A stretch of 64,000 nt of DNA, from NCBI GenBank assembly GCA_040902265.1, contig JBBDXQ010000108.1, positions 1,706 through 65,705 on the forward strand, in the 5' to 3' direction. This stretch comes from Anaerolineales bacterium (lineage in GTDB: Bacteria; Chloroflexota; Anaerolineae; Anaerolineales; UBA11579). Shown piece by piece: positions 1 to 64,000 of this stretch. The notes beneath the pieces were generated by a model that saw nothing but the letters and a program-made list of their open reading frames with translations, was not told the origin of the DNA and did not search any database. Made by a program: the position numbers and the translations under genes. How positions within the stretch are numbered: position 1 is the stretch's first letter; the number at the start of each line of letters is the position of its first letter.

Positions 1-678
1 AGGCTCAAGCGGATCCAGCGCGCAATTCTGTCAGGTAAGTGGACGGAGATAGCGGATGCTGTATTTGTCCCAACGATGGAAGAGATTATTAATGCGACCC
101 GTGAATTTTGCGATCGAAATCATGCCTTCCTGGTCGTTAAGTCCCGGGCCAAGCAGAGAGATGCAGAATGTTTAAAAACTCAAGCTGACTTGTATTTATC
201 TGGTGAGGAGGATACGCATTATCCCGTTTTCACCTCTTACAAATTGCTGGCCATAGCCGATGTGTGCATCGGAGTGATGAGCATGTCGATGCTTGAGGCG
301 GCGGCCATGCAGGTTCCCGCCTGGAATATCTACGTGCCCAGTGCGGAACTGGACTACCCGCCCTCTCCGCTTTACCCAAAGCAAAAGCAATACCATCAGG
401 CCATCCTGTCCAAGGACCAAGAAGGGCCGTTTAATTATCCAGGTGTCATTACCAATATTGAGCCGCGTAACATCCTCAAATGGCTTCGCGAAAACGGGCT
501 GGACAACGCGCAAACTGACCCTCGGGCAGCGGCTACGTATGCCCAGAAATATTTAGGCATAACCGACAAGCCAAGCAGCGATCGAATTCTTGATTCTTTG
601 GAACTATTGCACTCATTCGCCAAAATGGAGCCCAAAGAGGAGGAACTCAAAAATGATGAAGTGGACCTGGCTGGGTAA
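1..678 (+). CDS. 3' part of a polysaccharide-biosynthesis protein (GT-B/capsule-synthesis-like C-terminal half); the 5' end lies outside the window
   Basis: Frame 1 is open from nt 1, with no stop before the first ATG at 76; stop TAA 676-678. 'YKLLAIADVCIGVMSMSMLEAAAMQVPAWNIY' has the same layout as the C-terminal halves of the GT-B-like ORFs at 33104, 43170 and 54937. By-eye only. Confidence 0.4.
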   Translation, partial: RLKRIQRAILSGKWTEIADAVFVPTMEEIINATREFCDRNHAFLVVKSRAKQRDAECLKTQADLYLSGEEDTHYPVFTSYKLLAIADVCIGVMSMSMLEAAAMQVPAWNIYVPSAELDYPPSPLYPKQKQYHQAILSKDQEGPFNYPGVITNIEPRNILKWLRENGLDNAQTDPRAAATYAQKYLGITDKPSSDRILDSLELLHSFAKMEPKEEELKNDEVDLAG

Positions 679-684
679 CCTGCG

Positions 685-1437
685 ATGAATAGGCTAATTT
701 CAAAGATCGTTGTGTTCTTCTCGCAAAGAATGAGGCTTTCTCATTACGAACGGCTGATTGTGAAGTTAATCCAGTATCGGGTCCGTACCCTGCCGCCAGC
801 GGAAGCACTGCGCTTCACATTCCGGCTAGAAGCGGCGTTATATGAGCTTGAAGGTCCTTTAGCTGTTAGATATAACGGGGGAAAGCATACTAAGCACCGC
901 CACACCGGCTACCACGATTTTTTTATCTCGCGCATCAAACCAGGAGAGTATGTTTTGGACGTTGGCTGCGGGATGGGAGATGTGGCTAATGATTTAGTAG
1001 AAAAAGCGCACGCTATTGTGGATGGCATTGATATAAATTCTGAAAACATCGCCGAAGCTAAAAGACGATACTCACATCCCAATCTGCACTTCATGGTCCA
1101 AGATGCGCAAACTTTGAAGATCGGAAAACCATATGATGCGATAGTGCTCTCTAACGTACTCGAACATTTAGACAACCGGCCAGAATTTTTACAGAGAATT
1201 ACTACGCTTACCAAAACAAGAAAGGTTTTCATTAGGGTCCCCTTATTTGAGCGCGATTGGCGCGTACCGCTTAAGAAGGAGCTGGAGGTTGAATGGCGAT
1301 TGGATCCGGACCACAAGACCGAATACACTCTTGAGGATTTTAATAAGGAGATAAGACAAGCCAGCCTTGAAGTAAAGCATATTGAACTGCGCTGGGGAGA
1401 GATTTGGTCAGAGCTAATGGCAGAGCAGGCGAAGTAG
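685..1437 (+). CDS. class I SAM-dependent methyltransferase
   Basis: 250-aa ORF. Motif I 'VLDVGCGMGDVA', then 'DGIDINSENIAEAKRR' and 'YDAIVLSNVLEHL' (Methyltransf_11/23-type layout). The next gene's ATG directly abuts its stop. Confidence 0.8.
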   Translation: MNRLISKIVVFFSQRMRLSHYERLIVKLIQYRVRTLPPAEALRFTFRLEAALYELEGPLAVRYNGGKHTKHRHTGYHDFFISRIKPGEYVLDVGCGMGDVANDLVEKAHAIVDGIDINSENIAEAKRRYSHPNLHFMVQDAQTLKIGKPYDAIVLSNVLEHLDNRPEFLQRITTLTKTRKVFIRVPLFERDWRVPLKKELEVEWRLDPDHKTEYTLEDFNKEIRQASLEVKHIELRWGEIWSELMAEQAK

Positions 1438-2427
1438 ATGCGCGTCTGTATTCCGGTTAGGTTTCTGCCTCAAGGTGGCGGTTTTTATTTTTTAGATGCG
1501 TTTAGTAATTATTTGCGCCAAATCGGTTGGGAAGTAACCCAAGATCTGGGGAGCAAATACGATGTGCTATTTACCAATCACTGGATGACACCGTATAGCG
1601 ATATCCTGCGCGCCATTCGACGGAATCCCAAGGTACGTATTGTGCAGCGCATTGACGGGGCGGCCCAAAACTATGGACGTCCTGCCGAGGCTGATGAGCG
1701 TCAGGCGCGGGTCAACACGATAGCGGATCTGACTATCTTTCAAAGCCAGTACGCGCGCGCCAGTACCCGCGAAATATTCCGGGTAATCAAGCAGGACGGC
1801 CCCATAATTTACAACCCAGTCGACCTATACACCTTTAGGTCTGGAGGCGAGCGGAAGCGGTTTTCCCGCCAGGCGCAGGTGGCAGCGGTGACCTGGAGTA
1901 CGAATTCATTCAAAGGCTTGGGGAAAATTTACGCCGTGGCTTCTTCGCACCCCGACGTCGATTTTGTGCTTTGCGGTAGCTTTAAGGATGCCCCCGATCT
2001 GCCAAACGTGCATAAATTAGGATTGTTGGATCGCAAAGAACTCGCTGTTGCCCTGCGCTCCTGCCAGGTGCTGTTGACTTTTTCGAAGAACGAAGCCTGC
2101 CCGAACCATGTTTTAGAAGCGATGGCCTGCGGGTTACCCGTACTTTACGAGGACAGCGGCGCTATGCGCGAAGTGATCAGCGAGTGTGGGTTTTCGGTAA
2201 CGGTCGAAAGTTTTGCGGATGGACTTGGCAAAGCCTTGGGTAAGCTGGAGGAGCTTTCCCGGGCGGCTCAGCAGCGGGCGCAGGAACTGTTCAACCCGAA
2301 TAAGAATTTTAACCAATACACGACTTCTATTCTGGAAGCAACCGCGCGCCGGACTCACATCCCTGCTTTTCGGCGTACCGCGATTGCCTGGGCGTATCCA
2401 GTGTTGCAACGTTTGGGGGTGGCGTGA
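1438..2427 (+). CDS. glycosyltransferase, GT4-like (GT-B fold)
   Basis: 329-aa ORF. C-terminal E-x7-E motif 'EACPNHVLEAMACGLPVLYEDSGAMREV'. Abuts the previous stop. Confidence 0.8.
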   Translation: MRVCIPVRFLPQGGGFYFLDAFSNYLRQIGWEVTQDLGSKYDVLFTNHWMTPYSDILRAIRRNPKVRIVQRIDGAAQNYGRPAEADERQARVNTIADLTIFQSQYARASTREIFRVIKQDGPIIYNPVDLYTFRSGGERKRFSRQAQVAAVTWSTNSFKGLGKIYAVASSHPDVDFVLCGSFKDAPDLPNVHKLGLLDRKELAVALRSCQVLLTFSKNEACPNHVLEAMACGLPVLYEDSGAMREVISECGFSVTVESFADGLGKALGKLEELSRAAQQRAQELFNPNKNFNQYTTSILEATARRTHIPAFRRTAIAWAYPVLQRLGVA

Positions 2428-3506
2428 TGCGTGCTATGGTCGCCAGCTTTCGTCGGTGGCTGCGAAAGCCGAATCAACCGGAGCTTTACTACATCGCCCC
2501 GGGGGTGAACTGGGTGCTCGATTGGGAGGCAAAATATATAACACGAGAAGTGGAAAAGCAATTTGGTTTGAAAGCCAGTATCTCTCGCTCGGTTAGCGGG
2601 CTCAGCGGCCAAATCATACATTGCGCCTCGTTATGGGAATTGACGGATTATGTGCAAAGCCGGTTAAGCAGGCGAAACGCGGTCGTCGGCACTATCTATC
2701 ACGGTCAAAAAGAGGACAAACAATTCCAAGGCGCTTTAGAGAAGGTGCTGGACAATAAGGGGAATTTTGTCAAGTTGCACACGGCCAGCCAAATTATGCA
2801 GGGACGCTTATTAGCTTGGGGTGTCCCTTCCGAAAAGGTTACCTTGATACCGGAAGGGGTCGATTTGAAAAACTTCTACCCGGTGACAAAAGACCAGAGG
2901 CTGAAAAAAAGAGAGCAATTGGGAATTCCGGCTGGGGCTTTCTGTATCGGCTCGTTTCATAAAGACGGGGTTGGAATGGGTGATGGAAATGATCCCAAGA
3001 TGATCAAGGGTCCGGACATCTTCTTAAAAGTGATTGAGGCCGTGAACAAACATCACCCGGTTTTTGTGCTGCTTAGCGCACCAGCCCGCGGTTATGTCAA
3101 ATCAGGGCTAGAGAACTTGGGGATTCAGTATCGCCATGTGGTGCTGGATGACTATTTACAAGTACCCAGCCTTTATCATGCGGCAGATCTTTACTTAATG
3201 ACCTCGCGAGAGGAGGGTGGGCCGAAAGCTGTACTTGAATCAATGGCAACCGGTATCCCCGTGGTGGCAACTCAGGTCGGGCTGGTCCCCGATGTAATCA
3301 TCGACGGTGAGACCGGTCTGTTGGCCGACAGCGAAGACATAGAAACCCTTGCGGGGCATGTACTCACACTGATTTCCCGGCTAGATTTACGGCAGAGGTT
3401 AGTGGAAGGCAGCCTAAAAAGTGTCCGGAAATATGATTGGCCACTAATTGCCACTCGTTACTATCATGAGATCTACGAACCTATATTGGCCGAGCTAGCC
3501 CATTAG
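2424..3506 (+). CDS. glycosyltransferase, GT4 family
   Basis: 360-aa ORF. 'SREEGGPKAVLESMATGIPVVATQVGLVPDVIIDGETGLL' is the classic GT4 E-x7-E plus G-x-G-L signature. Start is GTG 2424 or ATG 2427; both overlap the upstream TGA. Confidence 0.85.
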   Translation: MMRAMVASFRRWLRKPNQPELYYIAPGVNWVLDWEAKYITREVEKQFGLKASISRSVSGLSGQIIHCASLWELTDYVQSRLSRRNAVVGTIYHGQKEDKQFQGALEKVLDNKGNFVKLHTASQIMQGRLLAWGVPSEKVTLIPEGVDLKNFYPVTKDQRLKKREQLGIPAGAFCIGSFHKDGVGMGDGNDPKMIKGPDIFLKVIEAVNKHHPVFVLLSAPARGYVKSGLENLGIQYRHVVLDDYLQVPSLYHAADLYLMTSREEGGPKAVLESMATGIPVVATQVGLVPDVIIDGETGLLADSEDIETLAGHVLTLISRLDLRQRLVEGSLKSVRKYDWPLIATRYYHEIYEPILAELAH

Positions 3507-4619
3507 ATGACCGCGCAAAAATCGATTGAGTTGGTTTTGTTCTTTACCAGGGGCGTCTCCCTGCGCACCTGGGACGAAGCCGGTATGCTGGCGCGCGAAG
3601 TGGCCTTGTACCATAAGCTGCTTGAACACGGAGTGCGTGTGAGTTTCGTGACGTATGGGGATAGGAGCGAGCTTAACTATTCTGCTCAGATTCCCGGCAT
3701 CCGCATCGTAAACAATGGCTGGAGCCTGCCTACGCATTGGTACCAGCGTAAACTAGCACTACTACCGCCGCGGGGCAACGTGTTTAAGAGCAACCAGGTG
3801 GATGGTGCCGAGGTGGCGTTGGCCGCCGCTCGCCGGGCGGGTGGAAAATTCGTTGCCCGCTGCGGCTATTTATTGTCTGCGGTGCAGGCGCGCACTCATG
3901 GGCCGCAGGCAGCGGCTACCCAGAAAGCGCACCAGCTTGAGCAGCATGTGTTCTCCGGTGCTGATCGAGTCTGTGTGACCACGCCGGCCATGGCGCAGGC
4001 TATCCAGGAAAAATATAAAGTAGCCGAAAGCAAGATCTCGGTCGTGCCGAATTATGTAGAGATCGATCGCTTCCAACCACTTGAGCGCGAGCCTAACAAA
4101 ACATTGCGCATCGGCTTTGTGGGACGACTGGCCTGGGAGAAGAACCTCAACCTCTTGATCGAGGCCGCGGCTGGCTTGGACGTGGAACTATTACTAGTTG
4201 GCGAAGGCCCGCTGAAGGAGGAACTGGCTTCACTGGCGGCTAACACAAAGGTCAAGGTAAATTTTCTGGGGAGAATGCCCAATGTGGCGCTGCCCGATTT
4301 CCTCAATTCATGCGATGTGTTTGTGCTTCCCTCGCTATACGAGGGTCACCCGAAAGCTTTGCTAGAGGCCATGGCTTGCGGCCTGGCGGTGATCGGTACC
4401 CGCGTCCCCGGTATCCACGAGCTGATCGCGGATGGCGAGAATGGCTTGCTGTGCGAGCCAGATGCGTCCAGCCTGCGACAGGCGCTGGAGCGCTCCTTGG
4501 GGGATTCGGCGCTGCGGGTGCGTCTTGGCAGCCAAGCCCGCCTCACAGTGGAGCAGCATTTCGCGCTTGAGCGCATCGTTTCCCTCGAGCTGGGTATCCT
4601 TGCCAGCCTGGTTGCTTAG
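3507..4619 (+). CDS. glycosyltransferase, GT4 family
   Basis: 370-aa ORF. 'PSLYEGHPKALLEAMACGLAVIGTRVPGIHELIADGENGLL'. ATG directly follows the upstream TAG. Confidence 0.85.
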   Translation: MTAQKSIELVLFFTRGVSLRTWDEAGMLAREVALYHKLLEHGVRVSFVTYGDRSELNYSAQIPGIRIVNNGWSLPTHWYQRKLALLPPRGNVFKSNQVDGAEVALAAARRAGGKFVARCGYLLSAVQARTHGPQAAATQKAHQLEQHVFSGADRVCVTTPAMAQAIQEKYKVAESKISVVPNYVEIDRFQPLEREPNKTLRIGFVGRLAWEKNLNLLIEAAAGLDVELLLVGEGPLKEELASLAANTKVKVNFLGRMPNVALPDFLNSCDVFVLPSLYEGHPKALLEAMACGLAVIGTRVPGIHELIADGENGLLCEPDASSLRQALERSLGDSALRVRLGSQARLTVEQHFALERIVSLELGILASLVA

Positions 4620-4622
4620 CCA

Positions 4623-5642
4623 ATGCCCAAGGTCACGGTGTTAATGGCTGTGCACAACGGGGAACCCTATTTACCCCGCGCAATTGATAGCATCTTGGGG
4701 CAAAGATTTCGAGAGTTCGAATTTTTGATCATTGATGATGCTTCTTCAGATAATAGTCCCGCCATTGTTTCAAGCTATTTGGATGAGCGCGTGCGCATCA
4801 TTAGAAATAGAAAACAGCTTGGGCTATCGCGGTCGCTAAACAAGGGCATTGAGATGGCTAAAGGTGAATACATCGCGCGCATGGACCACGACGACATCAG
4901 TCTGCCGGATCGCTTGCAGCGCCAGTCCTCCTTTTTGGATACGCACGAAGACATCGATGTAGTGGGTAGTTGGGCGCAAACACTGGAGTTGAAACCAAAA
5001 ACCTGGCGCTATCCGACTTCGGACGAGGACATTCGCAGCGAGTTTGTTTTCAATTCATCGCTGGTGCATAGCTCTGTGATGTTACGTAAGGCAACTTTTG
5101 ATAAACACCAGCTGCGTTATGACGAGATCGTTACACGAGCTCAGGATTATGAGCTTTGGACCCGAGCTGCGCCTCAGGTTCGGTTCGCTAACTTGGGCTC
5201 GGTAATGGTCCAGTATCGTGTTCATTCCCTGCAGGTGGGGAATGTTTTTGGCAAGGAACAACAGTCGGTAGCCGAGAGGGTGCGGTTGCGTGAAATTGAG
5301 CGACTGGGCATCAAGGCAACTGTTGGCGAATTGAAACTGCACCATCAAGTTAGCAGATGGATCCTTCCCCAGGGTCGCGCCGATTTAGAGAACTTGGAAC
5401 GCTGGTTATTGAGGCTGCGCGCCGCAAACCAAAGCTCGAGCGCCTTTCCGCGACCCGCTTTTGAGCGAGCTCTTGAGAGGCGCTGGTGGGCGGCTTGCCG
5501 GGCTAATGCCGGTTTAGGCTTAAAGGCATGGCGCATCTATGCGAATTCGAGGATCGCCAAAGCAACCAATCGAGCCGTGTTGGACAAGTTACAGTTTTGG
5601 TTAAAAACGCTTCTAAGGGAGTTGGGATGGAGGCGGAGTTGA
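4623..5642 (+). CDS. glycosyltransferase, GT2 family (GT-A fold)
   Basis: 339-aa ORF. N-terminal 'VTVLMAVHNGEPYLPRAIDSILGQRFREFEFLIIDDASSDNS' and the D-x-D region 'ARMDHDDIS'. Confidence 0.85.
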   Translation: MPKVTVLMAVHNGEPYLPRAIDSILGQRFREFEFLIIDDASSDNSPAIVSSYLDERVRIIRNRKQLGLSRSLNKGIEMAKGEYIARMDHDDISLPDRLQRQSSFLDTHEDIDVVGSWAQTLELKPKTWRYPTSDEDIRSEFVFNSSLVHSSVMLRKATFDKHQLRYDEIVTRAQDYELWTRAAPQVRFANLGSVMVQYRVHSLQVGNVFGKEQQSVAERVRLREIERLGIKATVGELKLHHQVSRWILPQGRADLENLERWLLRLRAANQSSSAFPRPAFERALERRWWAACRANAGLGLKAWRIYANSRIAKATNRAVLDKLQFWLKTLLRELGWRRS

Positions 5643-6841
5643 CCCTGCGAAAAGTAGCCGTTGTGGCCTACTCTGCACCGCCGTATAGCACAGGAGGCGT
5701 GGCCAGCGCTCATTTTAATCTTTTCCGCTTGCTGCAGCGATCCGGACTAGAGGCGCGCCTATTCACGTTTGGCGAGGCAGGCTACGAGGATGGCCTGGAT
5801 GTGGTCCGGCGTGGCACCCCGCGGTGGTTGAATTCTCTGCTTCAAAAAATAATTGGCTTATTGTTTGCATTAATTCAGCCGGGAAAATCAGCTTACCAAA
5901 CTATGGATATCTTAAAATCGATCGTGGGGGCCACACGTATGAGCAGGGAAATTAAAAAGTACTCCCCAAATGTGATCGTGCTCTCGGATCATGGAGCGCC
6001 TGGGTTGATGCTTATGAAACCCAAAGGGACAAAGATCGTCCTGGTATCGCATCATAATCCTGCCCGATTTTTGTCTATTGCGGATGGGAATTATTCGAGA
6101 TTTGATACTCAAGTGGCATTAGGCTTGGAACAGCGCGTATTCTCGAAAGTGGACGCAGTGGTTTGCCCTTCCGCCTACATGAAGAGGTGGTTTGAAAAAA
6201 GCTATAAATACCCCGGGCCAGTGTCTGTAATCCCCAATGTGATCGACGAAAAATTGCTACTCGGGATACAGCCCCTGGACCTGCGTGCCCACTTCAATTT
6301 AGAGCAAAACTCCATAGTCATTTACATGCCATCAGCTGGGAGCTATTTAAAAGGTGCGGGCTTCATATTGGAGCTGATCCGTGAGATAGTCGCGCAGAGC
6401 AAGAATGCTATCGGCTTTTATGTGCCCGGAGATATCCCTTCAGGCTTATTGGATCAAGTTTCTGAGCTTCCCGATAAAGCGCGCCTTTGTTTCACCGGCC
6501 CTCTATCTTATGAGGAGCATATTGGTAATGTAAAGACCTGTTCATTTGGAATATCACCGTCGTTGATAGAAAATTACAGCATGGCCCTCCTGGAAGCTGT
6601 GCACTGCGGCGTGCCCATGCTGGCATTCGAAACCGGTGGGAATGCCGATATCATCCGATATGGCGAGAATGGATACCTGGTCCCCGAAGGCGATATCAAG
6701 TCCCTGAGCAAACTGGCGACTCAGCTGCTGGAATCAGGCAGGCTTAAAGCTTTACAGGAAAAGACAATGACATACAGCCAACTCCACCTCTCCAGTCAAA
6801 CAGCCTTGGATGCCTATTTGGAAATGATGAAATCGTTATGA
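5627..6841 (+). CDS. glycosyltransferase, GT4 family
   Basis: The track ORF begins at 5528, but ATG 5627 ('MEAELTLRKVAVVAYSAPPYSTGGVASAH') overlaps the upstream stop by 16 nt and starts the GT-B N-domain. C-terminal 'ENYSMALLEAVHCGVPMLAFETGGNADII..GENGYL'. Confidence 0.8.
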   Translation: MEAELTLRKVAVVAYSAPPYSTGGVASAHFNLFRLLQRSGLEARLFTFGEAGYEDGLDVVRRGTPRWLNSLLQKIIGLLFALIQPGKSAYQTMDILKSIVGATRMSREIKKYSPNVIVLSDHGAPGLMLMKPKGTKIVLVSHHNPARFLSIADGNYSRFDTQVALGLEQRVFSKVDAVVCPSAYMKRWFEKSYKYPGPVSVIPNVIDEKLLLGIQPLDLRAHFNLEQNSIVIYMPSAGSYLKGAGFILELIREIVAQSKNAIGFYVPGDIPSGLLDQVSELPDKARLCFTGPLSYEEHIGNVKTCSFGISPSLIENYSMALLEAVHCGVPMLAFETGGNADIIRYGENGYLVPEGDIKSLSKLATQLLESGRLKALQEKTMTYSQLHLSSQTALDAYLEMMKSL

Positions 6842-7869
6842 CCCGAGTGAGCTTTGGTATTTTGGCTTTAAATGCGAAACCCTTTTTGGAGTACAACCTG
6901 CGCGCCTTGTACCCGCTTGCGCATGAGATTATCGTGGTGGAAGGGGCGGTGCGGGCGGCCGCGTCCCTGGCTACGCCGGATGGGCATTCAACGGACGGCA
7001 CCGTTGAAATGGTTGCCGAATTTAAAAAGAAGCACGATCCTGAAAACAAACTGAGCATTGTCTTCGCGGAAGATCAGGGCTACACAGATGGATTTTGGCC
7101 GGAGAAGGACGAAATGTCTCGGGCTTATGCCCAACACCTGACCGGAGATTGGCTGTGGCAGGTTGATTCCGATGAGTTCTATCGTGAGCAAGACTTACAA
7201 GCAATATTGCGGATGATCGCGGAGAATCCCTCTATTTCGGCCATATCCTTTCCTTATCTCGAATTTTTCGGAAGTTTTCAGAGCCTTATAACTGGCTCCT
7301 GGCATTTATACGAACAGACACTGTGCCATCGTATCTTCCGCTGGGGTCCTGGTTACAGCTATTCGAACCACCGGCCGCCGACAGTGTTGGATGCAAGCGG
7401 GACAGATTTGCGCAAGAAGCATTGGATATCGGCTCCGAAAAACAAGACAGAACCTATTTACCTCTTCCACTATTCCTATGTATTCCCGAAGCAGGCACAA
7501 CAAAAGGTAGGCTATTACTCCAATGTGGAATGGACAACTAGCTTTCGGGGAAACAAACGTTGGTTCGAGGAGAGTTATCAGCAACTTAAGCGGCCTATGT
7601 TCCTCGGGGAGAAGGGCTGGCCGAATTTGCAATGGCTGGATGGGTACGACGGGCAGCATCCGGAAGCGATAATGACATTACGGTATGACCTTGATACAGG
7701 AAAAATCAAGGAGTCGTTACGTCCGACTCGAGATATCGAAAAACTGCTTAACTCGCCTCTGTACACCCTTCTGCGGGTGGTCGCGCGTGTTTTGTTAGCC
7801 GTATACTGGCCGATACGCACGGCCTGGAAGGCGGTCCGCAGGGGTTTAATTGTGGGGCAACATGGTTGA
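6838..7869 (+). CDS. putative GT-A-fold glycosyltransferase (GT2-like, divergent)
   Basis: 343-aa ORF with an ATGA overlap to the upstream gene. 'VSFGILALNAKPFLEYNLRAL..IIVVEGAV..DGHSTDGT' and the acidic 'WQVDSDEFY' (DxD-like). By-eye only. Confidence 0.5.
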   Translation: MTRVSFGILALNAKPFLEYNLRALYPLAHEIIVVEGAVRAAASLATPDGHSTDGTVEMVAEFKKKHDPENKLSIVFAEDQGYTDGFWPEKDEMSRAYAQHLTGDWLWQVDSDEFYREQDLQAILRMIAENPSISAISFPYLEFFGSFQSLITGSWHLYEQTLCHRIFRWGPGYSYSNHRPPTVLDASGTDLRKKHWISAPKNKTEPIYLFHYSYVFPKQAQQKVGYYSNVEWTTSFRGNKRWFEESYQQLKRPMFLGEKGWPNLQWLDGYDGQHPEAIMTLRYDLDTGKIKESLRPTRDIEKLLNSPLYTLLRVVARVLLAVYWPIRTAWKAVRRGLIVGQHG

Positions 7870-7930
7870 TCCAAGGATAGATGCCCACTTGTTGAAGCAG
7901 CCAGTGAAAGTACTGGGACGCTCCAATGGT

Positions 7931-7936
7931 TATAAT
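7931..7936 (+). promoter_or_regulatory. -10-like TATAAT box in the 111-nt gap upstream of the cupin/aminotransferase genes
   Basis: 'aatggtTATAATcgcc'. No convincing -35 seen. Confidence 0.3.
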
Positions 7937-7980
7937 CGCCGCCTGAGGGGTGGTAAGCCAGGGGAGCAAAGTTTGCGAGA

Positions 7981-8406
7981 TTGGAGCCTAACTTGGCGAT
8001 TGAACTAGTTGAATACAACGGTGTAAAGTATGCGGAGATCATTTGGGGAGATACGCGCGTAGCGAAGACCACCTTCTTCTCACCCCCTGAATCTTCGTTC
8101 CAATTCGGATTATTAGCCCATGAAGCAGGTTTTTCAGAACCTCCTCATTACCATAAACCGATCACTCGTACGATCAGCGATCTGCAGCAGATGTTCCTCG
8201 TACAACGCGGGGTGGTGGTCGTAGAGCTCTACAGTGACCAAGGAGATCTGCTGCGGGAGATCGAGATGCACGCAGGGGACGCCATTGTACTGATCCATGG
8301 GGTGCATGCACTGCGCGTCTTAGAGGATATGCAGAGCATCAGCATCAAGCAGGGGCCGTATTTGGGGGAAGAGCAGGACAAGATCTTCGTGGATGTGAAG
8401 AAATGA
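7981..8406 (+). CDS. cupin-fold protein (WbuC-like or sugar-nucleotide ketoisomerase-like)
   Basis: 141-aa ORF with a TTG start. 'PPHYHKP...LVQRGVVVVEL...GDAIVLIHGVHALRV...IKQGPY' is a two-His/beta-barrel cupin layout. Its stop overlaps the DegT gene start (ATGA). Confidence 0.55.
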   Translation: MEPNLAIELVEYNGVKYAEIIWGDTRVAKTTFFSPPESSFQFGLLAHEAGFSEPPHYHKPITRTISDLQQMFLVQRGVVVVELYSDQGDLLREIEMHAGDAIVLIHGVHALRVLEDMQSISIKQGPYLGEEQDKIFVDVKK

Positions 8407-9518
8407 TCCCGGTTTTTGAGCCCGTTATCAGCGAAGACGAGATCGAGATGGTGGTGGATGCGCTGCGCAAAGGCGAGGTTTCAGGCACTTTTGGCAGGTA
8501 CATAGAGGATTTTGAAGGCGAATTCGCTGCTTATGTGGGGTGCCAACATGGCATAGCGGTAAATAGCGGCACCTCCGCTCTCCACCTAGCTGTGGCAGCA
8601 TTGGACTTAAGGAAGGGTGACGAGGTGTTGGTGAGCGCCAGTACGAACATCGCCACTGCCCTCGCCGCGTTGCACAATGGCGTTGTGCCGGTCCCTGTTG
8701 ATTCTGAGCCTGTCACCTGGAACCTGGACCTCGACTTGATCGAAGGACTGATTACGCCACGCACGAAAGCGATCATCCCCGTGCACTTATACGGCCATCC
8801 GGTGGATATGGACCGCTTAATGGAGATAGCTTCAAGGAACAACTTGACAGTCATTGAAGATTGCGCCGAATCACATGGCGCCACGGTGCGAGGCCGTATG
8901 ACAGGCAGCTTTGGACACATGGCTTGCTTTAGTTTTTACGCCAACAAGGTCATCACTACTGGCGAAGGTGGCATGATCACCACCAACGATGCCGAGTTTG
9001 CCAAGCGCGTGCGCCTATTGCGCAACCTGGCGTTTACTGAGCCACGTTTTCGGCATGAGTTAGCCGGTTTTAATTTTCGGATGCCGGGTTTTGTGGCCGC
9101 TTTGGGGTTGGCGCAATTTCGCAAGATCGATAAGATCGTGGAAGAAAAGCGGCGCGTGGCCAAAGCCTATGTGCAGCGATTAGAAGGGGTACCAGGGCTG
9201 CAGGTGCCTACAGAGCTGGAATGGGCTAAGAATGTGTACTGGATGGTCGGTTTGGTAGTTAAACCGGAATTTGGTATTTCTCGCGATAAGCTGGCCGAGG
9301 TTTTGGCCGAGCGCGGCATCCAGACCCGCACCTTCTTTTGCCCCATGAACCAGCAGCCGGTGCTGCAAAATATGGATGGCTTCCGCGCGGTTGCCTGCCC
9401 CGTAGCCGACTCCCTCTGGGAAGACGGGCTTTACTTGCCCTCCACTTGGACGCTGGATGACGAAAAGATCGAATTTATCTGCAAGGCCATTCGACAAGCG
9501 CCGCAGTGGGAAGCTTGA
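8403..9518 (+). CDS. DegT/DnrJ/EryC1/StrS-family PLP-dependent sugar aminotransferase
   Basis: 371-aa ORF. 'GIAVNSGTSALHLAVAAL', 'VIEDCAESHGA', and 'FSFYANKVITTGEGGMITT', where the Lys is the PLP-binding lysine context. Confidence 0.9.
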   Translation: MIPVFEPVISEDEIEMVVDALRKGEVSGTFGRYIEDFEGEFAAYVGCQHGIAVNSGTSALHLAVAALDLRKGDEVLVSASTNIATALAALHNGVVPVPVDSEPVTWNLDLDLIEGLITPRTKAIIPVHLYGHPVDMDRLMEIASRNNLTVIEDCAESHGATVRGRMTGSFGHMACFSFYANKVITTGEGGMITTNDAEFAKRVRLLRNLAFTEPRFRHELAGFNFRMPGFVAALGLAQFRKIDKIVEEKRRVAKAYVQRLEGVPGLQVPTELEWAKNVYWMVGLVVKPEFGISRDKLAEVLAERGIQTRTFFCPMNQQPVLQNMDGFRAVACPVADSLWEDGLYLPSTWTLDDEKIEFICKAIRQAPQWEA

Positions 9519-9522
9519 ACAG

Positions 9523-10290
9523 ATGAGTTCCTACGTCGGCAAACATGCTGAGTATTACGATATCTTTTATCAGGACAAGCCTTATGGCAGGGAAGCAGTC
9601 CATTTGCACCAGCGTCTAAAGAAGTATTCGCATGGGGTCTGCAAGCGGTTATTGGAGTTGGCGTGCGGCACTGGCGGACATGCCTTCGAACTGGAAAAAT
9701 TGGGCTATGAAATTATAGCTACCGATTATTCCGAAGATCTGCTTGTAGTTGCTCGCCGCAAGGCAATTCTTGCAAATTCCCGTGTGAATTTCAGACTCCA
9801 AGATATGCGCAAGCTTTCCCTGGCAGAGGAACCCTTCGATGCGGCATATTGCCTGTTCGATTCGATCGGGTATGTGCAAACCAACGAAGCTCTGCACAAA
9901 GTGTTAACAGGAGTACACGCCCACTTGCGCGAAGCCGGTCTTTTCGTATTTGAGTTTTGGCATGCGGCAGCCATGCTGAAGAGCTTTGATCCCGTGCGTG
10001 AGCGAAGGTGGGTAATCCCTCAGGGGGAACTGGTCCGACGTGCCAGTACCAGGTTGGATGTGGAGAAGCAATTGGCCATCGTCACGTATGATATTAACCA
10101 GGTGAGCAGAAACGGCAATTCGGGTAATTTGCAAGAAACCCAGATTAATCGCTATTTTCTGGTCCAGGAAGTGGCTGCTTTGCTTGAAAGAGCTCATTTT
10201 GAGCCCCTGGAATTTTCCCGAGCGTACGAAGACGGAGCAATTATTGATGAGAGCACTTGGCATGTCCTGGCAGTAGCTCGGCGAACCTGA
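9523..10290 (+). CDS. class I SAM methyltransferase, TylM1/DesVI-like layout (possible amino-sugar N-methyltransferase)
   Basis: ATG 9523 lies 4 nt after the upstream stop; the track ORF's 22 extra codons overlap degT. 'YYDIFYQDKPYGREA', 'LLELACGTGGHAFEL', 'LQDMRKLSL..PFDAAYCLFDSIGYV', 'GLFVFEFWH' are collinear with sugar N,N-dimethyltransferases as I recall them. Confidence 0.7.
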   Translation: MSSYVGKHAEYYDIFYQDKPYGREAVHLHQRLKKYSHGVCKRLLELACGTGGHAFELEKLGYEIIATDYSEDLLVVARRKAILANSRVNFRLQDMRKLSLAEEPFDAAYCLFDSIGYVQTNEALHKVLTGVHAHLREAGLFVFEFWHAAAMLKSFDPVRERRWVIPQGELVRRASTRLDVEKQLAIVTYDINQVSRNGNSGNLQETQINRYFLVQEVAALLERAHFEPLEFSRAYEDGAIIDESTWHVLAVARRT

Positions 10291-10291
10291 G

Positions 10292-11479
10292 ATGAGAGTC
10301 GGCGTTTATTTCGACGAGTACCGCCCGGAGGATGGCGGCGCCTTTACTATGCAGGGAGACTTGTTGCAGGCCCTGTGCGCGCAGGCAGGTCAAAGCAGGC
10401 ATGAATTCTTGATCATTTCCAATCACAGCGAAGCCATTAAGGCAGTGGCGGAGAATGCCGGGCTGGACTGGATGCGATATCGCAGGCCCGGCTGGATTGA
10501 AAAGACCGCTGAGTTACTAGCCCGCATGCTGCCAAGTTTGCGCAGCCGCTTGCGCAGGCGCAGTTCGTTTGAGAAAAAGTTGCGCGGGCTAGGCGTCGAC
10601 TTCGTTTGGTTTGTCGGCCCACGGCCGCTCGACCTGGATCTGCCTTATTTGGCTGTTGTGCTAGACCTGCAACATCGCAAGCAACCCTGGTTCCCGGAAG
10701 TCAGTGAATACTCAGAATGGGAGACCCGCGAGCGACGCCTAGCGACTTTCCTGCGTAGGGCAGCTGCGGTAGTAGTGGGCACGCATGTTGGCAAAAACGA
10801 AGTGGCGCATTTTTTCCAGGTCCCTGAGGATCGCATCCACGTCCTCCCTCACCCCACCCCAGCGCAAGCATTGAAAGCAGGTACGCGTAAGCTCGCCTTA
10901 GATGCAAGTCTTGACATACCTCCTGGGTACTTGTTCTATCCAGCCCAGTTTTGGGCACATAAGAATCATGTCAACCTGCTCCTGGCGCTAAAGCAGTTGC
11001 GCGACAAAGGCCTGGTCATCCCCCTAGTGCTGGTCGGCTCAAATTTCGGTAACCTGCCCCACGTTCAAAGTACGATTATGGAACTAGGGCTCTTGGATCA
11101 AGTAAAAGTGTTGGGCTTCGTCGACTCACAAACCCTGATCAGCCTGTATCAAAACGCGCTAGCTCTTACCTATCTCAGTTTTTTTGGGCCTGAGAACCTC
11201 CCCCCTTTGGAAGCATTTGCATTGGGTTGCCCAGTAATCGCTGCTCGGGTGGATGGCGCCGAAGAACAACTGGGCGGCGCTGCGTTGCTGGTGGACCCGA
11301 CCAGCCCCACCGAGATTGCCGCCGCGATTCGCAAGGTGCATAGGGACAAGAAAAGACGCGCCTACCTGGTTGCAAAAGGAACCAAGCGTGCTAAAAGGTG
11401 GACAGCTATAGACTTCGTGCGAGGTGTCTTCGACATACTCGATCAGTTCGAGCCCATTCGCCGCACATGGAAGAAATAA
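10292..11479 (+). CDS. glycosyltransferase, GT4/GT1-like (mannosyltransferase-type layout)
   Basis: 395-aa ORF. 'YLFYPAQFWAHKNHVNLLLAL', 'LVLVGS', 'SFFGPENLPPLEAFALGCPVIAARVDGAEEQLG'. Confidence 0.8.
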   Translation: MRVGVYFDEYRPEDGGAFTMQGDLLQALCAQAGQSRHEFLIISNHSEAIKAVAENAGLDWMRYRRPGWIEKTAELLARMLPSLRSRLRRRSSFEKKLRGLGVDFVWFVGPRPLDLDLPYLAVVLDLQHRKQPWFPEVSEYSEWETRERRLATFLRRAAAVVVGTHVGKNEVAHFFQVPEDRIHVLPHPTPAQALKAGTRKLALDASLDIPPGYLFYPAQFWAHKNHVNLLLALKQLRDKGLVIPLVLVGSNFGNLPHVQSTIMELGLLDQVKVLGFVDSQTLISLYQNALALTYLSFFGPENLPPLEAFALGCPVIAARVDGAEEQLGGAALLVDPTSPTEIAAAIRKVHRDKKRRAYLVAKGTKRAKRWTAIDFVRGVFDILDQFEPIRRTWKK

Positions 11480-11506
11480 AATGTAGCCTGGCTTTCCTTA
11501 GTACGG

Positions 11507-11512
11507 CATAAT
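11507..11512 (+). promoter_or_regulatory. -10-like CATAAT box 6 nt upstream of ATG 11519 (possible leaderless transcript start)
   Basis: 'acggCATAATccccatATG'. No Shine-Dalgarno sequence between the box and the ATG. Confidence 0.3.
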
Positions 11513-11518
11513 CCCCAT

Positions 11519-12469
11519 ATGGCTTTCATTCCTACGTTGAGCGTGCTAACTTCGGTGTACCGGGGCGAAGAGCATTTGCGTTCCTTTTTTGACGAATTAA
11601 ACGCCCAAACCATCTTCCCTGAGCTCGAACTGGTCCTGGTTTTGAACGAGCCCAGTTCGAAGGAAACACAATTTGCCAGCCATTTTGCATCCCAATATCC
11701 GGAAGCTGTACAAGTCCTAACTGTTCCCAGACTGGAAACGCTTGGCGCCTCGTGGAACCGGGCCTGGCGTGCCGCTCGCGCCCCTTATCTGGCGTTGTGG
11801 AATGTGGACGATCGCCGCGTGGTCGATTCACTTCAGCGACAACTGGCTGCCTTAGAACAGGACTTGGACGCCATGCTTTGTTATGGGGACTATGTGTCCG
11901 TGGCTGGATATGGGAAGGAAGACGGTGTACGCCGCCAGACCCCATCGTATCAAGTTGACCATTTTCGTCGCTCCTTCGCACAAGGAGGTGCCTTTTGGCT
12001 TTTCCGCCATGAGGTTGAGGCGCAGATTGGTAATTTCGATGAACAGTTTCGGGTGGGCGCTGATATGGAATACTCCTTCCGCATGGCCGCCAAGGGATTG
12101 GTTATGATTCGATGCAATGGACTGCTCGGGTTCTTTACAGATGCAGCCCAGGGGTTAAGCACCCGTGAAGGCGCTAAAGAATCTGCCGTGGAGGCGACAG
12201 CCATACAGCTGCGGTATGGCGTGTTTGATAAAGTACGAAGGGAGTATCTTGATAAAGCTCGCATGATGCGAACGGATGCGATTAAAAATGCTGATGAGTG
12301 GATACCGCTGGTCAATTTCCTTCCGCAGCACGCCAATTATATTAATGCGAGAAAGCTGCTATGGGTTGTCGGTTCCGTACGAAACGCGGTTCGCGGAGGT
12401 TTGCAGAAAATAGGCATGTTGTCCCTATTGCATAAACTCCAGGCTAAGTATCTTAAACGAGATGTCTAG
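11519..12469 (+). CDS. glycosyltransferase, GT2-like
   Basis: 316-aa ORF. 'LSVLTSVYRGEEHLRSFFDELNAQT..LELVLVLNEPS' and 'LALWNVDDRR' (DxD-like). Confidence 0.7.
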   Translation: MAFIPTLSVLTSVYRGEEHLRSFFDELNAQTIFPELELVLVLNEPSSKETQFASHFASQYPEAVQVLTVPRLETLGASWNRAWRAARAPYLALWNVDDRRVVDSLQRQLAALEQDLDAMLCYGDYVSVAGYGKEDGVRRQTPSYQVDHFRRSFAQGGAFWLFRHEVEAQIGNFDEQFRVGADMEYSFRMAAKGLVMIRCNGLLGFFTDAAQGLSTREGAKESAVEATAIQLRYGVFDKVRREYLDKARMMRTDAIKNADEWIPLVNFLPQHANYINARKLLWVVGSVRNAVRGGLQKIGMLSLLHKLQAKYLKRDV

Positions 12470-13428
12470 TGCCCAGCCCGAGTGTTAGTGTAGTTATCCC
12501 CACGCGCAATCGCGCGCAATACATCACAAAGGCGCTCGATTCTGTATTTGCACAGACGTTTACCGATTACGAAGTTATTGTGGTGGACGATGGTTCGTCT
12601 GACACAACGCAGCAGATCCTAGCCCCTTATATCCGGGAGAAAAAAATCCAGTACCAGTTTCAAGAGCCATCGGGGGTGTCGGCTGCCCGGAATCGCGGCG
12701 TGAGGTTGGCGAAAGCGGCTTATATAGCCTTCCTTGATTCAGATGATATTTTTATGCCCATAAAGCTTGAGAAACAGATGTACTTGTTTCGGGACGATCC
12801 ACAACTGGGGTTTGTGCATTGTAGTTTCTCGAAATTTGATGATCAGGGACAGGACCTGGGTGTGCGGGACACTTCTCGGTTCCGCGGACGGATCTACCCA
12901 CAAATGCTGCATGAGTGGTCTGTGCTTATGGCTATGCCGTGCATGCTGATGCGCACAGAGGCCATCCTGGAGGTTGGTGGCTTTGATGAGAGGATGGTCT
13001 GGGCTGAGGATTTGGACCTGTGGCGGCGCATCGCCCGGCGATTCGCGGTTGGTGTCGTTGCCGAACCCCTGGTCCGCGTCCGTGTTCATTCAGGCTCAAC
13101 CAGCTTCGATCGCGGGAAAGGTGCCGTAGGGTTTGAGCGTTACCTGAAAAAAGCATTTGACGAAGACCCTGGTCTTTCTGCAATATTCAAGCGGCAAGCC
13201 AAGGGTCTCATGCACGCCAAGTTGGGCCAAAATCTTTTGGGAGAGGGCGGCTTGCAGGAGATGCACCAAGTCCGTCGTCATTGCCTGATAGCCCTGACCG
13301 CTTGGCCGCTTCAACTTGACGCCTTTGTGGGGTTGATCGCCTCATGGCTGCCGCGTGGGTTAAGGCGTAGGATGGTGGCTTGGCTGAGGCAGCGCCGTTA
13401 TCCGTCGACTAAAGTCGAACCGCTATAA
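12469..13428 (+). CDS. glycosyltransferase, GT2 family
   Basis: 319-aa ORF. The GTG start overlaps the upstream TAG by 1 nt. 'VSVVIPTRNRAQYITKALDSVFAQTFTDYEVIVVDDGSSDTT', 'AFLDSDDIF'. Confidence 0.85.
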   Translation: MPSPSVSVVIPTRNRAQYITKALDSVFAQTFTDYEVIVVDDGSSDTTQQILAPYIREKKIQYQFQEPSGVSAARNRGVRLAKAAYIAFLDSDDIFMPIKLEKQMYLFRDDPQLGFVHCSFSKFDDQGQDLGVRDTSRFRGRIYPQMLHEWSVLMAMPCMLMRTEAILEVGGFDERMVWAEDLDLWRRIARRFAVGVVAEPLVRVRVHSGSTSFDRGKGAVGFERYLKKAFDEDPGLSAIFKRQAKGLMHAKLGQNLLGEGGLQEMHQVRRHCLIALTAWPLQLDAFVGLIASWLPRGLRRRMVAWLRQRRYPSTKVEPL

Positions 13429-13429
13429 T
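13424..13429 (+). promoter_or_regulatory. -10-like TATAAT overlapping the stop codon of the upstream GT2 gene, 14 nt before ATG 13444
   Basis: 'gaaccgcTATAATcgcgctccaattccATG'. No SD in the short spacer. Confidence 0.25.
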
Positions 13430-13443
13430 CGCGCTCCAATTCC

Positions 13444-14601
13444 ATGAAACATAAAACGGAACCATTCTCAATCCTCTTCCTTGGATCTCAAATGGAAGTG
13501 GCCGGCGCACAGAGGGTTTTGCTCGCTCAGGCGCGCTGGTTCTACAAGCAGGGATACCCAGTTCAGGTGGTATTTTTTTATGACAAGCAAGGATTGGAAT
13601 CGTCCTGGCAAGCGGCCAATCCATTTCCAGTTCTCTCCTTGGTTGGTTGGAAGGAAAACACGCCTGTCCTTTTCAATATTCCCAAACTTGCCGGCGCGCT
13701 ATTTACTCTTTTTAAATTGCTAAGGAAAGACATCAAAGTCATCCTATCATTCACCCCGCATAGCAATTTGTTGGGGTTACCCATCGCCTGGTTGGCGCGC
13801 GTGCCTGCTCGTGTAGGCACCCACCACGGCTATATCCTGGGGGCATCGCGACTGTTTTCTTGGCTGCACGGCTGGCTCACCAATTCTCGTATCTGCAGCA
13901 TGTTGGTGGCTGTGTCTGCGCCAGTAGGCGAGCATGCGATAAAAATGGAAAAAGCAAAAAGCAGCAAGGTAATTGTCATCCAGAATGGTATTGAACCCTT
14001 GGAACAGAAACCGGGCGATAGGGAGCTGGTACGCAAACAGCTGGGGGTTCGGCTGGACGGACTCCTTCTGATCACTGTAGGGCGGCTCACTACCCAGAAA
14101 GGGCAGGACGTTCTGATAGAGGCGATTTCGCAAATTTCTTCTCTTTTCCCTCAAGCTCGCTTCGCTTTTGTGGGAGATGGCCCGCGGCGGTCCGCCTTAG
14201 AAGAAAAAGCGAAGCGCTTAGGAATCGATGGTCAAGTGCTTTTTCTCGGCGTCCGCGATGACGTGAGTAGTTTGCTGTACGCCTCCGATATTTTTATACA
14301 GCCCTCTTTATCGGAAGGCTTATCGCTCGCTTTTTTGGAAGCGCTTTTCGCAGGTTTACCAGTAGTGGTCACCAGGGTCGGTGGCGTTGCGGATGTGGTT
14401 GAGCATGGGCAGAGCGCCCTGCTGGTTCCCGCAGGCGACGCGGAAGAACTGGCCGCAGCCCTGGTGCGATTGCTTGGCGATGCGGCTTTACGACAGCGGC
14501 TGGCCCGGGCTGGCCAGGAACGCGCCGTTGCGAACCATGGCATCGAGAAAATGTGTCGGGCTTACGAAACACTGATGCAGGGGTTGTTGAATGCCTCTTA
14601 A
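13444..14601 (+). CDS. glycosyltransferase, GT4 family
   Basis: 385-aa ORF. 'QPSLSEGLSLAFLEALFAGLPVVVTRVGGVADVVEHGQSALLV'. Confidence 0.85.
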   Translation: MKHKTEPFSILFLGSQMEVAGAQRVLLAQARWFYKQGYPVQVVFFYDKQGLESSWQAANPFPVLSLVGWKENTPVLFNIPKLAGALFTLFKLLRKDIKVILSFTPHSNLLGLPIAWLARVPARVGTHHGYILGASRLFSWLHGWLTNSRICSMLVAVSAPVGEHAIKMEKAKSSKVIVIQNGIEPLEQKPGDRELVRKQLGVRLDGLLLITVGRLTTQKGQDVLIEAISQISSLFPQARFAFVGDGPRRSALEEKAKRLGIDGQVLFLGVRDDVSSLLYASDIFIQPSLSEGLSLAFLEALFAGLPVVVTRVGGVADVVEHGQSALLVPAGDAEELAAALVRLLGDAALRQRLARAGQERAVANHGIEKMCRAYETLMQGLLNAS

Positions 14602-16666
14602 AAAGAAAGCAAGTCGGGGAAAGTTCATATTAGAGAGAAAAGCCTTCGTGCTTGCTGGTGCCGGCTTGCTGGTAGTGTTGGCTGCCAGCGAATTGTTCAG
14701 CCTCGGCTGGGGTTCTGGAACTTGGCTGGGAAGGTTATCGGTTAAGTGGGCGCTAACTATCGCTCTGTTCTATTTGCCCCTCGCGACTTTACTGGTGCTA
14801 TTAACTATCGGTCTCTATGCTCCTGGCCGATTAAAAAGAACGCAAAAACGATTTCTCCGAATTCGGCAGAGTCTCGGGTTGTGGCGCTGGGCTTTGCTCG
14901 CCCCCTTCCTTATCTTCCTGCCATGGTTTGTTTTTTATTCAGCTTGGGGAGGCCTATTCATCGGTTTGTATTTCAGGGTGCTTCTATTTTTGATTGTTCT
15001 GGGGTTAGTTGCCGTTCTGCTGACAGATCATACGACCCAGCTGATTGAATGGCGATCTTTCCTTCTTGCTGGCCTCCTGCTGGGGGCGATCTTAGTGCTA
15101 GCCGAATCTTTTGTGCTGGTTACTGACTTCCCGTTCGCCCTGCACTGGTCAGAGGGCAATCGTCTTTGGGATTATTCGGTCAGCTTTGGCAGCGACCGCT
15201 TCAACTTTGCAGGCCCGGAGCCCATCTTCGTCTGGATCGATGCAGGGCGCCAGACCTTGTGGGGTTTGCCCTTCCTAATTCCCAACGTCCCCATATGGTT
15301 AGTGCGCTTTTGGAGCGCACTTCTGGTGACCGTACCATATGCCTTTCTCGGCTGGGCTGCCTTCAAGCCCGATGATAGCAAACGCGAATGGGTGGCAGTC
15401 GGATTGTGGTCGCTGATCTTCTTGAATCAAGGGCCGATCTATACACCGTTGGTATTAGCAGCCATACTGGTTGCGCTAACGCGGAGGAAGCCGATCTGGT
15501 TGGCGTTACCGCTCGTCTACTTGGCCGGACACTATGCTGGGCTGAGCCGCTTTACCTGGCGTTTTGCTCCCGCCATTTGGGCTGTGATACTGAGTTTTGG
15601 CGATTCGTCGCTGGCTCGGGGCGCAATAAGATGGCGTGATTGGCTGCGCGCGTTTGCCCTGGGTTTGGCAGGTATTTGGAGTAAAGGCCTTCCTATCCTG
15701 ATAGGAATCGTTCTCGGCCTTTCCCCTTTTTTGGCAAATGGAAATCTTGGGCCGGTTGAGCCTGGCGGTTCGGGTGGTTCGATAGAGACCCTCCAGGGAC
15801 TGCAAGCCGTTTCCATTCACCAGCCTTTCCTGTGGGAACGTCTTTTCCCTAATGACATATATGCGCCTGGAATTTTATTTGGTCTGGCCTTTGCCACGGT
15901 ACCGTTAATACTATTGATGATTAATTTGATCCAAAAGGGGCATTGGAAGACAGTCTTTTGGCAACAGGTGGCCATGGTGTTGGGCTTGGGGGCATTGCTG
16001 GTGGTTGGGGTCATAGCCAGCGCGAAAGTAGGCGGGGGCACAGATTTACACAATATGGATATGTTCCTGCTCGGCTTGGTGCTGGTGGCAGCTGTAGCCT
16101 GGGAAGGAGGCTTGGTCAATCGTCTCAATTCTCTCATTCGCGAGACAGCTACGCTGCGCTGGTTACTAGCTGCGATGATCCTGATCCCGGCCTTTTTACC
16201 CATGATTGAAGGCAAACCGCTTGAGCTGCCAACCCCCGAACGCACCCAGTTTGTACTTGCTCGCATTCAAAACAAAGTAATGTGTGCACGCCAGTTTGGA
16301 GAAGTGCTCTTCATGGACCAACGTCAACTTATTACCTTTGGATTAATGGGAGACCTACCTCTGGTCGATGAATACGAGAAGAAGTATGTGATGGACCAGG
16401 CTTTATCTAGTAATTCAGCCTACTTCGAAAAATTTCGAGAAGATCTGGCAATCGGTCGTTTCGCGTTGATAGTCACCGAACGCGAAGCGCTGCAATTCAA
16501 AGAGGCGGACCTGGAAAGCATAGGCGATGGCTTGATAGAAGAAAATAACGCCTGGGTCACCTGGGTCACGACCCCCTTGCTAGACTACTATGAATCGGTA
16601 AGCGAATTCAAAGACGCAGCTGTGGAAATGTTCATGCCCATCGAGCGTGATTTTGACTGTCCCTGA
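14591..16666 (+). CDS. polytopic membrane protein with a C-terminal soluble domain, function unknown (possible GT-C-like or polymerase-like)
   Basis: 691-aa ORF overlapping the upstream gene by 11 nt. More than 12 hydrophobic segments are followed by a roughly 140-aa hydrophilic tail ('CARQFGEVLFMDQRQLITFGLMGDLPLVDEYEKKYVMDQ...'). No family recognised. Confidence 0.5.
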   Translation: MPLKKKASRGKFILERKAFVLAGAGLLVVLAASELFSLGWGSGTWLGRLSVKWALTIALFYLPLATLLVLLTIGLYAPGRLKRTQKRFLRIRQSLGLWRWALLAPFLIFLPWFVFYSAWGGLFIGLYFRVLLFLIVLGLVAVLLTDHTTQLIEWRSFLLAGLLLGAILVLAESFVLVTDFPFALHWSEGNRLWDYSVSFGSDRFNFAGPEPIFVWIDAGRQTLWGLPFLIPNVPIWLVRFWSALLVTVPYAFLGWAAFKPDDSKREWVAVGLWSLIFLNQGPIYTPLVLAAILVALTRRKPIWLALPLVYLAGHYAGLSRFTWRFAPAIWAVILSFGDSSLARGAIRWRDWLRAFALGLAGIWSKGLPILIGIVLGLSPFLANGNLGPVEPGGSGGSIETLQGLQAVSIHQPFLWERLFPNDIYAPGILFGLAFATVPLILLMINLIQKGHWKTVFWQQVAMVLGLGALLVVGVIASAKVGGGTDLHNMDMFLLGLVLVAAVAWEGGLVNRLNSLIRETATLRWLLAAMILIPAFLPMIEGKPLELPTPERTQFVLARIQNKVMCARQFGEVLFMDQRQLITFGLMGDLPLVDEYEKKYVMDQALSSNSAYFEKFREDLAIGRFALIVTEREALQFKEADLESIGDGLIEENNAWVTWVTTPLLDYYESVSEFKDAAVEMFMPIERDFDCP

Positions 16667-19298
16667 AGTGAAGGTAAACAAAAAAATGCACACTGGTCGG
16701 GGATTGGGTCTTTTTCGCGGTTTCTTTTTATTGCCCGCCATTGAAGCGCTGCTTGCTATTGCACTGATATTTTTCATTCCCAGTGAGGGAAACCAGGCTT
16801 CATTTCTCGGTCTTTCCCTGGTCCGCTGGGTGTTTGTGGCAGGCTTGTTGGCACTGGGCTTATTGTGTACCATCTTTTTTTGGATGAATCAGAGCAGGCA
16901 TAAAGACTGGCCGGTGATTGAGAAAGTAATTCAGAATGGGATAAATCATCCATCAATCTATAGGTTGTTAATCGCCATCGCCCTTTTTCTTTCGGTAGGC
17001 GGGTTTTATCTGCTGCTACTTACATTCAAATTCACAGATGAATTTATGCAGCCTCTTCTTTTGCGCGTGTTTCCTCTTGTGCTCTGGTTGTTTCTCCTCA
17101 GTGTTCAAACCCTGGTCTTTTTCCCTCGACTTCGCTTTAGAACAAGGCAGAGAAGAACAAAAACTTGGCTGCCGGTCTTAATCGCTCTCGGCGCGATTGC
17201 TTTAATCGCCATCTTTATGGGAGTGACCGGTCTTGGCCTGCAACCCGACCGTACCGGCTGGGAGAATCCCGGCGTCCCGCTCTTGGCTATTCAGATCTTT
17301 TTTGCATGGGTGGGAGCTGGACTGTTGTATGCCCTTATCCATCTACTCGAAAAGCGCTTTGAATGGCGATTCTCGCGAGGTGACCAGTTAGCCGCCGTGG
17401 TGTTGTGGCTGTTGGCCATCTGGGTTTGGCAAACCCAACCACTTACGCCGACTTACTTCTCTCCCACCCCGCGGCCGCCCAACGCAGAGCTCTACCCTTA
17501 TTCGGATGCAGCTACGCACGACTTAGCAGCCCAGAAACTCCTTATTGGCGAAGGGTTTGGCGACGTCGTTGAAAAGCCTCTATATAGTTTTTTCCTGGCA
17601 GGTTTACATACACTGGTGGGTCAGGATTATGCCAACGTAGTAGCCGCCCAGGTTGTGGTACTGGCTCTTTTTCCGGCCTTGTTATATTTCCTGGCTGGCC
17701 AGCTTCATCACCGGTTTTCGGGGGCAATTCTGGCAGTTGCCATAATTTATAGAGAAGCGAATACTATCAACCTGTCGGGGGAGATCAATGTTTCTCATTC
17801 CAAGTTATTGATGACCGACCTGCCAGCTGCCCTGGGAATGGCCTTGCTCGTTTTGCTTCTATTGCGCTGGCTGGAATCAGATCGGCGTCTTCTACGGTGG
17901 CCGCTTTGGGTGGGAGCTGCGCTGGGCGCCTTTTTGCTTCTTCGCTCGCAGATCATCATTTTCTTGCCCCTCCTGCTGTTGCTCGCTTTTTGGCGAGGTG
18001 GAAAGTTGCTTCGGACCCGCGCCTTGTATGCTGGGTTGTTCCTTCTGGGATTCGCACTAACTGCGGTTCCCTGGATGTGGCGCAATTATCAACATACGGG
18101 TCAATTTGGATACTCACAACCTTTACAAGCGCTTTATTTGGCCAAGCAATACAGTCTGACGCCCGAGGAAGCCGATCCAGGTTTTCCTGAAGGCACGCGT
18201 GTTTCGGAATACGTTTCGCTGGGTTTTTCCAGGGTATTGCAATTCACCTTCAGCCATCCCGATGTAGTGGTGAGGTTTGCAAGCGCCCACTTCTTTCATA
18301 ATGAGCTATCTTCCTTTTTAGCCTTGCCGATGCGCTTTGATCTAGCGGACAAGGCAGTCACTTTTTACAATCTGCGGCCTTTTTGGATTGGGTCTGAAGG
18401 TCGCCTCTGGGAAGAGTGCTGTTCGTTGAACAGCTATCTCAGCGATACACCCTATTGGCAAAATTGGGATGGAATAATCCCTGACGATGCCTGGTTGCCC
18501 ATTTTTGTCAATACCCTCATTGTTTCAGTTGGCTTTTTAGCTGCATGGCGAAAAGTGGGCTGGCTGACTCTGGTGCCGGTGGGGGTCCACGTTTTTTACA
18601 ATTTCAGCACTGCCGTAGCGCGCGTATCGGGTTGGCGTTTGATCCTGCCAGTCGATTGGGTGCTGCTTCTTTTTTATTGTTTAGGCCTTGGTCAGCTTAC
18701 GTTGTGGGCTTGGACTTATTTCTTCGGCGCCAACCTGGCTGAACCCGCCCTGCCTAGCATTCGGTCAAAAAGCCGCGTGCCGGGGTGGCGTCAGCAAAAG
18801 CTGCCAGTTTTGGTAGCCAGCCTCTTGTTTGCGGGCCTGCTGCTTCCTGTGGCTGAAATCGCCGTCCCCGCCCGCTATGCGGATCTGGACACCGTAACTG
18901 CCGAAGTGGAGTGGCAAAGCTCCCAGTTAGCAGAACAAACCGGGCTGGATCTTTCGGCTTTTCTAGGACAACCAGGAGCCGTCCAGTTTTGGGGGCGAGC
19001 ACTATACCCGCGGTTTTACGCCGCAGGTACCGGAGAGCCGGGCGGTGATGGAACTGCTTTCAACATACAGCCATTTGCCAGGTTGGCGTTTTGGGTAGTG
19101 GGGCAGGGGAACAATCAGGTGGCTTTGCCGCTGGCTAGCCCTCCGGTTTTTCCGAACGCGGTGGATGTGATGGTCTTGGGTTGCGCGCATGAAAAATATT
19201 TTCGAGCTGCAGCTGTTGTGTTTCTTGAAGGCGAGTCGACCGACTTGTTATCCGATGATCCCTTCGCATTCCTGTGTTCTCCTACCGCGTCACCGTAG
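16647..19298 (+). CDS. large GT-C-like integral membrane protein (paralogue of 24209-26818)
   Basis: 883-aa ORF; start GTG 16647 or ATG 16686. Many TM segments. The conserved loop 'YPYSDAATHDLAAQKLLIGEGF' and the blocks 'ALFPALLYFLAGQLHHRFSG', 'SHSKLLMTDLPAAL' and 'ARVSGWRLILPVDW' are shared almost verbatim with the ORF at 24209. Confidence 0.6.
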   Translation: MILTVPEVKVNKKMHTGRGLGLFRGFFLLPAIEALLAIALIFFIPSEGNQASFLGLSLVRWVFVAGLLALGLLCTIFFWMNQSRHKDWPVIEKVIQNGINHPSIYRLLIAIALFLSVGGFYLLLLTFKFTDEFMQPLLLRVFPLVLWLFLLSVQTLVFFPRLRFRTRQRRTKTWLPVLIALGAIALIAIFMGVTGLGLQPDRTGWENPGVPLLAIQIFFAWVGAGLLYALIHLLEKRFEWRFSRGDQLAAVVLWLLAIWVWQTQPLTPTYFSPTPRPPNAELYPYSDAATHDLAAQKLLIGEGFGDVVEKPLYSFFLAGLHTLVGQDYANVVAAQVVVLALFPALLYFLAGQLHHRFSGAILAVAIIYREANTINLSGEINVSHSKLLMTDLPAALGMALLVLLLLRWLESDRRLLRWPLWVGAALGAFLLLRSQIIIFLPLLLLLAFWRGGKLLRTRALYAGLFLLGFALTAVPWMWRNYQHTGQFGYSQPLQALYLAKQYSLTPEEADPGFPEGTRVSEYVSLGFSRVLQFTFSHPDVVVRFASAHFFHNELSSFLALPMRFDLADKAVTFYNLRPFWIGSEGRLWEECCSLNSYLSDTPYWQNWDGIIPDDAWLPIFVNTLIVSVGFLAAWRKVGWLTLVPVGVHVFYNFSTAVARVSGWRLILPVDWVLLLFYCLGLGQLTLWAWTYFFGANLAEPALPSIRSKSRVPGWRQQKLPVLVASLLFAGLLLPVAEIAVPARYADLDTVTAEVEWQSSQLAEQTGLDLSAFLGQPGAVQFWGRALYPRFYAAGTGEPGGDGTAFNIQPFARLAFWVVGQGNNQVALPLASPPVFPNAVDVMVLGCAHEKYFRAAAVVFLEGESTDLLSDDPFAFLCSPTASP

Positions 19299-19315
19299 TT
19301 CGAACTCTCGAAAGG

Positions 19316-19321
19316 TATAAT
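19316..19321 (+). promoter_or_regulatory. -10-like TATAAT in the gap after the first GT-C paralogue
   Basis: 'aaaggTATAATTTTCAttgc'. The same 11-mer TATAATTTTCA recurs at 26829-26839, after the second paralogue. Confidence 0.3.
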
Positions 19322-19328
19322 TTTCATT

Positions 19329-19346
19329 GCGCCTCTTAAGAGGCGC
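19329..19346. promoter_or_regulatory. perfect 18-nt palindrome/hairpin (GCGCCTCTT|AAGAGGCGC) covering the SD-like AAGAGG of the radical-SAM gene
   Basis: Read directly: gcgcctcttaagaggcgc, followed by tcttattATG (ATG 19354). The right arm contains AAGAGG 10 nt upstream of the ATG. Confidence 0.5.
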
Positions 19347-19353
19347 TCTTATT

Positions 19354-20838
19354 ATGTCCATTACCCTGATCAATCCCAATCTAGTCGTACAACGCTCTGA
19401 CCCTTTTACCACCGGCATCGTATATATGCCCATCAGCCTGGCTTACCTGGCGGCTGCTCTGCGCGAGGCGGGCCGCGCGGTGCAGGTGATTGATGCCTAT
19501 GCGGACGCCCCGCGCCAGAACCATACGGATGGGGCTTTTATTTTCTTTGGAATAACTGTCAAGCAAATCACTGATCAGCTTCCTGATGATTTGGAGGCTG
19601 TATTTGTGTATGCGATTAATCTGACCAACCACCTATCCACATTGTCTATCGTAAGGGCGATAAAGGCATCTAGACCCAACATGCCGCTGGTTATCGTGGA
19701 AAATACCCAGGCGGTGACCGCCTATTCGCTATCAGAAGTGGCAGCCGAGTTTTACTTGGCAGGTGCGGATTACATTCTGACTGGCGAAGCGGAGTGGCGC
19801 GCAACCCAGTTACTAGACGCGATTGCCGCGGGTGCAAAGGAAGAAACTTTGCGCACCCTAGATGGGTTAGGAACTCCGAGACACTACAACCCACCTCAGG
19901 GGTTTTTTACTGAGTCGCAGCTTGACGCCCTGCCGTTGCCAGCTTGGGATCTATTTCCATTGGAAAATTATTGGGCTTTGCATTTTGCGCATGGACCAAT
20001 TTCGTCTCAGCGTTACCTACCCTTGCTCACGTCACGCGGCTGCCCCTACCCCTGCGGCTTCTGCGTAGTGCCTGCCACTAATAGACAAAAGTGGCGGCCG
20101 CGTTCGGCCGGCTCGGTGGTTGATGAAATTGAGCATTTCTACAAAACACTGGGCGTCGATGAGTTCCATATCGAAGACCTGGATCCCACCATTTCTGATA
20201 AGCGCATCCGCCAGATCTGTGCTGAGCTCATCCGGCGAGATCTGCACATCACTTGGAAGGTCGCCGCAGGTACCAAAGTCGAGACTATGCGTGACGAGGA
20301 AACCATTGACTTGATGGCAGCCGCGGGTTGCCGTTATATTTCGATTTCCCCAGAGACGGGTTCACCGCGCCTACTGAAACTGATGCGCAAGCCATTCAAC
20401 CTTGAGCACGCTGTGCGCCAGGTTAAACGCATGAATAAAGTAGGCATCCGATCCCAGGCGTGCTTCGTTTTGGGATACCCAGGCGAGACAGATGAAGACT
20501 TGCATCTGACCTGGGACCTGGTGAGAGACCTGACTCGCGTTGGTGTAGATGAGGTGGCGCTTTTCATTGTCACCCCGGTACCCGGTTCCGCGATTCACAA
20601 GCAATTCAGCGGCTACAACACTCTTTCCGAACTGAATTTCAGCCCCACCTGGCGCCAGGATTATGAGCGCCTTAATCGCTTCCGGGTGCGCTTGTATGCC
20701 CATTTTTTGTGGTGGAAATTGCGTTATCATCCGATTAAGTTGCTACGCCAACCGTTCAATTTCCTCAGGCGCCGATTTGAGACCAAGATGGAGATGGTGC
20801 CCTACCGGGCGCTTGTGTTGCGTTGGCTGGCGCGATGA
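19354..20838 (+). CDS. B12-binding-domain radical SAM enzyme
   Basis: ATG 19354 is preferred over TTG 19327. N-terminal Rossmann-like B12-type domain ('LAYLAAALREAGRAVQVIDAYAD'). Cluster motif 'LLTSRGCPYPCGFCVVP' (CX3CX2C). 'ISISPETGS' and 'FVLGYPGETDED' are TIM-barrel radical-SAM blocks. Confidence 0.85.
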   Translation: MSITLINPNLVVQRSDPFTTGIVYMPISLAYLAAALREAGRAVQVIDAYADAPRQNHTDGAFIFFGITVKQITDQLPDDLEAVFVYAINLTNHLSTLSIVRAIKASRPNMPLVIVENTQAVTAYSLSEVAAEFYLAGADYILTGEAEWRATQLLDAIAAGAKEETLRTLDGLGTPRHYNPPQGFFTESQLDALPLPAWDLFPLENYWALHFAHGPISSQRYLPLLTSRGCPYPCGFCVVPATNRQKWRPRSAGSVVDEIEHFYKTLGVDEFHIEDLDPTISDKRIRQICAELIRRDLHITWKVAAGTKVETMRDEETIDLMAAAGCRYISISPETGSPRLLKLMRKPFNLEHAVRQVKRMNKVGIRSQACFVLGYPGETDEDLHLTWDLVRDLTRVGVDEVALFIVTPVPGSAIHKQFSGYNTLSELNFSPTWRQDYERLNRFRVRLYAHFLWWKLRYHPIKLLRQPFNFLRRRFETKMEMVPYRALVLRWLAR

Positions 20839-21764
20839 AGGGTAGGGTAAAAGCAGCGGAAAAAAAAATAGCGGTGGCTATTCCTTGCCACAATGAAGCT
20901 GCCACTATTGCCAGTGTGGTTCGTGATTTTCGCAAGGCCCTTCCTAAAAGCAAGGTGTATGTCTATGACAATGCTTCTACGGATAATAGCGCCGCATTAG
21001 CTCGCAAAGCAGGTGGCCAGGTGCGCTATGTCTCAACGCTGGGTAAGGGCAATGTGTTGCGCGCTATCTTTGATGAGCTACAGGAAGATGTAGTGGTGTT
21101 GGCAGATGGGGACGCCACTTACTTGGCAGAGGAAGTTCATCAGCTAACCACCCCTGTTTTGAACGGGGTGGCAGACATGGTTGTTGGCGAACGGCTAACG
21201 GCTGTTTCGGACGACAGCATGAAACCTATCCATCAATTTGGAAATCGTTTGATCGTGGCTTACATCAATCGCTTGTTCGGGACAAAATACCGGGATGTAC
21301 TATCCGGTTACCGCGCTTTCAATCGGCGCTTCATCGAGAGCGTACCCGTGTTGACCGCAGGCTTCGAAGTAGAAAGCGAGATTACCTTGCAAGCCTTGGC
21401 GGAAGGCTTGCGCGTCGTTGAAGTGCCGGTCCACTATCGTGACCGCCCGAAGAACAGCCATTCCAAGCTGCGCCCCTTTGCAGATGGTTACCGCATTGTG
21501 CTAACCGCGGCCATCTTGTTGCGCGATCACCGTCCTTTGAGGCTGTTTGGGTCTATTGCGCTCGGCTTGTGGCTGTTGGCGCTGATCGCGGTCATCCTGC
21601 GTGTATTTAATTTTCTCGGGCAGACCGGGCTACCGGTAAACATACTGAACGGTGTTATCCTGCTGGGCTTGCCGACCGGTTTGATCGCCTTGGGTATCGG
21701 CCTTTCTTTGAACGCCATCAATACTCGCTTCCAAGAGATCAAAACATTTCTGCGCCGGCGTTAA
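20835..21764 (+). CDS. GT2 glycosyltransferase with C-terminal TM helices (polyprenyl-phosphate sugar synthase type; DPM1/GtrB/ArnC-like)
   Basis: ATG 20835 forms an ATGA overlap with the radical-SAM gene. 'IAVAIPCHNEAATIASVVRDF..VYVYDNASTDNS', 'VLADGDATY', 'SGYRAFNRRF', then two hydrophobic helices ('LRLFGSIALGLWLLALIAVIL', 'GVILLGLPTGLIALGIGLSL'). Confidence 0.8.
   Translation: MKGRVKAAEKKIAVAIPCHNEAATIASVVRDFRKALPKSKVYVYDNASTDNSAALARKAGGQVRYVSTLGKGNVLRAIFDELQEDVVVLADGDATYLAEEVHQLTTPVLNGVADMVVGERLTAVSDDSMKPIHQFGNRLIVAYINRLFGTKYRDVLSGYRAFNRRFIESVPVLTAGFEVESEITLQALAEGLRVVEVPVHYRDRPKNSHSKLRPFADGYRIVLTAAILLRDHRPLRLFGSIALGLWLLALIAVILRVFNFLGQTGLPVNILNGVILLGLPTGLIALGIGLSLNAINTRFQEIKTFLRRR
20860..20868 (+). 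repeat. A9 homopolymer tract inside the 5' end of the GT2 gene (codons 9-12)
   Basis: 'gcggAAAAAAAAAtagcg' encodes ..AEKKI... It is the longest homopolymer I noticed in a coding region here. Confidence 0.9.
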
Positions 21765-21765
21765 T

Positions 21766-22701
21766 GTGATGATCGAAAATCTCAATCAGTATCAGGCGTT
21801 GCTGGAAACCGTCCCCTGCAATCTGTGCGGAGCAGATGACTACGAGGTCATTTACCCGCCGCGCTATGAACTGGCTAAGCCTGAAGAGATTGCCAACACC
21901 TTCCGCTCCTCGGGTGACGAGGTGCTGATAGACCAACTGGTACGCTGCAAACGCTGTGGTCTGCAGTTCCTCAACCCGCGTCTGCGCGCCGATGTGGTCA
22001 TCGACGGGTATAGCGTTGGCAGCGACGAACTTTTCGTCTCGCAAGCCCTGGGGCGCGAGCGCACCTTCGCTAAATCGCTTAAGATGATCGAAGGTCTGTA
22101 TCCGCAGCGCGGACGTCTACTGGACATTGGGACCGCCGGAGGCTCATTTTTGGCTGTGGCCAGGAAGGCGGGCTGGGAAGTTGCCGGCTGTGAACCCAAC
22201 CGTTGGCTTTGCGAGTGGGCTAACCAGCACTATGACCTGAGCGTCGTCCCGGGGACCGTATTCGATATGCAACTGGCAGCAGCTTCCTTTGATGTGGTTA
22301 CTTTATGGGACGTGCTGGAGCACACTTCCGATCCCAAAGCCACACTGCAGGAATGTAAGCGAGTGCTGATGCAAAAGGGGCTTTTGGTGGTCAATTACCC
22401 TGACATTGCATCCCCGGTGAGCCGTGTGATGAGGCGCAAGTGGGTTTTCCTGTTGTCAGTCCATCTGTATTACTTTACTGGCAAAACCTTGCCGCTCATG
22501 CTGGAAGAATTGGGTTTCAAAGTCGTGCAACGCAGACGCCACTGGCAAACTCTTGAGCTGGGCTATATCTTGTTCCGCATGGAGGCTTATCTCAAGCCAA
22601 TCGCGCGCGTTTTTGGCTGGTTGGTGATATGGCTTGGGTTGGCTCACCTGCAAATACCCTATTGGATGGGCCAGAACCTGGTGATCGCCGAAAAGCAATA
22701 A
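21766..22701 (+). CDS. class I SAM methyltransferase with an N-terminal Cys4 zinc-ribbon
   Basis: 311-aa ORF. 'CNLCGADDYEV....CKRCGLQFLNP' (CxxC...CxxC), 'LLDIGTAGGSFLAVARKAGWEVAGCEPN', 'FDVVTLWDVLEHTSDP'. Confidence 0.75.
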   Translation: MMIENLNQYQALLETVPCNLCGADDYEVIYPPRYELAKPEEIANTFRSSGDEVLIDQLVRCKRCGLQFLNPRLRADVVIDGYSVGSDELFVSQALGRERTFAKSLKMIEGLYPQRGRLLDIGTAGGSFLAVARKAGWEVAGCEPNRWLCEWANQHYDLSVVPGTVFDMQLAAASFDVVTLWDVLEHTSDPKATLQECKRVLMQKGLLVVNYPDIASPVSRVMRRKWVFLLSVHLYYFTGKTLPLMLEELGFKVVQRRRHWQTLELGYILFRMEAYLKPIARVFGWLVIWLGLAHLQIPYWMGQNLVIAEKQ

Positions 22702-22729
22702 TCACAGTTATCATTCACAAACTAATTCA

Positions 22730-22757
22730 GCGGGCGGCTTCTGGCCGCCCGCTTGTT
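22730..22757 (+). terminator. intrinsic-terminator-like hairpin after the methyltransferase gene
   Basis: GCGGGCGGC-ttctg-GCCGCCCGC is a perfect 9-bp GC stem (10 bp with the flanking A:T). It is followed by TTGTT, so the U-tract is short and imperfect. Confidence 0.5.
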
Positions 22758-22768
22758 GGAGACCCAAA

Positions 22769-24190
22769 TTGGCAGATAAAAAGAAGATCGTTATTTTAGG
22801 CGCTGGGGTTGGCGGACTGGCTGCGGGCTACTTCTTGGCCCGCACCGGTAAATTCCAGGTGACCGTTTTGGAAAAAGAACCTGTTATCGGCGGTTTGTGC
22901 GCCAGTTTTGAGCATGATGGCTTTATTCTGGATTATGGCGCTCACAAGCTGTACTCGGTGATCCCTGGTGTGTTAGAGGAAGTGGTTTCTCTGATGGGCG
23001 AACGCCTGTTACGCCTGCCAAAGAAGAACCGCCTCTTCTTGGATGGCCACTTGGTGGATTACCCCTTGAAGTTGGGCAATCTGGCCAAGGTTCTTGGGCC
23101 GTTTCGCTTTCTGAAACTTGGGTTGGGATATGTTATTCAAATTATCGTAGGGGCCTTTAGGCGAGGCCAGCCGCGTTCTTATGAAGATTACATAATCCGC
23201 CGCTTCGGAACCCCCACTTACGAATTGGTGTTTAAGCCTCTGGCGGAAAAGGTTTGGGGAGACCCCGCCAGCTTGCATCCCGAGATGGCGCGCACGCGCT
23301 TGCCGGCATCCGGCGGGATGGACCTGATCCTAAAGTTGATTGGGTTACGCAAAGAGACTGCAACCACTAACGCAGAGTTCTTTTATTACCCGCGCACCGG
23401 GTTTGGCGATTGGCCACAGGCACTTGCCGAGGGGATACGTACATTCGGAGGCGAAGTGCTGACCTCAGTTAATGTGCGGGGTCTAGTGACATACGATGGT
23501 AAGGTGCAGAGTGTGTTACTAAACACCAGCGAGGAAACAAAAGAGCTCGACTGCGATTATTTAATTTCCTCCCTTCCCCTGCCCCTACTGGGGGGGATGG
23601 TTTTTGGCGAAAAGGACGTAGAGTTCAACCAAGCGGTAAAAGGGCTGCAATTCCGTCATTTAATCCTGGTCTATATTGACGTGAAACGCCCCCTGGTCTT
23701 GGCAGATCAATGGATATTTTTTCCTCAGCGCAATGTGATCTTTAGTCGTCTCTTTGAACAAAAACAAATGAACCCGGAATTGGGTCCAGCAGACCGAACG
23801 ATGATCACTGCCGATTTCACCGCGGATGAGGGTAGTGAATTATGGAAAGCCAGTGATGAAACGTTAGCCCAGCGCGTGGTTGATGGCCTAGTGCACACCG
23901 GGCTGATCAAGCGCGAAGAAGTGTTAAGCAGCCTGGTGATCCGCCGGCGTAACTTTTACCCGCGCTACGATCTGGCTTATGCTGAGAAGATGAAGCTGGT
24001 CAGTGACAGGTTGCGTTTGGTACCGAATCTGCTTACCACTGGACGCATCGGCATGTACAACTACAACAACTCAGACCATTGCGCTGATATGGGCCGCTTC
24101 ATCGCAGAGCAATTGGCCGCAGGTGAAGCGCCGCCTGAGATCTGGCGCGCGCTGGAGCAACGCGTCGCAGATTATAAGATCGTGGATTAA
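22769..24190 (+). CDS. FAD/NAD(P)-binding oxidoreductase (amine-oxidase/UDP-galactopyranose-mutase-like superfamily)
   Basis: 473-aa ORF. TTG start preceded by GGAG at a 7-nt spacing. 'KKIVILGAGVGGLAAGYFLA..VTVLEKEPVIGG' is a dinucleotide-binding fold. C-terminal 'LLTTGRIGMYNYNNSDHCADMG' resembles the GR-x-G-x-Y-x-Y block of UGM-type flavoenzymes. Confidence 0.7.
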   Translation: MADKKKIVILGAGVGGLAAGYFLARTGKFQVTVLEKEPVIGGLCASFEHDGFILDYGAHKLYSVIPGVLEEVVSLMGERLLRLPKKNRLFLDGHLVDYPLKLGNLAKVLGPFRFLKLGLGYVIQIIVGAFRRGQPRSYEDYIIRRFGTPTYELVFKPLAEKVWGDPASLHPEMARTRLPASGGMDLILKLIGLRKETATTNAEFFYYPRTGFGDWPQALAEGIRTFGGEVLTSVNVRGLVTYDGKVQSVLLNTSEETKELDCDYLISSLPLPLLGGMVFGEKDVEFNQAVKGLQFRHLILVYIDVKRPLVLADQWIFFPQRNVIFSRLFEQKQMNPELGPADRTMITADFTADEGSELWKASDETLAQRVVDGLVHTGLIKREEVLSSLVIRRRNFYPRYDLAYAEKMKLVSDRLRLVPNLLTTGRIGMYNYNNSDHCADMGRFIAEQLAAGEAPPEIWRALEQRVADYKIVD

Positions 24191-24208
24191 TTAAAGGCCA
24201 AGTGGGTC

Positions 24209-26818
24209 ATGGCAGCTAAGGTATCGTTTCCAATTTGGTATATAAATCTTTTTTTGTCCGCCTTTTTTGGTTGGTTATGCTTGGTCTGGCTGCTCAGTGC
24301 AGCCAGCGAGCCAGCCAGCGCGGTTGTGCTTGGTTATTCACTTGAACGCTTGGTGCTTGCCGCAATCTTGTTTGTTTCCGCGGCCGCATTTAGTTCCTTG
24401 GCGCTAATCAGTTGGCGTGATGGTTTCTGGCTAGAAAAAGTTAATCGTTTAGCAAAGTCAATCATCGTAAACGGCAGAAATGCCTGGCTAATCGGGGGAA
24501 TTGGATTGTCTGTACTCATCGTTTGCTGGATTCTGTTTTTCCTTTCGCCAGAGCGGACGATCATGTTGCTTGGTTCACTGTCCTTATATATAGAAAGGGT
24601 CAAACCACTATTGCTGTATGCGCTATTGCTAAGCTTGATCTGGTTGCCACAATTGTTGTTCATCCGTTTTGGTATTGATATCAAAGCTGTTGAAAACGAA
24701 CGCGATACCGTGCGACGAAGCTTTGCCATTTCTGTTGGGTTGCTGAGCGCTGCAGCTGTCATTGGCCTCGCCGGCCTTGGCTTGGGTTTTGATGCCACCG
24801 AATGGAATGCGCCAAATGCCCCATTATTAAGCGGCCAGATATTCATTAACCTACTGCTCGTCTTGTTGACGCTGGCGGCAGCCTTCGGGTTACGCAGTTG
24901 GATGAAGGGGAGGTCGCCTTACGCAGAACATCGGTTTGATCTGGCTTTGGCTGGTCTCGTTTGGTTCCTAGCTGCAGTCTTGTGGCTGGGGCAGCCAGCC
25001 GCACCTACTTACTACAATTCACCGGCTCTACCTCCCGCGGATCAAAGTTACCCTCTTTCGGATGCGTTCAACCATGATGTGATTGCAAACAATGTCCTGA
25101 TCGGCGAGGGATTCCGTTTTGGTGGGCAGGTGGCTATCCGCCGACCGGCTTATGTGCTGTTCTTGGCTGGGCTTGAGGGCATGCTCGGTGCTGATTATGC
25201 GGCAGTGGTAACCGTTCAAGTGATCTTACTGGCGCTTTTCCCCGCGTTGCTGTATTTGCTCGGCGCTAAACTGCATAGCCGCTTTACGGGCTTATTCCTG
25301 GCCGGGTTGATTATTTTGCGTGAAACCAACTCGATTGCCTTGGGTGATGTGATCAACACGTCACATGCCAAGTTGCTTATGGTCGATCTGCCCGCAGCAT
25401 TGATGACGGCTGCTGTGGCGTTCGCGGTAATCAGCTGGTTGAGCCGTCCTGCGCACAATCCGATAACTGCTTTCTTGGTAGGAGGCTTACTGGGCTTGGC
25501 TATCCTATTGCGCTCCCAAAACCTGACCTTGTTGCCCTTTATTGTCTTGCTGGCCTTACTTGTTTGGGGCTGGCGGGCAGCCTGGCGGCCTGTTTTATTG
25601 TTCACCCTCGGCGCGCTGCTTGTGGCCGCCCCGTGGATTGTGCGGAACCGAGTGCTGATTGGGCAATGGGTGATCGAAGATGCGGCCGTCTCCGGGTTCC
25701 TAGCCAACCGTTACAGCTTCACGCCTGGTACGTTTGGACTACCTTTTTTACAGGGGGAAAATGAAGGCGATTATTACGCACGCCAGATGGGTCACGTGCG
25801 TGAGTTCGCCTTGCAAAACCCGGGGTATGTGGCCAGTTTTGTGGCCGATAATTTTGTGCGCAACCAGATGGTTAATTTCATGGCTATGCCACTATCTTTA
25901 CAGCTTCGTGACGCGGAATCCCACGTGCGCCAATTGCCTTATTGGCCAAGCTGGGATGGGAGTTTGGCTTTCGAAAGTTATATTCCCGTGCTTGCTAACA
26001 TACTAATCATCGGGGTGGGGTTGGCCTCGGCCTGGAAACAAGCGCGCTGGGTAGGCTTGGTGCCTTTGTTCATCAATATTGGTTTCACATCCAATTTAGC
26101 CTTGGCCCGTGTTTCAGGTTGGCGTTACAACCTGCCTGTTGATTGGACGATGCTGTTTTATTATGCGCTTGGCGTAGGCCAGCTTTTCGTGTGGGGTTTG
26201 TTACTACTGGGCGGAGTGCGGTGGGCTAAGAATTTTCTGGCTAACCTGCAACCTGTAAAAGTTAAGAAAACTGATCGGCGAGTAAATGAGAGCCGTGTGC
26301 CCATTAGGAATTACGCTGCCGTTCTCATCGTGTTGCTCTTCGTAGGAGCATCTTTCTCGATCATCGAAGCGCTAAGTACATCGCGTTATACAGACGTCAC
26401 GCGCGAACAGGCAGCGGTTTTGCTGACCGAGACAGAAACGCAGAATGAAGCTGGTAAGCATCAACTGCTTGAGCTTTTGTCTGCAGGAAAGTTGGGGGTG
26501 TTTTCTGGACGAGCGCTTCACCCGCGTTATTTCGCGGCAGGTGAAGGCATTCCGGAGAGAGAGTTTGTATTGATTACCCCCTTAGATTTTGAGCGCTTAA
26601 CCTTTTACCTGCTTGGCCCGGACCCCGCCTCTGTCATTCTGCCCGTGGATGGTGTGCCAGCCAGTTTTCCCGCCAGTTCGAACGTGTTCGTATTCCATTG
26701 CGGTGATACATTGCAGGCAGCCGCCGTGATCATTGTTTACGAAGATAAATTGGCGAGGCTGATTATCTCCAATCGCTTAGTAGAGGGCTGCCCCAGCTTG
26801 ATTTCTCAGACCCCATAA
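24209..26818 (+). CDS. large GT-C-like integral membrane protein (paralogue of 16647-19298)
   Basis: 869-aa ORF. 'YPLSDAFNHDVIANNVLIGEGF', 'ALFPALLYLLGAKLHSRFTG', 'SHAKLLMVDLPAAL', 'ARVSGWRYNLPVDW', 'GRALHPRYFAAGEG' are all collinear with the 883-aa ORF. Confidence 0.6.
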   Translation: MAAKVSFPIWYINLFLSAFFGWLCLVWLLSAASEPASAVVLGYSLERLVLAAILFVSAAAFSSLALISWRDGFWLEKVNRLAKSIIVNGRNAWLIGGIGLSVLIVCWILFFLSPERTIMLLGSLSLYIERVKPLLLYALLLSLIWLPQLLFIRFGIDIKAVENERDTVRRSFAISVGLLSAAAVIGLAGLGLGFDATEWNAPNAPLLSGQIFINLLLVLLTLAAAFGLRSWMKGRSPYAEHRFDLALAGLVWFLAAVLWLGQPAAPTYYNSPALPPADQSYPLSDAFNHDVIANNVLIGEGFRFGGQVAIRRPAYVLFLAGLEGMLGADYAAVVTVQVILLALFPALLYLLGAKLHSRFTGLFLAGLIILRETNSIALGDVINTSHAKLLMVDLPAALMTAAVAFAVISWLSRPAHNPITAFLVGGLLGLAILLRSQNLTLLPFIVLLALLVWGWRAAWRPVLLFTLGALLVAAPWIVRNRVLIGQWVIEDAAVSGFLANRYSFTPGTFGLPFLQGENEGDYYARQMGHVREFALQNPGYVASFVADNFVRNQMVNFMAMPLSLQLRDAESHVRQLPYWPSWDGSLAFESYIPVLANILIIGVGLASAWKQARWVGLVPLFINIGFTSNLALARVSGWRYNLPVDWTMLFYYALGVGQLFVWGLLLLGGVRWAKNFLANLQPVKVKKTDRRVNESRVPIRNYAAVLIVLLFVGASFSIIEALSTSRYTDVTREQAAVLLTETETQNEAGKHQLLELLSAGKLGVFSGRALHPRYFAAGEGIPEREFVLITPLDFERLTFYLLGPDPASVILPVDGVPASFPASSNVFVFHCGDTLQAAAVIIVYEDKLARLIISNRLVEGCPSLISQTP

Positions 26819-26828
26819 CCCACCAAGC

Positions 26829-26834
26829 TATAAT
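26829..26834 (+). promoter_or_regulatory. -10-like TATAAT 9 nt upstream of ATG 26844 (possible near-leaderless start)
   Basis: 'caagcTATAATTTTCAatccATG'. No SD. Same 11-mer as at 19316. Confidence 0.35.
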
Positions 26835-26843
26835 TTTCAATCC

Positions 26844-28409
26844 ATGCCAAAACAAATAAGCCCACCAGTAATATTAAGAATGAATTTTCAAAATATTGGC
26901 GCAACTTTAGCCGGCCTGCTGCTACCATCATTCGTGTTGGCATGGATTTCCTCGCGCTTCACTGCAATATCTGGCTGGCCTTCTTTCTTTGCGATCCTCA
27001 TCGTTTGTGCCGTACTCTATTGGTTGGCCTGGCGCACTTTGCGCGCCGAGCCCCTGCCGCGCTGGTTGTTATGGCTGACGCTGATAGCGGCCCTATTGCG
27101 TCTGGCGCTTGGTGTCGTTTGGTTCATTGCATTGCCCGCTGGAGGCTACGAAACCGAGGTACAGCAAGCTGGCTATGTAATGGAGGATGCTTACAACCGC
27201 GACCAGGCTGCCTGGGAACTGGCGCAGTCTGACCAACCTTTGCTCGTTTCATTTCAAGGATACAGTTCCACAGACCAGTATGGTGGGTTGTTGTTTATGA
27301 GCGCCGCGGCCTATCGCTACCTGGGGGGAACGGAGCATCAACCACTGCTGGTGTTGAGCTTGGCCGCCTCTTTCTCATCGCTCGCAATTCCATTCACCTG
27401 GGCTTTTGGTCGACGCGTCTTTGGCGGCAAAGTGGCTCTCGGGGCGGCCTGGGGATTGGCTCTCTATCCGGAAGCAGTCTTGCTTGGTTCGTCCCAAATG
27501 CGAGAGGCTTTCACCGTCTGCCTCGTCCCGTTGGCAATCTATGGCCTCTTGCGCTTCCGCGAAAAACCGGATTGGCGCAATCTGGCGATATTAGTAGCCC
27601 CGATGGTTTTATCGATTCCGCTTACTTGGGCGTTCACGCCTTCATTTGTCCTGCTTCTGGCGCTCATGTATTTGGCGCTGGAGGATTGGCGCTGGCTGCA
27701 TTCGCCCAAAGCCTGGATTGCCTTGGCCTTACTGGCTCTTATTCTGGTTACCGGTTTCTTATTGTTTGTAGATCAAAATAGCCTATGGTTGGTGCAATCA
27801 GCTAAATGGCAGGCTTATGTCAGCGCTAACTCTTCGGGTTGGGTAGCGCGTCAATTTGAGCGCATGCCACTGTTCGCGCAGATTCCCTTTCTGGTGATAT
27901 ACGGCATCTTGCGTCCGTTGCTGCCAGCCGCCCTGGTGGCCAGCGGACCAATCATCTGGATGACGATCGGAATTTGGCGTGCCCTGGGCTGGACTGTATT
28001 GCTGGCACTGCTGCTCTATGGCAGCTATTTGGCCGTAAAAACCAAAAGTTGGCGTCAGGCTCCTGGAGCTCTGATATTAGCCAATTGGATAGTGATCCTC
28101 ACTACTTCTTATCGCGGTGGCGGTGACCTTTGGGATAGCCCGCGCTATCGAAGCGCTTTCGCAGCGGTACAGGTTCTACTGGCTTCCTGGGCCTGGTTTC
28201 AATATAGAGACACCAAGGATCCCTGGTTGCGCCGGGTGGCTGTCGGGGCCGCGTTGATAATGGGCTGGTTCGTGCCCTGGTATTTACGTCGCTACTCCAA
28301 TTTCGATTGGCCGATAGTTGAGCTTTATCAAGTGATTGGGTTGGGGGTGGCAAGCGCGGTCTTGTTTATCCTCTGGGACTGGATGGGGCCGAATAAGCAA
28401 ATGCCTTGA
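26844..28409 (+). CDS. polytopic membrane protein, unknown function (possibly GT-C-like)
   Basis: 521-aa ORF with about 12 or more hydrophobic segments. An acidic first loop is present ('ETEVQQAGYVMEDAYNRDQAAWELA'). No family recognised by eye. Confidence 0.5.
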   Translation: MPKQISPPVILRMNFQNIGATLAGLLLPSFVLAWISSRFTAISGWPSFFAILIVCAVLYWLAWRTLRAEPLPRWLLWLTLIAALLRLALGVVWFIALPAGGYETEVQQAGYVMEDAYNRDQAAWELAQSDQPLLVSFQGYSSTDQYGGLLFMSAAAYRYLGGTEHQPLLVLSLAASFSSLAIPFTWAFGRRVFGGKVALGAAWGLALYPEAVLLGSSQMREAFTVCLVPLAIYGLLRFREKPDWRNLAILVAPMVLSIPLTWAFTPSFVLLLALMYLALEDWRWLHSPKAWIALALLALILVTGFLLFVDQNSLWLVQSAKWQAYVSANSSGWVARQFERMPLFAQIPFLVIYGILRPLLPAALVASGPIIWMTIGIWRALGWTVLLALLLYGSYLAVKTKSWRQAPGALILANWIVILTTSYRGGGDLWDSPRYRSAFAAVQVLLASWAWFQYRDTKDPWLRRVAVGAALIMGWFVPWYLRRYSNFDWPIVELYQVIGLGVASAVLFILWDWMGPNKQMP

Positions 28410-28429
28410 GTCCAATCCACTGCAAGACT

Positions 28430-28455
28430 TGTTATAATTCAACTGTTGAATTATA
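28430..28455. promoter_or_regulatory. extended -10 (TGtTATAAT) embedded in a perfect 11-bp inverted repeat (TATAATTCAAC-t-GTTGAATTATA); candidate promoter/operator of the regulator gene
   Basis: Read directly: cttgtTATAATTCAACtGTTGAATTATAgag. It lies in the 36-nt gap between the membrane-protein gene and the wHTH gene. Confidence 0.5.
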
Positions 28456-28961
28456 GAGCCAGTGTGGATCCGAATATCGACACCTCCCGCGACATGCTCC
28501 TTTTGGAGCATATCGAAATCGATCCTGATGTAACACAGGCATCCCTCGCTGCGCTGTTGGGTATTGCCGTGGGCACGGTGAATTGGCACTTAAAACGCTT
28601 GGTGGCCAAAGGGTATGTGAAGGTAAAGCGAGCCCAGCGCCGCAAGTTACGCTATATCATCACGCCTCAAGGCCTCAGTCGCCGAGCCCGACTGACAGTG
28701 AATTATGTAGAGCATTCTATGCAGCTTTATCGCAAGACACGCCGACGAGTGGGCCAGTTGCTGGACGAAGTCAAAAGGGCCGGGTATCAGGGTGTGCACA
28801 TCGATAAACTCAACGGCGACCCCGAAGACATTGCAGATATCTGCAAATTGACCTGCCTTGAGCAGGGCATGCTCTTGTTGCCGGAGCAGGAACCCGGCCC
28901 AACTCTGCGAGTGCATGGCCACAAGGTGCAACTGGAATGGGAACCCATGCATGAGCGCTAA
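28446..28961 (+). CDS. MarR-type winged-helix regulator (EPS-locus-associated MarR subfamily)
   Basis: 171-aa ORF. 'LLLEHIEIDPDVTQASLAALLGIAVGTVNWHLKRLVAKGYVKVKRAQRRKLRYIITPQGLSRRARLT' matches my recollection of the EPS-associated MarR pattern (HTH, then a wing with ..KL.Y.LTP.G). Start is uncertain: TTG 28446, GTG 28464 or ATG 28494. Confidence 0.65.
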   Translation: MNYRASVDPNIDTSRDMLLLEHIEIDPDVTQASLAALLGIAVGTVNWHLKRLVAKGYVKVKRAQRRKLRYIITPQGLSRRARLTVNYVEHSMQLYRKTRRRVGQLLDEVKRAGYQGVHIDKLNGDPEDIADICKLTCLEQGMLLLPEQEPGPTLRVHGHKVQLEWEPMHER

Positions 28962-29988
28962 AAAGACAGGCAAACCGTCCGAAAGAGAGCACATTCTTAT
29001 CACCGGGGGAGCCGGTTATATCGGCTCCCTGCTGGCCGGCGAATTATTGAGGGCGGGCTACCGCGTAACCGTTCTCGACAAGCTCCTATTTGGCGGCGAC
29101 TCGTTGGTGAATTACCTGGCGGACCCCAATTTTTACTTTGCCAAAGTGGATGTCTGGGAGCCGCGGGCTTTGCGCGAAGTGTTCAAGGGCCAGAATCGGG
29201 CTCCAGACGCGGTGGTGCACCTGGCGGCTATTGTCGGGTTCCCCGCCTGCCAGGCAGTCGGCCGCCCCGTGGCGTGGCGTTACAACGTGGAAGCCACCCA
29301 GCACGTGTTCGAACAGGCCGAAGAACTGGGGACGAAGCGGTTCGTTTTCGCATCGACCTACAGCACGTATGGGCACTCTCAAAATGGTCATGTGGTCACC
29401 GAAGATTCACCACTCAATCCTCATTCTCTGTACGCCGAAACAAAAATTGCAGCCGAGGAAGCATTGCTCGGCCAAAAGAACGCTAACTGCGTTTCGCTGA
29501 TTTTCCGCCTGGCAACCTTATATGGCATTTCTCCGCGAACCCGTTTTGATCTGATCGTGAACCAATTTGTATTGGATGCGTACACAAAGCGAGAGCTGCT
29601 TATCTATCAGCGCGGCTATTCGCGCTCCTTCGTGCATGTGCGTGATGTGGTGGCCGGTTTTATATTGGGTTTGGAAGCTTCCGAAGCGAAAGTGCGCGGC
29701 CAGATCTTCAATTTGGGTACTGAGAAGGGCAACTACAGTAAAGATAAGATCGTCGAATTTGTGCTCAAGCGGCTGCCTGAAACTATGGTGCGCTATAAGG
29801 ACCTGACTTTTGGTGGCGACATGCGTGACATTAGCGTGTCGTTCGATAAGATAAGCCGCGAGCTTGGCTATAAGACTCAATTTAATGTTGATGATGGCGT
29901 GCGCGAAGTTCTGCACGCATTGCAAGAGGGGTTGATCAAGAATCCACAGGATGAACGATTTCGCAACGCCCAATTCATAGTCCGGTAG
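28951..29988 (+). CDS. NAD-dependent sugar-nucleotide epimerase/dehydratase (extended SDR)
   Basis: ATG 28951 ('MSAKKTGKPSEREHILITGGAGYIGS'). The track ORF's N-terminal 31 codons overlap the regulator gene and look non-coding. Catalytic 'ASTYSTYG...SLYAETKIAAE' (S...YxxxK). Confidence 0.8.
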   Translation: MSAKKTGKPSEREHILITGGAGYIGSLLAGELLRAGYRVTVLDKLLFGGDSLVNYLADPNFYFAKVDVWEPRALREVFKGQNRAPDAVVHLAAIVGFPACQAVGRPVAWRYNVEATQHVFEQAEELGTKRFVFASTYSTYGHSQNGHVVTEDSPLNPHSLYAETKIAAEEALLGQKNANCVSLIFRLATLYGISPRTRFDLIVNQFVLDAYTKRELLIYQRGYSRSFVHVRDVVAGFILGLEASEAKVRGQIFNLGTEKGNYSKDKIVEFVLKRLPETMVRYKDLTFGGDMRDISVSFDKISRELGYKTQFNVDDGVREVLHALQEGLIKNPQDERFRNAQFIVR

Positions 29989-30954
29989 GTGATGATGGTT
30001 GAGAACCAGTATTGGAATGGTAAACGAGTGACGGTAACCGGCGGGGGAGGCTTTCTGGGCTCTTTTATCGTCGAAAATTTGCGCGCCAGAGGTGCGAAGG
30101 AGATCTTCGTGCCACGTCGCAGGGATTATGACCTGGTGCAGACGGGCGAGATCAGCCGAATGCTGGACGCAGCTAACGCTGACGTGATCATTCATGCGGC
30201 TGCCCTGGCAGGTGGTATCGGCGTCAACCGGGAGCGACCGGCTGATTTTTTCTACACTAACTTGATGATGGGCGCTCCTTTGATGCACCAAGCATGGGAA
30301 CGCGGCGTGAAGAAGTTTGTCGCCCTCGGGACCATTTGCTCGTATCCCAAGTTCGCTCCAATACCATTTCGTGAAGAAGACCTTTGGGAAGGCTACCCGG
30401 AAGAGACCAATGCTCCTTACGGCCTGGCCAAAAAAATGCTGCTGGTGCAGGCCCAGGCTTATCGCCAGCAATATGGCTTCAATGCCATCTTCCTTTTACC
30501 AGTTAACCTCTACGGGCCTCGTGACAATTTTGACTTGGAAACGTCGCATGTGATTCCGGCTCTCATCCACAAATTTATTGAAGCTGAAGAACGGAAGGAT
30601 AAGCAGGTAGAACTTTGGGGCGATGGATCGCCAACCCGCGAATTCCTCTATGTGGAAGACGCCGCTGAGGGGGTGGTATTGGCCGCCGAACGCTTTGAAG
30701 GTAGTGAACCGGTAAACCTTGGGTCTGGCCGCGAGATCAGCATTAAAGACCTGGCTGAGATGATTGCTCGCCTTATCGGTTACGAAGGCGAGTTTGTTTG
30801 GAATACAGATAAGCCTAACGGCCAACCACGCCGCTTACTGGATGTGAGTCGCGCAGAGTCCTTCTTCGGATTCCGCGCGGGCACGGACTTCGAAGAAGGA
30901 TTGCGTAAAACCATCGAGTGGTATCGCCAGCATCGGAAAGTTGCCATCAAATGA
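29989..30954 (+). CDS. fcl: GDP-L-fucose synthase family (GDP-4-keto-6-deoxymannose 3,5-epimerase/4-reductase)
   Basis: 321-aa ORF, collinear with E. coli Fcl/WcaG as I recall it: '[12 protein letters not shown]', '[11 protein letters not shown]', '[26 protein letters not shown]', '[15 protein letters not shown]', '[14 protein letters not shown]'. Confidence 0.85.
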
Positions 30955-31817
30955 TCGATAGCAAAGCCTTGGCCGCGAAAGTAGAAGCGCCTACTGTGCT
31001 TATCAAACCGCAGCGCGGCTTGGTGGGTCTCGATTTACGTGAGCTGTTTCGCTTCCGTGAACTGATCTTTTTCCTCACCTGGCGGGATATTTTGGTGCGT
31101 TACAAGCAGACTTTGCTTGGCGGTACCTGGGCGATCGTGCAACCACTATTGCAAATGCTTATATTTAATGTGTTATTTGGTGACATTGCCGGGTTATCCA
31201 GCGGCGGCATCCCGCGTCCACTGTTTACCTATTCCGCCCTGCTTCCCTGGAACCTGTTCTCTACCGCTATTGGTGAAGCCGGACGTTCTCTGGTAACCAA
31301 TCGCAGTATGATCACCAAAGTCTACTTCCCGCGCGTGGTGGTGCCCCTGTCTTCGGTGCTTAGCGGCGTGGTGGACTTTGCGGTGGCTTTCGTCGTGCTG
31401 GCTGGGATGATGCTTTATTTCGGCGTCATGCCTACATCGGGGATTTGGGGCTTGCCATTTTATTTGTTGCTTTCGTTGGTAACCGCCCTGGGTGTAGGTC
31501 TTTGGCTCGCGGCGTTGAATGTGCATTACCGCGATGTGCGTCACATCATCCCCTTTCTAACCCAGTTCTGGATGCTCGCCACCCCTATTGCTTATGAAGC
31601 CAGCGAGATCTTTGAGCGCTTGCCGCAAGGACTTGAATGGCTTTATGCGTTAAATCCCATGGTGGGTGTGGTTGAAGGCTTTCGCAATGCCCTGGTGGGT
31701 ACACCGATCTTCTCTGCCGGTATGTTGTGGATCTCACTGATCACTTCATTCGTACTGCTTCTCACCGGTCTGATTTATTTCCGCCGAATGGAACGCACCT
31801 TTGCGGATGTCGTATAG
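30951..31817 (+). CDS. wzm: ABC-2-type polysaccharide export permease
   Basis: ATG 30951 forms an ATGA overlap with fcl. '[36 protein letters not shown]' is the ABC-2 signature start. Six hydrophobic segments. Confidence 0.8.
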
Positions 31818-31818
31818 C

Positions 31819-33102
31819 ATGAGCGAATACGCAATCAACGTCGAGGGGTTGGGCAAACGCTATCGCTTGGGTGGCAAGGTGGAGCGCTACCGCACATTGC
31901 GCGACTCGCTCAGCAGCGCGTTTTCATGGCCTGCGCGCATGTTAAAAGGCGAGCTGCGCCGAGGCGCGGAGACCATCTGGGCGTTGCGGGATATCTCTTT
32001 CCAAGTGCGCCAGGGGCAAGTGCTGGGTGTGATCGGTCGCAATGGCGCGGGAAAAAGCACGCTGTTGAAGATCCTCTCGCGGGTCACTGAACCCACCACT
32101 GGCTTTGCTGAAATCCATGGTCGGGTTGGGTCTTTGCTCGAAGTCGGCACAGGCTTCCACCCCGAATTAACCGGACGTGAAAATATTTACTTGAATGGCG
32201 CAGTTTTGGGAATGAAGCGCCGAGAAATTGCTGGCAAGTTCGATGAGATCGTGGATTTTTCCGGGGTTGCAAAATTCATCGATACAGCTGTGAAACATTA
32301 TTCCAGTGGCATGTACCTGCGCCTGGCATTTTCGGTAGCCGCCCACCTGGAGCCCGAGATACTAGTCGTGGATGAAGTACTGGCGGTCGGTGATGCTGAG
32401 TTCCAGCGCAAATGCCTTGGCAAGATGAGCGATGTGGCCGAGGCTGGCCGCACCGTGCTTTTTGTCAGCCACAACATGTCGGCTATATTACGCCTCACGG
32501 AAGAGTCGATCGTTTTGGAAAAAGGGGAGTTGGTTTTTCGAGCACCCACACGCCAGGCGGTTGACCACTATATGGCCTCCGGTCTTTCGCAGAGTGGCGA
32601 ACGGATTTGGCAGGCAAATGAAATACCTACTGACGCTGCCCCCTTTAAACCATTAGCCTTGCGCGTGCGCGATACCCAGGGAAGGGTGGTAGAAACAGTC
32701 CAGTCCCGCCAGCCGCTGGAAATTGAGATTGAATACGAAGTAGACAAACCGATTCAGGGATTGCGAGTAGGCGTTTATTTACAAACTATGCGCGGCGAAA
32801 CTGTGCTCACTTCGTTCGATACGGACGAGCCAGTCCAATATGAAAAATACGCCACGCGGCCTGCTGGCCGCTACCTCAGCCGCGCTGAAATACCCGCTGA
32901 CTTCCTTAACGAAGGACAGTACGTGCTTGGATTGAACGCGTCCTCCTTCCGTGTGCGTCGTTATTTTCAGGAAGAACGCGCCTTGGCGTTCGTGGTGGAT
33001 GCCATGGGAGCGCCTGGCATGCAATGGCCGGAACCACGTCAAGGGTTCGTTCGACCGAGGCTTGATTGGCGTATTGAACAAGTCCAAAGAGTCAAAGCTT
33101 AA
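31819..33102 (+). CDS. wzt: polysaccharide-export ABC ATPase with a C-terminal glycan-binding-type domain
   Basis: Walker A 'GRNGAGKSTLLKIL', signature 'YSSGMYLRLAFSVA', Walker B 'ILVVDEVLAVGD'. A further ~180 aa are beta-rich ('PLEIEIEYEVDKPIQGLRVGVYL...GQYVLGLNA'), like Wzt C-terminal carbohydrate-binding domains. Start is 31819, with 31801 or 31807 as alternatives. Confidence 0.85.
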   Translation: MSEYAINVEGLGKRYRLGGKVERYRTLRDSLSSAFSWPARMLKGELRRGAETIWALRDISFQVRQGQVLGVIGRNGAGKSTLLKILSRVTEPTTGFAEIHGRVGSLLEVGTGFHPELTGRENIYLNGAVLGMKRREIAGKFDEIVDFSGVAKFIDTAVKHYSSGMYLRLAFSVAAHLEPEILVVDEVLAVGDAEFQRKCLGKMSDVAEAGRTVLFVSHNMSAILRLTEESIVLEKGELVFRAPTRQAVDHYMASGLSQSGERIWQANEIPTDAAPFKPLALRVRDTQGRVVETVQSRQPLEIEIEYEVDKPIQGLRVGVYLQTMRGETVLTSFDTDEPVQYEKYATRPAGRYLSRAEIPADFLNEGQYVLGLNASSFRVRRYFQEERALAFVVDAMGAPGMQWPEPRQGFVRPRLDWRIEQVQRVKA

Positions 33103-33103
33103 G

Positions 33104-34693
33104 ATGCTGGCCGGGACAAGGATTAAACGTGTATTGGGCGAAGTGCCGCTGGCTGCCGAGCTGGACTGGGCGTTGCGTGGCCGCGGGGCACCGGTGGACG
33201 GTTTCAAGTTGGAGGAATTAAAGGCCTCTTTGCCTAACTGGTGCCGGCAAGTTAAAGACTCGCCTTTGCGCGACCAAAAGGGTTGCAAGGCGTTGGTATA
33301 TGCCACTCTCCACTATTGGATTAACCACGCTGCTCTGCTTTCCCTGGCGTTGGTAGGACAGGGTCATGAAACCACCCTGGCTTATTCGCCCTACGCTAAC
33401 TGGAAGAAGGCGATTACCAAGTTTGACCTGCGGCAGCGTGACGCTTACGCGCGCAAGGTGCTGAAACCGGCTGAGGAACTTATTAGTATTAAATCATTTT
33501 TGGCACCTGCCGATCGGCCTCTGCCCAGTTCACTGGCCGATGCGATCGAATCCGTGTCGATCATGGATGCGCAATACACCCTTCAAGTGGAGGAAGTGGA
33601 CAAGGGTAGTAACTTGTTTCAGCTCCGCCTGGAACGCAACAAAGCTGCTGCGGCTGCTGCCTTGACTTGGCTGCAGGCTGAAAGCCCGGACGTAGTCATC
33701 TTGCCCAATGGGCTGATCCTGGAATTTGGCGCGGTATTCTATGCAGCCCGCCACCTCAACATCCCGGTTGTCAGTTACGAATTCGGCGAGCAGCACGACC
33801 GTATTTGGCTTGCTCGAAATACCTCTGTTATGCATCAGGAGACTGAGGTCCTCTGGCGGGCAAAACAGGATGCGACCTTTGGCACGGAGCAACGTGCCCA
33901 GGTGCAGAAGTTATTCACCAGCCGTCAGGCAGCTGGGCTCTTCGGCTCGTTCTATCGCCGTTGGCAGAACCTTCCGGCTGAGGGTGCCGATGTGGTACGC
34001 TCTAAGTTGGGTTTAGACCACCGCCCGGTGGTCTTGCTGGCAGCCAATGTGATCGGTGATAGCCTTACGTTGGGGCGCGCTTCCTTCACAGGCGATATGA
34101 GTACCTGGCTGCAGCGCACGCTGGTCTTTTTCGCCGAACGCAAGGACGTGCAGTTCGTGCTGCGCGTCCATCCTGGAGAGCGCAACTTGCAAGGCCCTTC
34201 GGTGGCCGAGCTCGTTCACCAAGTGCTTGCTGAATTGCCCAACCACTTCCATGTGGTTGCAGCTGAGGATTCGATCAATACCTACGACTTAATTGCACTA
34301 GCTGACCTCGGCCTGGTCTACACCACCACAGTAGGTTTAGAAATGGCGATGAGCGGTTTGCCCGTCATCGTTGCAGGCCGAACCCACTACCGTGGCAAAG
34401 GTTTTACACTTGACCCCGCAAACTGGGAAGATTACTTTTCGGGACTGGAAGAAGCTCTACAGGATTTAGCAGCGGCAAAACTAAACCCGCACCAGATCGA
34501 CACAGCCTGGAGTTACGCCTACCGTTTCTTCTTCGATTATCCTCAACCCTTCCCCTGGCACCTATTGCATTTCTGGAAGGATGTTGAAACAACACCGTTA
34601 AGTAGCGTATTTTCGGAGCTGGGACAAAGCCAATTTGTTCGCACGTTTGATTATTTAGTGGGTCGCCCTTTCCCCTGGGAGAATCTGCAATGA
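33104..34693 (+). CDS. GT-B-like protein, capsule-synthesis (KpsC/KpsS, GT107-like) layout; paralogue of 54937-56526
   Basis: ATG 33104 lies 1 nt after the wzt stop; the track ORF's 51 upstream codons overlap wzt. 'VVLLAANVIGDSLT', 'VQFVLRVHPGE', 'LIALADLGLVYTTTVGLEMAMSGLPVIVAGRTHY' are collinear with 'VPVFTNVIFDTSQ', 'LFVIRAHPDE', 'LIQRAHFVMVYNSSIGLEASIMNKPVLCAGAARY' in the 54937 ORF. Confidence 0.5.
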   Translation: MLAGTRIKRVLGEVPLAAELDWALRGRGAPVDGFKLEELKASLPNWCRQVKDSPLRDQKGCKALVYATLHYWINHAALLSLALVGQGHETTLAYSPYANWKKAITKFDLRQRDAYARKVLKPAEELISIKSFLAPADRPLPSSLADAIESVSIMDAQYTLQVEEVDKGSNLFQLRLERNKAAAAAALTWLQAESPDVVILPNGLILEFGAVFYAARHLNIPVVSYEFGEQHDRIWLARNTSVMHQETEVLWRAKQDATFGTEQRAQVQKLFTSRQAAGLFGSFYRRWQNLPAEGADVVRSKLGLDHRPVVLLAANVIGDSLTLGRASFTGDMSTWLQRTLVFFAERKDVQFVLRVHPGERNLQGPSVAELVHQVLAELPNHFHVVAAEDSINTYDLIALADLGLVYTTTVGLEMAMSGLPVIVAGRTHYRGKGFTLDPANWEDYFSGLEEALQDLAAAKLNPHQIDTAWSYAYRFFFDYPQPFPWHLLHFWKDVETTPLSSVFSELGQSQFVRTFDYLVGRPFPWENLQ

Positions 34694-35550
34694 TCGACAG
34701 CGATCGCGATATCAAGCGACAGGTCCGTGAGTTTTATGATCGGGTTGGTTGGAAGGAGGTCTCCGAAGGTGTGTTCCAGAATGCGCGCTACGAAGACCTG
34801 CGTCCTGTTTCGCAGGAATATATCCATCGCTGCCACCAACGTGTGGCCCGCCACCTGGCTTCCAAAGGGCGCTTTTTTTTGGACGCTGGGTCGGGTCCCA
34901 TCCAGTATCCCGAATACATCGAATATTCAAAGGGGTACGATAAACGCGTATGTGCAGATGTTTCACACACCGCGCTGAAGGCTGCTCGCCAGCGCGTTGG
35001 TGACCATGGTTTGTTCGTCGTTGCTGATATTTCCAACTTACCTTTTTCCAGCGATGTCTTTGAGGGCATTGTCTCACTGCACACAATTCATCACTTGCCA
35101 CAAAACCAGCACGTGACAGCCTACGAGGAATTGCACAGAGTGTTGGCGAAGGGGTGCACCGCAGTGGTGGTCAATGGTTGGGATCATTCCCGCATGATGG
35201 GTTTTTTCAATCGCATCAAGCGTGTCATCCTGCGTACGCGCCATAGACGTTTTGGCCGAAAGCGCGGTATGTATGCCAACACAGCAGCTACCGCTTCACA
35301 GGAGGGGATTAAGGGAACATTCGTCGAGAAACACGATCCGGGCTGGTTAAAGCTGGCTCTGAACGGGCGCTTTGAGTATCGCGTCTTGGTCTGGCGCAGC
35401 GCCGGCACCAATTTCTTGCGCTTCTTTATTCGCGAGCGTTGGTTTGGTAGATATTTCCTGCGGTTACTCTTCCGACTGGAAGAACTCTTCCCACGATATT
35501 TTGGGGAAGTGGGCCGCTATCCCATGCTAGTGGTTACCAAGGCGAAATGA
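34690..35550 (+). CDS. class I SAM-dependent methyltransferase
   Basis: 286-aa ORF with an ATGA overlap. 'FFLDAGSGPIQYPEY', 'RVCADVSHTALKAARQR', 'FEGIVSLHTIHHL'. Confidence 0.7.
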   Translation: MIDSDRDIKRQVREFYDRVGWKEVSEGVFQNARYEDLRPVSQEYIHRCHQRVARHLASKGRFFLDAGSGPIQYPEYIEYSKGYDKRVCADVSHTALKAARQRVGDHGLFVVADISNLPFSSDVFEGIVSLHTIHHLPQNQHVTAYEELHRVLAKGCTAVVVNGWDHSRMMGFFNRIKRVILRTRHRRFGRKRGMYANTAATASQEGIKGTFVEKHDPGWLKLALNGRFEYRVLVWRSAGTNFLRFFIRERWFGRYFLRLLFRLEELFPRYFGEVGRYPMLVVTKAK

Positions 35551-36443
35551 ACCTGTTGGATTGGGAACTAAAAAGGAAGCGTGGTTTGGGCCACCTGTTC
35601 CGCAAAGCCACTTTGGCTCCTTGGCGGGCATGGCGGCGCTCCACCGCGTTCGCCCGCGCCCTTCCAAATTTCCTCATCATCGGAGCGCAGAAAGCTGGCA
35701 CCACCTCGCTTTACGGGTATTTGTCCCAGCATCACAATGTAATGTCACCCATGAAAAAAGAGATTCGTTACTTCGGCGAGAACTATTTCCAGGGTCCCAA
35801 TTGGTATCGGGCTCATTTTCCGTTCTCATTCAGGTTGGCTAATGGAAAAATGATTACCGGGGAATCTAGCCCTACGACCATTTTCCATCCGCTCGCCCAC
35901 GAGTGGGTGGCGGCTACAATACCCTCGGTTAAGCTGATCGCTTTGTTACGCGATCCAGTGGCGCGTGCTTTTTCTCATCACCAGATGAACTTGCGCTCGG
36001 GCCGCGATCAATTGCCTTTTGAGGTCGCCATCCAGAGAGAGGCCGAGCGGTTGGATGGCGCCTTGGAAGGCGTTCTAAATGGTGATGATGAAGCTGTGTT
36101 TCGCTATACCAGTTTCTCTTATTTGGCACGTGGGGACTATGAAACCCAACTGAAACGTTGGGTCCGCGTCTTTCCGAAAGAACAACTATTAATACTACAG
36201 AGTGAAGAATTATTTCAAAACCCTGCCCAGGCTTATCGTCGTGTCTTGGCCTTTCTTGGGCTTTCAATGATTGAATTACCAAGCTACGATGCGTTTAATC
36301 CTGGCCGATACGATGGGGAGATCCCACAAAAAAGCCGTAGTTTCCTGACGGAGTATTTTCGCGAGCCCAATCAACGCCTGGCCGAATTGCTGGGACAGGA
36401 TTTCAACTGGCAGCCCGCCGCCAGTCTTGTGGAGGTCTTATGA
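35547..36443 (+). CDS. PAPS-dependent sulfotransferase
   Basis: 298-aa ORF with an ATGA overlap. 5'-PSB loop 'FLIIGAQKAGTTSLYGYL', 'KEIRYF', and the 3'-PB region 'LIALLRDPVARAFSHHQM' give a carbohydrate-sulfotransferase-type layout. Confidence 0.85.
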   Translation: MNLLDWELKRKRGLGHLFRKATLAPWRAWRRSTAFARALPNFLIIGAQKAGTTSLYGYLSQHHNVMSPMKKEIRYFGENYFQGPNWYRAHFPFSFRLANGKMITGESSPTTIFHPLAHEWVAATIPSVKLIALLRDPVARAFSHHQMNLRSGRDQLPFEVAIQREAERLDGALEGVLNGDDEAVFRYTSFSYLARGDYETQLKRWVRVFPKEQLLILQSEELFQNPAQAYRRVLAFLGLSMIELPSYDAFNPGRYDGEIPQKSRSFLTEYFREPNQRLAELLGQDFNWQPAASLVEVL

Positions 36444-37447
36444 ATTGGAAAGAACAGGTTGTGCTCGTTACCGGAGGAACAGGTTCTTTCGGCAGGGAAT
36501 GCATTCGCATCTTGTTGGATGAATACAAACCCTCAAAGGTGATTGTCTTCAGCCGTGACGAGCTGAAGCAGCATGAAATGCGCGCAATGGGGTTCGACCA
36601 AGTCAATCTGCGCTACTTTATCGGTGACGTTCGTGACCTTGGCCGTTTGAAGCGCGCTATGGTTGGGGTGGATGTGGTATTACATGCCGCCGCCCTCAAA
36701 CAGGTGCCGGCATGCGAATACAACCCGATGGAAGCCATCAAGACTAATATTCTCGGCACGGCCAATGTGATCGAAGCCGCACTGGAAGCTGGTGTCAGCA
36801 AGGTGTTGGCGCTCAGCACCGACAAGGCAGTCAGCCCCGTGAACCTGTATGGCGCCACCAAACTGGCAGCGGAGAAGCTGACTGTGCAAAGCAACGCGTA
36901 TTCTGGCGATCAGCCCACGCGCTTCAGCTGCGTACGTTATGGCAACGTTATTGGCAGCCGCGGCTCGGTGGTGCCCATCTTCCTGCGCCAACGCGAAAAC
37001 GGTAAATTGAATATTACCGACAAACGTATGACCCGCTTTTGGCTTTCACTCGATCAAGGTGTCCGATTTGTGCTCAACTGCGTCGAGGTCATGCATGGCG
37101 GGGAAGTGTTTGTGCCCAAGTTGCCCAGCACCTCGATCTTGGAACTTGCCAAAGTTATTGCTCCCCTGGCCGAACTGGAAGAGATCGGCATTCGCCCTGG
37201 GGAAAAACTACACGAGGTGTTGATCTCAGAGGACGAAGCGCGCACCGCCGTCGAATTGAAGGACATGTACGTGATCCAGCCGGCGCTGGGACCTTGGTTT
37301 GTGCGCTCCTGGGATCAGAAAGGCAAATCTCTGCCCGATGGTTTTTATTATGCTAGCAACGAAAACCCACAAAAGTTAAACCCGGCGGAAATACTAAAAA
37401 TGGTAGCTCCCTATGAAGCCGAATTAAAAGCAGGCAATCTGGCGTGA
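36440..37447 (+). CDS. pseB: UDP-N-acetylglucosamine 4,6-dehydratase (inverting), PseB type
   Basis: 335-aa ORF, collinear with Campylobacter/Helicobacter PseB: 'VLVTGGTGSFG', 'VFSRDELKQHEMR', 'YFIGDVRD', 'HAAALKQVPACEYNPMEAIKTNILGT', 'LSTDKAVSPVNLYGATKLAAEKL', 'RYGNVIGSRGSVVP', 'MTRFWLSL', 'HGGEVFVPKLPS'. Confidence 0.9.
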   Translation: MNWKEQVVLVTGGTGSFGRECIRILLDEYKPSKVIVFSRDELKQHEMRAMGFDQVNLRYFIGDVRDLGRLKRAMVGVDVVLHAAALKQVPACEYNPMEAIKTNILGTANVIEAALEAGVSKVLALSTDKAVSPVNLYGATKLAAEKLTVQSNAYSGDQPTRFSCVRYGNVIGSRGSVVPIFLRQRENGKLNITDKRMTRFWLSLDQGVRFVLNCVEVMHGGEVFVPKLPSTSILELAKVIAPLAELEEIGIRPGEKLHEVLISEDEARTAVELKDMYVIQPALGPWFVRSWDQKGKSLPDGFYYASNENPQKLNPAEILKMVAPYEAELKAGNLA

Positions 37448-38382
37448 CGCGCATTCTTATCACCGGAGCTAGCGGGTTGCTCGGTGTCAATTTGGCACTC
37501 GAAGCCGCAAAGCGTTATGAAGTCATTGGGTTGGTGAATACTCAGTCTTTGCACAACCCCGGTTTCCAGACCCTACACACTGATCTACTTGACCTCGAAT
37601 TAATTCCCATGTTAATCGAAGAGACTATGCCCGATTGGGTAATCAATTGTGCCGCGCTGACTGATTTGGACACTTGCGAGCGCCAGCCGGAACTAGCCAA
37701 GCGTCTTAACACTGAGCTGCCTGGCCGCTTGGCTGCAGAAACAGCCAGGCGCAACCTGCGTTTTCTACAGGTTTCGAGCGATGCAGTATTCGATGGTGTT
37801 AAAGGCGATTACCGCGAAGAGGATGCGCCCAATCCACTCAGTACCTACGGGCGCACTAAGCGACTCGCCGAGTTGGCTGTGAAGGCAGCCCACCCGCAGG
37901 TGCTGATAGTGCGCCCCAACATATTTGGCTGGAGCGTGAGCGGCACCCACAGCTTGGCCGAGTTCTTCTTCAACAACCTTTCGACCGGAAAACCGATACA
38001 AGGGTTTACCGATCGGCAATTCTGCCCATTGTGGGTCAACCATCTCGCTGCGATTATGCTTGAATTAATGGAGAAAAATACGCGCGGGTTATTCCACACA
38101 GTCAGTTCCGACGCACTGACCAAGTATGAGTTCGGCGTAGCTATTGCTAATCGGTTTGGCCTGGACGCCGCCATGATCAAACCTACCAGTTCGGAATCTG
38201 GTGATGCGCTGGCGCCTCGTGCCCTCAATTTGAACTTGAAGACCACAAACTTGACCAAAGAACTCGGCCGCCGGCCGCCTAGTGTTGCAGCTGGCATCGA
38301 AGGACTTTTCCAGCAATACGTTACTGGTCACCGCAAACAACTTCGGGCAATGGCGGGTTCACCCGAGGCGATGAAAGGCTAA
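37444..38382 (+). CDS. RmlD-like NAD(P)H-dependent 4-keto-sugar reductase (dTDP-4-dehydrorhamnose reductase family)
   Basis: 312-aa ORF. The GTG start overlaps the pseB stop. 'ILITGASGLLG', 'VINCAALTDLDTCE', 'FLQVSSDAVFDG..GDYREEDAPNPLSTYGRTKRLAE' (S...YxxxK). Confidence 0.75.
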   Translation: MTRILITGASGLLGVNLALEAAKRYEVIGLVNTQSLHNPGFQTLHTDLLDLELIPMLIEETMPDWVINCAALTDLDTCERQPELAKRLNTELPGRLAAETARRNLRFLQVSSDAVFDGVKGDYREEDAPNPLSTYGRTKRLAELAVKAAHPQVLIVRPNIFGWSVSGTHSLAEFFFNNLSTGKPIQGFTDRQFCPLWVNHLAAIMLELMEKNTRGLFHTVSSDALTKYEFGVAIANRFGLDAAMIKPTSSESGDALAPRALNLNLKTTNLTKELGRRPPSVAAGIEGLFQQYVTGHRKQLRAMAGSPEAMKG

Positions 38383-38384
38383 GC

Positions 38385-39449
38385 ATGCAGATCGATATCC
38401 AGGGTAGGCAAGTCGGTATAAAGCATCCGACCTACTTCATTGCCGATATTGCCGCCAATCATGACGGCGACCTTAAACGCGCCGTGGAACTGATCCGCCT
38501 GGCCAAGGTGGCTGGGGCTGATGCGGCCAAGTTTCAAAACTTCCGTGCTCCCAAGATCGTTTCGGATTACGGTTTCAAAGCGCTGGGCGACCAACTCTCA
38601 CACCAGGCCAAGTGGGAAAAAAGTGTTTACGAGGTGTATGAAGACGCTTCGATACCCTTCGAATGGACGCCCACTCTAAAAGAGGCCTGCGATGAGGTTG
38701 GTATCCATTATTTCTCTTCCCCCTACGATTATGAAGCCATCGAAATGCTCGATCATTACGTGGCAGCGTATAAGGCGGGGTCCAGCCTGATATCCTGGCC
38801 GCAAGCCATCGTGCGTATGGCGCGGTTTGGCAAACCTGTCCTGATCGCCACCGGCGACTCAGACATGCTAGACGTTGAACGCGTGATGGCCATGGTGCTG
38901 CCAGTAAATAAGGCAATAGTTCTGATGCAATGCAACACGAACTACACAGCCAGCGAAGGCAATTATGACCACTTGCATCTCAATGTGCTCACGACCTACG
39001 CAACCCGGTGGCCGGGTGTGATCCTGGGCCTTTCCGACCATACCCAAAGCCCAGCACCGGTGGTTGGCGCTGTGGCCTTGGGTGCTCGTGTGATCGAGCG
39101 CCACTTTACCGACAGCAACAGTCGTGAAGGCCCCGACCATAAATTCGCGCTCAACCCGGATAATTGGGCGCACATGGTGGAGGAAGTTCGCATCTTGGAG
39201 CGCTCGCTTGGCTCCTCAGAAAAATTTGTGGCCGAGAATGAAAAAGAGACCTATATCGTCCAACGCCATTGCTTGCGGGCATCCCGGATGGTGAAGGCTG
39301 GGGAAATATTCACCGAAGATATGCTTGAAGTTTTACGGCCGGCTACCCCCGGCGCAATAATGGCCTGGGAGCTATCCCGGGTCCTGGGCAAAAAAGCGAT
39401 GACCGATCTCCCATTTGGTAAGGAACTTCGTTGGGAAGATTTAGACTAA
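38385..39449 (+). CDS. NeuB/PseI/LegI-family nonulosonic-acid synthase with a C-terminal SAF domain
   Basis: 354-aa ORF. 'PTYFIADIAANHDGDLKRAVELIRLAKVAGADAAKFQNF', 'GLSDHT', 'VIERHFT'. C-terminal 'RASRMVKAGEIFTEDMLEVLRP' is SAF/antifreeze-like. Confidence 0.85.
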   Translation: MQIDIQGRQVGIKHPTYFIADIAANHDGDLKRAVELIRLAKVAGADAAKFQNFRAPKIVSDYGFKALGDQLSHQAKWEKSVYEVYEDASIPFEWTPTLKEACDEVGIHYFSSPYDYEAIEMLDHYVAAYKAGSSLISWPQAIVRMARFGKPVLIATGDSDMLDVERVMAMVLPVNKAIVLMQCNTNYTASEGNYDHLHLNVLTTYATRWPGVILGLSDHTQSPAPVVGAVALGARVIERHFTDSNSREGPDHKFALNPDNWAHMVEEVRILERSLGSSEKFVAENEKETYIVQRHCLRASRMVKAGEIFTEDMLEVLRPATPGAIMAWELSRVLGKKAMTDLPFGKELRWEDLD

Positions 39450-39462
39450 CCCTGCCAGCCAA

Positions 39463-40530
39463 ATGAAAATTCTGTATTTCAGTCGCAGCTATACTCCGCA
39501 CGATTTTCGTTTCCTCTCGGCAATCGTTGAAGGCGGCCATCGCGCTTTTTTCCTGCGATCTCAGCATAGTAACTCTTCGCGTATTCCCCCATTACCCAAA
39601 GGCACCGAGGAGGTGGCGTGGTCTGGATTTCTCGAGCCGGTGATCGCGCAAGTAAAACCCGACCTGGTGCACGCTGGGCCGGTGCCGTCCTGCGGCTACT
39701 TGGCTGCCAGAAGCGGGTTCCACCCGCTCGTGCTCATGTCCTGGGGCTCAGACCTTTTGTGGGAGGCGCGCCGGAACCCATTTGTTCGTCTGCGGGCTAA
39801 GTATGCCCTGCCGCGCGCAGACGTTGTCATTGGGGATTGTGACGCAATGCGTAGAGTCGCGATGGATTATGGTGCACACTCCAGTCGTATAGCCGTTTTC
39901 CCATGGGGAGTTGACCTCAAGAGCTTCAATCCCAAGGGTGGCGACGGGGGTTGGCGCGCCCGCCTTGGCTGGCAGCAGAACGTTGTTCTATTACATTTGA
40001 GAACATGGGAACCGCTCTACGATCCCCTCACCGTTGCCAGGGCTTTTGCGCGCGCCGCCCGCCAAGAGCCGCGCCTGCGCCTACTAATGCCCGGCGCTGG
40101 CAGCCTGGCTGGCAAAATTACCAAAGTTTTTGAACAACACCAGGTTTTGGACCGCGTGCATTTTCCAGGCCAGCTAAATCACGACGAGCTTCCGCAGATC
40201 TTCCGGGCGGCTGATCTGTACCTTAGCGCTTCCCTAAGCGACGGTTCCTCTGTCTCTCTGATGGAAGCCTTAGCAAGCGGCCTGCCAGCCTTGGTTTCTG
40301 ATATTCTCGGAAACCGCGAATGGGTGCAGCCTGGTAAAGAAGGCTGGCTCTTCCTCGCAAAGGATGATGTCGTGCTGGCGGACCATATCCTGCGCTCAGT
40401 AGCCCAACCCGATCAGCTTAAGCTTATGGGCGGGTTGGCGCGAAAAACTGCAGAAACTCGCGCCGATTGGGCTCAAAACAAGCAGGCGTTATATAGTGCC
40501 TACCATCTAGCTCTTGAGACAGCAGGCTAG
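39463..40530 (+). CDS. glycosyltransferase, GT4-like
   Basis: 355-aa ORF. 'LSASLSDGSSVSLMEALASGLPALVSDILGNREWVQPGKEGWL'. Confidence 0.75.
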   Translation: MKILYFSRSYTPHDFRFLSAIVEGGHRAFFLRSQHSNSSRIPPLPKGTEEVAWSGFLEPVIAQVKPDLVHAGPVPSCGYLAARSGFHPLVLMSWGSDLLWEARRNPFVRLRAKYALPRADVVIGDCDAMRRVAMDYGAHSSRIAVFPWGVDLKSFNPKGGDGGWRARLGWQQNVVLLHLRTWEPLYDPLTVARAFARAARQEPRLRLLMPGAGSLAGKITKVFEQHQVLDRVHFPGQLNHDELPQIFRAADLYLSASLSDGSSVSLMEALASGLPALVSDILGNREWVQPGKEGWLFLAKDDVVLADHILRSVAQPDQLKLMGGLARKTAETRADWAQNKQALYSAYHLALETAG

Positions 40531-40531
40531 C

Positions 40532-41290
40532 ATGGTGTCCCGAGTGGTTGCCATAATCCAGGCCCGCATGGCATCCAGCCGCCTACCGGGCAAAGTACTG
40601 GCCGATCTGGGCGGCCAGCCCATGCTGGCTTGGGTGGTGCGCCGCGCTAGCCGTGCAAAAGGAATTGACCAGGTGGTAGTGGCCACCTCCATTGCTGCTG
40701 AAGACGATGCAGTGGTTGCCTTTTGCAAAGAACAGGACTATGCCTGTTCTCGCGGCAGCCTTTACGATGTGCTTGACCGCTTTCGGCAAGCTGCCCAGGA
40801 ATTCGATGCTGAAGTCATCGTGCGCCTAACAGGTGACTGCCCGCTGATTGATCCCGGCATGCTCGCTGATAATTTAAACACCTTCCTTAGCGCACAGCCC
40901 CCCTTGGATTTTGCTGCTAATCGTTTGCCGAGTGATCGGACCATCCCCATCGGGTTGGATGCAGAATTCTGCACCATGGCCGCTCTGGAAACTGCCTGGC
41001 GTGAAGCGCAGAAGGAGCATCAGCGTGAGCATGTGATGCCGTTCTTTTACGAGAACGCCGACCGTTTCCGTACCCTCCACATTAAGCACCACCCGAATGT
41101 CGGCAATTATCGCTGGACTGTTGATACGCCCGAAGACCTTGAACTTATGCGCAAAGTTGTCACTTATTTTTCGGACGATACATTTTCGTGGCAACAAGTC
41201 TTGGCCCTGTTTTATCAGCATCCTGACCTTGCCAGGATAAATGCTTCGGTAATGCATAAGAGCCAATACGACGTAGATGAACGCCAATGA
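40532..41290 (+). CDS. cytidylyltransferase of the SpsF/PseF (CTP_transf_3) type: CMP-ulosonic acid synthetase candidate
   Basis: ATG 40532 lies 1 nt after the upstream stop. 'VVAIIQARMASSRLPGKVLADLGGQPMLAWVVRR', 'VVVATS', 'VIVRLTGDCPLIDP'. Confidence 0.75.
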   Translation: MVSRVVAIIQARMASSRLPGKVLADLGGQPMLAWVVRRASRAKGIDQVVVATSIAAEDDAVVAFCKEQDYACSRGSLYDVLDRFRQAAQEFDAEVIVRLTGDCPLIDPGMLADNLNTFLSAQPPLDFAANRLPSDRTIPIGLDAEFCTMAALETAWREAQKEHQREHVMPFFYENADRFRTLHIKHHPNVGNYRWTVDTPEDLELMRKVVTYFSDDTFSWQQVLALFYQHPDLARINASVMHKSQYDVDERQ

Positions 41291-42195
41291 AAAAAATGAC
41301 CATTTTTTCCACCCCCAAACCTTTCGTAGATCCACATATCGTCACTATCCAGCGCAACGCCATCCAGTCTTGGCTGCAGATGGGAACTGATGTGGAAGTG
41401 ATATTAATTGGCGATGAGCATGGTATGGGCCAAGTATCTGCTGAGTTGCAGGTCACTCATCTGAAAGGCGTCAAACAGAATCATCATGGCACGCCTCTAG
41501 TGAGCTCGATCTTTCAGTTGGCGCGCGATAGGGCTCAGGCTGAACTATTGTTATTTGCCAATACTGATATGGTTTTGTTTCCGGAAACGCTTGAGCTTGC
41601 GCTCACGGTAGCACGGCAAAATGACGAATTTGTGCTTCTGGGGCAACGCTATGATTTGGATGTTGCGCACCAGATGGATTTCTCCTTAGGATGGCCAGAG
41701 CGTTTGCGCTCCGAAGTGAAATCCCGCGGTCGCTTGCATCCCCTGGGTGGCAGCGACTATTTCCTGTTTTCACGTCACCTGTACGCGCATATCCCTGATT
41801 TTGCCATTGGCCGCGCTGGTTGGGATAATTGGATGATATATAAAGCGGTAACCCAAAGTTGGCCGACGATCGACGCTACCCGCGATCTGATGGTTATTCA
41901 CCAAAACCATGGCTATGCTCATTTGATCGAGGAAAAAGACCATCAACGCCATCCCGAAACCTTCGCCAACGCTGAACTGGCCGGCGGGATGCGCAGGATG
42001 TATATGCTGCTTGACGTGAGCTACCTGTTGTTGGATGGTGAGATTCGCCGGGCTCCATGGAGCCTGGCCCGTTTCTTGCGCGGCCTGGAACGCTGGTTGC
42101 AGCCAAACGAATTGGTTGGCCGCGGCCCGCGCTGGCTTTTATTGCGCCAGGTACGCCGCCTGCGGCGAGCCCTGACACATTCGGAGGGACATTAA
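41287..42195 (+). CDS. hypothetical protein (possible GT-A-like fold)
   Basis: 302-aa ORF with an ATGA overlap. 'IFSTPKPFVDPHIVTIQRNAIQSWLQ', 'LLFANTDMVLF', 'GGSDYFLFSR'. Coding is supported by operon coupling and the length of the frame; function not recognised. Confidence 0.45.
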   Translation: MKKMTIFSTPKPFVDPHIVTIQRNAIQSWLQMGTDVEVILIGDEHGMGQVSAELQVTHLKGVKQNHHGTPLVSSIFQLARDRAQAELLLFANTDMVLFPETLELALTVARQNDEFVLLGQRYDLDVAHQMDFSLGWPERLRSEVKSRGRLHPLGGSDYFLFSRHLYAHIPDFAIGRAGWDNWMIYKAVTQSWPTIDATRDLMVIHQNHGYAHLIEEKDHQRHPETFANAELAGGMRRMYMLLDVSYLLLDGEIRRAPWSLARFLRGLERWLQPNELVGRGPRWLLLRQVRRLRRALTHSEGH

Positions 42196-43170
42196 ATGCG
42201 TGTGGGTCAAAACCCGATTAAGTCAGTAGGGAGTGTTGAGCCACCAGCCCTGGTTACTGTGGTGGTGTTCAGCTCCATCCCCTTCCTTAGCGGCTATTTC
42301 TCCGAGAGTTTGGATGTTCTCAAACTTTGTCTATCCAGTCTACGTCGGAATACACGCGGAGAATTCGATTTGATGCTCTTTGATAATGGTAGTTGTGCCG
42401 CGGTTCGCAAGTACCTAATCGCTGAGCAAGACAAGAATCGCATTCAATTTCTAATCCTATCCGCGCGTAATATCGGCAAACCGGCGGCCTGGAACGCAGC
42501 CCTTACCGCGGCTCCCGGCGAATATGTCGCATATGCCGATAGCGACGTCTATTTCAATCCAGGTTGGTTGAAGGCTAGCCTGGATACGTTGAAAGCCTTC
42601 CCCAAAGCCGGCATGGTGACCGCCATGCCTATGCTCATCCCCGAAACATATTCCACGGCGACAGTTAAATGGGCAAAAAAGAACCCTGAGATCAAGCTGG
42701 AACGTGGCCATTTGCTGCCTTGGGAGGATTTCTGGCGGCATGCCCGTAGCCTGGGTGACACCGAGCAGCAAGCCCGAGCCTTTTACCAAGCAAACCCGAT
42801 AGTGAGAATCACATACAAAAAGAAACGTTTCTTTGCCGGAGCAGCCCACTTCCAGTTCACTGCCAGGAAAACAGTCCTTCAGCGTGTGTTACCTATTCCT
42901 GCTGAGAAACCCATGGGTAGAGTGCGTTTACTGGATGAGGCGATCAACGCCGCTGGATACTTACGGCTTTGTACCGAGGACTGGCATGTCCAACACATGG
43001 GGAATTTGTTGCCTCAAGCTTCCGATTTGATCAGTCCTGTACAAGTTCCTGTCCAACGCGCCAAAAACCGCGGCAAAATTGCGAAAATCTGGCGCTGGGA
43101 GCCGATTCGCAAGCTATTGCAATGGATCTACGGCTGGAGTTTCGATCGCCTGCACCGTGGCGGATCGTGA
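42196..43170 (+). CDS. GT2-like glycosyltransferase
   Basis: 324-aa ORF abutting the upstream stop. 'VTVVVFSSIPFLSGYFSESLDVLKLCLSSLRRNT..LMLFDNGS', 'YADSDVYF'. Confidence 0.6.
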   Translation: MRVGQNPIKSVGSVEPPALVTVVVFSSIPFLSGYFSESLDVLKLCLSSLRRNTRGEFDLMLFDNGSCAAVRKYLIAEQDKNRIQFLILSARNIGKPAAWNAALTAAPGEYVAYADSDVYFNPGWLKASLDTLKAFPKAGMVTAMPMLIPETYSTATVKWAKKNPEIKLERGHLLPWEDFWRHARSLGDTEQQARAFYQANPIVRITYKKKRFFAGAAHFQFTARKTVLQRVLPIPAEKPMGRVRLLDEAINAAGYLRLCTEDWHVQHMGNLLPQASDLISPVQVPVQRAKNRGKIAKIWRWEPIRKLLQWIYGWSFDRLHRGGS

Positions 43171-44606
43171 TGGCTAAGCATCGCATTTTCATTAGCGCAG
43201 ATCATGGTCTGGCGATAGTATATTTTCTGCAAAGCGACGTACTTACTACTTTACTTGTAGATGATGTAGAAGTTGTGCTGCTCACCGACGACGCCCTTGC
43301 CGATCACATCCGCGAGCGATTTGGCCGGCCAGGCCTGACTATTGAGGGCCTTCGTTTATCGAAGGCCCAGGATTATTTCAAACAGGTTTCCCCTTCGCGC
43401 CAGTGGTGGCTGGATTTCTTGCGTCGTGCCGGTGCCTCCAACCAAATCAACCTCGAGGCAGTGGAAAGCTATGTCTCCCAGGTGAAAGCGGAAGCCAACC
43501 CCCGCCGCAAGCTGTTCTTCCCCTTGATGCAACTAGTGGTGGCCGTGTTGCGCCGCTCGCGCCAGGCGCGGTCGGCTTTGCTGGGTGCCCAGATGCGCTT
43601 CACTCCTAACCTCTACGCAGATCTCTTCGAAAAGTATCAGCCCGGCCTGGTAGTAGCCAGCACACCTGGCTGGCGTTTTGATCGATACCTTCTGCGTGAA
43701 GCCAATGCTCGCAATATCCCCACCGCTTCGGTAATTGTCGGTTGGGATAACAGCAGCAGTTATAGCTTGCCGGGCGCTCCCGTGGATTGGGTCACTTGCT
43801 GGTCGCAGATCCAAAAAGAAGAGCTGGAACATGGTTCCGACTGGTCTGCAGAGCGTGTCAATATCGGCGGTATCCCCATTTACGATGGCTATTTCAAAAA
43901 TGAATGGGTATTGTCCCGCGACCAATATTTCAAACAACATGGCCTGGACCCTAACCGGAAATTGATCTCATACGCCAGTAGCTTTATCACCTTTTCTCCC
44001 AATATTCAAAATATAGAAGCGCTTGCCGAATTAGTTTCCAGTAACAAACTAGCCGCGCCTAGCCAATTGCTGGTGCGTTTGCACCCCAACCATTTTATGG
44101 ATGTGCATCGCTTTGCTGCCGAGCGCGAAAAGATCCGCACCTTGGCCGAAAAGCTGCCACATGTTAACGTCGTCGAACCTGTGCCCCTAGGAGGCTCTTT
44201 GGGCTATTATTCGGGCGAGGACATGCCCGAGAAATCTTCGATGATGGCTTATTCTGATGTGTTTGTCACTGTCTATTCCACCATGGTGGTGGAAGCCGCT
44301 GTTCACCAGCGGCCGGTGGTGAGCGCTTGCATTGATTCAATTGTGGGGTGGCCTGGGAAATTCACCATACCGCTTTCACGCATCGGCGATTGGCCTACTC
44401 ATTCTCGTTTCCGCAATTCGGGAGCCGGCCGTGTCGTCTATACCAAGGCGGAGTTAGCAGACACCATAAATTTTTATCTGATCAATCCGCAAGCCGGGAA
44501 GGAAGAGCGCCGCGCTTTCATTGAGCGCGAATGTACTTTCACGGAGGGCAGCGCTGGCCGGCGCACCGGTGAATATCTGCTCTCCCGAATAGGGAAACGC
44601 GCATGA
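43170..44606 (+). CDS. GT-B-like polysaccharide biosynthesis protein of unknown specificity (distantly similar layout to 33104/54937)
   Basis: ATG 43170 shares 1 nt with the upstream TGA; the track ORF's 67 upstream codons overlap the GT2 gene. 'LISYASSF', 'LLVRLHPNHF', 'MAYSDVFVTVYSTMVVEAAVHQRPVVSA'. Confidence 0.45.
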   Translation: MAKHRIFISADHGLAIVYFLQSDVLTTLLVDDVEVVLLTDDALADHIRERFGRPGLTIEGLRLSKAQDYFKQVSPSRQWWLDFLRRAGASNQINLEAVESYVSQVKAEANPRRKLFFPLMQLVVAVLRRSRQARSALLGAQMRFTPNLYADLFEKYQPGLVVASTPGWRFDRYLLREANARNIPTASVIVGWDNSSSYSLPGAPVDWVTCWSQIQKEELEHGSDWSAERVNIGGIPIYDGYFKNEWVLSRDQYFKQHGLDPNRKLISYASSFITFSPNIQNIEALAELVSSNKLAAPSQLLVRLHPNHFMDVHRFAAEREKIRTLAEKLPHVNVVEPVPLGGSLGYYSGEDMPEKSSMMAYSDVFVTVYSTMVVEAAVHQRPVVSACIDSIVGWPGKFTIPLSRIGDWPTHSRFRNSGAGRVVYTKAELADTINFYLINPQAGKEERRAFIERECTFTEGSAGRRTGEYLLSRIGKRA

Positions 44607-45625
44607 GCAGCCGCCTTTGGCGGGCCTGGCGCTTGCTATTCAGTGGTCAGCTGGACCCCAGCGGCCAGCGCCAGATACCACCGATCAATAGCGAAGACTT
44701 GGCGGAGATCAAGCAATTCTTCCCCATGCCGAAATTCTTCATCTTTGGCCATGCTCGCTCAGGCACCACGCTATTGGCCCGCCTGATCCGCTTGCACCCC
44801 GATGTGCATTGCAATTGGCAGGCCCATTTTTTTACACGCCAGCCATTGCTAAGTGGAATGCTGGCAAGCTCAAAATTCGAAGCTTGGCTCTCACGCCCCA
44901 GCAACCGCTGGAACCGCGGCCGTGATTTGTCGCCGGTGGCTCTGCGTGCCATGAGTGACTACATCCTTGAGCGTGATGCAGTGCGCGAGGGAAAATCTGT
45001 GGTTGGGGACAAGAGCCCTAATGTTCTACTTGGAGGCCAGGCTGTTCGCGAAGCGCACCGCATTTATCCAGACGCTGCGTTGATCTACATCGTCCGTGAT
45101 GGCCGCGATACGTTGATCTCCCATCGTTTCCAGAATTTTATTGACGGGGCTCAGTTCCTTGCGCGCGCTGATTTGAAATTGCGCGATTCATTTGCCAGTA
45201 ATCCGGAACCCTTCTTTTCGGGCAAACGCTCTGTGTTCACCCCCCAGATACTTAAGAAAATGGCAAAGAGCTGGGCAGAAAACGTATCTGATACCGATCG
45301 ACTTGGACACCAACTTTATAGTGAACGCTATTTTTCGCTTCGTTACGAAGACCTTGTGGCACGTCCCTATGACATGTTGTCAAAAGTGTGGACCTTTCTC
45401 GGTGTGAACCCGGATACACTGGAGCCGCGCGTCAATCAGGAAATGGCTCAGAATCCTGATGCCGACTGGCAGAACAAAAAAGCTCCCGATCTGGCCGCAG
45501 CCTTGGAAAAGGGTAAGCGCGGTTCGTGGAAGCAGTTGTTCACCGAAGACGATAAGAGACTATTTAAAAAAGTCGCCGGAGACCAGTTGGTCACCTGGGG
45601 TTACGAGCAAAACCAGGATTGGTGA
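44603..45625 (+). CDS. sulfotransferase-family protein
   Basis: 340-aa ORF with an ATGA overlap. P-loop-like PSB 'FFIFGHARSGTTLLARLIRLHPDV', 'LIYIVRDGRDTLISHRF', 'LRYEDLV', C-terminal 'KGKRGSWKQLFT'. Confidence 0.75.
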   Translation: MSSRLWRAWRLLFSGQLDPSGQRQIPPINSEDLAEIKQFFPMPKFFIFGHARSGTTLLARLIRLHPDVHCNWQAHFFTRQPLLSGMLASSKFEAWLSRPSNRWNRGRDLSPVALRAMSDYILERDAVREGKSVVGDKSPNVLLGGQAVREAHRIYPDAALIYIVRDGRDTLISHRFQNFIDGAQFLARADLKLRDSFASNPEPFFSGKRSVFTPQILKKMAKSWAENVSDTDRLGHQLYSERYFSLRYEDLVARPYDMLSKVWTFLGVNPDTLEPRVNQEMAQNPDADWQNKKAPDLAAALEKGKRGSWKQLFTEDDKRLFKKVAGDQLVTWGYEQNQDW

Positions 45626-45626
45626 G

Positions 45627-46613
45627 ATGAAAATCCTCATTTCTGGGTTTGGCTCGATTGGGCGAAGGCACTTCCGCAATCTCAAGTCTTTAGGTGAGCG
45701 AGATATCTTGTTCCACCGCACCGGTTTCAGCCAGCTTCCCAACGAGGAGTTGGCCGGGCTGACCGTGGAAAACGACTTGGCGGCTGCATTGGGTCGCAAG
45801 CCAGACGCAGTGATCGTAGCGAATCCCACCGCCTTGCACTTGGACGTAGCCATTCCCGCGGCAAACGCAGGGTGCGCCTTGTTTTTGGAAAAACCGATCT
45901 CGCACAACATTGACAGAGTTGCTGAGTTGGAACGAGCGGCGAGAGCCAGTGGCAGTCGCCTGCTTGTCGGTTTTCAGTATCGCTTTCATCCCGGTTTGCA
46001 AAAGGCTTACGAATTCATCGCCTCGGGTGAGTTGGGCAAACCACTTTCCGCTCGTGCTCACTGGGGCGAATTCCTACCTAGCTGGCATCCTTGGGAAGAC
46101 TATCGCCGGGGCTATAGCGCCCGCAGTGATCTGGGCGGCGGGGTTGTGCTCACCCTGTGCCACCCCTTCGATTATTTGCGCATGTTGCTGGGTGATGTGG
46201 CCTCTGTGTGGGCTTCAACAGCTCACAGCGGCGAATTGGATATTGATGTGGAAGACCAGGCTGAGATCGGGCTGGAGTTCGAAAGCGGAGCGTTGGGTTC
46301 GATACATTTGGATTATCTGCAAAAGCCCGGTTCCCATTGGCTGGAAGTTACCTGCGCTCACGGCGCATTGCGACTTGACTTCAGTAGTAACCTACTCAAA
46401 ATTACTCGCTCTTCGAGCAGCGGCGAACAAGAGTTCCCCGCACCAGTTGGCTTTGAGCGCAACGACCTGTTCCTGGCACAAATGCGCCATTTCATTGAAG
46501 TCGCTAAAGGGGAAACGCAGCCAAAGTGTACGTTGACCGATGGGCGGAAAGCGCTGGAACTCGCTCTGGCGGTACACGCCTCGGCAGTAGAGGGGCATAA
46601 AGTTATCCCCTAG
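45627..46613 (+). CDS. Gfo/Idh/MocA-family NAD(P)-dependent sugar oxidoreductase
   Basis: ATG 45627 lies 1 nt after the upstream stop. 'MKILISGFGSIGRRHFRNL', 'AVIVANPTALH', 'LFLEKPISHN' (EKP motif). Confidence 0.85.
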   Translation: MKILISGFGSIGRRHFRNLKSLGERDILFHRTGFSQLPNEELAGLTVENDLAAALGRKPDAVIVANPTALHLDVAIPAANAGCALFLEKPISHNIDRVAELERAARASGSRLLVGFQYRFHPGLQKAYEFIASGELGKPLSARAHWGEFLPSWHPWEDYRRGYSARSDLGGGVVLTLCHPFDYLRMLLGDVASVWASTAHSGELDIDVEDQAEIGLEFESGALGSIHLDYLQKPGSHWLEVTCAHGALRLDFSSNLLKITRSSSSGEQEFPAPVGFERNDLFLAQMRHFIEVAKGETQPKCTLTDGRKALELALAVHASAVEGHKVIP

Positions 46614-46614
46614 A

Positions 46615-48228
46615 TCATTTCTGAGGCGGGATTAGATCCCAGAGGATGCTTTCAGATCCCTCGCGGAAGTAATAGGGGATGCCGTCGATCACATAAAGCT
46701 GGTAAGTCACTAAATAAGGCGCAAACTGCTCATCAGTATTTTCCCAGATCTGCGCAACCACATCCGGTTGTAAGATCCCGATCGAATACGCATAGTCCCA
46801 TTTGTTGTGCCCAGGGCGATAGCTGCCTGGCTCAAATAAACTGGAATTGATATGCACAGGCCCGCGAGCGATGATGGCGTCGTTCTTCCCCAACAGGTCG
46901 ATACTGGTGCGTTCTGAGAAGTATGGGATATTTCCAGCAGTCACTACGGCAATCGTCGCGTTTTGTGTAGTTACTGCTTTCAAAGCTAATCCCATCAAGC
47001 TGTAGCGTTCTACACTTTCAGCGAACACCGGCTTCTCGACTAAAGTCCACTTAGCGATGCCATCATTGACTAGGAGCGTATTGAAGCTAAACAGGCTGAA
47101 AATGCAGAACGCAGCCAGAAAAACACTTGCGACAGGAGTTGCCAAAGCCATCTTTTTCCACCCGGTGCTCAAGAGTAGGTCATGAATGTAGCCCAAAGTA
47201 TGAGTGAACAGAATGAAGAAAAGAGGCATAACCGCCGCGATAAAGCGGTTAGCGCCACCTATATGCTCCCAAGCATCACCCCCAACGTAGATGCTATAAG
47301 CCACCTGGCTCAGAAATACCGCAAAGAGCGGCCAGAGAATTTTTCTCTTATCTAGTGATGGCAGGGTCAGCGGGATGGCGAACAAAACCCAATTGGACGC
47401 CCAAACAAAATCCCAGAAGCGGCGTAAACCAATGCTGAGGCGTAAAAGCAATGAGACGCCACCAAGCTTCAGGTAATAGGTATTTGGCAACCAATCCCCA
47501 TAGTAGTTAATTCGAAACAAGGTGAGCGTGCCCAGGACAAATGCAACTGCCCCAAGCCCCCAGATCAAGTGTTCTTTGCGGCGCTTGGGGTCGATCCATG
47601 CAAATGCAGCCGTGGCAGCCAGGGCAGGCGCAGCCGCATCCATGCGCAGCAGGACCCCCAGGCCGAAAAGCACAGCCATCCACGGTGAAAAGATATTCCG
47701 TTTGAACGCCCTCACCCCAAGCAGTAAAGCGGAGCTAAGCAACAAAGCTTCTAATCCCACCTCCATTCCCTGTAGGCTCCAATTATTGAGCGGAAAGTAG
47801 AAGGCGGTGAAGAAAGCCGCCAGCAAAGGTACGAACTTGTTATTTGTCAGTTCCTCAGCCAACCATTTGACAACCGCCAGATTGAGGAGCAAAAAAAGTA
47901 AGCTGATTAACTTCACATAAAGACTGGTTTGGGCTAACGGGATAGGAAGCACATGGATTCCAGCCATTAGTAGCACCCATAATGGGTTGCTAAAGCCTTC
48001 AACCCTTTCTCCCCCTGCATTCCATACCAGACCCTGACCCTGCGCCAGATTTTTTGCATACTGCATCGAGATCATGGCGTCATCAAACAAGGCGTGTATT
48101 TGTGTCCCTTCGGCAAAGACAACAGTGCGTTGGATAAACGCCCAGCCATACAACGCGAAGACCACGAGCAGTAGCACAAAGAGGATTTGTTGCCAGTTGG
48201 GCGGTTTCATATAATAGTCATTGTTCAA
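46615..48228 (-). CDS. GT-C-like polytopic membrane protein (tandem paralogue 1)
   Basis: 537-aa ORF. 'ALFDDAMISMQYAKNLAQGQGLVWNAGGERVEGFSNPLWVL' follows TM1; about 11 or more TM segments; a C-terminal soluble domain carries 'AVVTAGNIPYFSER' and 'RPGHNKWDY'. Near-identical blocks occur in the adjacent ORF. Confidence 0.6.
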   Translation of the reverse strand: MNNDYYMKPPNWQQILFVLLLVVFALYGWAFIQRTVVFAEGTQIHALFDDAMISMQYAKNLAQGQGLVWNAGGERVEGFSNPLWVLLMAGIHVLPIPLAQTSLYVKLISLLFLLLNLAVVKWLAEELTNNKFVPLLAAFFTAFYFPLNNWSLQGMEVGLEALLLSSALLLGVRAFKRNIFSPWMAVLFGLGVLLRMDAAAPALAATAAFAWIDPKRRKEHLIWGLGAVAFVLGTLTLFRINYYGDWLPNTYYLKLGGVSLLLRLSIGLRRFWDFVWASNWVLFAIPLTLPSLDKRKILWPLFAVFLSQVAYSIYVGGDAWEHIGGANRFIAAVMPLFFILFTHTLGYIHDLLLSTGWKKMALATPVASVFLAAFCIFSLFSFNTLLVNDGIAKWTLVEKPVFAESVERYSLMGLALKAVTTQNATIAVVTAGNIPYFSERTSIDLLGKNDAIIARGPVHINSSLFEPGSYRPGHNKWDYAYSIGILQPDVVAQIWENTDEQFAPYLVTYQLYVIDGIPYYFREGSESILWDLIPPQK

Positions 48229-49852
48229 TTTTGCTTTTTACCAGCTCCCACAGCACATGTTCAGAATCAACCCGGATGAATAGCGGGAAACCGTCGATCT
48301 CGAAGTATTCATATCCCCCCGCCTCCAAATAAGGCGCCATCTCGCGACTGCTGCCCCAGATTTGCGCCACAATATCCGGGCTGAGCTCGACGATCGAGCG
48401 CTGGTAGTCCCACTTGTTGTGCCCCGGCCGGAAAACTTCTTCCACGTTGTCAAACGATCCACCGCTTTCGTGCGGCTGACTGCGGGCGATCACCTTGTCA
48501 CTTTTGCCCAACATGTCGATGCCGGCTCGTTCGGCGAAATAGATGATGTTGCCGGCAGTTACCACCGCGATCTGCGCCTGATCGTCCGTGATCTTGTTGA
48601 TCAGCAAACCCAGGGTCGCATAGCGTTGTGTCCCGGCTACAAAGATCGGCCGCTTGAGTGTGGCCCACTTGGCGAAGGCGTCGTTTTCCTTGATCACATT
48701 GAAACTGAACAGGCTGGCGGCCACAAACGCAGCCAGCAAGGCCTGGCTGACCAAGGAGGTCCAGCCACCACCCGGCCTTAATCCGGTCAAGAGGCGGCGC
48801 AGCTTGTCGGCGGATTGCACAAATAATAAAAAGAACAGGGGCATGGCCAGGGCGATGAAACGGTTCGCCCCGCCTTTGTGCTCCCAGGCATCCCCGCCAA
48901 CATAAATACTGTAGGCTACCTGGCCTAGCAGTAAGCCGAACAGCAATAACGTGGGTATATCAGGCCAGAGTAGTAAGAGCAACAAGGGTAGGACAACCAA
49001 GAACCAACCCGAGTCCCAAATGAAATCAAGAAATACTGAAAAACCGCGTTGCAACCGGTCACCCAAGGGGATACCAACGATCTTCAAGTAATAGGTATTC
49101 GGCAGCCATTCACCGTAATACCAATAACGTAGGGTGGTCTGCCCCACTAGAGAGAAAGCCAGTAACCCAAATCCCCAAATCAGGTGGCCTCTTCGAAGCC
49201 TAGGATCTTTCCACGCAAAAAACACGGTCATCACGACCAGCGGCACCACCATGTCGATACGCACCAAGGTCCCTACCGCCAATAGTACATAGGGCCATGG
49301 CGAAAAAGCGGCCATTTTCCAGCTTCTTAAGGCCAGCCAGACTGACGTGCTCAATATCAAAGCCAATAACCCCACTTCCATGCCTTGCAGGCTCCAGTTG
49401 TTCAAGTGGAAATAAAAGGCAGTCAGGAAAACCGCCAGCAAGGGAGCTAAAAAGCTTTTAAGAGATTGCCTTGCGATTGCCCAGACCACCAACAGGTTAG
49501 CCAACAAAAACACAGCCCCGCTAACTTGCACAGCCAGGCTAACTTGCGAACTAGCGATCGGGAATAAATGGAATAAGGCCATGTAGAGTACCCACAGCGG
49601 GTTGCTAAACCCCTCCACTCTTTCACCGCCACCATTCCAAACCATGCCTTCTCCGTCTGCCAGGTTGCGGGCGTATTGCATGGAGATCATGGCGTCGTCG
49701 AAGAGCGCATAGTATCGTTGCCCATCCACTTCAAAACTGGTGCGCTCGATGAAACGAAAAGAATACACCGAAAAGGCGGTTAAAACCGCAACTAAGCCCA
49801 CCAGGCTGAGAAGCATGGTGTTTTTCGGCGTAAACTGCGGCGGTTTTATCAT
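48218..49852 (-). CDS. GT-C-like polytopic membrane protein (tandem paralogue 2)
   Basis: 544-aa ORF overlapping its downstream paralogue by 11 nt. 'ALFDDAMISMQYARNLADGEGMVWNGGGERVEGFSNPLWVL', 'YSIYVGGDAWEHKGGANRFIA', 'AVVTAGNIIYFAER', 'RPGHNKWDY'. Confidence 0.6.
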   Translation of the reverse strand: MIKPPQFTPKNTMLLSLVGLVAVLTAFSVYSFRFIERTSFEVDGQRYYALFDDAMISMQYARNLADGEGMVWNGGGERVEGFSNPLWVLYMALFHLFPIASSQVSLAVQVSGAVFLLANLLVVWAIARQSLKSFLAPLLAVFLTAFYFHLNNWSLQGMEVGLLALILSTSVWLALRSWKMAAFSPWPYVLLAVGTLVRIDMVVPLVVMTVFFAWKDPRLRRGHLIWGFGLLAFSLVGQTTLRYWYYGEWLPNTYYLKIVGIPLGDRLQRGFSVFLDFIWDSGWFLVVLPLLLLLLWPDIPTLLLFGLLLGQVAYSIYVGGDAWEHKGGANRFIALAMPLFFLLFVQSADKLRRLLTGLRPGGGWTSLVSQALLAAFVAASLFSFNVIKENDAFAKWATLKRPIFVAGTQRYATLGLLINKITDDQAQIAVVTAGNIIYFAERAGIDMLGKSDKVIARSQPHESGGSFDNVEEVFRPGHNKWDYQRSIVELSPDIVAQIWGSSREMAPYLEAGGYEYFEIDGFPLFIRVDSEHVLWELVKSKIEQ

Positions 49853-49861
49853 GTGGGTGGC

Positions 49862-49867
49862 ATTATA
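49862..49867 (-). promoter_or_regulatory. -10-like TATAAT (minus strand) 9 nt upstream of the ATG at 49852 (possible near-leaderless start)
   Basis: The minus strand reads gTATAATgccacccacATG. No SD in the spacer. Confidence 0.35.
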
Positions 49868-49969
49868 TACATTGGTTTCATCGAATTGTTCTCCAAAAGA
49901 AAATAATTAAATATCACGTGGAGGGGTGGCTGCATATTCAAGGTGATGACGGCTATCTTGGTGTTAAAT

Positions 49970-49977
49970 CCCCCCCC
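49970..49977. repeat. C8/G8 homopolymer tract in the divergent intergenic region
   Basis: 'gttaaatCCCCCCCCtctacc', read directly. Confidence 0.9.
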
Positions 49978-50106
49978 TCTACCAGGGAGTATTAAAGCAC
50001 GGAATCGTGAATTCCAGCTCGTATTGGGCTCTTTGTCAAGGGTCGCAGGGCCTTCATACTAAGCTGAGTTGTTAATACGCGCTCAATACACGTTTGCTTT
50101 TCTTCA

Positions 50107-50115
50107 TGGTATTAT
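50107..50115 (+). promoter_or_regulatory. extended -10-like element (TGgTATTAT) upstream of sat-cysC
   Basis: 'tcttcaTGgTATTATttcc'. No good -35 at a 17-nt spacing. Confidence 0.35.
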
Positions 50116-50133
50116 TTCCTAAGCACCCCCTTG

Positions 50134-50161
50134 ACAGCCTGCTTATTAAGCAGGCTGTTTT
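50134..50161 (+). promoter_or_regulatory. perfect 12-bp inverted repeat (ACAGCCTGCTTA-t-TAAGCAGGCTGT) followed by TTTTAT in the sat-cysC leader; attenuator-type hairpin or operator
   Basis: Read directly. Its left edge overlaps a TTGACA hexamer (50131-50136). SD GGAG (50187-50190) and ATG 50196 follow. Confidence 0.45.
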
Positions 50162-50195
50162 ATGCCGTGTAAAAAACCACTGTATTGGAGCATAA

Positions 50196-51953
<1,758 letters not shown>

Positions 51954-51956
51954 TTA

Positions 51957-51974
51957 GGGGCAGAGATCTGCCCC
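51957..51974 (+). promoter_or_regulatory. intercistronic GC hairpin (GGGGCAGA-ga-TCTGCCCC) with no U-tract
   Basis: Read directly, between the sat-cysC stop (51953) and the SDR start (51980). Confidence 0.3.
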
Positions 51975-51979
51975 GACAA

Positions 51980-52801
51980 ATGGCAAACCTGGCGAAGTCC
52001 TTTGACTTGAGTGGCCGCGTCGCCGTGGTGACCGGTGGCGCCGGTCTGCTCGGACGCCAGTTTTGCACCACTTTAGTTGAGGCAGGCGCTGCTGTGCTTG
52101 TGGCCGATGTGAATAGCGCGTCGGCTGAGCAAGTCGCCAAAGACCTTATCGCCGCCGGGCACACCGCCGCAGCCCACCCAACAGACGTTGGCGATCTGGC
52201 TTCAGTGCAGGCCATGGCTGTGGCTGCCATCCAGCTGTTTGGCCGCCTCGACATCCTGGTGAACAGCGCCGCACTCGATCCCAAATTCGACCAGGCCAGC
52301 CAAGCTAAACACAACACCGCTTTCGAAGAGTATCCGCTCCTGGCTTGGGAAGCTGCCATGAGGGTCAACCTTACCGGTGCATTCCTTTGCTCTCAGGTTG
52401 CAATCCGCCCCATGCTTGAGCAAGGCAGCGGGGTCATTGTTAACATCTGCTCCACGTACGGTCTTGGGGGTCCGGACCAACGCATTTATCAGAAACCCGG
52501 AATCGCCGCACAATACAAACCGGTCGACTATACCGTGACCAAGGCCGGTATCCTCGGCCTGACAAAATACCTGGCTACCTATTATGGCGACAAGAACATT
52601 CGCGTCAATGCGCTCACCCCTGGCGGCGTCTTCAACGCCCACGATGAGGAATTTACCAAAGCCTATTCTGCTCGCACGGTGTTGGGCCGCATGGCCGAGC
52701 CTTCTGAGATGAACGGCGCTCTGCTATTCCTGGCTTCCGATGCGTCTAGCTACATGACAGGAGCTAACCTGGTAGTTGACGGCGGATGGACGGCGTGGTG
52801 A
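51980..52801 (+). CDS. classical short-chain dehydrogenase/reductase (FabG/gluconate-5-dehydrogenase-like)
   Basis: 273-aa ORF. 'VAVVTGGAGLLGRQF', 'NSAA', 'YTVTKAGILGLTKYLA' (YxxxK), 'IRVNALTPGGV'. Confidence 0.85.
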   Translation: MANLAKSFDLSGRVAVVTGGAGLLGRQFCTTLVEAGAAVLVADVNSASAEQVAKDLIAAGHTAAAHPTDVGDLASVQAMAVAAIQLFGRLDILVNSAALDPKFDQASQAKHNTAFEEYPLLAWEAAMRVNLTGAFLCSQVAIRPMLEQGSGVIVNICSTYGLGGPDQRIYQKPGIAAQYKPVDYTVTKAGILGLTKYLATYYGDKNIRVNALTPGGVFNAHDEEFTKAYSARTVLGRMAEPSEMNGALLFLASDASSYMTGANLVVDGGWTAW

Positions 52802-54036
52802 GCCCCAAACAACCCGAGGTGCTTGCCATCGTGCCGGCTCGGGGCGGCTCGAAAAGCATCCCGCGCAAGAACGCGCAGCCCTTTCTTGGCCATCCACTGG
52901 TAGCTTTCAGCATTGCCGCCGGGCTCCAGTCAAAAAGCGTCGGCAGGGTCATTGTCTCGACAGATGACGAAGCGTTGGCAGAACTTGCCCGCCATTACGG
53001 CGCGGAAACGCCATTCTTGCGGCCTACCGAGTATGCCCAGGACGACTCGCCGGATCTGCCGGCTTTCCAGCATGCACTGCGCTGGCTGGCCAAGAATGAA
53101 AAGTACCGGCCTGATATCGTGGTTCAATTGCGCCCTACCTCGCCATTGCGTCCCAGAGACCTGGTGGACCGCTCCGTAGAGACATTGTTAGCGCATAATG
53201 AAGCGGATTCCGTGCGCGGCGTTGCTCCCGCCGGACAGAATCCCTACAAGATGTGGACTATTTCAAAAGAAGGTGGCATGCAGCCCCTGTTGAAAACAAG
53301 GGGACTGGCTGAACCCTACAATGCTCCGCGCCAGGCTTTGCCGCTTACCTATTGGCAGACCGGTCATATCGATGCGATACGCACACACACCATATTGAAG
53401 AAGGGCAGCATGAGCGGAGAAGTGATTTGGCCGGTACTGATCGATCCGCGTTACGCGGTGGATATCGATACACTAAACGATTGGCGTCGCGCTGAATGGC
53501 TGGCTGCCTCCGGCGAACTCGACATGGTCCGCCCGGGTTCCGCCCCGCGTCCACTGCCCAGCCAGGTCAAATTACTCGTCATGGATTTTGACGGGGTGCT
53601 TACGGATAACCGCGTCTGGGTTAATGAAGTAGGCAACGAGCAAGTGGCTGCCAACCGCAGTGATGGCCTGGGGGTCAAAATGCTGCTCAAAGCCGGAGTG
53701 ACTGTGCTGGTCATCTCGATGGAGGAGAATCCCGTCGTGGCTCGCCGCTGTGAGAAATTGGGCATTTCTTATAAAAAAGGGATTGCCAATAAAGGCCCGC
53801 TCTTGCAAGAGATCCTGGCCGAGCGTTCTGTTTCCGCGAATGAAGCTGTTTTCCTTGGCAACGATATTAACGACCTGCCATGTTTCCCGCTGGTGGCCTG
53901 CGGCGTTGCGGTTGCGGATGCGCATCCCGAAGTGATCCGAAAAGCGGATCTTGTGCTGGGCAAGCGCGGCGGTCAGGGCGCCGTGCGCGAACTGTGCGAC
54001 TTGATCCTGGCGAATAACTCCAAGGAGATTAAATGA
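52786..54036 (+). CDS. fusion protein: acylneuraminate-type cytidylyltransferase (N-terminal) plus KdsC/YrbI-type HAD sugar-phosphate phosphatase (C-terminal)
   Basis: 416-aa ORF. N-terminal 'LAIVPARGGSKSIPRKN', 'VIVSTDD', 'VVQLRPTSPLR'. C-terminal 'LLVMDFDGVLTDNRVWV', 'DGLGVKML', 'VFLGNDINDLP', 'GGQGAVRELCDLIL'. Confidence 0.8.
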   Translation: MDGVVSPKQPEVLAIVPARGGSKSIPRKNAQPFLGHPLVAFSIAAGLQSKSVGRVIVSTDDEALAELARHYGAETPFLRPTEYAQDDSPDLPAFQHALRWLAKNEKYRPDIVVQLRPTSPLRPRDLVDRSVETLLAHNEADSVRGVAPAGQNPYKMWTISKEGGMQPLLKTRGLAEPYNAPRQALPLTYWQTGHIDAIRTHTILKKGSMSGEVIWPVLIDPRYAVDIDTLNDWRRAEWLAASGELDMVRPGSAPRPLPSQVKLLVMDFDGVLTDNRVWVNEVGNEQVAANRSDGLGVKMLLKAGVTVLVISMEENPVVARRCEKLGISYKKGIANKGPLLQEILAERSVSANEAVFLGNDINDLPCFPLVACGVAVADAHPEVIRKADLVLGKRGGQGAVRELCDLILANNSKEIK

Positions 54037-54905
54037 CGCGTGAGCTACGTATTGGAAAGCAGATGGTCGGGGATGGGCATCCCACCTACATTGTGGGCGA
54101 GATCGGCATCAATCACAATGGCGATATTGAAATAGCCAAGCAGTTGATCGACCTGGCCAAATGGGCAGGTGCAAATGCGGTCAAATTTCAAAAACGCACT
54201 CCCGAACTGGCCGTCCCCGCCGACCAGAAAGATAAAATGCGCGAGACACCCTGGGGATACATCAGCTATTTGGAGTATCGTCACAAAGTGGAGTTTGGCG
54301 AAACGCAATACCGCCAGATCGATGCCCACTGCAAGCAGAAGGGATTGGATTGGTTTGTCTCCGTTTGGGATGAGGGGTCTGTGGACTTCATGGAAGCCTT
54401 TGACACCCCATGCTACAAAGTACCTTCCGCATCGCTGACGGATAGCAGTTTGCTTAAACACCTAAGGAGGACGGGCAAACCAATCGTAGTATCCACCGGC
54501 ATGTCCACCATGGAACAGATCAGAGCCGCTGTGGATCTGGTCGGATTGGATAACCTGATGCTGACTCATACCACCAGCACCTACCCCTGTGAACCGGAGG
54601 AGCTGAATTTAAGAATGATCACCACCTTGCGCCAGGCCTTCCCAGTACCAGTTGGCTATTCTGGGCACGAAGTCGGTCTGGTCATCTCGGCTGTGGCAGT
54701 GGCTATGGGCGCTTGCCTGGTGGAACGTCATATCACTCTGGACCGAGCCATGTGGGGCAGCGACCAGGCAGCTTCAGTGGAGCCAGGCGGTTTACAGCGC
54801 CTGGTGAAGTACATCCGCGTCACGGAGCAAGCCTTGGGGGATGGGGAAAAACGTGTCTACGATAGCGAAAAGCCTTCGCTACAAAAATTACGGCGAGTCC
54901 AATAA
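54033..54905 (+). CDS. NeuB-family ulosonic-acid synthase lacking the SAF domain
   Basis: 290-aa ORF with an ATGA overlap. 'PTYIVGEIGINHNGDIEIAKQLIDLAKWAGANAVKFQKR', 'YKVPSASLTD', 'GYSGHEVG', 'LVERHITLDR'. It ends about 60 aa short of the SAF-containing paralogue at 38385. Confidence 0.8.
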   Translation: MTRELRIGKQMVGDGHPTYIVGEIGINHNGDIEIAKQLIDLAKWAGANAVKFQKRTPELAVPADQKDKMRETPWGYISYLEYRHKVEFGETQYRQIDAHCKQKGLDWFVSVWDEGSVDFMEAFDTPCYKVPSASLTDSSLLKHLRRTGKPIVVSTGMSTMEQIRAAVDLVGLDNLMLTHTTSTYPCEPEELNLRMITTLRQAFPVPVGYSGHEVGLVISAVAVAMGACLVERHITLDRAMWGSDQAASVEPGGLQRLVKYIRVTEQALGDGEKRVYDSEKPSLQKLRRVQ

Positions 54906-54936
54906 CGCATGAGCGTCCAGCGGGCGCACAGTTAAC

Positions 54937-56526
54937 TTGTTCGAGCGCATAACTTCCAAGATCCTAGGGCTGGTAAGCAATCGGCGCATTGCGGAGTTGG
55001 CCCGCGCCGTAGCCCAACGAGCCGCCCCGACTCCCGTCGCGCCAGCGGTCATCTTCTTCAACGCTTCTGCACGGCTCGGCCACCTCAGCCAGAATGCCGC
55101 CTTTTCACTTCTGGCTGCCTGGGGCTTGCGTCTGGCGGGCGTGCGCGTAATCCACTTCGTTTGCAACCGCGGCATGAGCCGCTGCGTGTTGGGCACCAAT
55201 CCTGACGACCCAACCCAGCCGCCTCCCTGCGCGGTTTGCGTGGCGCAATCCCAGCGATTGTATGCCCATGCGGATTCCCGTTGGTTCGAGTTTAGAAAAG
55301 AAGCCCAATTAGCCGAAGAATTGAAGGACCTGTCCCTTGCAGACCTCAAAAAATTCGCTCACAATGGATGGCCGTTGGGGGAGCTAGTGCTGCCCGGGCT
55401 TCGCTGGACTTTACGGCGCCATCACCTAGTAAATGACGAAGCCACGCGGTACCTCTATAAGCAATACATACTCTCCGCCTTCAATGTGGGTAGGGAATTC
55501 GAGAAACTGCTCGATGAGGAAGAGCCTCCACTCGCGGTAGTCCTTTTCAATGGCCTTATGTATCCCGAAGCTATGGCTGGCTGGCTGGCGCAACAGCGCA
55601 GCTTGCGCGTCATCACACATGAAGTAGCGCTGCTGCCGTTGTCTGCTTTTTTCACTGAAGGGCAGGCTACTGCATATCCAATGGAGATCCCTGCCGATTT
55701 CCACCTATCTCCAGAACAAAACGATCAGCTAGATCACTACCTTGAGGCTCGCCTTCAAGGCCAATTCACGATGGCTGGCATTCAGTTCTGGCCGGAGATG
55801 CAAGCACCGGACGCCAACTTTCTTACTAAAGCTGCCCAATTCAAAAAGATCGTGCCGGTGTTCACCAATGTGATCTTCGACACCAGCCAGGTGCACGCCA
55901 ATACGCTCTTTCCCCATATGTTCGCCTGGTTGGATGAAGTGCGCGAACTAATTAAGACGCATCCCGACACCCTTTTCGTAATCCGCGCCCATCCTGATGA
56001 AATGCGGCCTGGCACCCGCAAGCAAAGCCGCGAGAGTGTTGGCGGTTGGGTGCAACACAATGGTTTGGAAAAGCAGGCCAACGTGACCTTTGTGGGCTCG
56101 GATGTTTATCTAAGCTCTTACGCACTGATCCAACGTGCTCACTTTGTGATGGTTTACAACTCTTCGATCGGCTTGGAAGCCTCGATCATGAATAAGCCGG
56201 TGTTGTGCGCCGGCGCAGCGCGCTACACTTCTTATCCAACTGTGTTTTACCCCAACTCCACCGCCGCGTATCTAAAAACAGCTCAAGAGTTCTTGCGAGC
56301 GGAAAAAATGGAGCAGCCCCCCGAGTTTGTTGCAGAGGCGCGCCGCGTCCTGTATTTTCAGCTCTTTCGAACCGCCTTGCCTTTCAATGGTTATCTGCAG
56401 GCGCATACTCGTATGGGCTATGTCCATCTCAATTCATTCTCTTTCGACGATCTTCTTCCACAAAATTCGTCTGCCATGCGTGCCATATATGCCGGTGTTG
56501 TAAACGGCGACTCTTTTCTGGTATAA
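54937..56526 (+). CDS. GT-B-like protein, capsule-synthesis (KpsC/KpsS, GT107-like) layout; paralogue of 33104-34693
   Basis: 529-aa ORF with an apparent TTG start and no in-frame ATG for 78 codons. See the collinear blocks listed for 33104. A Cys cluster 'FVCNRGMSRCVLG...PPCAVCVAQ' near the N-terminus is absent from the paralogue. Confidence 0.5.
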   Translation: MFERITSKILGLVSNRRIAELARAVAQRAAPTPVAPAVIFFNASARLGHLSQNAAFSLLAAWGLRLAGVRVIHFVCNRGMSRCVLGTNPDDPTQPPPCAVCVAQSQRLYAHADSRWFEFRKEAQLAEELKDLSLADLKKFAHNGWPLGELVLPGLRWTLRRHHLVNDEATRYLYKQYILSAFNVGREFEKLLDEEEPPLAVVLFNGLMYPEAMAGWLAQQRSLRVITHEVALLPLSAFFTEGQATAYPMEIPADFHLSPEQNDQLDHYLEARLQGQFTMAGIQFWPEMQAPDANFLTKAAQFKKIVPVFTNVIFDTSQVHANTLFPHMFAWLDEVRELIKTHPDTLFVIRAHPDEMRPGTRKQSRESVGGWVQHNGLEKQANVTFVGSDVYLSSYALIQRAHFVMVYNSSIGLEASIMNKPVLCAGAARYTSYPTVFYPNSTAAYLKTAQEFLRAEKMEQPPEFVAEARRVLYFQLFRTALPFNGYLQAHTRMGYVHLNSFSFDDLLPQNSSAMRAIYAGVVNGDSFLV

Positions 56527-56533
56527 GACTCGC

Positions 56534-56791
56534 ATGGTCTCAAAAACAGAGGAGAGCGGTCTGTTGGAGGAATTGCGCAGCCTGATGGCTGAAATTTTCC
56601 ATGTGGACGCAGACCAGATCGGTGTTGAAGCTCAATTGGGTGAATTGCCGCAATGGGATTCCTTGACGCATATGGACTTAATGGTTGCGCTTGAATCGGC
56701 TTTTGGTATAGAGATCACTGCTGAAACTATTAGCCAGCTCACCAGCCTTCCGTCAATCTGGGCTTACATTCAAAGTCAGCAGCATGCCTGA
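56534..56791 (+). CDS. acyl/aminoacyl carrier protein
   Basis: 85-aa ORF. 'LGELPQWDSLTHMDLMVALESAFGIEI' is a DSL phosphopantetheine-attachment context in a four-helix ACP-sized protein. Confidence 0.75.
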   Translation: MVSKTEESGLLEELRSLMAEIFHVDADQIGVEAQLGELPQWDSLTHMDLMVALESAFGIEITAETISQLTSLPSIWAYIQSQQHA

Positions 56792-57971
56792 GCACAGCTT
56801 CTCTGCACAGGCAGCTGTCCCGGCACACCTGCGCTCCCAGGTGCAAGCCAAATTGGCCTTTGTCGATGAGAATATCGCAGGCGCTTCCATCTCTGCTGAT
56901 GGCAGCACGGTTAGCTTGCAATTGCGATCCATGGTTCCCAAACAGATCCTTGGGGAGCTGGAAGCCAAAGTGCAAAATGTGGTGACTGAAATGACTAAGG
57001 GGGCAGTGCCGCCCAAGATAGAGGTTCTGGAAGATCACCTGCAGCGCAGTCTCCCTTACGCCATCGACCCCATGCCAGGCTTGCTGTCCAGCGGCGAGGT
57101 CAGCCGCGAGCATACCGGCATATATAGCCTCGGCGCCAATCTCACGCGCCTTATTGCGGTATTTGAGTCTTATTTTTTGGAGCTGGCAACTGAATTTTCA
57201 GCCCTTCCGCAACGTTTTCCGGCGCTCATTTCTGCCGAAAAATTGGGGCGCGTCAATTATTTTCGTGCCTTCCCTCATTCGCTCACCTTCGCCACCCACT
57301 TACGTGAAGACCTGCATGTGATCAACGACTTTGCTGAACATGCCAAATACGAAATCGAAGGATTGAACGCACCCCCAGCCTCCTTCTCCAAGATCCAGGC
57401 GCTGCTTTCCCCCGCGGTGTGTTATCACCTCTATTTCAGCCTGGCTGACAAGCCCCTGCCGGGGGGCCAATTAGCTGCCACGGCGGTGGGACATTGCTTT
57501 CGCTACGAATCCAGCAACTTGAACACCTTGGAGCGCATGTGGGATTTCACCATGCGCGAGATCATATTCGTGGGACCGCCGGATTTCGTGCTGCAAAACC
57601 GAGAGCGTGCTCGCCAGCAGGTCGCTCTGTACCTTGAACGTCTTGGCTTGGCCTATAAAGTAGAAAGCGCCAATGATCCTTTCTTTGTCGGCGAATTTCG
57701 CAGGCAAGCTGCCTTCCAGAATGCATTTCAGCTCAAATATGAAATTCGCGCCAGCCTGCCCTTTAAGCATGACACCTTGGCGGTGGGCTCCTACAACTAT
57801 CACCAGGATTTCTTTGGTCGCCACCTTGGCATCACGCTGCCGGATGGCAAACCGGCCCACACCGGCTGCGTCGCATTCGGTTTGGAGCGTCTGGCCTATG
57901 CCTTCGTTTGCCAATTCGGTTTAGAGCCGGCTGGCTGGCCTGCCCACGTTCGTGAGGCATGGAATGGCTAA
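56784..57971 (+). CDS. amino acid--[acyl-carrier-protein] ligase (class-II aaRS / atypical SerRS catalytic-core homologue)
   Basis: 395-aa ORF overlapping the ACP gene by 8 nt. 'GHCFRYES' (motif-2-like fRxE), 'MREIIFVG', 'HTGCVAFGLERLAYAF' (motif-3-like). Candidate Zn ligands are Cys ('SPAVCYHLY'), Glu ('FRYE') and Cys ('HTGC'). No tRNA-binding N-terminal coiled coil is evident. Confidence 0.7.
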   Translation: MPEHSFSAQAAVPAHLRSQVQAKLAFVDENIAGASISADGSTVSLQLRSMVPKQILGELEAKVQNVVTEMTKGAVPPKIEVLEDHLQRSLPYAIDPMPGLLSSGEVSREHTGIYSLGANLTRLIAVFESYFLELATEFSALPQRFPALISAEKLGRVNYFRAFPHSLTFATHLREDLHVINDFAEHAKYEIEGLNAPPASFSKIQALLSPAVCYHLYFSLADKPLPGGQLAATAVGHCFRYESSNLNTLERMWDFTMREIIFVGPPDFVLQNRERARQQVALYLERLGLAYKVESANDPFFVGEFRRQAAFQNAFQLKYEIRASLPFKHDTLAVGSYNYHQDFFGRHLGITLPDGKPAHTGCVAFGLERLAYAFVCQFGLEPAGWPAHVREAWNG

Positions 57972-58440
57972 GCTCTCTGTGCGCCAGGCAGAGGCAGAAG
58001 ACTTAGCGGCAGTTGCCGCGGCTTGGACCAAACTGCAAGTGTTACATCGCAGTCTGGGGTTGGCTTTCACTTTTCCTCCAGATGCGGCCGAACAATGGCT
58101 GGCTTCCTTTCAGCGCACCTTGGGTCGCTTCAGCTTCTTATGGGTGATCGGACCTTTAGGACAACCGGACGCTTTTTTATTAGCCCGCATCAAACAAAGC
58201 CCTGCTTTTCTGGGTGGTGTCCAGGTCGGGGAGATCAGCGATCTCTATGTAGCCAATAGCCTGCGCGGTTCCGGCGCGGGGACCGCGTTGGCCAAAACGG
58301 CCATGCGTAAATTCCAGGAGCTCGGCTTGCATTCAGTGGAGGTGCAGGTGCTAGCTGGCAACGAGTCGGGGTTGGCTTTCTGGGTCAAGCTGGGTTTCGC
58401 GCAAGACCTTTCCCTGGTGCGTAAAGTGTTGAAGGCCTGA
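57964..58440 (+). CDS. GNAT-family N-acyltransferase
   Basis: ATG 57964 overlaps the ligase stop. 'ISDLYVANSLRGSGAGTALAKTAMRKFQELGLHSVEVQVLAGNESGLAFWVKLGF' is the acyl-CoA-binding R/Q-x-x-G-x-G/A motif. Confidence 0.75.
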   Translation: MAKLSVRQAEAEDLAAVAAAWTKLQVLHRSLGLAFTFPPDAAEQWLASFQRTLGRFSFLWVIGPLGQPDAFLLARIKQSPAFLGGVQVGEISDLYVANSLRGSGAGTALAKTAMRKFQELGLHSVEVQVLAGNESGLAFWVKLGFAQDLSLVRKVLKA

Positions 58441-58441
58441 G

Positions 58442-59221
58442 ATGCCGTTTCCAGAATTGACTCATTCCGAATTAATCCAGACGCTGGAATCAGTGGGCGT
58501 GCTACCCGGCGACGGGGTGCTGGTGCATTCGGCTTTGCAATTGCTGGGCAAGCCAAACGGTGGCCTGCAAATGGTGTTCGATGCCATCGTCGAGGTGATC
58601 GGACCCACAGGCACACTGGCGGTGCCGACTTTCCCCTTCACCTTCAGCCGCGGTCTGGATTACGATCCGCTTACCACACCTTCGCAAGGCATGGGTGCTT
58701 TCTCGGAGTTCGTCCGCCAAGTTCCGCAGGCGCTCCGCACCACCCATCCTATGCAGCCTGTTGCTCTGGTCGGTGGGCATGCTGCCGATCTGGCCCAACG
58801 CGATACGCTATCCGCGTTCGATGACGGCTCGGCGTTCGACCGCATGTTGCAATTGGGCTTCAAGATGCTGTTACTAGGCGCGGATATCCAGGCCGCTTCT
58901 ATCGTTCATTACTCCGAGCAGCGTGCTGCAGTCCCCTACCGCTATTGGAAAGATTTCACCGGGCGCGTAAAGGTGGGCGATGCATGGAAAACGAAAACCT
59001 ACCGCATGTTCGTGCGCGACCTGGATCTGGATGCGCAACTCAAGCTCACGCCCATTCAGAGGACATTAGAAGCTGAAGGCTTGTGGCGTACCACGAAGCT
59101 GAACTTTGGCGAAGTAGCCTGTTGCCCCCTTACCGCATTTGTGGCAGCGGCCGACGAATTACTGGCTGCCAACCCTTGGGTGCTGGTGACCAACAGACCA
59201 CGGCAGGTGGCAGACAGCTGA
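58442..59221 (+). CDS. AAC(3)-family (Antibiotic_NAT fold) N-acyltransferase homologue
   Basis: 259-aa ORF. 'LPGDGVLVHSALQLLGKPNGGLQMVFDAIVEVIGPTGTLAVPTF', 'MGAFSEF', 'RTTHPMQPVALVG', 'SIVHYSEQ' are typical aminoglycoside 3-N-acetyltransferase-family blocks. Confidence 0.8.
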   Translation: MPFPELTHSELIQTLESVGVLPGDGVLVHSALQLLGKPNGGLQMVFDAIVEVIGPTGTLAVPTFPFTFSRGLDYDPLTTPSQGMGAFSEFVRQVPQALRTTHPMQPVALVGGHAADLAQRDTLSAFDDGSAFDRMLQLGFKMLLLGADIQAASIVHYSEQRAAVPYRYWKDFTGRVKVGDAWKTKTYRMFVRDLDLDAQLKLTPIQRTLEAEGLWRTTKLNFGEVACCPLTAFVAAADELLAANPWVLVTNRPRQVADS

Positions 59222-59222
59222 G

Positions 59223-60539
59223 ATGTCCACCATGATGGAGTTGATCGAGGAACTCTGGTTCCTCAAACGCGACCTCGTCTCTGAAGGGTACGACCGCGCC
59301 TTGGAACGCCTGGCCGCTGAGCTTCCCATGACCATCCACGAGTTCGCCTCGGGGGCAAATGTTTGGACCTGGACAATTCCAGACGCCTGGACTTGCCACG
59401 AAGCTTATTTGGAAACATTGGACGGCAAACGCCTGATCGACGTGGCAGATCACCCCCTCCATGTCGTTTCGTATTCCCTGCCCTTCGAGGGCGAAGTCAG
59501 TCGGCAAGAATTGCTGCAGCACTTACATGTGCATGCGCATCTTCCGGATGCCATTCCGTATGTATTCAAGGTCTACCAGCGTGACTGGGGTCTGTGCGCC
59601 TCGCAAAAGCTCCGTGATTCTCTCAAGGACGAGCGCTACCGTGTAGTTATCCGCACGGAATTCACCCCCGGTGTTCTCAAGGTCGGTGAGGTGCTGGTCT
59701 CCGGCGAGCGTGAAGAGTCTTTCATGGTCGCCGCTCATCTAGACCACCCAGCCATGGTCAACGATGACCTTTCCGGAGTTGTGGTTGAATTGGAAGCCGC
59801 TCGGCAACTTCTGGCCGGTCCCAAACCGTATTACAGCTATCGATTTCTCTTTCTGCCAGAGACGCTGGGGTCCATCGCCTATCTCAGCAGCCACGAACAC
59901 CTGATCCCCGGCATGCTTGGCGGTCTCTTCCTCGAAATGCTGGGCAATGATGCTGTGCACGCCTTGCAGACTTCATTTCTGGCTGGGAGCGCGGCTGACA
60001 TCTGCCTGGTGGCAGCCCTACGTGGTGTCGAGCCAGGCGCTTACGTGGGCGCTTACCGTACCATCATTGATAACGACGAACGCCAATTTAATGCCCCTGG
60101 AGTGCGGGTACCCATGCTTTCGCTTTCTCGCGTTGTGGATGCCTACCTACCAGCCTCGCGTTTTTACCCTTACCCTGAGTACCATTCCAGCCTGGACTCG
60201 CCCGCCATCATCTCTACTGAGCGCTTGGAATCTTCTGTTCAGCTGGTGCTCGAACTCCTCTCCGCATTTGATCGTAATCGCTACATCGTCAACCGCTTCA
60301 AAGGCGAGGTCTTTGCCACTGGGTATGGCCTCTGGGTGGACTATAGGACGGATTCTGCCGCTCACAAACTCCGTTTCGAAATCATGGATCGCTGCGATGG
60401 CACCCGCCGTCCAGCCGATATCGCTCATGAACTTGGTTTGTCTTTTCAGCAAGTTTGGGAGCTTATAGAAATCTTGCTGGAGAAAGATCTGGTATTTCTC
60501 AGTCAGTCCCCGCAGCCGACTGACCCGCATCTCGCCTAA
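59223..60539 (+). CDS. DUF4910/DUF2172 aminopeptidase-like (M28-like) protein with a C-terminal winged helix
   Basis: 438-aa ORF. 'IHEFASGANVWTWTIPDAWTCHEAYLETLDGKRLIDVADHPLHVVSYSLPFEG..ELLQHLH..PDAIPYVFKVYQRDWGLC' fits the family pattern as I recall it. The C-terminal 'RRPADIAHELGLSFQQVWELIEILLEKDLVFL' is wHTH-like. Confidence 0.7.
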   Translation: MSTMMELIEELWFLKRDLVSEGYDRALERLAAELPMTIHEFASGANVWTWTIPDAWTCHEAYLETLDGKRLIDVADHPLHVVSYSLPFEGEVSRQELLQHLHVHAHLPDAIPYVFKVYQRDWGLCASQKLRDSLKDERYRVVIRTEFTPGVLKVGEVLVSGEREESFMVAAHLDHPAMVNDDLSGVVVELEAARQLLAGPKPYYSYRFLFLPETLGSIAYLSSHEHLIPGMLGGLFLEMLGNDAVHALQTSFLAGSAADICLVAALRGVEPGAYVGAYRTIIDNDERQFNAPGVRVPMLSLSRVVDAYLPASRFYPYPEYHSSLDSPAIISTERLESSVQLVLELLSAFDRNRYIVNRFKGEVFATGYGLWVDYRTDSAAHKLRFEIMDRCDGTRRPADIAHELGLSFQQVWELIEILLEKDLVFLSQSPQPTDPHLA

Positions 60540-60541
60540 CT

Positions 60542-61402
60542 ATGTCGCTGATCGCCGAAGTTAAACAACCTTTCAAACTGGTGCGCTGGCGCCTGCGGCG
60601 CGCCCAGGCCGCCCGCCGTTGGGGAGCAGCGCAATTGCAGCGCACACCCGCCGTCATCGGCAACGCAATTCCCAAGTCCGGTTCCCATCTGCTAATCCAG
60701 GTCCTGCTGGGCCTCACCCGCCTGGGTCCCTTTGTGGATCCTGGTATGCCCCCAATCAACCGCTCGGCCAGCAATCGCAATCTACCTCAAGCCAGCATCG
60801 TGGCGAACTTGGGTCGTCTGCGCCCGGGGGATATCACCTATTGCTATCTGCATGCTCGCCAACCCTTCCTGGCTGAACTAGCTCGACCAGGCAAGGCTGC
60901 CTTCTTTATTTATCGTGACCCGCGCGACATGATCGTCTCTCAAGTATTTTATGCTACCAATATGCACCCCCATCATGGTATGCATGACTATTACAACAAA
61001 CTATCCACCATGGAAGAACGTCTTAACGCCGCCATCCAGGGAGTGCACAGACCTGGTGCGCAACTCTCTTCCATCCGTGCCAAATTTGAGTCTTACCTAG
61101 GCTGGCTGGATCAACCCGAAGTACTTGGTTTGCGCTACGAAGACCTGGTCCGCGAGCGCTCAGCTACTGTGGGCAGTATCCTCGACCATTTGGCAGGGCG
61201 TGGCCTTCAACTGCAGTTGTCGCGCGCCGAAGCTATTGCCACCCTAGATGCATCCGTTTCGCCTGCCGCCTCAGGTACCTTTCGCCGCGGCCAGCCCGGC
61301 GAATGGCGCCAGCACTTCACTGCCAACAATATTCGCCTATTCAAAGTGTCCGCCGGCGATTTGCTGCAGCGCCTTGGTTACGAGCAAAGTGATCGATGGT
61401 GA
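60542..61402 (+). CDS. sulfotransferase (Sulfotransfer_1-like), tandem paralogue 1
   Basis: 286-aa ORF. 'IGNAIPKSGSHLLIQVL' (5'-PSB), 'FFIYRDPRDMIVSQVFY' (3'-PB), 'LRYEDLV', 'FRRGQPGEWRQHFT'. Confidence 0.8.
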   Translation: MSLIAEVKQPFKLVRWRLRRAQAARRWGAAQLQRTPAVIGNAIPKSGSHLLIQVLLGLTRLGPFVDPGMPPINRSASNRNLPQASIVANLGRLRPGDITYCYLHARQPFLAELARPGKAAFFIYRDPRDMIVSQVFYATNMHPHHGMHDYYNKLSTMEERLNAAIQGVHRPGAQLSSIRAKFESYLGWLDQPEVLGLRYEDLVRERSATVGSILDHLAGRGLQLQLSRAEAIATLDASVSPAASGTFRRGQPGEWRQHFTANNIRLFKVSAGDLLQRLGYEQSDRW

Positions 61403-62253
61403 GCCCAGGATTGATGACGCGGCTTGCTCGCCGCAGCATCCGACGCAGGAGCGCCCAGCAAGCCTATCCTCAGATCCCGATGTCCCAAATGCCCATCCTG
61501 TTTGGGAATTCTTTTCCCAAGAGCGGCACGCACTTGCTTACCCAGATCCTGGCGGGCTTCACCCGGCTGGGTCCGGTGGTTGATAGTGGCCTACAGGCGG
61601 TACTAACCTTTGAAGGCGAAAGTGGCCAGCCTCGCTCGCTGAGCGCCATCCTCGCTGACCTGGCGCGTTTACAATCCGGTGATATCGGCTATGGACATTT
61701 ACATGCCGTTCCCGCAGTAGTCCAGGCTTTATGCCGTGCTGGCGTAGCGCCTTATTTCATCTACCGCGATCCGCGAGACGTGGTGGTTTCACACGTCTTT
61801 TATGTCACCGAAATTAATAACCATCACATCCATCACGATTACTACGTCAACGACTTGAAGGATTTCGACCAACGGCTGGAAGTTAGTATTCTGGGCCGGC
61901 CGGAATTGGAACCTCCATTCCCGGATATCCGCGCCCGTTTTGAACCTTATTTACCCTGGCTGGGTCGCTCTGAAGTACTCTCTTTGCGCTATGAGGATCT
62001 GCTAGAGAATACCTTCGCTGAACTGGGTAGCATCCTGGACCATGCAGGGAGCCAAGGTTTTGTTCATCCTTTCGAACGCTCCGAGGCCATCGGCATCCTT
62101 GCCCAAAGTATCAAGCCTGAAGAATCGCCCACTTTTCGCAAGGGCCAGCCCGGTGGTTGGCAGCAGCACTTCACACCCCGTCATAAAGCTCTATTCAAGC
62201 AAGTCACTGGCGACCTGTTGATGCGCTTGGGTTACCAGAAACAGAACTGGTAA
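61396..62253 (+). CDS. sulfotransferase (Sulfotransfer_1-like), tandem paralogue 2
   Basis: 285-aa ORF overlapping paralogue 1 by 7 nt. 'FGNSFPKSGTHLLTQIL', 'YFIYRDPRDVVVSHVFY', 'LRYEDLL', 'FRKGQPGGWQQHFT'. Confidence 0.8.
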   Translation: MVSPGLMTRLARRSIRRRSAQQAYPQIPMSQMPILFGNSFPKSGTHLLTQILAGFTRLGPVVDSGLQAVLTFEGESGQPRSLSAILADLARLQSGDIGYGHLHAVPAVVQALCRAGVAPYFIYRDPRDVVVSHVFYVTEINNHHIHHDYYVNDLKDFDQRLEVSILGRPELEPPFPDIRARFEPYLPWLGRSEVLSLRYEDLLENTFAELGSILDHAGSQGFVHPFERSEAIGILAQSIKPEESPTFRKGQPGGWQQHFTPRHKALFKQVTGDLLMRLGYQKQNW

Positions 62254-62262
62254 GATTTACCC

Positions 62263-63237
62263 ATGCCCGCCAAGCAGGCCAATAAACCTCTAGTCTCCAT
62301 CATTATCCGCGCCTTCAATGAGCAAAAACATCTCGGCAAGCTGCTGGAAGTAATTAAGCAACAAACTTTTCGCCGCTACGAGATCGTCCTGGTTGACTCA
62401 GGGTCCACCGACCGTACTCTGGCAATTGCTGCCAGCTATCCGGTCAAGATCCTGCATATCAAGCCCGGGGATTTCACCTTTGGCCGCTCACTGAACCTCG
62501 GCTTGCGTGCTGCCCGCGGCCGCCTGGTCGTCGTGGCCAGTGCCCATGTGCAACCCTTGAGCCGGGATTGGCTCAAGCAGCTTGTTGCCCCTTTCGAAGA
62601 CCCCAAAGTAGCCGTGGCCTATGGTAAACAGCGGGGCGGGGCTGTCAGCCGCTTCTCAGAAACTCAACACTTCCTACGCTGGTTTCCCCAGCGCTCCAAC
62701 TTGGACCAACCCAGCGCCTACTGCAACAACGCCAACCTGGCATTGCGTCGCTCCCTGTGGAAGAAGCAGCCCTTCAACGAGACCCTAACCGGACTTGAGG
62801 ATCTGGCCTGGGCTTCGGTCTGGCGCGAGCGGGGTTACAAGGTAGCTTACGTGGCTGAAGCTGGGGTGACTCATATCCATGAGGAAAGCTCCGCCCAGAT
62901 CATCAACCGGCACCGCCGGGAGGCGATCGCACTTAAACGCATCCTGCCATCCAGCCGCTTTACCTTGTGGCATTTTGTCAGCCTGTTCCTGCATTCCACT
63001 TATTCCGATTTTGGCGCGGCCCTCCGCCAGCGGGCGTTTTTCCGCCAGGTTCTCGGGATCATCTCTTTTCGTTTCCTTCAATACCTGGGTACCTACCGTG
63101 GTTACCGCGACGCAGTGGCTCCCAGTGCCAAACTGAAGCAGGTCTTCTACTATCCACCAGGATCCCTTGAAGACCGTTCGCAGCAAACCAACACCAAGTC
63201 CATTAAGGAACAGAGCCGCAAGTCGGCAAAAGCATGA
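62263..63237 (+). CDS. glycosyltransferase, GT2 family
   Basis: 324-aa ORF. 'VSIIIRAFNEQKHLGKLLEVIKQQTFRRYEIVLVDSGSTDRT', 'GLEDLAWA'. Confidence 0.85.
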   Translation: MPAKQANKPLVSIIIRAFNEQKHLGKLLEVIKQQTFRRYEIVLVDSGSTDRTLAIAASYPVKILHIKPGDFTFGRSLNLGLRAARGRLVVVASAHVQPLSRDWLKQLVAPFEDPKVAVAYGKQRGGAVSRFSETQHFLRWFPQRSNLDQPSAYCNNANLALRRSLWKKQPFNETLTGLEDLAWASVWRERGYKVAYVAEAGVTHIHEESSAQIINRHRREAIALKRILPSSRFTLWHFVSLFLHSTYSDFGAALRQRAFFRQVLGIISFRFLQYLGTYRGYRDAVAPSAKLKQVFYYPPGSLEDRSQQTNTKSIKEQSRKSAKA

Positions 63238-63917
63238 TCGCCAACCCTCCTCGCATTGTCGCCCTGGTACCTATGCGCGATCGTTCTGAGCGCGTGGTCG
63301 GCAAAAACTATCGTCCACTGGCAGGCTGGCCGCTGTTTCACCACATCCTGCGAGCCTTGCAAGCCTGCCCAGAAATCGCTGATATCGCGGTGGATACGGA
63401 CAGCCCGACCATCAAGCAGGGATTGGCTGACCATTTCCCCCATGTGTTGGTGCTAGACCGGCCTGAGTCTCTGCGCGGTGGCGAAGTTCCCATGAATGCA
63501 GTCTTGTTGCACGACACGGAACTGGTACCTGCCGACTTCTATTTGCAAACCCACAGCACAAACCCGCTGCTTCGCCCCCAAACCATCAGCGCCGCAATCC
63601 TGGCATTCGTTGCCAATACCGCCGCCAAGGATTCGCTATTCGGTGTCACCGAGATGCATTCCCGCCTCTATGATCAAGAGGGTCGCGCCATCAACCACAA
63701 TCCGCGCGAACTGCTGCGCACCCAGGATCTGCCTCCGGTGTATGAGGAGAATTCCTGCCTCTATATTTTCACCCGGGACAATTTGCAAAAAAATGGCCAT
63801 CGCATTGGACAATCTCCACTCTTGTTCCCTGTGCCGCGCGACGAGGCTTGGGATATCGACGAGGAACTAGATTTTCTCCTGGTGGATTTTCTCATGCGCC
63901 AGCGTCCCGCAGTCTAA
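63234..63917 (+). CDS. acylneuraminate-cytidylyltransferase-family protein (third CMP-sugar synthetase candidate)
   Basis: 227-aa ORF with an ATGA overlap. 'IVALVPMRDRSERVVGKNYRPLAGWPLFHHIL', 'IAVDTDS', 'YLQTHSTNPLLRP'. Confidence 0.75.
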   Translation: MIANPPRIVALVPMRDRSERVVGKNYRPLAGWPLFHHILRALQACPEIADIAVDTDSPTIKQGLADHFPHVLVLDRPESLRGGEVPMNAVLLHDTELVPADFYLQTHSTNPLLRPQTISAAILAFVANTAAKDSLFGVTEMHSRLYDQEGRAINHNPRELLRTQDLPPVYEENSCLYIFTRDNLQKNGHRIGQSPLLFPVPRDEAWDIDEELDFLLVDFLMRQRPAV

Positions 63918-63924
63918 GATCCCC

Positions 63925-64000
63925 ATGTCCCGTATTGTCTTGCTCTCCGCTCCTTATATGCTGGTCAACCCAGATCGCTACCAGCCTCTGTTTGCCCATT
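63925..64000 (+). CDS. 5' end of a further gene, truncated by the window edge; unknown function
   Basis: ATG 63925 lies 7 nt after the upstream stop. The frame is open to nt 64000 ('MSRIVLLSAPYMLVNPDRYQPLFAH'). Too short to classify. Confidence 0.3.
   Translation, partial: MSRIVLLSAPYMLVNPDRYQPLFAH

Follow-up and report, generated by a model that had tools for sequence, protein, structure and literature searches.

A cytidylyltransferase-HAD fusion coupled to a SAF-less NeuB homologue: a probable phosphorylated route to a sialic-acid-like sugar in an Anaerolineales bacterium

Synthesis of sialic-acid-like sugars through a phosphorylated intermediate is known from animals, one alga and Bacteroides. 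In Bacteroides thetaiotaomicron, the Kdn pathway employs the synthase BT1714 and the phosphatase BT1713, and mutant forms of the latter are represented in the PDB by 4HGQ (E56A) and 4HGR (E56A/K67A). Human NANS, the Neu5Ac-9-P synthase, accepts both ManNAc-6-P and Man-6-P (PMC6200933, table 2), while the Kdn-9-P synthetase of P. parvum accepts only Man-6-P, Ara-5-P not being accepted. In vertebrates, dephosphorylation is carried out by a separate enzyme, NANP, and the C-terminal domain of mouse CMAS, the CMP-sialic acid synthetase, is reported to be inactive, with no detectable phosphatase activity (PMC8636478). The Kdo pathway (KdsA, KdsC, KdsB) follows the same logic, of PEP condensing with a sugar phosphate, followed by a YrbI-family phosphatase and a CMP-transferase. 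The canonical NeuB, PseI and LegI synthases use unphosphorylated sugars, with no need for a phosphatase, and they possess a SAF domain, in which Arg314 has been point-mutated in the case of N. meningitidis NeuB (PDB 4IPI, 4IPJ).

Here we describe a gene pair in a stretch of 64,000 nucleotides (the window) from the genome of an Anaerolineales bacterium, on whose + strand all of the features discussed below are located. This pair very probably makes and activates a sialic-acid-like sugar, likeliest Kdn, via a phosphorylated intermediate, and we consider this explanation, taken as a whole, to be a likely one. What the comparisons presented here show directly is the identity of the domains, the conservation of residues, the phylogenetic placement and the linkage of the genes; the catalytic activities, the sugar and its acceptor are all inferred from these.

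The first gene of the pair (52786-54036) encodes a bifunctional protein of 416 aa, with a cytidylyltransferase at residues ~10-240 and a C0 HAD domain at residues ~256-413, as recognized through Pfam, NCBIfam and PDB matches (3MMZ, 9FTB and 3E81). The original prediction, of a CMP-sugar cytidylyltransferase fused to a YrbI/KdsC-type HAD in a single ORF, is borne out by the coordinates and by the Pfam and NCBIfam profiles; the motifs it had named, DFDGVLTD, GNDINDLP and GGQGAVRE, are all found in the protein, and the domain and motif matches are far beyond chance. An alternative start, a GTG at 52798, is used in the NCBI annotation (P0001, 412 aa, 100% identical to the fusion protein over 412 aa), and it creates a GTGA overlap with the SDR gene upstream. 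The cytidylyltransferase (CTP_transf_3) domain (52822-53502), which would make the CMP-sugar, is matched by PF02348 at residues 14-150 (E = 1.2e-17, 64.9 bits versus a cut-off of 22.6) and by the PseF-like model TIGR03584 at residues 13-239 (153.3 bits, under the equivalog cut-off of 205.7). The best PDB structures for this domain are of the NeuA type (NeuA 9FTB, 100 bits; CMP-Neu5Ac synthetase 6IFD, 90 bits), and its NCBIfam scores are far higher on PseF/NeuA-type than on KdsB models. Pfam Hydrolase_3 is also matched in the fusion protein. The order of the domains, cytidylyltransferase then KdsC-like, is the CMAS-type architecture, and such fusions are common and already annotated: among the best 150 50%-identity cluster representatives, 65 have the same order and 4 have the reverse one.

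The Kdn-9-P-phosphatase-like HAD domain (53560-54024) matches TIGR01670, 'KdsC-phosphatase, YrbI family', at residues 261-412 with 112.5 bits, over the cut-off of 106.95, but scores below the cut-offs of two more specific models, the KdsC equivalog NF007019 (128.4 bits versus 208), which is the best-scoring named NCBIfam model for this domain, and the equivalog for Kdn-9-P phosphatases of the BT type, NF058599 (84 bits versus 180). The catalytic Asp pair, whose loss would have spoken against a phosphatase in the original prediction, is present, and this motif I pair and the motif III Lys do not vary in any of 119 close and 69 distant fused homologues, position 54 (BT1713 numbering) being always Ser or Thr in both sets; the distant set consists of two-domain representatives with C-domain identity to the window as low as 29%. 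Equivalents of BT1713 D10, D12, T54 (Ser here), E56, R64, K67, K80, D104 and D107 are all kept, the carboxylate-binding Arg64 among them, and in the 69 representatives Glu56 is conserved in 67, Lys67 in 68 and Arg64 in 65. The Kdo-8-P phosphatases in our alignment have Arg or Ala at position 56 and Ser or Gln at position 67.

One residue departs from this pattern. Motif IV reads GNDIND in the window and GDDxxD, with acidic residues holding Mg2+, in BT1713 and the aligned Kdo-8-P phosphatases, so that BT1713 Asp103 is replaced by Asn in the window, as it is in all 119 close fused homologues, in 62 of the 69 distant ones, in 3MMZ and in mouse CMAS, while 21 of the 27 free-standing HAD partners of the same synthase type keep the Asp. 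In the alignment made here, position 103 corresponds to Asp125 of E. coli KdsC, which we take to be a Mg2+ ligand. As the Asn is common to the window and the mouse CMAS C-domain, a reduced or altered activity of the HAD domain is possible. The tree of the HAD domains is poorly supported, three Kdo-8-P phosphatases splitting from the rest in 11% of replicates. In one locus (L088), a cluster of legionaminic-acid-like type, the NeuB bears a SAF domain and a phosphate route is not expected, yet the HAD domain of the fused protein there is intact, and thus the HAD domain alone proves nothing about the route.

The second gene of the pair (54033-54905) encodes a NeuB-family protein of 290 aa, a putative nonulosonate-9-phosphate synthase (PEP + hexose 6-phosphate) as suggested by the Pfam match, sequence identity, clade and signature motifs. 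Pfam NeuB (PF03102) is matched over model positions 1-241 of 241 (263.5 bits, E = 2.1e-78, cut-off 22.1), with scores below the equivalog cut-offs of NeuB_NnaB TIGR03569 (258.9 versus 399.65) and PseI TIGR03586 (208.4 versus 340.25). The Pfam profile search returns no match to SAF (PF08666) in this protein, which in the alignment stops where SAF-bearing proteins run on into the C-terminal region. As the best 120 homologues are 279-291 aa in length (all but one 289-291 aa), and as the next gene begins 31 nt downstream, the short synthase is not a truncated one. Direct reading of the sequence shows a Shine-Dalgarno motif, AAGGAG (54023-54028), within the 3' end of the fusion gene and 4 nt ahead of the ATG of the synthase, and along with the ATGA overlap ('...gag att aaA TGA cgc...') it indicates translational coupling. 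These features confirm the earlier description of an ATGA-coupled NeuB homologue of this size devoid of SAF. Absence of SAF does not, however, serve as a marker of the phosphate route, since BT1714-like synthases (~346 aa) and NANS (359 aa) keep their C-terminal domains, and since the SAF-less protein 6NCS does not possess the signatures of the clade described below.

As to the phylogeny of the synthase, the closest characterized enzyme is human NANS (38.6% identical, E = 8e-70; sequence verified via exact look-up), and the P. parvum enzyme shares 34% identity along its whole length. In neighbor-joining trees, which are distance-based and built from a small sample, these three group with 78% bootstrap, and the clade formed with the addition of synthases adjoining BT1713 orthologues, whose characterized members have been shown experimentally to condense PEP with sugar 6-phosphates, has 93%; NmNeuB, PseI, SpsE and the SAF-bearing NeuB of the window fall outside. 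The placement relative to Kdn-9-P and Neu5Ac-9-P synthases, raised as a check in the original prediction, is thus with the users of sugar 6-phosphates. In these sequence comparisons, BT1713 orthologues at 61-75% identity stood in for BT1713/BT1714. Common to the clade is K-x-x-K-(R/S), a candidate signature derived in this analysis rather than an established criterion, located right after the position aligned with NmNeuB Gln55: it reads KFQKR in the window synthase and 78 of 80 metagenome relatives (KLQKR in the remaining two), KFQKS in NANS and KMTKR in BT1714-like proteins, while NmNeuB (HQTH), PseI (IQTY) and SpsE (FQMF) have T/N/M then H/F/Y, and 6NCS has FQAY. Another motif of the window synthase, GYSGHE, recurs in NANS and the P. 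parvum enzyme alone among the reference synthases aligned. Both signatures, the basic pair and GYSGHE, are present in 80/80 metagenome relatives, and the window synthase also carries a GSDQAASVEP signature.

The linkage of these genes extends well beyond the window. The pair of a fusion and a short NeuB recurs in loci L001, L084, L085 and L086, whose fusion proteins are, respectively, 67, 55, 46 and 39% identical to that of the window. A KdsC-type phosphatase directly adjoins this type of synthase in 39 of 53 metagenome loci, fused in 19 and free-standing (163-208 aa) in 20, and the presence of a fusion within 5 kb in 7 further loci brings the number with a phosphatase in that range to 46/53. 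Likewise, a NeuB homologue is found immediately upstream of the BT1713 orthologue in 80 Bacteroidota loci. The gene upstream of the fusion (51980-52801) encodes a classical SDR oxidoreductase (adh_short_C2, 163 bits; best NCBIfam PRK09186, 183 bits, under the cut-off of 255) and overlaps the fusion start; Anaerolineales relatives keep it ahead of the fusion, with the same position in L001, L082 and L083, and is present in 29 of the 41 metagenome loci with sufficient upstream sequence. A GFO/IDH/MocA oxidoreductase gene (45459-46613) is recognized by Pfam and by synteny: in L001 it immediately precedes the SDR gene, in L082 it precedes that gene after a gap, and in the window the two are parted by a PAPS-synthase insertion. 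Downstream, a Capsule_synth (KpsC/KpsS)-like protein of 529 aa (54937-56526; PF05159, 31.9 bits), with a weak BFO_1060-family match and a weak KpsC match in the PDB, is a candidate CMP-sugar transferase. Its homologues are directly downstream in L001, L083 and 17 of 45 metagenome loci, and the neighboring position in L085 and L086 is taken by sialyltransferase families, genes for a polysialyltransferase (PF07388) and CST-I (PF06002) flanking the pair there. Further on (56534-60539), Pfam and NCBIfam recognize a carrier protein, an amino acid--[carrier protein] ligase, a GNAT, an AAC(3)-like N-acetyltransferase and a DUF4910/M28-like protein, in the same gene order as in L001 and L083. This block probably provides tailoring chemistry, aminoacyl or acyl transfer, and it may act on the sugar of the module.

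Overall, the translationally coupled SDR, fusion and synthase genes would form the core of a CMP-nonulosonate pathway through a 9-phosphate intermediate. The 290-aa enzyme would condense PEP with a hexose 6-phosphate into a nonulosonate 9-phosphate, Kdn-9-P if the substrate is mannose 6-phosphate; the C-terminal HAD domain of the neighboring fusion protein would take off the 9-phosphate, and the N-terminal domain of the same protein would join the free sugar acid with CMP. The KpsC/KpsS-like protein would then probably move the sugar onto a sulfated surface glycan, with export predicted through the Wzm/Wzt transporter of the same island. Man-6-P as the substrate, giving Kdn, is the most economical reading, of fewest assumptions, and fits a supply from central metabolism; parsimony is the sole basis for preferring Kdn to an N-acyl-neuraminic acid.

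The same 9-phosphate route may instead lead to an N-acyl or N-aminoacyl neuraminic acid, an outcome we consider unlikely while giving it real weight. In that case, the GFO/IDH/MocA and SDR enzymes would make an amino-hexose 6-phosphate, the GNAT, the AAC(3)-like protein or the carrier-protein ligase system would acylate it, and the synthase would add PEP. Schoenhofen et al. reportedly described in 2009 the conversion of Fru-6-P to GlcN-6-P by a pair of this kind, PtmA (SDR) and PtmF (GFO-type). The presence of these two genes at the flanks of the CMP-synthetase gene in clusters for legionaminic acid (PMC4481668, table 5), the greater closeness of the window synthase to NANS than to Man-6-P-specific enzymes, and the retention of the accessory block downstream in L001 and L083 are all consistent with such a product. 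However, the more distant loci L084-L086 have the same gene pair without any of these accessory genes, the conserved block includes neither a 2-epimerase nor an aminotransferase, the best NCBIfam score of the SDR is under the cut-off, and the acyl-transfer genes could equally modify another sugar of the glycan.

Kdn formation through the 9-phosphate would also be mistaken if the HAD domain were a non-catalytic platform for oligomerization, as reported for the vertebrate CMP-sialic acid synthetase, with the short NeuB using an unphosphorylated sugar. The reportedly inactive mouse CMAS domain of the same fold family, the Asn it shares with the fused family at position 103, and the fusion adjoining a SAF-bearing NeuB in L088 agree with this; yet the nucleophilic Asp is gone from the vertebrate domain, whereas the catalytic and the Glu/Arg/Lys residues of the window family are invariant or nearly so even in its most divergent members, the free-standing HADs, linked equally often (20/53 loci), cannot be platforms for a cytidylyltransferase, and the synthase clusters with users of sugar phosphates, making the platform highly improbable. 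Least credible, to the point of being barely worth entertaining, is a pathway from arabinose 5-phosphate to Kdo or a different octulosonic acid, with a NeuB-type replacement of KdsA working alongside KdsC-like and KdsB-like domains. KdsC is indeed the best named model for the C-domain (128 bits), and the transferase encoded downstream is similar to the beta-Kdo transferases KpsC/KpsS, but the score is under the equivalog cut-off, Glu and Lys stand where Kdo-8-P phosphatases have Arg/Ala and Ser/Gln, the P. parvum relative refuses Ara-5-P, and the N-domain prefers PseF/NeuA-type over KdsB models. The Kdo-8-P route, listed among the options in the original prediction, is accordingly unlikely.

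The window also contains another ulosonic-acid set (36440-41290), comprising a PseB-type 4,6-dehydratase (TIGR03589, 466 bits, over the cut-off of 407.75), an RmlD-like reductase, a NeuB with SAF, a GT4 and a KdsB-like cytidylyltransferase. The NeuB paralogue (38385-39449) carries both the NeuB and SAF domains and belongs to a clade with PseI, NmNeuB and SpsE. Redundancy of the two NeuB homologues is unlikely, as they are 29% identical, belong to different clades, and each is accompanied by a separate cytidylyltransferase and a separate Capsule_synth-like transferase; the proposal that two ulosonic acids may be made here by two different routes is thus supported.

Compared with the known systems, the pair can be set beside that of B. 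thetaiotaomicron, in which a NeuB-family synthase likewise adjoins a YrbI-type C0 HAD. The synthases share the 93% clade, and the window HAD keeps the catalytic and specificity residues of BT1713 save Asp103 (Asn), but it is fused behind a cytidylyltransferase and is 30% identical to BT1713-type phosphatases, and the BT1714-type synthases possess a C-terminal domain, GFSDHT and K-M-T-K-R versus GYSGHE and KFQKR in the window. The P. parvum synthase is likewise SAF-less (312 aa) and shares KFQKR, the SGH motif and a TDHAASLEP-type motif; P. parvum, however, is eukaryotic, its CMP-Kdn synthetase is a single-domain protein with a transmembrane tail, and that alga yielded no homologue of the phosphatase. 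Vertebrate CMAS matches the fusion in domain order and in the Asn at position 103, but its nucleophile is lost ('CNIDG' in mouse, versus 'DFDG' retained in the window), NANS keeps its C-terminal antifreeze-like (SAF) domain, and among PDB matches the window N-domain scores higher on bacterial NeuA structures (100 bits) than on mouse CMAS (55 bits). With the Kdo pathway, the TIGR01670 subfamily of the phosphatase is shared, while the synthase is NeuB-type and not KdsA/DAHP-synthase-type, the phosphatase specificity residues differ, and the cytidylyltransferase is NeuA/PseF-like, not KdsB-like. The canonical NeuB/NeuA, PseI/PseF and LegI/LegF systems, one set of which is present in the window itself, employ the same Pfam families for synthase and cytidylyltransferase but do not possess the K-(R/S) and SGH signatures. 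The 'sialic acid synthetase' 6NCS, the best PDB match by E-value (4.6e-36), is also SAF-less and of 290 aa, but has KFQAY in place of KFQKR and GYSDHS in place of GYSGHE, and it does not have the WG...Y..H..EF insert; its placement is unstable (55% bootstrap for the clade including it). As it possesses none of the signatures and is not stably placed within the sugar-phosphate clade, SAF must have been lost more than once. In conclusion, the locus represents a new example of a known pathway and not a new kind of system.

The two genes in question belong to a long glycan-biosynthesis island, nearly all of it on the plus strand, of an uncultured Anaerolineales bacterium (Chloroflexota), a phylum whose surface glycans are, to our knowledge, almost unstudied. 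The first of these genes (52786-54036) encodes a 416-aa protein, 100% identical to 'MAG: HAD hydrolase family protein [Anaerolineales bacterium]' from a 67,200-bp contig, in which Pfam places CTP_transf_3 at residues 14-150 and a HAD model toward the C-terminus. By the NCBIfam models, it consists of a PseF/NeuA-like cytidylyltransferase (residues 13-239, 153 bits) and a phosphatase of the YrbI/KdsC subfamily (TIGR01670, residues 261-412, 112.5 bits with a cut-off of 106.95). The second gene (54033-54905; MEX2144546.1, same contig) encodes a 290-aa synthase that covers the whole NeuB model of Pfam (263.5 bits) and in which the Pfam scan detected no SAF domain, whereas both NeuB and SAF are matched in the paralog at 38385-39449. 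The original prediction of a fusion gene coupled through ATGA to a synthase lacking the SAF domain of its paralog is thus borne out: both ORFs are in place and the overlap is genuine, with AAGGAG just before it. With the GTG start at 52798 (the choice of NCBI), a GTGA overlap also joins the fusion gene to the stop of the SDR gene before it, and the SDR, fusion, and synthase genes are then all translationally coupled. Truncation or frameshift as the origin of the short synthase is ruled out by the conserved length of its best 120 homologs (279-291 aa, all but one 289-291 aa). The generic database names 'acylneuraminate cytidylyltransferase / HAD hydrolase family protein' and 'N-acetylneuraminate synthase family protein' can now be replaced with a specific, testable pathway.

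The relatives of the short synthase point to a substrate that is a sugar phosphate. The references in this comparison were the Kdn-9-P synthetase of P. parvum (312 aa, likewise SAF-less, from the supplement of PMC6200933), human NANS (an exact match to NP_061819.2 / SIAS_HUMAN), N. meningitidis NeuB (NmNeuB), PseI, SpsE, and the SAF-less 6NCS, the latter four rebuilt from PDB alignments, and a set of BT1714-like proteins. These are the NeuB homologs encoded immediately upstream of orthologs of BT1713, the Kdn-9-P phosphatase of Bacteroides thetaiotaomicron, in at least 80 Bacteroidota loci; the neighbors of BT1713 orthologs at 61-75% identity stand in for BT1714, the Kdn-9-P synthase of this species. 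Against NANS, the short synthase shows 38.6% identity (E = 8e-70); the figures are 34% for the P. parvum enzyme, 30-38% for the BT1714-like proteins, and 29% for its own paralog. A neighbor-joining tree of 275 TIM-barrel columns places it with NANS and the P. parvum enzyme (78% bootstrap), and these together with the BT1714-like proteins form a clade of 93% support that leaves outside NmNeuB, PseI, SpsE, and the SAF-bearing NeuB of the window. The clade carries a K-x-x-K-(R/S) signature, KFQKR in the window, directly after the position aligned with NmNeuB Gln55, which we take to be a ManNAc-binding residue, while at the K-(R/S) site NmNeuB, PseI, and SpsE have T/N/M followed by H/F/Y. Lys54 and Arg55 of the short synthase, we propose, may bind the 6-phosphate. 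A WG/YG...Y..H..EF insert and a G(S/T)D(Q/H)..S motif are also common to the clade, and GYSGHE is shared, among the references, by the window synthase, NANS (GYSGHE), and the P. parvum enzyme (GFSGHH) only. When metagenome contigs were scanned with an alignment of five short synthases, KFQKR (or KLQKR) and GYSGH were present in all of the 80 relatives taken from among the matches listed. A missing SAF domain is rejected as a marker of the phosphate route, as SAF loss does not track the sugar-phosphate clade: the BT1714-like proteins and NANS keep the C-terminal domain, and 6NCS has neither SAF nor the signatures. The presence or absence of SAF is thus unfit for spotting sugar-phosphate-using NeuB homologs in metagenomes, for which KFQK(R/S) plus GYSGHE in the synthase, and Glu56 plus Lys67 in the phosphatase, are candidate signatures.

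The phosphatase domain was aligned with BT1713 (sequence from the PMC6200933 supplement, identical to PDB 3E81), three PDB relatives, and 119 close homologs, and a distant set was made of 69 two-domain 50%-identity cluster representatives, with C-domain identity to the window down to 29%. In BT1713 numbering, the catalytic Asp pair of motif I (D10, D12), on which the proposed activity depended, is retained in the window domain, in the 119 close homologs, and in 69/69 of the distant set, as is K80 of motif III. T54 of motif II is Ser in the window and invariant in the close homologs (Ser or Thr in the distant set), and D104 and D107 of motif IV, R64, which contacts the substrate carboxylate, and E56 and K67, the residues mutated in PDB 4HGQ/4HGR, are all kept in the window and invariant in close homologs, the distant set having E56 in 67/69, K67 in 68/69, and R64 in 65/69. 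In the aligned Kdo-8-P phosphatases, position 56 is Arg or Ala, and position 67 is Ser or Gln. In a HAD-domain tree, the three Kdo-8-P phosphatases were split from the rest in just 11% of replicates, and residue markers were used in place of this tree.

The one departure is D103 of motif IV, which is Asn in the window ('GNDIND', 53866-53883), in 119/119 close homologs, in 62/69 distant representatives, and in PDB 3MMZ (S. avermitilis). In our alignment, this position corresponds to Asp125 of E. coli KdsC, presumably a Mg2+ ligand. Asn103 tracks the fused state, being found in 27/27 fused proteins vs. 5/27 free-standing HADs beside the same synthase type in the 80 metagenome loci; the free-standing proteins keep D10, D12, E56, K67, K80, and D107, and 21/27 have Asp at 103. 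The most evident counter-example to an active domain is the C-domain of vertebrate CMP-sialic acid synthetase (CMAS), homologous to these phosphatases but reported to lack phosphatase activity (PMC8636478). In mouse CMAS (PDB 3EWI) it reads 'LLVCNIDG', the nucleophilic Asp being lost, where the window reads 'VMDFDG'. As the mouse domain, too, has Asn at position 103 ('GNEVSD'), this residue appears, from the alignment, to be a trait common to the fused lineage and not per se a mark of decay.

What speaks most strongly against the phosphatase being purely structural is its linkage to the synthase, since this holds with the phosphatase either fused or free-standing. In L001 (CP075526.1) and L083, two relatives' loci whose fusion proteins are, respectively, 67% and 66% identical to that of the window, the whole block from the first NeuB gene to a third cytidylyltransferase gene is conserved. 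Smaller sets are found in L084 (fusion 55% identical), with the fusion and a short NeuB, in L085 (46%), with the same two genes and then a gene of the PF07388 polysialyltransferase family, and in L086 (39%), in the order PF06002 CST-I-family gene, short NeuB, fusion. Among the 53 of the 80 metagenome loci in which the upstream sequence extends for 1,300 nt or more, the synthase is directly adjoined by the fusion in 19, by a free-standing KdsC-type HAD of 163-208 aa in 20, and by a cytidylyltransferase alone in 2. None of these adjoins it in the other 12, 7 of which have a fusion elsewhere within 5 kb. A counter-example is presented by L088 (1041-6242), where a fusion 34% identical to that of the window, with HAD residues intact, is found in a legionaminic-acid-type cluster (Epimerase_2, SAF-bearing NeuB, hexapeptide acetyltransferase, and CBS plus NTP_transferase, i.e., a PtmE-like nucleotidyltransferase). 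Other arrangements also occur. In a Ginsengibacter MAG (L064:4158-5918), these three activities are fused differently: a protein of 586 aa, encoded directly upstream of a BT1713 ortholog, joins a cytidylyltransferase-like region at its N-terminus to a NeuB homolog with a C-terminal domain. Another arrangement involves a group of proteins of approximately 550-570 aa with weak NeuB similarity (24-28% identity), on a separate branch of their own in the tree, that adjoin the BT1714-like/BT1713-like pair in several Flavobacteriales-type loci (L018:6523-8190, L025:2317-4029, L061:2728-4401, L069:2682-4346, L072:2559-4214).

As to the product, Kdn needs the fewest assumptions because its precursor, mannose 6-phosphate, belongs to central metabolism; the minimal loci (L084-L086) are consistent with this reading. 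An N-acyl or N-aminoacyl neuraminic acid is a real alternative, because NANS, the nearest characterized enzyme, accepts ManNAc-6-P too, and because of the flanking gene sets. The Anaerolineales module is flanked by a GFO/IDH/MocA oxidoreductase and an SDR, reminiscent of PtmF/PtmA, a pair that adjoins LegF in legionaminic acid clusters (PMC4481668), and by a conserved block (56534-60539) encoding a carrier protein, a seryl-tRNA-synthetase-like amino acid--[carrier protein] ligase, a GNAT, an AAC(3)-like N-acetyltransferase, and a DUF4910/DUF2172/M28-like protein. The gene order of this block is kept in L001 and L083, and it looks like a system for aminoacyl tailoring of a glycan or sugar; NCBIfam scans gave no specific names to the accessory genes. 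Kdo, listed as an option in the original prediction, is unlikely, judging from the scores of the TIGR/NCBIfam models, from residues 56 and 67, which differ from those of Kdo-8-P phosphatases, and from the P. parvum enzyme, which converted Man-6-P (100%) but not Ara-5-P, ManNAc-6-P, Man, ManNAc, or ManN (all 0; PMC6200933).

The first ulosonic-acid gene set (36440-41290) is of a different kind, encoding a PseB-type inverting 4,6-dehydratase (466 bits, above the equivalog cut-off), an RmlD-like reductase, a NeuB with SAF that falls in a clade with PseI, NmNeuB, and SpsE, a KdsB-like cytidylyltransferase, and, between the latter two, a GT4. No aminotransferase, PseG, or PseH was found adjoining this set, and its product may be a non-canonical 9-deoxy nonulosonic acid, with a hydroxyl replacing the 7-amino group. 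Redundancy of the two NeuB genes is argued against by their different clades in the tree and their 29% identity. As each set also has its own cytidylyltransferase, the data are best read, we infer, in the way originally proposed, with two different products made via two different routes; enzymes that behave as predicted would give a single organism two distinct nine-carbon acidic sugars, each by one of the two known routes. A Capsule_synth-like protein is encoded near each set (32951-34693 and 54937-56526), the second, a 529-aa transferase, having only marginal KpsC matches in PDB (E = 0.007).

The surrounding genes tell of the glycan itself. A bifunctional ATP sulfurylase/APS kinase (PAPS synthase; 50196-51953) and four sulfotransferase-domain genes (35547-36443, 44603-45625, 60542-61402, 61396-62253) suggest that it is heavily sulfated; the PAPS synthase is in the same place in L083 and absent from L001. 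The only long minus-strand genes of the island, two ORFs of 537 and 544 aa (46615-49852), have no Pfam match, and their counterparts of 532 and 541 aa lie beside the PAPS synthase in L083. Wzm/Wzt-type ABC transporter genes, the Wzt with a C-terminal carbohydrate-binding domain, are followed by the 580-aa Capsule_synth-like protein (30918-34693 in all). These genes imply an ABC-transporter-dependent polysaccharide, and one of the ulosonic acids may cap the end of its chain. A third CTP_transf_3 cytidylyltransferase (227 aa, 63234-63917) is at the end of the window, with a counterpart at the corresponding position in L001; any partner synthase would lie beyond the window. Farther upstream (16647-28409), two large PMT_2 (ArnT-like) membrane proteins are encoded among glycosyltransferases and methyltransferases, with a radical SAM protein (19327-20838) and a flavin amine oxidase-like protein (22769-24190), and two long ORFs (14591-16666 and 24209-26818) have no Pfam match.

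Wider readings can be proposed. The short 'GYSGHE' synthase and the cytidylyltransferase-phosphatase fusion form a pair found in abundance among Anaerolineales and other uncultured bacteria. Of all prokaryotic systems, this pair may be the nearest equivalent of eukaryotic NANS/CMAS, because the synthase motif is common only to NANS and the algal Kdn-9-P synthetase and because the fused phosphatase has the Asn103 of the vertebrate CMAS C-domain yet keeps the catalytic residues. The module would then reveal what the animal enzymes were like in their ancestral, fully functional state or, alternatively, mark a lineage involved in transfer between bacteria and eukaryotes. Independently, the PtmA/PtmF-like oxidoreductases and the carrier-protein aminoacyl machinery raise the possibility that the Anaerolineales version attaches a novel N-aminoacyl neuraminic acid to a sulfated glycan. 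We consider these readings improbable. Should the enzymes behave as predicted, the inactive C-domain of animal CMP-sialic acid synthetase would have an active relative in the fusion, which could also serve one-pot synthesis of CMP-Kdn.

Overall, the practical weight of the findings is modest, since both the route and the fusion have precedents in other systems. The two-domain architecture is very common. At least 8,000 database proteins match the fusion at E <= 1e-10, the best 120 being named 'acylneuraminate cytidylyltransferase' or similar wherever a source names them, and among the 50%-identity cluster representatives there are 28,571 matches, with both domains in 69 of the best 150. Kdn-9-P phosphatase orthologs reportedly also occur fused to the nucleotidyltransferase of the pathway. 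We found no characterized members among the short GYSGHE synthases or among the fused proteins with Asn103, and nothing useful in the literature on KDN9PP and on nonulosonic acids in Chloroflexi. Animals, B. thetaiotaomicron, and P. parvum are known to follow the order of a synthase acting on a sugar 6-phosphate, a phosphatase, and CMP activation (PMC6200933), and the cytidylyltransferase-KdsC architecture is known from vertebrate CMAS and from 'some types of bacteria' (PMC8636478). What may be mildly notable is that both routes coexist in one island, along with a PAPS synthase and several sulfotransferases, that the bacterial short synthase is so close to eukaryotic NANS, and that the fusion carries an apparently intact version of the CMAS C-domain.

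Follow-up and report, generated by a model that had tools for sequence, protein, structure and literature searches.

Gene content and conservation of the locus

The window, i.e., the whole stretch of 64,000 nucleotides that was analysed, carries two genes for 529-aa GT-B proteins, hereafter A and B, each of which lies beside a module for the synthesis of an ulosonic acid (Table 1). A and B are genuine paralogues over their full length: BLASTP aligned them at E 3e-13, with 22% identity across 268 aa, and when the profiles of the two orthologue families were compared with hhalign the probability was 100 and the E-value 8.6e-49 over 452 columns, which is nearly the full length. The collinearity that a preliminary description of this DNA had read from the letters was thus borne out, and all of the motif pairs quoted there (B/A) were found and aligned, namely NGLILE/NGLMYPE, ANVIGDS/TNVIFDTS, LRVHPGE/IRAHPDE and VYTTTVGLEMAMSGLPVIVAG/VYNSSIGLEASIMNKPVLCAG. 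The NCBI entry that is identical to A comes from an Anaerolineales MAG and is annotated as hypothetical.

The Pfam scan of the ORFs agreed with the earlier count of two NeuB synthases and three cytidylyltransferases, and of no recognisable sialyltransferase, in the window. The NeuB genes start at 38385 and 54033 and the CTP_transf_3 cytidylyltransferases at 40514, 52786 and 63234, the last of which is followed by a 2-Hacid_dh gene in relatives; A lies directly after the NeuA-HAD/NeuB pair, as described. No Pfam match to the sialyltransferase or Maf families (GT29, GT38, GT42, GT52, GT80; PF01973) was observed in A or B at E<=1, or in the other scanned ORFs of the window (E<=0.001, with a further scan at E<=1). 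An alternative small sialyltransferase candidate, ORF 41287 (302 aa, conserved in the locus), matched nothing in Pfam or the PDB apart from a weak hit to NTP_transf_3. The locus also encodes PAPS synthesis, several sulfotransferases and an aminoacyl-carrier-protein module.

Table 1. Position of the genes and motifs discussed in the text
Feature	Position	Strand	Description
Truncated ORF, last 225 aa	1..678	+	No Pfam or NCBIfam match
Wzm (ABC-2 permease) and Wzt (ATPase with Wzt_C carbohydrate-binding domain)	30918..33102	+	Directly upstream of B; Pfam
Paralogue B	33104..34693	+	529-aa Capsule_synth-like GT-B protein without Cys cluster; start abuts the Wzt stop codon
Ulosonic-acid module 2	36440..41290	+	PseB-like dehydratase, RmlD-like reductase, NeuB with SAF, GT4-like protein, KdsB-like cytidylyltransferase; Pfam/NCBIfam
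TagF-like GT-B protein	43170..44606	+	Outside the A/B family; PF04464 28.1 bits against a cut-off of 22.1
Ulosonic-acid module 1	51980..54905	+	SDR, NeuA-HAD fusion, short NeuB; Pfam/NCBIfam and PDB matches
SDR of module 1	51980-52801	+	
NeuA of module 1	52786-54036	+	Fused to a KdsC/YrbI-type HAD phosphatase
NeuB of module 1	54033-54905	+	Short, without SAF domain
Paralogue A	54937..56526	+	529-aa Capsule_synth-like GT-B protein; candidate CMP-ulosonic-acid transferase
Cys4 cluster of A, C76-x6-C83-x14-C98-x2-C101	55162..55239	+	N-terminal domain
E229 of A	55621..55623	+	Candidate general base; closes an N-domain strand; 'THE' in A ('TYE' in the family consensus)
NxxxD of A, N311-x-x-x-D315	55867..55881	+	Counterpart of KpsC QXXXD (D160 nucleophile)
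HP motif of A, R350-A-H352-P353	55984..55995	+	Aligned with KpsC 'kvHPD'; putative CMP binding
Third CTP_transf_3 cytidylyltransferase	63234..63917	+	Pfam; no partner transferase found

Eighty loci related to that of A, all of them from Anaerolineae, were retrieved with alignment A1. A NeuB gene was present just upstream of the A orthologue in 65 of 66 Anaerolineae loci, in one of two NeuA/NeuB architectures, the sole exception being L068, which is without NeuB, and the order SDR-NeuA-NeuB-[A] was found in 55 of the 66. The orthologues of B (53-79% identity) share contigs with those of A. In loci L087-L089 B stands between Wzt and module 2, with the order of the module kept downstream, and the adjoining Wzm/Wzt pair is conserved in these loci and in L090. 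Within the GTDB species-representative set 563 matches were confirmed, and the genes are conserved across the Anaerolineae genomes recovered. They are also carried by the cultured species Anaerolinea thermolimosa, Thermanaerothrix daxensis and T. solaris, which makes experiments possible. One relative is a fusion with GT2 and FkbM methyltransferase domains, a layout known from multidomain glycan synthases.

Family placement, predicted fold and conserved residues

Against PF05159 (Capsule_synth, the KpsC/KpsS family; gathering score 20 bits) A scored 31.9 bits (E 1.2e-7, residues 301-431) and B 27.3 bits (E 3.2e-6, residues 295-438), both above the cut-off, in matches that span only ~130 residues of the C-terminal domain; most orthologues also carry a precomputed PF05159 label. 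KpsC chains were the only PDB sequences matched (phmmer E 0.007-0.5 over 100-137 residues), with a weak identity of 12-17%, and a profile search against KpsC gave E 0.009. When the family profiles were aligned by hhalign with a 122-aa KpsC-N fragment (residues 146-267), the probability was 94 (E 1.2e-7) for the A family and 24 for the B family. The C-terminal parts of A (37.8 bits, E 1e-9) and B (31.9 bits, E 8e-8) also matched the NCBIfam model NF046086 (BFO_1060 family), but these scores are far under its cut-off of 200 bits, so that A and B are not members of that family. A TagF-type reading of A and B was ruled out, because neither protein had a match to PF04464 (Glyphos_transf, cut-off 22.1 bits) at E<=1. 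A and B fell neither among the TagF-type proteins nor into a non-transferase family, the two placements that the preliminary description had named in advance as contrary to its proposal. Most likely they represent a divergent offshoot of an enzyme family that is already known, and not a novel type of system.

The AF2 models of A and B (pLDDT 90.7 and 92.5, respectively) are confident GT-B folds. In the comparison with KpsC that had been suggested, KpsC gave the best TM-scores (0.46-0.53, and 0.48-0.53 as normalised to the target), followed by WbbB (0.38-0.42), with epimerases at 0.29-0.36, whereas the Foldseek E-values were alike for KpsC, UDP-GlcNAc 2-epimerases, MshA, VldE and macrolide glycosyltransferases, so that only the TM-scores favour KpsC.

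The ..D-S.. and ..H-P.. blocks had been said to recall KpsC and KpsS, and for A and B, which pass the PF05159 threshold and keep both the nucleophile Asp and the HP motif, this likeness was supported. The Gln of the QXXXD motif of KpsC binds the carboxylate of the Kdo donor. In the phmmer alignment FTNVIFDTS of A was paired with VVDQTFNDMS of KpsC (6mgc), with N311 and D315 at the positions of Q156 and D160, and the latter is the proven nucleophile of KpsC (PMC10148158). Both N311 and D315 were found in 78/78 full-length 50%-cluster representatives of the A family, at identities down to 22%, and the HP motif in 77/78. The invariant residues in all 55 B orthologues were N315, D319, H356, P357, E226 and E413, where D319 aligns with D160 of KpsC and H356-P357 with its HP motif. 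The position of the Gln is therefore occupied by an invariant Asn in both families (N311 and N315), with the amide kept on a shorter side chain. The spacing from Asp to His is 37 residues in A and B, compared with 34 in KpsC. In the models NxxxD follows the first strand of the C-terminal Rossmann domain (residues 304-309 in A and 309-314 in B), and the HP motif follows strand 2.

In the N-terminal domain, E229 is invariant in 71 orthologues of A and in 42 diverse members of the family (77/78 representatives), and it aligns with the invariant E226 ('SYEFGE') of B. A YE-motif base has been described for KpsS1 and KrkA (PMC12887879), and E229 is a candidate for the general base. The same domain of A holds a cluster of four Cys residues, which the preliminary description had noted in A and called lacking in its paralogue; indeed C76, C83, C98 and C101 are absent from B. 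C83, C98 and C101 are invariant in the 71 orthologues, where C76 is present in >90%, all four are invariant in the 42 diverse members, and all four occur in 75 of the 78 representatives. This cluster is probably a structural zinc site.

Proposed function and related systems

From homology, motif conservation, fold and synteny, we consider it likely that A and B are divergent KpsC/KpsS-type GT-B enzymes that move a CMP-ulosonic acid from the adjoining NeuB/cytidylyltransferase module onto a growing glycan. Most likely they act as retaining CMP-ulosonic-acid transferases in a conserved locus for a glycopolymer that is sulfated and leaves the cell through an ABC exporter; for both enzymes we infer the donor, the retention and the linkage. 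The donor would be a CMP-activated 2-keto-3-deoxy-ulosonic acid from the module beside each gene, probably a Kdn-like deamino nonulosonic acid, made via a phosphorylated intermediate, in module 1, and probably a 9-deoxy 5-acylamino nonulosonic acid in module 2. [quoted passage not shown] The polymer would be assembled in the cytoplasm, then sulfated, and then exported by the adjacent Wzm/Wzt ABC transporter, and the sugar might stand in it as a linker, in the repeat unit or as a chain cap. It has been argued that Kdo-type retaining enzymes need a donor with an axial C5 substituent, which Kdn and the sialic acids do not have (PMC12887879), and hence either the donor or the mechanism proposed here for A and B may be wrong. 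If the donor of A is indeed Kdn-like, A would test this published prediction on the ulosonic acids that retaining Kdo-type enzymes can use, and a retaining transfer of a Kdn- or sialic-type sugar by A would, if true, contradict the view that such enzymes cannot readily adapt.

A and B could act one step earlier, as GT-B UDP-sugar hydrolases or hydrolysing 2-epimerases (analogues of NeuC, LegG and PseG) that free a hexose for NeuB and PEP, but we regard this as improbable. UDP-GlcNAc 2-epimerases, including NeuC (5xvs), are among the top Foldseek matches, at E-values like those of KpsC, yet their TM-scores are clearly lower than those of KpsC. The weak match of A to Epimerase_2 (PF02350, cut-off 30.6 bits) reached 10.9 bits (E 0.21) and covered residues 329-423 only, i.e., the generic nucleotide-binding part, and B had no match to this family; the invariant residues of A and B correspond to the nucleophile of KpsC and to the CMP-specific HP motif, and not to epimerase residues. 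There is one paralogue for each NeuB module, and neither module has a recognised NeuC, LegG or PseG among the scanned ORFs of the window. However, the KdsC-type phosphatase fused to NeuA in module 1 points to a sugar-phosphate route, in which hydrolysis of a UDP-sugar is not needed, and in module 2 the GT4-like protein between NeuB and the cytidylyltransferase could be the hydrolase, although the missing step keeps this alternative alive for that module. In addition, the GT2/FkbM fusion suits a polymer-building enzyme.

It is about as improbable that A and B work as ordinary GT-B glycosyltransferases, or as phosphotransferases of the TagF type, with an NDP-sugar, CDP-glycerol or CDP-ribitol as donor, and merely share the operon. 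PF05159 and PF04464 are both GT-B families, the HP motif is also found in the TagF-like ORF 43170, and all three GT-B proteins match one NCBIfam domain model weakly; however, A and B are without a PF04464 match, TagF was not among their top 50 fold matches, and their invariant Asp matches the nucleophile that only the ulosonic-acid retaining transferases (the GT107/GT99/GT118/GT140 group) use. The third cytidylyltransferase of the window speaks for this reading. Synteny extends over all 64 kb of the locus in Anaerolineae, and the NeuB adjacency there could thus be inherited gene order, but this adjacency recurs in remote relatives (24-41% identity), whose neighbourhoods are otherwise unrelated and whose NulO chemistries differ. 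NeuB precedes the A-family member in three of four such relatives, each with a different nonulosonic-acid pathway (a Pse/Leg-type module, a NeuB+SAF+TIM-barrel fusion and a NeuA-NeuB pair), and no NeuB lies within 8 kb of the remote member P0390.

In Gram-negative group 2 capsules a lipid-linked oligo-Kdo primer serves for ABC-transporter export. That A and/or B are true KpsS/KpsC enzymes, which add the eight-carbon Kdo to such a primer, is the least probable reading, since the membership in PF05159 (the KpsS/KpsC family), the abutment of B on Wzm/Wzt, the KdsB-like cytidylyltransferase 40514 and KdsC-like HAD domain of NeuA 52786, and the retention of both paralogues across the lineage, as of KpsS and KpsC across capsule serotypes, are set against a window in which no KdsA-type Kdo-8-P synthase was found and the PEP-condensing enzymes are of the NeuB family only, the low identity to KpsC, the single-module architecture compared with the dual-module KpsC, and the remote relative behind a Pse/Leg-type module.

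To our knowledge, bacterial nonulosonic-acid transferases are far less known than the sugars, with a handful characterised (KpsS1, the Tannerella forsythia enzymes and the Maf/FlmG types), and the envelope chemistry of the Anaerolineae is largely unstudied. As candidate nonulosonic-acid transferases, A and B add two named proteins with predicted catalytic residues that are conserved across the recovered Anaerolineae genomes. KpsC and KpsS (CAZy GT107; PDB 6MGB-6MGD, 8FUW, 8FUX), which transfer beta-Kdo with retention in the synthesis of group 2 capsules, share with A and B the Pfam family, the GT-B fold, which for A and B is predicted, with KpsC as the best superposition by TM-score, an Asp located four residues past a polar residue after strand 1, an HP motif after strand 2, and the setting in an ABC-transporter-dependent glycan pathway. 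Unlike KpsC, A and B carry NxxxD instead of QxxxD, are single 529-aa modules with a much larger N-terminal half, to which A adds the Cys4 cluster, and have NeuB-type synthases rather than Kdo genes as neighbours, in a host that belongs to the Chloroflexota; moreover, their candidate base is a (Y/H)E-type Glu, predicted from sequence, and not a Glu at the position of Glu66 of KpsC.

The N-terminal domain of WbbB (GT99), the beta-Kdo chain terminator of the Raoultella terrigena/Klebsiella O12 O-antigen, is likewise retaining, with an Asp nucleophile and an HP motif, as predicted for A and B, but the similarity is far weaker than that to KpsC (profile E 0.7; TM-scores as above). In the Wzm/Wzt pathway of WbbB the terminal sugar is read by the carbohydrate-binding domain of Wzt. 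B also belongs to a Wzm/Wzt setting, directly after a Wzt with a Wzt_C domain, and by analogy B might be hypothesised to be a chain terminator.

KpsS1, KpsS2 and Gtr59 of Acinetobacter baumannii serve Wzx/Wzy-dependent capsule repeat units in Proteobacteria, and we know of no Cys4 cluster reported for them. They are PF05159 members that adjoin a nonulosonic-acid module, as A and B do (likened by description and shared Pfam family), and for PF05159 proteins in such a position a role as NulO transferases had been predicted earlier (PMC4487303). KpsS1 itself proved to be a retaining alpha-Pse5Ac7Ac transferase (GT118), as cited in PMC12887879, where the Glu of its YE motif, comparable to E229 and E226, was proposed as the base. 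The principle of a PF05159-type NulO transferase, with retaining transfer of a nine-carbon ulosonic acid as proposed for A and B, is already published for KpsS1. The T. forsythia proteins Tanf_01245, TFUB4_00887 and BFO_1060 (NF046086), have been proven by genetics to transfer nonulosonic acids, namely Pse and Leg derivatives, and bear an HP motif in their C-terminal domain, which is GT-B/TagB-like (PMC5420450); only ~90 residues of A and B align with the NF046086 model over the HP-bearing region.

A functional analogy for the possible product of the Anaerolineae locus is provided by the teichulosonic acids of actinomycetes; those of Streptomyces, bacteria that have no LPS, are anionic, phosphate-free wall glycopolymers built around Kdn, a deamino nonulosonic acid that derives from NeuB (PMC11481543). 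Unlike them, the Anaerolineae locus adds the PAPS synthesis, the sulfotransferases and the aminoacyl-carrier-protein module. A bolder proposal, which we hold to be rather unlikely, is that A and B are the first members of one or two new families, at the CAZy level, of retaining CMP-nonulosonic-acid transferases, that the A family is marked by an obligatory Cys4 (zinc) module, that A moves a Kdn/sialic-type sugar (equatorial C5 substituent) with retention to give beta-linked Kdn-type residues, and that both enzymes install conserved residues (a primer and/or a cap read by the carbohydrate-binding domain of Wzt) in a wall polymer that is sulfated, resembles the teichulosonic acids and occurs across the whole Anaerolineae lineage.

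Two further ORFs of the window

The preliminary description had joined ORF 43170 and the truncated ORF 1-678 to the pair, as looser copies in one family of possible CMP-ulosonic-acid transferases. This assignment was supported for A and B (PF05159, motifs and NeuB synteny) but not for the other two, and a four-member family was ruled out. In the case of ORF 1-678 the similarity to the pair was confined to a generic GT-B stretch of 25-31 residues (31 columns at a probability of 25), and no homologue was found when a search was done with this ORF. The similarity of ORF 43170 to the pair was E 0.009-0.057 over 53-88 aa by BLASTP, and to the A family a probability of 78 (E 1.8e-5) by hhalign, with HP kept and NxxxD, which holds the nucleophile Asp, absent. 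As judged from these alignments, it resembles the pair only at the level of the GT-B superfamily. ORF 43170 passes the PF04464 threshold and therefore belongs to Glyphos_transf instead, so that a tempting over-grouping is corrected and this TagF-like protein deserves a separate annotation.

Relationship and family placement of A and B

The ORF pair A and B, described as collinear from paired motifs, are both 529 aa long, and every motif pair quoted in the preliminary description is present. A, whose protein is identical to an NCBI 'hypothetical protein' of an Anaerolineales MAG, aligned with B by BLASTP over 268 residues (22% identity, E 3e-13). When 42 diverse A relatives and 55 B orthologues were compared profile to profile, the match spanned both domains over 452 columns (probability 100, E 8.6e-49), which marks A and B as true and ancient paralogues. 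A four-member family was rejected, because two further ORFs once grouped with them fell outside. The ORF at 43170 belongs to the Pfam family Glyphos_transf (TagF type); its BLASTP E-values against A and B were 0.009-0.057 over 53-88 residues (hhalign probability 78), and it keeps the HP dipeptide with no Asp at the NxxxD position. The truncated ORF 1-678 had only ~30 residues in common, a generic GT-B C-terminal helix, and gave no family matches in Pfam or NCBIfam and no homologues in the homologue search.

The suspected likeness to KpsC/KpsS was borne out by the Capsule_synth profile (PF05159), with 31.9 bits for A and 27.3 bits for B (gathering score 20), and KpsC chains were the only matches in a PDB sequence search. 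The A-family profile matched a 122-residue KpsC fragment with a probability of 94; the B profile aligned the motifs alike, but the match was weak (probability 24). Only partial, sub-threshold matches were obtained with Epimerase_2 (10.9 bits vs a cut-off of 30.6) and with NF046086, the T. forsythia NulO (nonulosonic acid)-transferase model (38 and 32 bits for A and B vs 200). The AlphaFold models were confident (pLDDT 90.7 and 92.5, pTM 0.90 and 0.91 for A and B), and Foldseek assigned them a GT-B fold. TM-scores were best for KpsC (0.46-0.53), followed by WbbB (0.38-0.42) and UDP-GlcNAc 2-epimerases (0.29-0.36), but the Foldseek E-values were all alike; taken by itself, the fold search does not decide the subfamily.

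The nucleophile of KpsC is Asp160 of its invariant QXXXD motif, on which a covalent Kdo adduct forms, and the HP motif binds CMP (PMC10148158; PMC12887879). As phmmer aligned KpsC VVDQTFNDMS with FTNVIFDTS of A, and KVHPD with RAHPDE, residues N311/D315 and H352/P353 of A are the counterparts of QXXXD and HP; the B equivalents are ANVIGDS and RVHPGE. In both models NxxxD follows the first strand, and HP the second strand, of the C-terminal Rossmann domain, with an Asp-to-His spacing of 37 residues vs 34 in KpsC. In the A family, N311 and D315 were kept in all 78 full-length representatives of 50% clusters (to ~22% identity), and HP, R350, E229 and E414 in 77 each. Where KpsC has a carboxylate-binding Gln, A and B carry Asn. 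E229 (family consensus TYE; SYE in B) may serve as the general base, a role proposed for a YE-motif residue in KpsS1 and KrkA (PMC12887879).

As had been noticed, A carries a Cys cluster that its paralogue lacks, the aligned B segment having none of the four Cys. In the model, the cluster (C76-x6-C83-x14-C98-x2-C101) sits in the N-terminal domain, flanked by a strand and by a helix starting at CxxC; its Cys residues are invariant in the diverse A alignment (n=42) and complete in 75 of the 78 representatives. The four Cys most readily suggest a putative structural zinc site.

Conserved association with nonulosonic acid modules

The homologue search with A gave more than 5,750 matches (top 120 at 56-76% identity), and 563 A-family matches were confirmed in GTDB species-representative genomes. 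The best 80 of these 563 were all from Anaerolineae, including the cultured Thermanaerothrix daxensis, T. solaris and Anaerolinea thermolimosa; their loci were annotated by BLASTP against the window proteins. Upstream sequence of at least 3.5 kb was available for 66 loci; in these, a NeuB gene was found within 4.5 kb upstream of A in 65, NeuA then NeuB within that distance in 62, and SDR, NeuA and NeuB in this order in 55. The link outlasts a swap between two architectures (L007-L086): the window type, a short NeuB (~290-300 aa) with a NeuA-KdsC-type phosphatase (HAD) fusion (~420-445 aa), and a 630-700-aa NeuB+SAF+AP_endonuc_2 (TIM-barrel) fusion with a short NeuA. The two may reach the same sugar, one by a phosphorylated and the other by a non-phosphorylated route. 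The carrier protein, ligase and acetyltransferase set after A, with the DUF4910 protein, looks like a sugar-aminoacylating module; it was found in 40 of 68 loci and was absent in the others. The modules downstream of A are dispensable.

Orthologues of B (53-79% identity) share contigs with those of A, ~18 genes apart, and are always located between Wzt and module 2, which reads PseB-like, RmlD-like, NeuB+SAF, GT4-like, KdsB-like (L087-L089). The GT4-like protein, whose position is conserved in these loci, may not be a glycosyltransferase but the UDP-sugar hydrolase that is missing, an analogue of PseG. A conserved 302-aa ORF, with the KdsB-like cytidylyltransferase on one side and a GT2 gene on the other, a position also filled in L087-L089, had no Pfam or PDB match bar a weak NTP_transf_3 hit (E 0.018); its 'NTDMVL' stretch suggests a GT-A-like enzyme.

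Remote A-family members are independent tests of the NeuB association. P0257 (40% identity) follows NeuA-NeuB, with a second Capsule_synth gene on the opposite side and Wzm/Wzt close by; P0357 (24%) follows a Pse/Leg-type module (aminotransferase, dehydratase, HisH/HisF-like pair, NeuB, GNAT, cytidylyltransferase); and a 744-aa member follows a NeuB+SAF+AP_endonuc_2 fusion. P0390 (22%) had no NeuB inside 8 kb. One relative occurs as a fusion with GT2 and FkbM methyltransferase domains. In the loci of two remote relatives (L090, 12048-12860; L092, 7734-8585), the A-like gene has an MptE-like (PF01973) gene nearby, and none was found in the window; this family includes Maf-type flagellin nonulosonic-acid transferases.

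Proposed function and alternatives

A and B are most economically read as retaining CMP-ulosonic-acid glycosyltransferases; each would be matched to a donor-synthesis module of its own, and Wzm/Wzt would export the products. The most serious rival, that they are NeuC/PseG-like precursor enzymes, draws on the lack of a recognised UDP-sugar hydrolase in the locus and on the high rank of epimerases in the fold search, but the curated profile scores and TM-scores speak against it, as do the invariant residues of KpsC type, the dependence of the module 1 route on a phosphatase, and the GT2-FkbM domain fusion. Use of a TagF-type or otherwise unrelated donor is disfavoured, since neither A nor B gave any PF04464 signal and NeuB adjacency recurs in gene neighbourhoods that are otherwise unrelated. 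Against true Kdo transfer, no KdsA-type synthase was found in the window.

Upstream of A, the conserved SDR-NeuA-NeuB core has no aminotransferase or NeuC-type gene, and contains either a KdsC/Kdn-9-P-phosphatase-type domain or a sugar-isomerase-like TIM barrel; both would fit a deamino, Kdn-like donor for A. The 4,6-dehydratase, reductase and NeuB of module 2 would fit a 9-deoxy 5-acylamino nonulosonic acid. The placement of B, whose gene immediately follows a Wzt that has a carbohydrate-binding domain, is reminiscent of the WbbB beta-Kdo chain cap, and the lineage-wide conservation of both A and B recalls the KpsS/KpsC linker.

The principle of PF05159 NulO transferases is already published: Acinetobacter proteins of this family adjoining NulO modules were proposed as such (PMC4487303), and KpsS1, as cited in PMC12887879, was later shown to be a retaining pseudaminyltransferase, founding GT118. 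What is new is a deeply divergent branch with two paralogous lineages, a Cys4 module in one of the lineages, NxxxD in place of QxxxD and a 529-aa architecture, conserved throughout Anaerolineae within a sulfated-glycan locus. To these a Kdn-type donor may possibly be added; it would be contrary to the prediction that such retaining enzymes need an axial C5 substituent (PMC12887879).

Composition of the locus

The window is a single long glycan-biosynthesis locus, nearly all on the plus strand. A Pfam scan of essentially all its large ORFs detected no known sialyltransferase or Maf families. The PAPS synthase and the four sulfotransferases imply a sulfated glycopolymer; they are missing in part of the related loci (e.g. 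L019-L024, L066, L071, L075).

Features of the glycan locus, in window positions
Feature	Position	Basis
GT2/GT4 enzymes (~12)	in window	Pfam
Methyltransferases	in window	Pfam
Large membrane proteins (several), part with PMT_2 matches		Pfam
Radical SAM protein, 503 aa, amid GT2 and methyltransferase genes	19327-20838	
Wzm/Wzt ABC exporter, Wzt with Wzt_C domain	30918-33102	Pfam
B, 529 aa	33104-34693 (+)	
Sulfotransferases (n=4)	35547-36443; 44603-45625; 60542-62253	Pfam
Module 2	36440-41290	
NeuB synthase with SAF domain	38385	Pfam
GT4-like protein, between NeuB+SAF and KdsB-like cytidylyltransferase	39463-40530	
CTP_transf_3 cytidylyltransferases (n=3)	40514, 52786, 63234	Pfam
Conserved 302-aa ORF	41287-42195	
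TagF-type ORF	43170-44606	Pfam
Bifunctional PAPS synthase (ATP sulfurylase/APS kinase)	50196-51953	Pfam
Module 1 (SDR, NeuA-HAD, NeuB)	51980-54905	
NeuB synthase without SAF domain	54033	Pfam
A, 529 aa	54937-56526 (+)	
Phosphopantetheine carrier protein, 85 aa	directly after A (56534-57971 region)	PP-binding, E 7e-9
Amino acid-[acyl-carrier-protein] ligase homologue, 395 aa	after carrier protein (56534-57971 region)	Bll0957, PDB 3mey, E 1e-41
GNAT, then Antibiotic_NAT-family acetyltransferase, then DUF4910/M28 protein	57952-60539	

The third cytidylyltransferase (63234-63917) lies at the window edge, and in L001, L003 and L090 its relatives precede genes for a 2-hydroxyacid dehydrogenase and an SDR; it may activate another acid or a polyol, perhaps to supply the TagF-like 43170 protein. 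Six large ORFs (521-883 aa) lie at 14591-19298, 24209-28409 and, on the minus strand, 46615-49852. Two of them, at 16647 and 26844, have PMT_2 (GT-C-like) matches; the remaining four had no Pfam match in the window, and an orthologue of one of these, 48218, has a weak PMT_2 match. Every large minus-strand gene apart from those at 46615 and 48218 is overlapped by a bigger plus-strand ORF. The AT skew is strongly negative (-0.17 to -0.23) over plus-strand large-ORF regions and positive (+0.11 to +0.13) at 46-50 kb.

What the first reader, a model, noticed from the sequence alone, without database searches (positions are those of the whole stretch)
56534..60539. Carrier protein + aaRS-like amino acid:[carrier protein] ligase + three acyl-transfer/peptidase-like genes inside a glycan locus: candidate sugar aminoacylation system
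Five tightly coupled genes make up this module.
- An 85-aa carrier protein with a 'WDSLTHMDL' Ser context.
- A 395-aa class-II aaRS catalytic-core homologue. It carries 'GHCFRYES', 'GCVAFGLERLAYAF' and a Cys/Glu/Cys triad like the Zn site of methanogen-type SerRS.
- A GNAT, an AAC(3)-fold N-acyltransferase homologue, and a DUF4910/M28-like protein with a wHTH tail.

Stand-alone aa:CP ligases are known biochemically to load small amino acids such as Gly or Ala onto a dedicated carrier protein. To my knowledge the downstream fate of that aminoacyl-carrier protein is poorly defined.

AAC(3)-fold enzymes N-acylate amines on amino-sugar scaffolds. The context here (amino-sugar and ulosonic-acid genes, sulfotransferases) suggests the aminoacyl-S-carrier protein donates an N-aminoacyl decoration to an amino sugar or nonulosonic acid. 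This would be a tRNA- and NRPS-independent route.
Basis: partly seen in the sequence, partly recalled or inferred. Interest (0 to 1): 0.8.

Follow-up and report, generated by a model that had tools for sequence, protein, structure and literature searches.

The report
Aminoacyl-carrier-protein module for sugar acylation
A tRNA-synthetase-like enzyme and its own small carrier protein sit next to an aminoglycoside-acetyltransferase-like enzyme inside a sialic-acid-type sugar operon of a Chloroflexota bacterium, which points to a tRNA-free way of hanging an amino acid on a cell-surface sugar and suggests a biological job for an enzyme family whose role has been unknown since 2010.

Summary
The five ORFs are real, tightly coupled and correctly described. 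The window comes from an Anaerolineales MAG.

- **Ligase.** The 395-aa protein belongs to the amino acid:[carrier protein] ligase family. Its closest solved structure is the Bradyrhizobium Gly:CP ligase Bll0957. The Cys/Glu/Cys zinc triad is invariant, and no recognisable tRNA-binding domain is present.
- **Conservation in Chloroflexota (80 species loci).** Among loci with enough flank, the carrier protein (76/76) and the AAC(3)-like gene (69/69) always flank the ligase. DUF4910 does so in 62/63 and the GNAT in 65/75.
- **Conservation in distant homologues (31-42% identity).** Ligase, carrier protein and AAC(3)-like gene stay linked in rearranged order. They usually sit beside NeuB and cytidylyltransferase genes.
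- **Other family members.** These pair with MBOAT, BtrH/DUF1839 or hexapeptide acyltransferases instead.
- **Closest known analogue.** The DUF4910 + AAC(3)-like + ACP set resembles the Campylobacter Cj1295-Cj1302 locus. There Cj1295 is required for the N-(di-O-methylglyceroyl) form of pseudaminic acid, and an FkbH-domain gene lies in the same locus.

**Verdict.** This is an aminoacyl-S-carrier-protein donor system feeding an AAC(3)-fold acyltransferase in a nonulosonic-acid pathway. That reading is well supported by comparative context but unproven biochemically. The amino acid, the acceptor atom, and the GNAT and DUF4910 roles remain open. I rate it a new variant of a known kind.

The parts
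56534..56791 (+). Dedicated carrier protein (85 aa). The predicted phosphopantetheine site is Ser43 in 'WDSLTH'.
   Evidence: PF00550 E=6.9e-9. The sequence aligns to canonical ACPs with the DSL serine in register. A CP gene lies directly upstream of the ligase in 76/76 Chloroflexota loci. Small CPs with the motif WDS[LI]xH sit next to the distant ligase homologues in L086, L087, L089 and L090; the CP next to the L088 ligase has 'LDSFG' instead.
56784..57971 (+). Amino acid:[carrier protein] ligase (395 aa). It has a class-II aaRS catalytic core of the methanogen-SerRS lineage, a Zn triad (C213/E242/C362) and an N-terminal ~85-aa ferredoxin-like domain.
   Evidence: NF005479 4e-50, which is below the equivalog cut-off. 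PDB Bll0957 1.3e-41. The AF2 model has pLDDT 95.5. Foldseek top hit is 4h2s_B at E=3e-27, TM 0.87. C213, R240, E242, C362 and R369 are invariant. The N-terminal domain has no tRNA-binding match.
57952..58440 (+). GNAT acyltransferase (162 aa) of unresolved role. It could be a sugar N-acetyltransferase or an N-alpha-acetylase of the aminoacyl group.
   Evidence: PF00583 3.7e-11. There is a weak PseH hit, 2.4e-4. A GNAT is present in 65/75 Chloroflexota loci. It is not similar to the GNATs next to, or fused to, distant ligases.
58442..59221 (+). AAC(3)-fold acyltransferase (259 aa). It is the predicted transferase that moves the aminoacyl group from the carrier-protein thioester to a sugar amine.
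   Evidence: PF02522 1.5e-39. It falls below all NCBIfam AAC(3) resistance cut-offs. Best PDB hit is FrbF (3sma), 4.6e-20. It is present in 69/69 Chloroflexota loci. It is also adjacent to the ligase in L087, L089, the P0200 locus and L094-L097.
59223..60539 (+). DUF4910/DUF2172 M28-like mono-zinc protein with a C-terminal wHTH. It is a homologue of CA_C2195, which belongs to the same family as C. jejuni Cj1295.
   Evidence: DUF4910 2.3e-59, DUF2172 1.8e-29. 3k9t 1.4e-57, with the Zn ligands H189/D195/H324 of CA_C2195 conserved in the alignment. Present in 62/63 Chloroflexota loci. Also present in L087 and L095.
51980..56526 (+). The nonulosonic-acid sub-operon immediately upstream. It encodes an SDR, a PseF-like cytidylyltransferase fused to a KdsC/Kdn-9-P-phosphatase-like HAD domain, a NeuB synthase, and a 529-aa Capsule_synth/BFO_1060-like transferase.
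   Evidence: Within 10 kb upstream of the ligase, 58/67 loci have NeuB, 60/67 have Capsule_synth and 54/67 have the CMP-transferase.
60542..63917 (+). Downstream co-transcribed tailoring and transfer genes: two sulfotransferases, a GT2 glycosyltransferase and a second PseF-like cytidylyltransferase.
   Evidence: They are syntenic in most Chloroflexota loci. A sulfotransferase also follows ligase-AAC3-CP in the locus of P0200, which is 31% identical to the window ligase.

Best explanation
The module makes an aminoacyl thioester on a dedicated carrier protein and uses it as the acyl donor to decorate a nonulosonic acid, or its nucleotide-sugar precursor, that the surrounding operon builds.

**Step 1 (inferred from characterised homologues).** The Zn-dependent aaRS-like ligase activates a small alpha-amino acid with ATP. 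The family precedent is Gly or Ala; Ser is not excluded. It then transfers the amino acid to the phosphopantetheine thiol on Ser43 of the 85-aa carrier protein.

**Step 2 (inferred from gene linkage and fusions).** The AAC(3)-fold enzyme binds the pantetheine arm in place of CoA. It transfers the aminoacyl group to an amino group of the sugar, giving an N-aminoacyl substituent.

**Step 3 (speculative).** The mono-zinc M28-like DUF4910 protein prepares or processes the acceptor. The most economical version is removal of an existing N-acetyl group to expose the amine, because no sugar aminotransferase lies near the module.

**Step 4 (speculative).** The GNAT either N-acetylates another sugar amine or caps the alpha-amine of the aminoacyl group.

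The product would then be CMP-activated, transferred by the Capsule_synth/BFO_1060-like enzyme, and the glycan sulfated.
For: **Ligase identity**
- Sequence and fold match Bll0957.
- The Zn triad and the motif-2 and motif-3 arginines are invariant.
- The CP carries the DSL serine and overlaps the ligase start by 8 nt.

**Linkage**
- In Chloroflexota loci: CP 76/76, AAC3 69/69, DUF4910 62/63.
- A second clade is only 32-34% identical to the window ligase, and its members are 43-47% identical to the query P0165. It keeps PseG-like - ligase - AAC3::VOC - CP - DUF4910 beside NeuB.
- L089 has CP-ligase-AAC3 between two NeuB genes.
- The P0200 locus has ligase-AAC3::VOC-CP-sulfotransferase.

**Pattern across the ligase family**
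- The ligase + CP pair is always next to some acyltransferase. That partner is AAC3, MBOAT, BtrH_N or DUF1839, or hexapeptide.
- One homologue is fused to BtrH_N and one to a GNAT.

**AAC3-like enzymes are linked to carrier-protein systems elsewhere**
- CA_C2199 is described as an 'aminosugar N-acetyltransferase + HAD phosphatase' fusion and sits beside acpA.
- FkbH-annotated proteins cluster with the AAC3-like neighbours of DUF4910 (PMC4000134 Table 2 and supplement).
- cj1302 in the Campylobacter locus is an FkbH-domain gene (PMC7099621).
- Cj1295 is required for 5-N-(di-O-methylglyceroyl)-Pse (PMC3068675).

**Chemical plausibility**
- N-aminoacyl sugars exist, including Leg5Ac7(D-Ala) in E. 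coli O161 (PMC10609480, PMC7685785).
Against: - There is no biochemical datum for any of these five proteins.
- No DegT-type aminotransferase lies within 10 kb of the ligase in any of the 90 loci searched. The only one in the window is 47 kb away. The acceptor amine is therefore not identified.
- The fused cytidylyltransferase-KdsC/Kdn-9-P-phosphatase-like protein would fit a Kdn-type sugar. That sugar has no nitrogen at all.
- The 80 Chloroflexota loci are one syntenic lineage, so their counts are not independent events.
- The ligase scores below the NCBIfam equivalog cut-off (170 vs 357 bits). It also carries an N-terminal domain that Bll0957 lacks.
- The GNAT has no detectable orthologue next to distant ligases.
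- DUF4910 lacks the canonical M28 catalytic Asp and Glu (PMC4000134).
Confidence: 0.6

Rival explanations
1. The aminoacyl-S-carrier protein is made as above, but the amino acid is attached as an ester to a hydroxyl of the nonulosonic acid or glycan. This would be a cytoplasmic analogue of D-alanylation. It would not be an amide on a sugar amine.
For: - No aminotransferase lies near the module.
- The cytidylyltransferase is fused to a KdsC/Kdn-9-P-phosphatase-like domain. That fits a nitrogen-free Kdn-type sugar.
- Other ligase homologues are linked to MBOAT proteins, the fold of DltB O-acyltransferases.
Against: - No MBOAT or DltD-like gene was found among the window ORFs scanned.
- To my knowledge, characterised AAC(3)-fold enzymes, including FrbF, are N-acyltransferases; FrbF and AAC(3) enzymes are the best PDB hits.
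- In the Campylobacter analogue, the product that requires Cj1295 is an N-acyl amide (PMC3068675).
- A PseG-like gene precedes the ligase in the second clade. That fits a di-amino Pse/Leg-type route.
Confidence: 0.15
2. The ligase loads something other than a standard alpha-amino acid onto the carrier protein, for example a D-amino acid, a beta-amino acid or a hydroxy acid. The decoration would then be a non-aminoacyl acyl group, as in the glyceroyl-type systems.
For: - The ligase is below the equivalog cut-off. Its identity to Bll0957 is only about 32%.
- It carries an extra N-terminal domain of unknown role.
- Homologous AAC3/DUF4910/ACP modules elsewhere are associated with a non-amino acyl group and contain FkbH-type genes.
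Against: - The Cys/Glu/Cys zinc site is invariant across the family. In this lineage that site binds the substrate alpha-amino group; this is established for methanogen SerRS and Bll0957 and is stated here from my own knowledge.
- Some AAC3 partners are fused to a methylmalonyl-CoA-epimerase-like domain. This suggests that D-configuration, where needed, is made after loading.
Confidence: 0.1
3. The carrier-protein module is unrelated to the glycan. It makes a small soluble metabolite, as the rhizobial, Bacillus and Streptomyces homologues appear to do. Its position in the glycan locus would be inherited synteny.
For: - Bll0957-type and some 395-aa-type ligases lie in non-glycan, natural-product-like clusters. 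These contain acyl-CoA dehydrogenase, DUF1839/BtrH_N and KAS III genes.
- The 80 Chloroflexota loci are one lineage.
Against: - Three separate clades at 31-42% identity keep ligase-CP-AAC3 beside NeuB, PseG-like, cytidylyltransferase or sulfotransferase genes, in different gene orders.
- The module is embedded between the NeuB/transferase genes and the sulfotransferases, with gaps of 1-7 nt.
- It contains no thioesterase, condensation or ketosynthase gene.
Confidence: 0.05

Closest known systems
Amino acid:[carrier protein] ligases Bll0957/Bll6282 (Gly) of Bradyrhizobium and Atu2573 (Ala) of Agrobacterium (Mocibob et al. 2010, 2013; PDB 3mey, 4h2s)
   Same: - Same catalytic core and fold (E=1.3e-41; Foldseek TM 0.87, 32% identity).
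- Same Zn triad and the same motif-2 and motif-3 arginines.
- A dedicated adjacent carrier protein.
   Different: - The protein is 395 aa, with an extra ~85-aa ferredoxin-like N-terminal domain. This longer form is in fact the commoner architecture among representatives.
- It scores below the NCBIfam equivalog cut-off.
- The genomic partners differ. Rhizobial genes sit with an acyl-CoA-dehydrogenase-like gene and DUF1839. This one sits with AAC(3)-like, DUF4910 and NeuB genes.
- The biological role of the characterised enzymes is still reported as unknown (PMC9437257).
Campylobacter jejuni NCTC 11168 flagellin-glycan locus Cj1295-Cj1302, associated with 5-N-(2,3-di-O-methylglyceroyl)-pseudaminic acid, and the Clostridium acetobutylicum CA_C2195 neighbourhood
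   Same: - DUF4910/M28-like protein, one or two AAC(3)-like acyltransferases and an acyl carrier protein, all inside a NeuB/cytidylyltransferase locus (PMC4000134). The ACP is documented for CA_C2198 in C. acetobutylicum; Cj1299 as an ACP is from my memory.
- Genetic proof that the DUF4910 homologue Cj1295 is needed for an N-acyl nonulosonic acid (PMC3068675).
   Different: - The locus carries an FkbH-domain gene (cj1302; PMC7099621). C. acetobutylicum has an ATP-grasp ligase. Neither is an aaRS-like ligase. That FkbH would be the carrier-protein loader is my inference.
- The acyl group there is a hydroxy acid derivative, not an amino acid.
- No enzyme of that module has been characterised in vitro in the literature I could reach. 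A 2026 paper still calls cj1295 a putative transferase.
Butirosin side-chain pathway BtrI/BtrJ/BtrH/BtrG (described from my own knowledge, not tested here)
   Same: An amino-acid-derived acyl group is built on a free-standing carrier protein. It is transferred to an amine of an amino sugar without tRNA or NRPS, and a deprotection step follows. Some ligase homologues are fused to, or adjacent to, BtrH_N-domain proteins.
   Different: - The loader there is an ATP-grasp enzyme, and the transferase is BtrH-fold rather than AAC(3)-fold.
- The acceptor is an aminoglycoside, not a nonulosonic acid.
- No BtrH_N or ATP-grasp gene was found among the window ORFs scanned.
E. coli O161 O-antigen sugar Leg5Ac7(D-Ala)
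   Same: It is a chemically established N-aminoacyl nonulosonic acid (PMC10609480).
   Different: Its gene cluster is described as lea1-lea7 with a proposed 'alanyltransferase' Lea3. The review text I searched contains no occurrence of 'carrier protein' (PMC7685785). I could not inspect the sequences.
Dlt (DltA/DltC/DltB/DltD) and Vibrio AlmEFG aminoacylation of envelope polymers (described from my own knowledge)
   Same: An amino acid is carried as a thioester on a small carrier protein and delivered to a cell-envelope glycopolymer or lipid. Relatives of this ligase sit next to MBOAT genes.
   Different: - The loader there is an ANL-superfamily adenylating enzyme, not a class-II aaRS core.
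- The transfer there is an O-acylation performed by membrane proteins.
- No MBOAT is present in this window.

Membership tests
Amino acid:[carrier protein] ligase (Bll0957 type) | Class-II aaRS catalytic core of the methanogen-type SerRS lineage, with the motif-2 and motif-3 arginines | tested here: met
   PDB Bll0957 E=1.3e-41 and mSerRS 1e-18 / 1e-14. Foldseek 4h2s_B E=3e-27, TM 0.87. R240 and R369 are invariant.
Amino acid:[carrier protein] ligase (Bll0957 type) | Zn-binding Cys/Glu/Cys triad in the amino-acid pocket | tested here: met
   C213, E242 and C362 align with the CY / CFRrE / TGC positions of Bll0957. They are invariant in 42 homologues.
Amino acid:[carrier protein] ligase (Bll0957 type) | Loss of the tRNA-binding N-terminal domain | tested here: met
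   Only ~85 aa precede the core. Modelled alone (pLDDT 91.9) they form a ferredoxin-like fold. The best PDB hit is an HMA/CopZ-like domain at E=6e-3. No tRNA-binding domain is hit. Whether this small domain could still touch RNA cannot be excluded in silico.
Amino acid:[carrier protein] ligase (Bll0957 type) | Dedicated adjacent carrier protein with a modifiable serine | tested here: met
   The 85-aa PP-binding protein has a DSL serine and overlaps the ligase start by 8 nt. Present in 76/76 related loci.
Amino acid:[carrier protein] ligase (Bll0957 type) | Score above the curated NCBIfam equivalog cut-off (NF005479) | tested here: not met
   170.5 bits against a cut-off of 357. It is a distinct subfamily, not an equivalog of the characterised enzymes.
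Amino acid:[carrier protein] ligase (Bll0957 type) | ATP-dependent aminoacylation of the holo-carrier protein | not testable with these tools
   This needs ATP-PPi exchange and intact-mass MS.
Methanogen-type seryl-tRNA synthetase | Full-length enzyme with the ~160-aa N-terminal tRNA-binding domain, scoring above the equivalog cut-off | tested here: not met
   PRK00960 gives 117.5 bits against 611, and TIGR00415 gives 73.5 against 489.55. The aligned region starts at model position 148.
AAC(3) aminoglycoside 3-N-acetyltransferase (resistance enzymes) | Antibiotic_NAT fold | tested here: met
   PF02522 136.4 bits against a cut-off of 25, covering nearly the whole profile. PDB FrbF and AAC(3) hits range from 5e-20 to 1e-9.
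AAC(3) aminoglycoside 3-N-acetyltransferase (resistance enzymes) | Score above the curated AAC(3) subfamily cut-offs | tested here: not met
   The best score is 101.5 bits against 270 (NF033082). All others are further below their cut-offs. It should not be filed as a resistance gene.
DUF4910 / CA_C2195 / Cj1295 family | DUF4910 M28-like domain with an inserted DUF2172 domain | tested here: met
   200.7 and 102.4 bits. 3k9t E=1.4e-57 over residues 5-420.
DUF4910 / CA_C2195 / Cj1295 family | Single-Zn ligand set His/Asp/His, with the canonical M28 catalytic Asp and Glu replaced | tested here: met
   In the alignment, 'HLDHPAMVNDD', 'PETLGS' and 'YHSSLD' match CA_C2195 H189, D195, P225 and H324 as described in PMC4000134. 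The Ser191 position is Ala here, a variant the paper reports.
DUF4910 / CA_C2195 / Cj1295 family | C-terminal circularly permuted wHTH (HTH_47) | tested here: inconclusive
   HTH_47 scores 17 bits against a cut-off of 27.1. However, the 3k9t alignment extends through chain residue 428.
Campylobacter-type ACP-dependent N-acyl nonulosonic-acid module | DUF4910 + AAC(3)-like + ACP inside a NeuB/cytidylyltransferase locus | tested here: met
   Literature description.
Campylobacter-type ACP-dependent N-acyl nonulosonic-acid module | An FkbH-domain gene in the locus (presumed carrier-protein loader) | tested here: not met
   No FkbH-type gene lies in or beside the module; the only HAD-type domain nearby is the KdsC-like half of the cytidylyltransferase fusion. 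The carrier-protein loader is the aaRS-like ligase instead.
Dlt-type aminoacylation system | MBOAT (DltB) and DltD partners | tested here: not met
   None was found among the window ORFs scanned. They are present only next to other ligase homologues.

The most novel reading that the evidence does not exclude
aaRS-derived amino acid:[carrier protein] ligases are the general donors of a widespread, tRNA- and NRPS-independent system for aminoacylating envelope glycans. The same ligase/carrier pair is plugged into interchangeable acyltransferase folds: AAC(3)-like for nonulosonic acids, and MBOAT or hexapeptide enzymes for other envelope targets. On this reading, Anaerolineae display sulfated N-aminoacyl nonulosonic acids made this way. 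That would give the orphan aa:CP ligase family its first biological function.
Probability: 0.45. Interest if true: 0.8.

Novelty: new variant of a known kind. Interest (0 to 1): 0.66.

Why it matters
**An orphan enzyme family.** aa:CP ligases were shown in 2010-2013 to aminoacylate carrier proteins. A 2022 review still states that the biological role of this reaction is unknown (PMC9437257).

**A testable downstream partner.** Here the ligase and its carrier are locked to an AAC(3)-fold acyltransferase in sialic-acid-type loci, in three separate clades of the 395-aa-type ligase. This gives a concrete consumer and acceptor class to test.

**A gap in glycobiology.** N-aminoacyl and other unusual N-acyl groups on nonulosonic acids and amino sugars are common in surface antigens. 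The enzymes that install them are largely unknown; the Tannerella paper says so explicitly (PMC5378307).

**Functions for uncharacterised proteins.** If confirmed, the module would assign functions to DUF4910/Cj1295 and to the non-resistance AAC(3)-like proteins. It would also offer a small, portable toolkit for glyco-engineering.

Tried and rejected
1. **Broad locus scans failed.** Scans for distant ligase loci with wide alignments found no conserved 7-10-column stretch. The genome scan therefore returned only Chloroflexota. I compensated with single look-ups of distant representatives and a metagenome scan seeded with P0165.
2. **GNAT as a conserved partner: rejected.** The GNAT next to the Desulfocurvus ligase and the GNAT fused to the Chondromyces ligase show no meaningful similarity to the window GNAT.
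3. **The N-terminal domain as a remnant tRNA-binding domain: not supported.** The sequence alignment to M. barkeri SerRS starts at residue 143 of that enzyme. The isolated domain hits only generic ferredoxin-like folds.
4. **Amino-acid specificity: abandoned.** S336/N338 align with the 'N-V-S' stretch of M. barkeri SerRS.
5. **Acceptor amine: none found nearby.** I looked for a dedicated aminotransferase near the module. None was found in any of 90 loci.
6. **E. coli O161 cluster: not tested.** I wanted to check it for a ligase/CP pair.
7. **Missing records.** The original 2010 PNAS paper is not held. The contig of the ligase::GNAT fusion is not on record.
8. **A scanning error.** In the GNAT-less variant locus L027 I scanned the wrong reading frame for the DUF4910-like ORF. 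That variant is characterised only by tblastn (30% identity).

Full report
**What is there.** The window is from an Anaerolineales (Chloroflexota) MAG. The 395-aa protein is 100% identical to 'MAG: hypothetical protein WD740_08135 [Anaerolineales bacterium]'. Apart from two minus-strand ORFs, all large ORFs I mapped lie on the + strand and form one glycan locus. It contains the following:
- about fifteen glycosyltransferases;
- Wzm/Wzt ABC export genes (30918-33102);
- a LegC/PseC-like aminotransferase (8403-9518);
- PseB (36440-37447, above the curated cut-off);
- two NeuB synthases (38385-39449 and 54033-54905);
- three CTP_transf_3 cytidylyltransferases;
- two Capsule_synth/BFO_1060-like proteins;
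- four sulfotransferases;
- a bifunctional ATP-sulfurylase/APS kinase.

The five ORFs of the finding lie at exactly the stated coordinates. Their junctions are 8-nt and 20-nt overlaps and two 1-nt gaps, so they are almost certainly co-translated.

**The five proteins**
1. *Carrier protein.* The 85-aa protein is a PP-binding carrier (6.9e-9). Its Ser43 in 'WDSL' aligns with the DSL serine of canonical ACPs.
2. *Ligase.* The 395-aa protein hits the NCBIfam model for amino acid--[ACP] ligase (4e-50) and methanogen-type SerRS models (6e-34). It is below both cut-offs.
   - In the PDB its best relative is the Bradyrhizobium Gly:CP ligase Bll0957 (1.3e-41), followed by M. kandleri and M. barkeri SerRS.
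   - An AlphaFold model built on 42 homologues is very confident (pLDDT 95.5). It superposes on the Bll0957-carrier-protein complex with TM 0.87.
   - C213, E242 and C362 align with the zinc ligands. Together with the motif-2 and motif-3 arginines they are invariant in 42 sequences down to 27% identity.
   - The extra N-terminal ~85 residues form a small ferredoxin-like domain. It has no significant structural neighbour and no resemblance to a tRNA-binding domain.
   - Most family representatives are 385-400 aa and align from about residue 10. The long form is therefore the rule and Bll0957 the truncated exception.
3. *GNAT.* It is generic, with a faint PseH-like signal.
4. *AAC(3)-like protein.* The 259-aa protein is a full-length Antibiotic_NAT domain (1.5e-39). 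It is far below every AAC(3) resistance cut-off. Its best solved relative is FrbF.
5. *DUF4910 protein.* The 438-aa protein is a clear homologue of CA_C2195 (3k9t, 1.4e-57). It keeps that protein's His/Asp/His single-zinc site, and the canonical M28 catalytic residues are replaced.

**Is the association more than local synteny?** A scan of one genome per species found 180 genomes with a relative. The best 80 are all Chloroflexota at 61-82% identity. Counting only loci with enough flanking DNA:

| Gene | Loci with it |
|---|---|
| Carrier protein directly upstream | 76/76 |
| AAC(3)-like downstream | 69/69 |
| DUF4910 | 62/63 (56 at >=50% identity) |
| GNAT | 65/75 |
| NeuB | 58/67 |
| Capsule_synth-like transferase | 60/67 |

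These loci are one lineage, so I looked further out.
- *A second clade.* It is 32-34% identical to the window ligase, and its members are 43-47% identical to the query P0165. It has cytidylyltransferase - pyruvyltransferase - NeuB - PseG-like - ligase - AAC3 fused to a methylmalonyl-CoA-epimerase-like VOC domain - carrier protein - DUF4910. Each gene is present wherever the contig reaches it.
- *A 42%-identical homologue.* It lies in carrier-ligase-AAC3 order between two NeuB genes, without DUF4910 or GNAT.
- *A 31%-identical homologue.* It shows ligase - AAC3::VOC - carrier - sulfotransferase.

The gene order differs among these clades. The linkage of ligase, carrier and AAC(3)-like enzyme is therefore maintained by selection, and the usual setting is a nonulosonic-acid locus.

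**The family-wide pattern.** Other members of the ligase family keep the carrier protein but swap the neighbour.
- MBOAT, the fold of the Dlt O-acyltransferase: a 48%-identical homologue and Desulfocurvus.
- A hexapeptide-repeat acyltransferase in another glycan locus.
- BtrH_N/DUF1839 plus acyl-CoA-dehydrogenase-like genes, in rhizobial plasmids, a Bacillus mycoides plasmid and soil metagenomes.

One homologue is fused to BtrH_N and one to a GNAT. In every locus where a partner could be assigned, that partner is an acyltransferase. This is what one expects if aminoacyl-S-carrier protein is an acyl donor. Here the acyltransferase is the AAC(3)-fold enzyme.

**Link to known biology**
- Das et al. 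(PMC4000134) solved CA_C2195. They noted that DUF4910 genes are embedded in NeuB/nucleotidyltransferase operons, together with 'aminosugar N-acetyltransferases' and acyl carrier proteins. These acetyltransferases are the AAC(3)-like cluster that includes Cj1296 and a 263-aa C. jejuni NCTC 11168 'N-acetyltransferase' that I take to be Cj1298 by GI order. That cluster also contains FkbH-annotated proteins, and CA_C2199 is an acetyltransferase + HAD fusion next to acpA. The authors suggested a transacylation onto an amino sugar.
- In C. jejuni NCTC 11168, Cj1295 (the DUF4910 homologue) is required for 5-N-(2,3-di-O-methylglyceroyl)-pseudaminic acid. The authors proposed that it removes the 5-N-acetyl group so that the new acyl group can be installed (PMC3068675).
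- cj1302 in the same locus carries an FkbH domain (PMC7099621).
- A 2026 study still lists cj1295 as a putative transferase.

The window module is thus the same chassis, DUF4910 + AAC(3)-like + carrier protein in a NeuB locus. The difference is that an aaRS-derived ligase is present where the Campylobacter locus has an FkbH-domain gene.

N-aminoacyl sugars are chemically well known. Examples are Leg5Ac7(D-Ala) in E. coli O161, N-acetylglycyl-Qui4N and N-acetylseryl-Qui3N (PMC10609480). The O161 cluster is described with only a proposed 'alanyltransferase' (PMC7685785). From my own knowledge, the butirosin pathway is the best-characterised precedent for moving an amino-acid-derived acyl group from a free carrier protein to an amino-sugar amine. 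There BtrJ loads BtrI and BtrH transfers the acyl group.

**Proposed mechanism and its weak points**
- *Step 1 (ligase + holo-carrier gives aminoacyl-S-carrier).* This rests on strong homology to characterised enzymes.
- *Step 2 (the AAC(3)-fold enzyme transfers the aminoacyl group to a sugar amine).* This rests on linkage, fusions and the Campylobacter genetics.
- *The acceptor is not identified.* No DegT-type aminotransferase lies within 10 kb of the ligase in any of 90 loci. The adjacent cytidylyltransferase is fused to a KdsC/Kdn-9-P-phosphatase-like domain. That fits a synthase route through a 9-phosphate (Neu5Ac- or Kdn-type).
- *If the sugar is Neu5Ac-like,* the DUF4910 protein acting as an N-deacetylase would supply the amine. 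This is the most economical reading, but it is speculative. It is weakly supported by one observation: the one glycan locus that lacks DUF4910 (L089) has its own aminotransferase domain.
- *If the sugar is Kdn-like,* an O-ester becomes more likely.
- *The GNAT role is open.* It could be a sugar N-acetylase or a cap for the aminoacyl alpha-amine. It is absent from 10 of the 75 Chloroflexota loci that could be scored and from the distant glycan-type loci (L087, L089, L090 and the P0200 locus).
- *The amino acid is unknown.* Family precedent is Gly or Ala.

**Novelty and score.** I found no paper connecting aa:CP ligases with glycan or nonulosonic-acid modification. The library lacks most subscription journals, so absence is not proof. 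A 2022 review states that the role of carrier-protein aminoacylation is unknown. The chemistry proposed has clear precedents: ACP-dependent N-acyl tailoring of nonulosonic acids and aminoglycosides. This is therefore a new variant of a known kind, not a new category. Its value is that it turns a fifteen-year-old orphan activity into a specific experiment and offers candidate enzymes for installing aminoacyl groups on surface sugars. Interest 0.66.

Noticed in passing
L087:10182-11402; also L094-L097 and the locus of P0200: In a distant clade the AAC(3)-like partner of the ligase is fused to a VOC/Glyoxalase_4 domain. That domain matches methylmalonyl-CoA epimerase (TIGR03081, 2e-14). It could epimerise the aminoacyl thioester on the carrier protein from L to D. 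That would fit D-alanyl groups such as the one on Leg in E. coli O161. A separate glyoxalase gene (CA_C2192) also sits in the C. acetobutylicum DUF4910 locus.
   Followed up: partly
L086:9001-12976 and L088:8751-12115: Two ligase homologues (48% and 29% identical) are followed by a carrier protein and an MBOAT protein. In Desulfocurvus a GNAT and a UbiA prenyltransferase are also present. This looks like a Dlt-like envelope aminoacylation system in which an aaRS-like ligase replaces DltA.
   Followed up: partly
L092:4494-7823; L100-L104; L085; L091: The classical short Bll0957-type ligases sit in a different conserved set: ACP, an acyl-CoA-dehydrogenase-like gene, the ligase and DUF1839. Some 395-aa-type ligases in Bacillus and in a soil-metagenome contig lie in natural-product-like clusters with BtrH_N, KAS III-like and xanthine-dehydrogenase-like genes. 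One is a BtrH_N::ligase fusion (P0179).
   Followed up: partly
window 56784-57050: The ligase has a confident ~85-aa ferredoxin-like N-terminal domain that Bll0957 lacks. It is present in most family representatives and has no informative structural neighbour. Its function is unknown; it might dock the partner acyltransferase or help dimerisation.
   Followed up: yes
L021, L027, L039, L043, L055, L061, L065: Seven Chloroflexota loci lack the GNAT and at the same time carry only a divergent (~30% identical) DUF4910-like gene. GNAT presence and DUF4910 type therefore appear to co-vary.
   Followed up: partly
window 36440-41290: There is a second nonulosonic-acid gene set. It comprises PseB (above the curated cut-off), an RmlD-like reductase in place of an aminotransferase, NeuB with a SAF domain, a GT1 glycosyltransferase and a KdsB-like cytidylyltransferase. 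This suggests a 9-deoxy, mono-amino nonulosonic acid rather than Pse or Leg.
   Followed up: no
window 46615-49852 (- strand), 14591-16666, 24209-26818, 41287-42195: Several large ORFs have no Pfam hit: 537 and 544 aa (the only minus-strand genes found in the locus), 691 aa, 869 aa and 302 aa. A similar 550-aa minus-strand gene without a Pfam hit occupies the same position in L001.
   Followed up: no
window 35547-36443, 44603-45625, 50196-51953, 60542-62253: Four sulfotransferases and a dedicated ATP-sulfurylase/APS-kinase imply a heavily sulfated glycan. A sulfotransferase also directly follows ligase-AAC3-CP in the unrelated locus of P0200. Sulfation may therefore target the modified sugar or the aminoacyl group itself.
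   Followed up: no
window 16647-19298 and 26844-28409; downstream of the module in L001 and L003: Large PMT_2 (ArnT/protein-O-mannosyltransferase-like) proteins occur in the window. An MptE-like (Maf/DUF115-type) gene occurs in the relatives. These hint that the glycan may be attached to a protein or lipid carrier at the cell surface.
   Followed up: no
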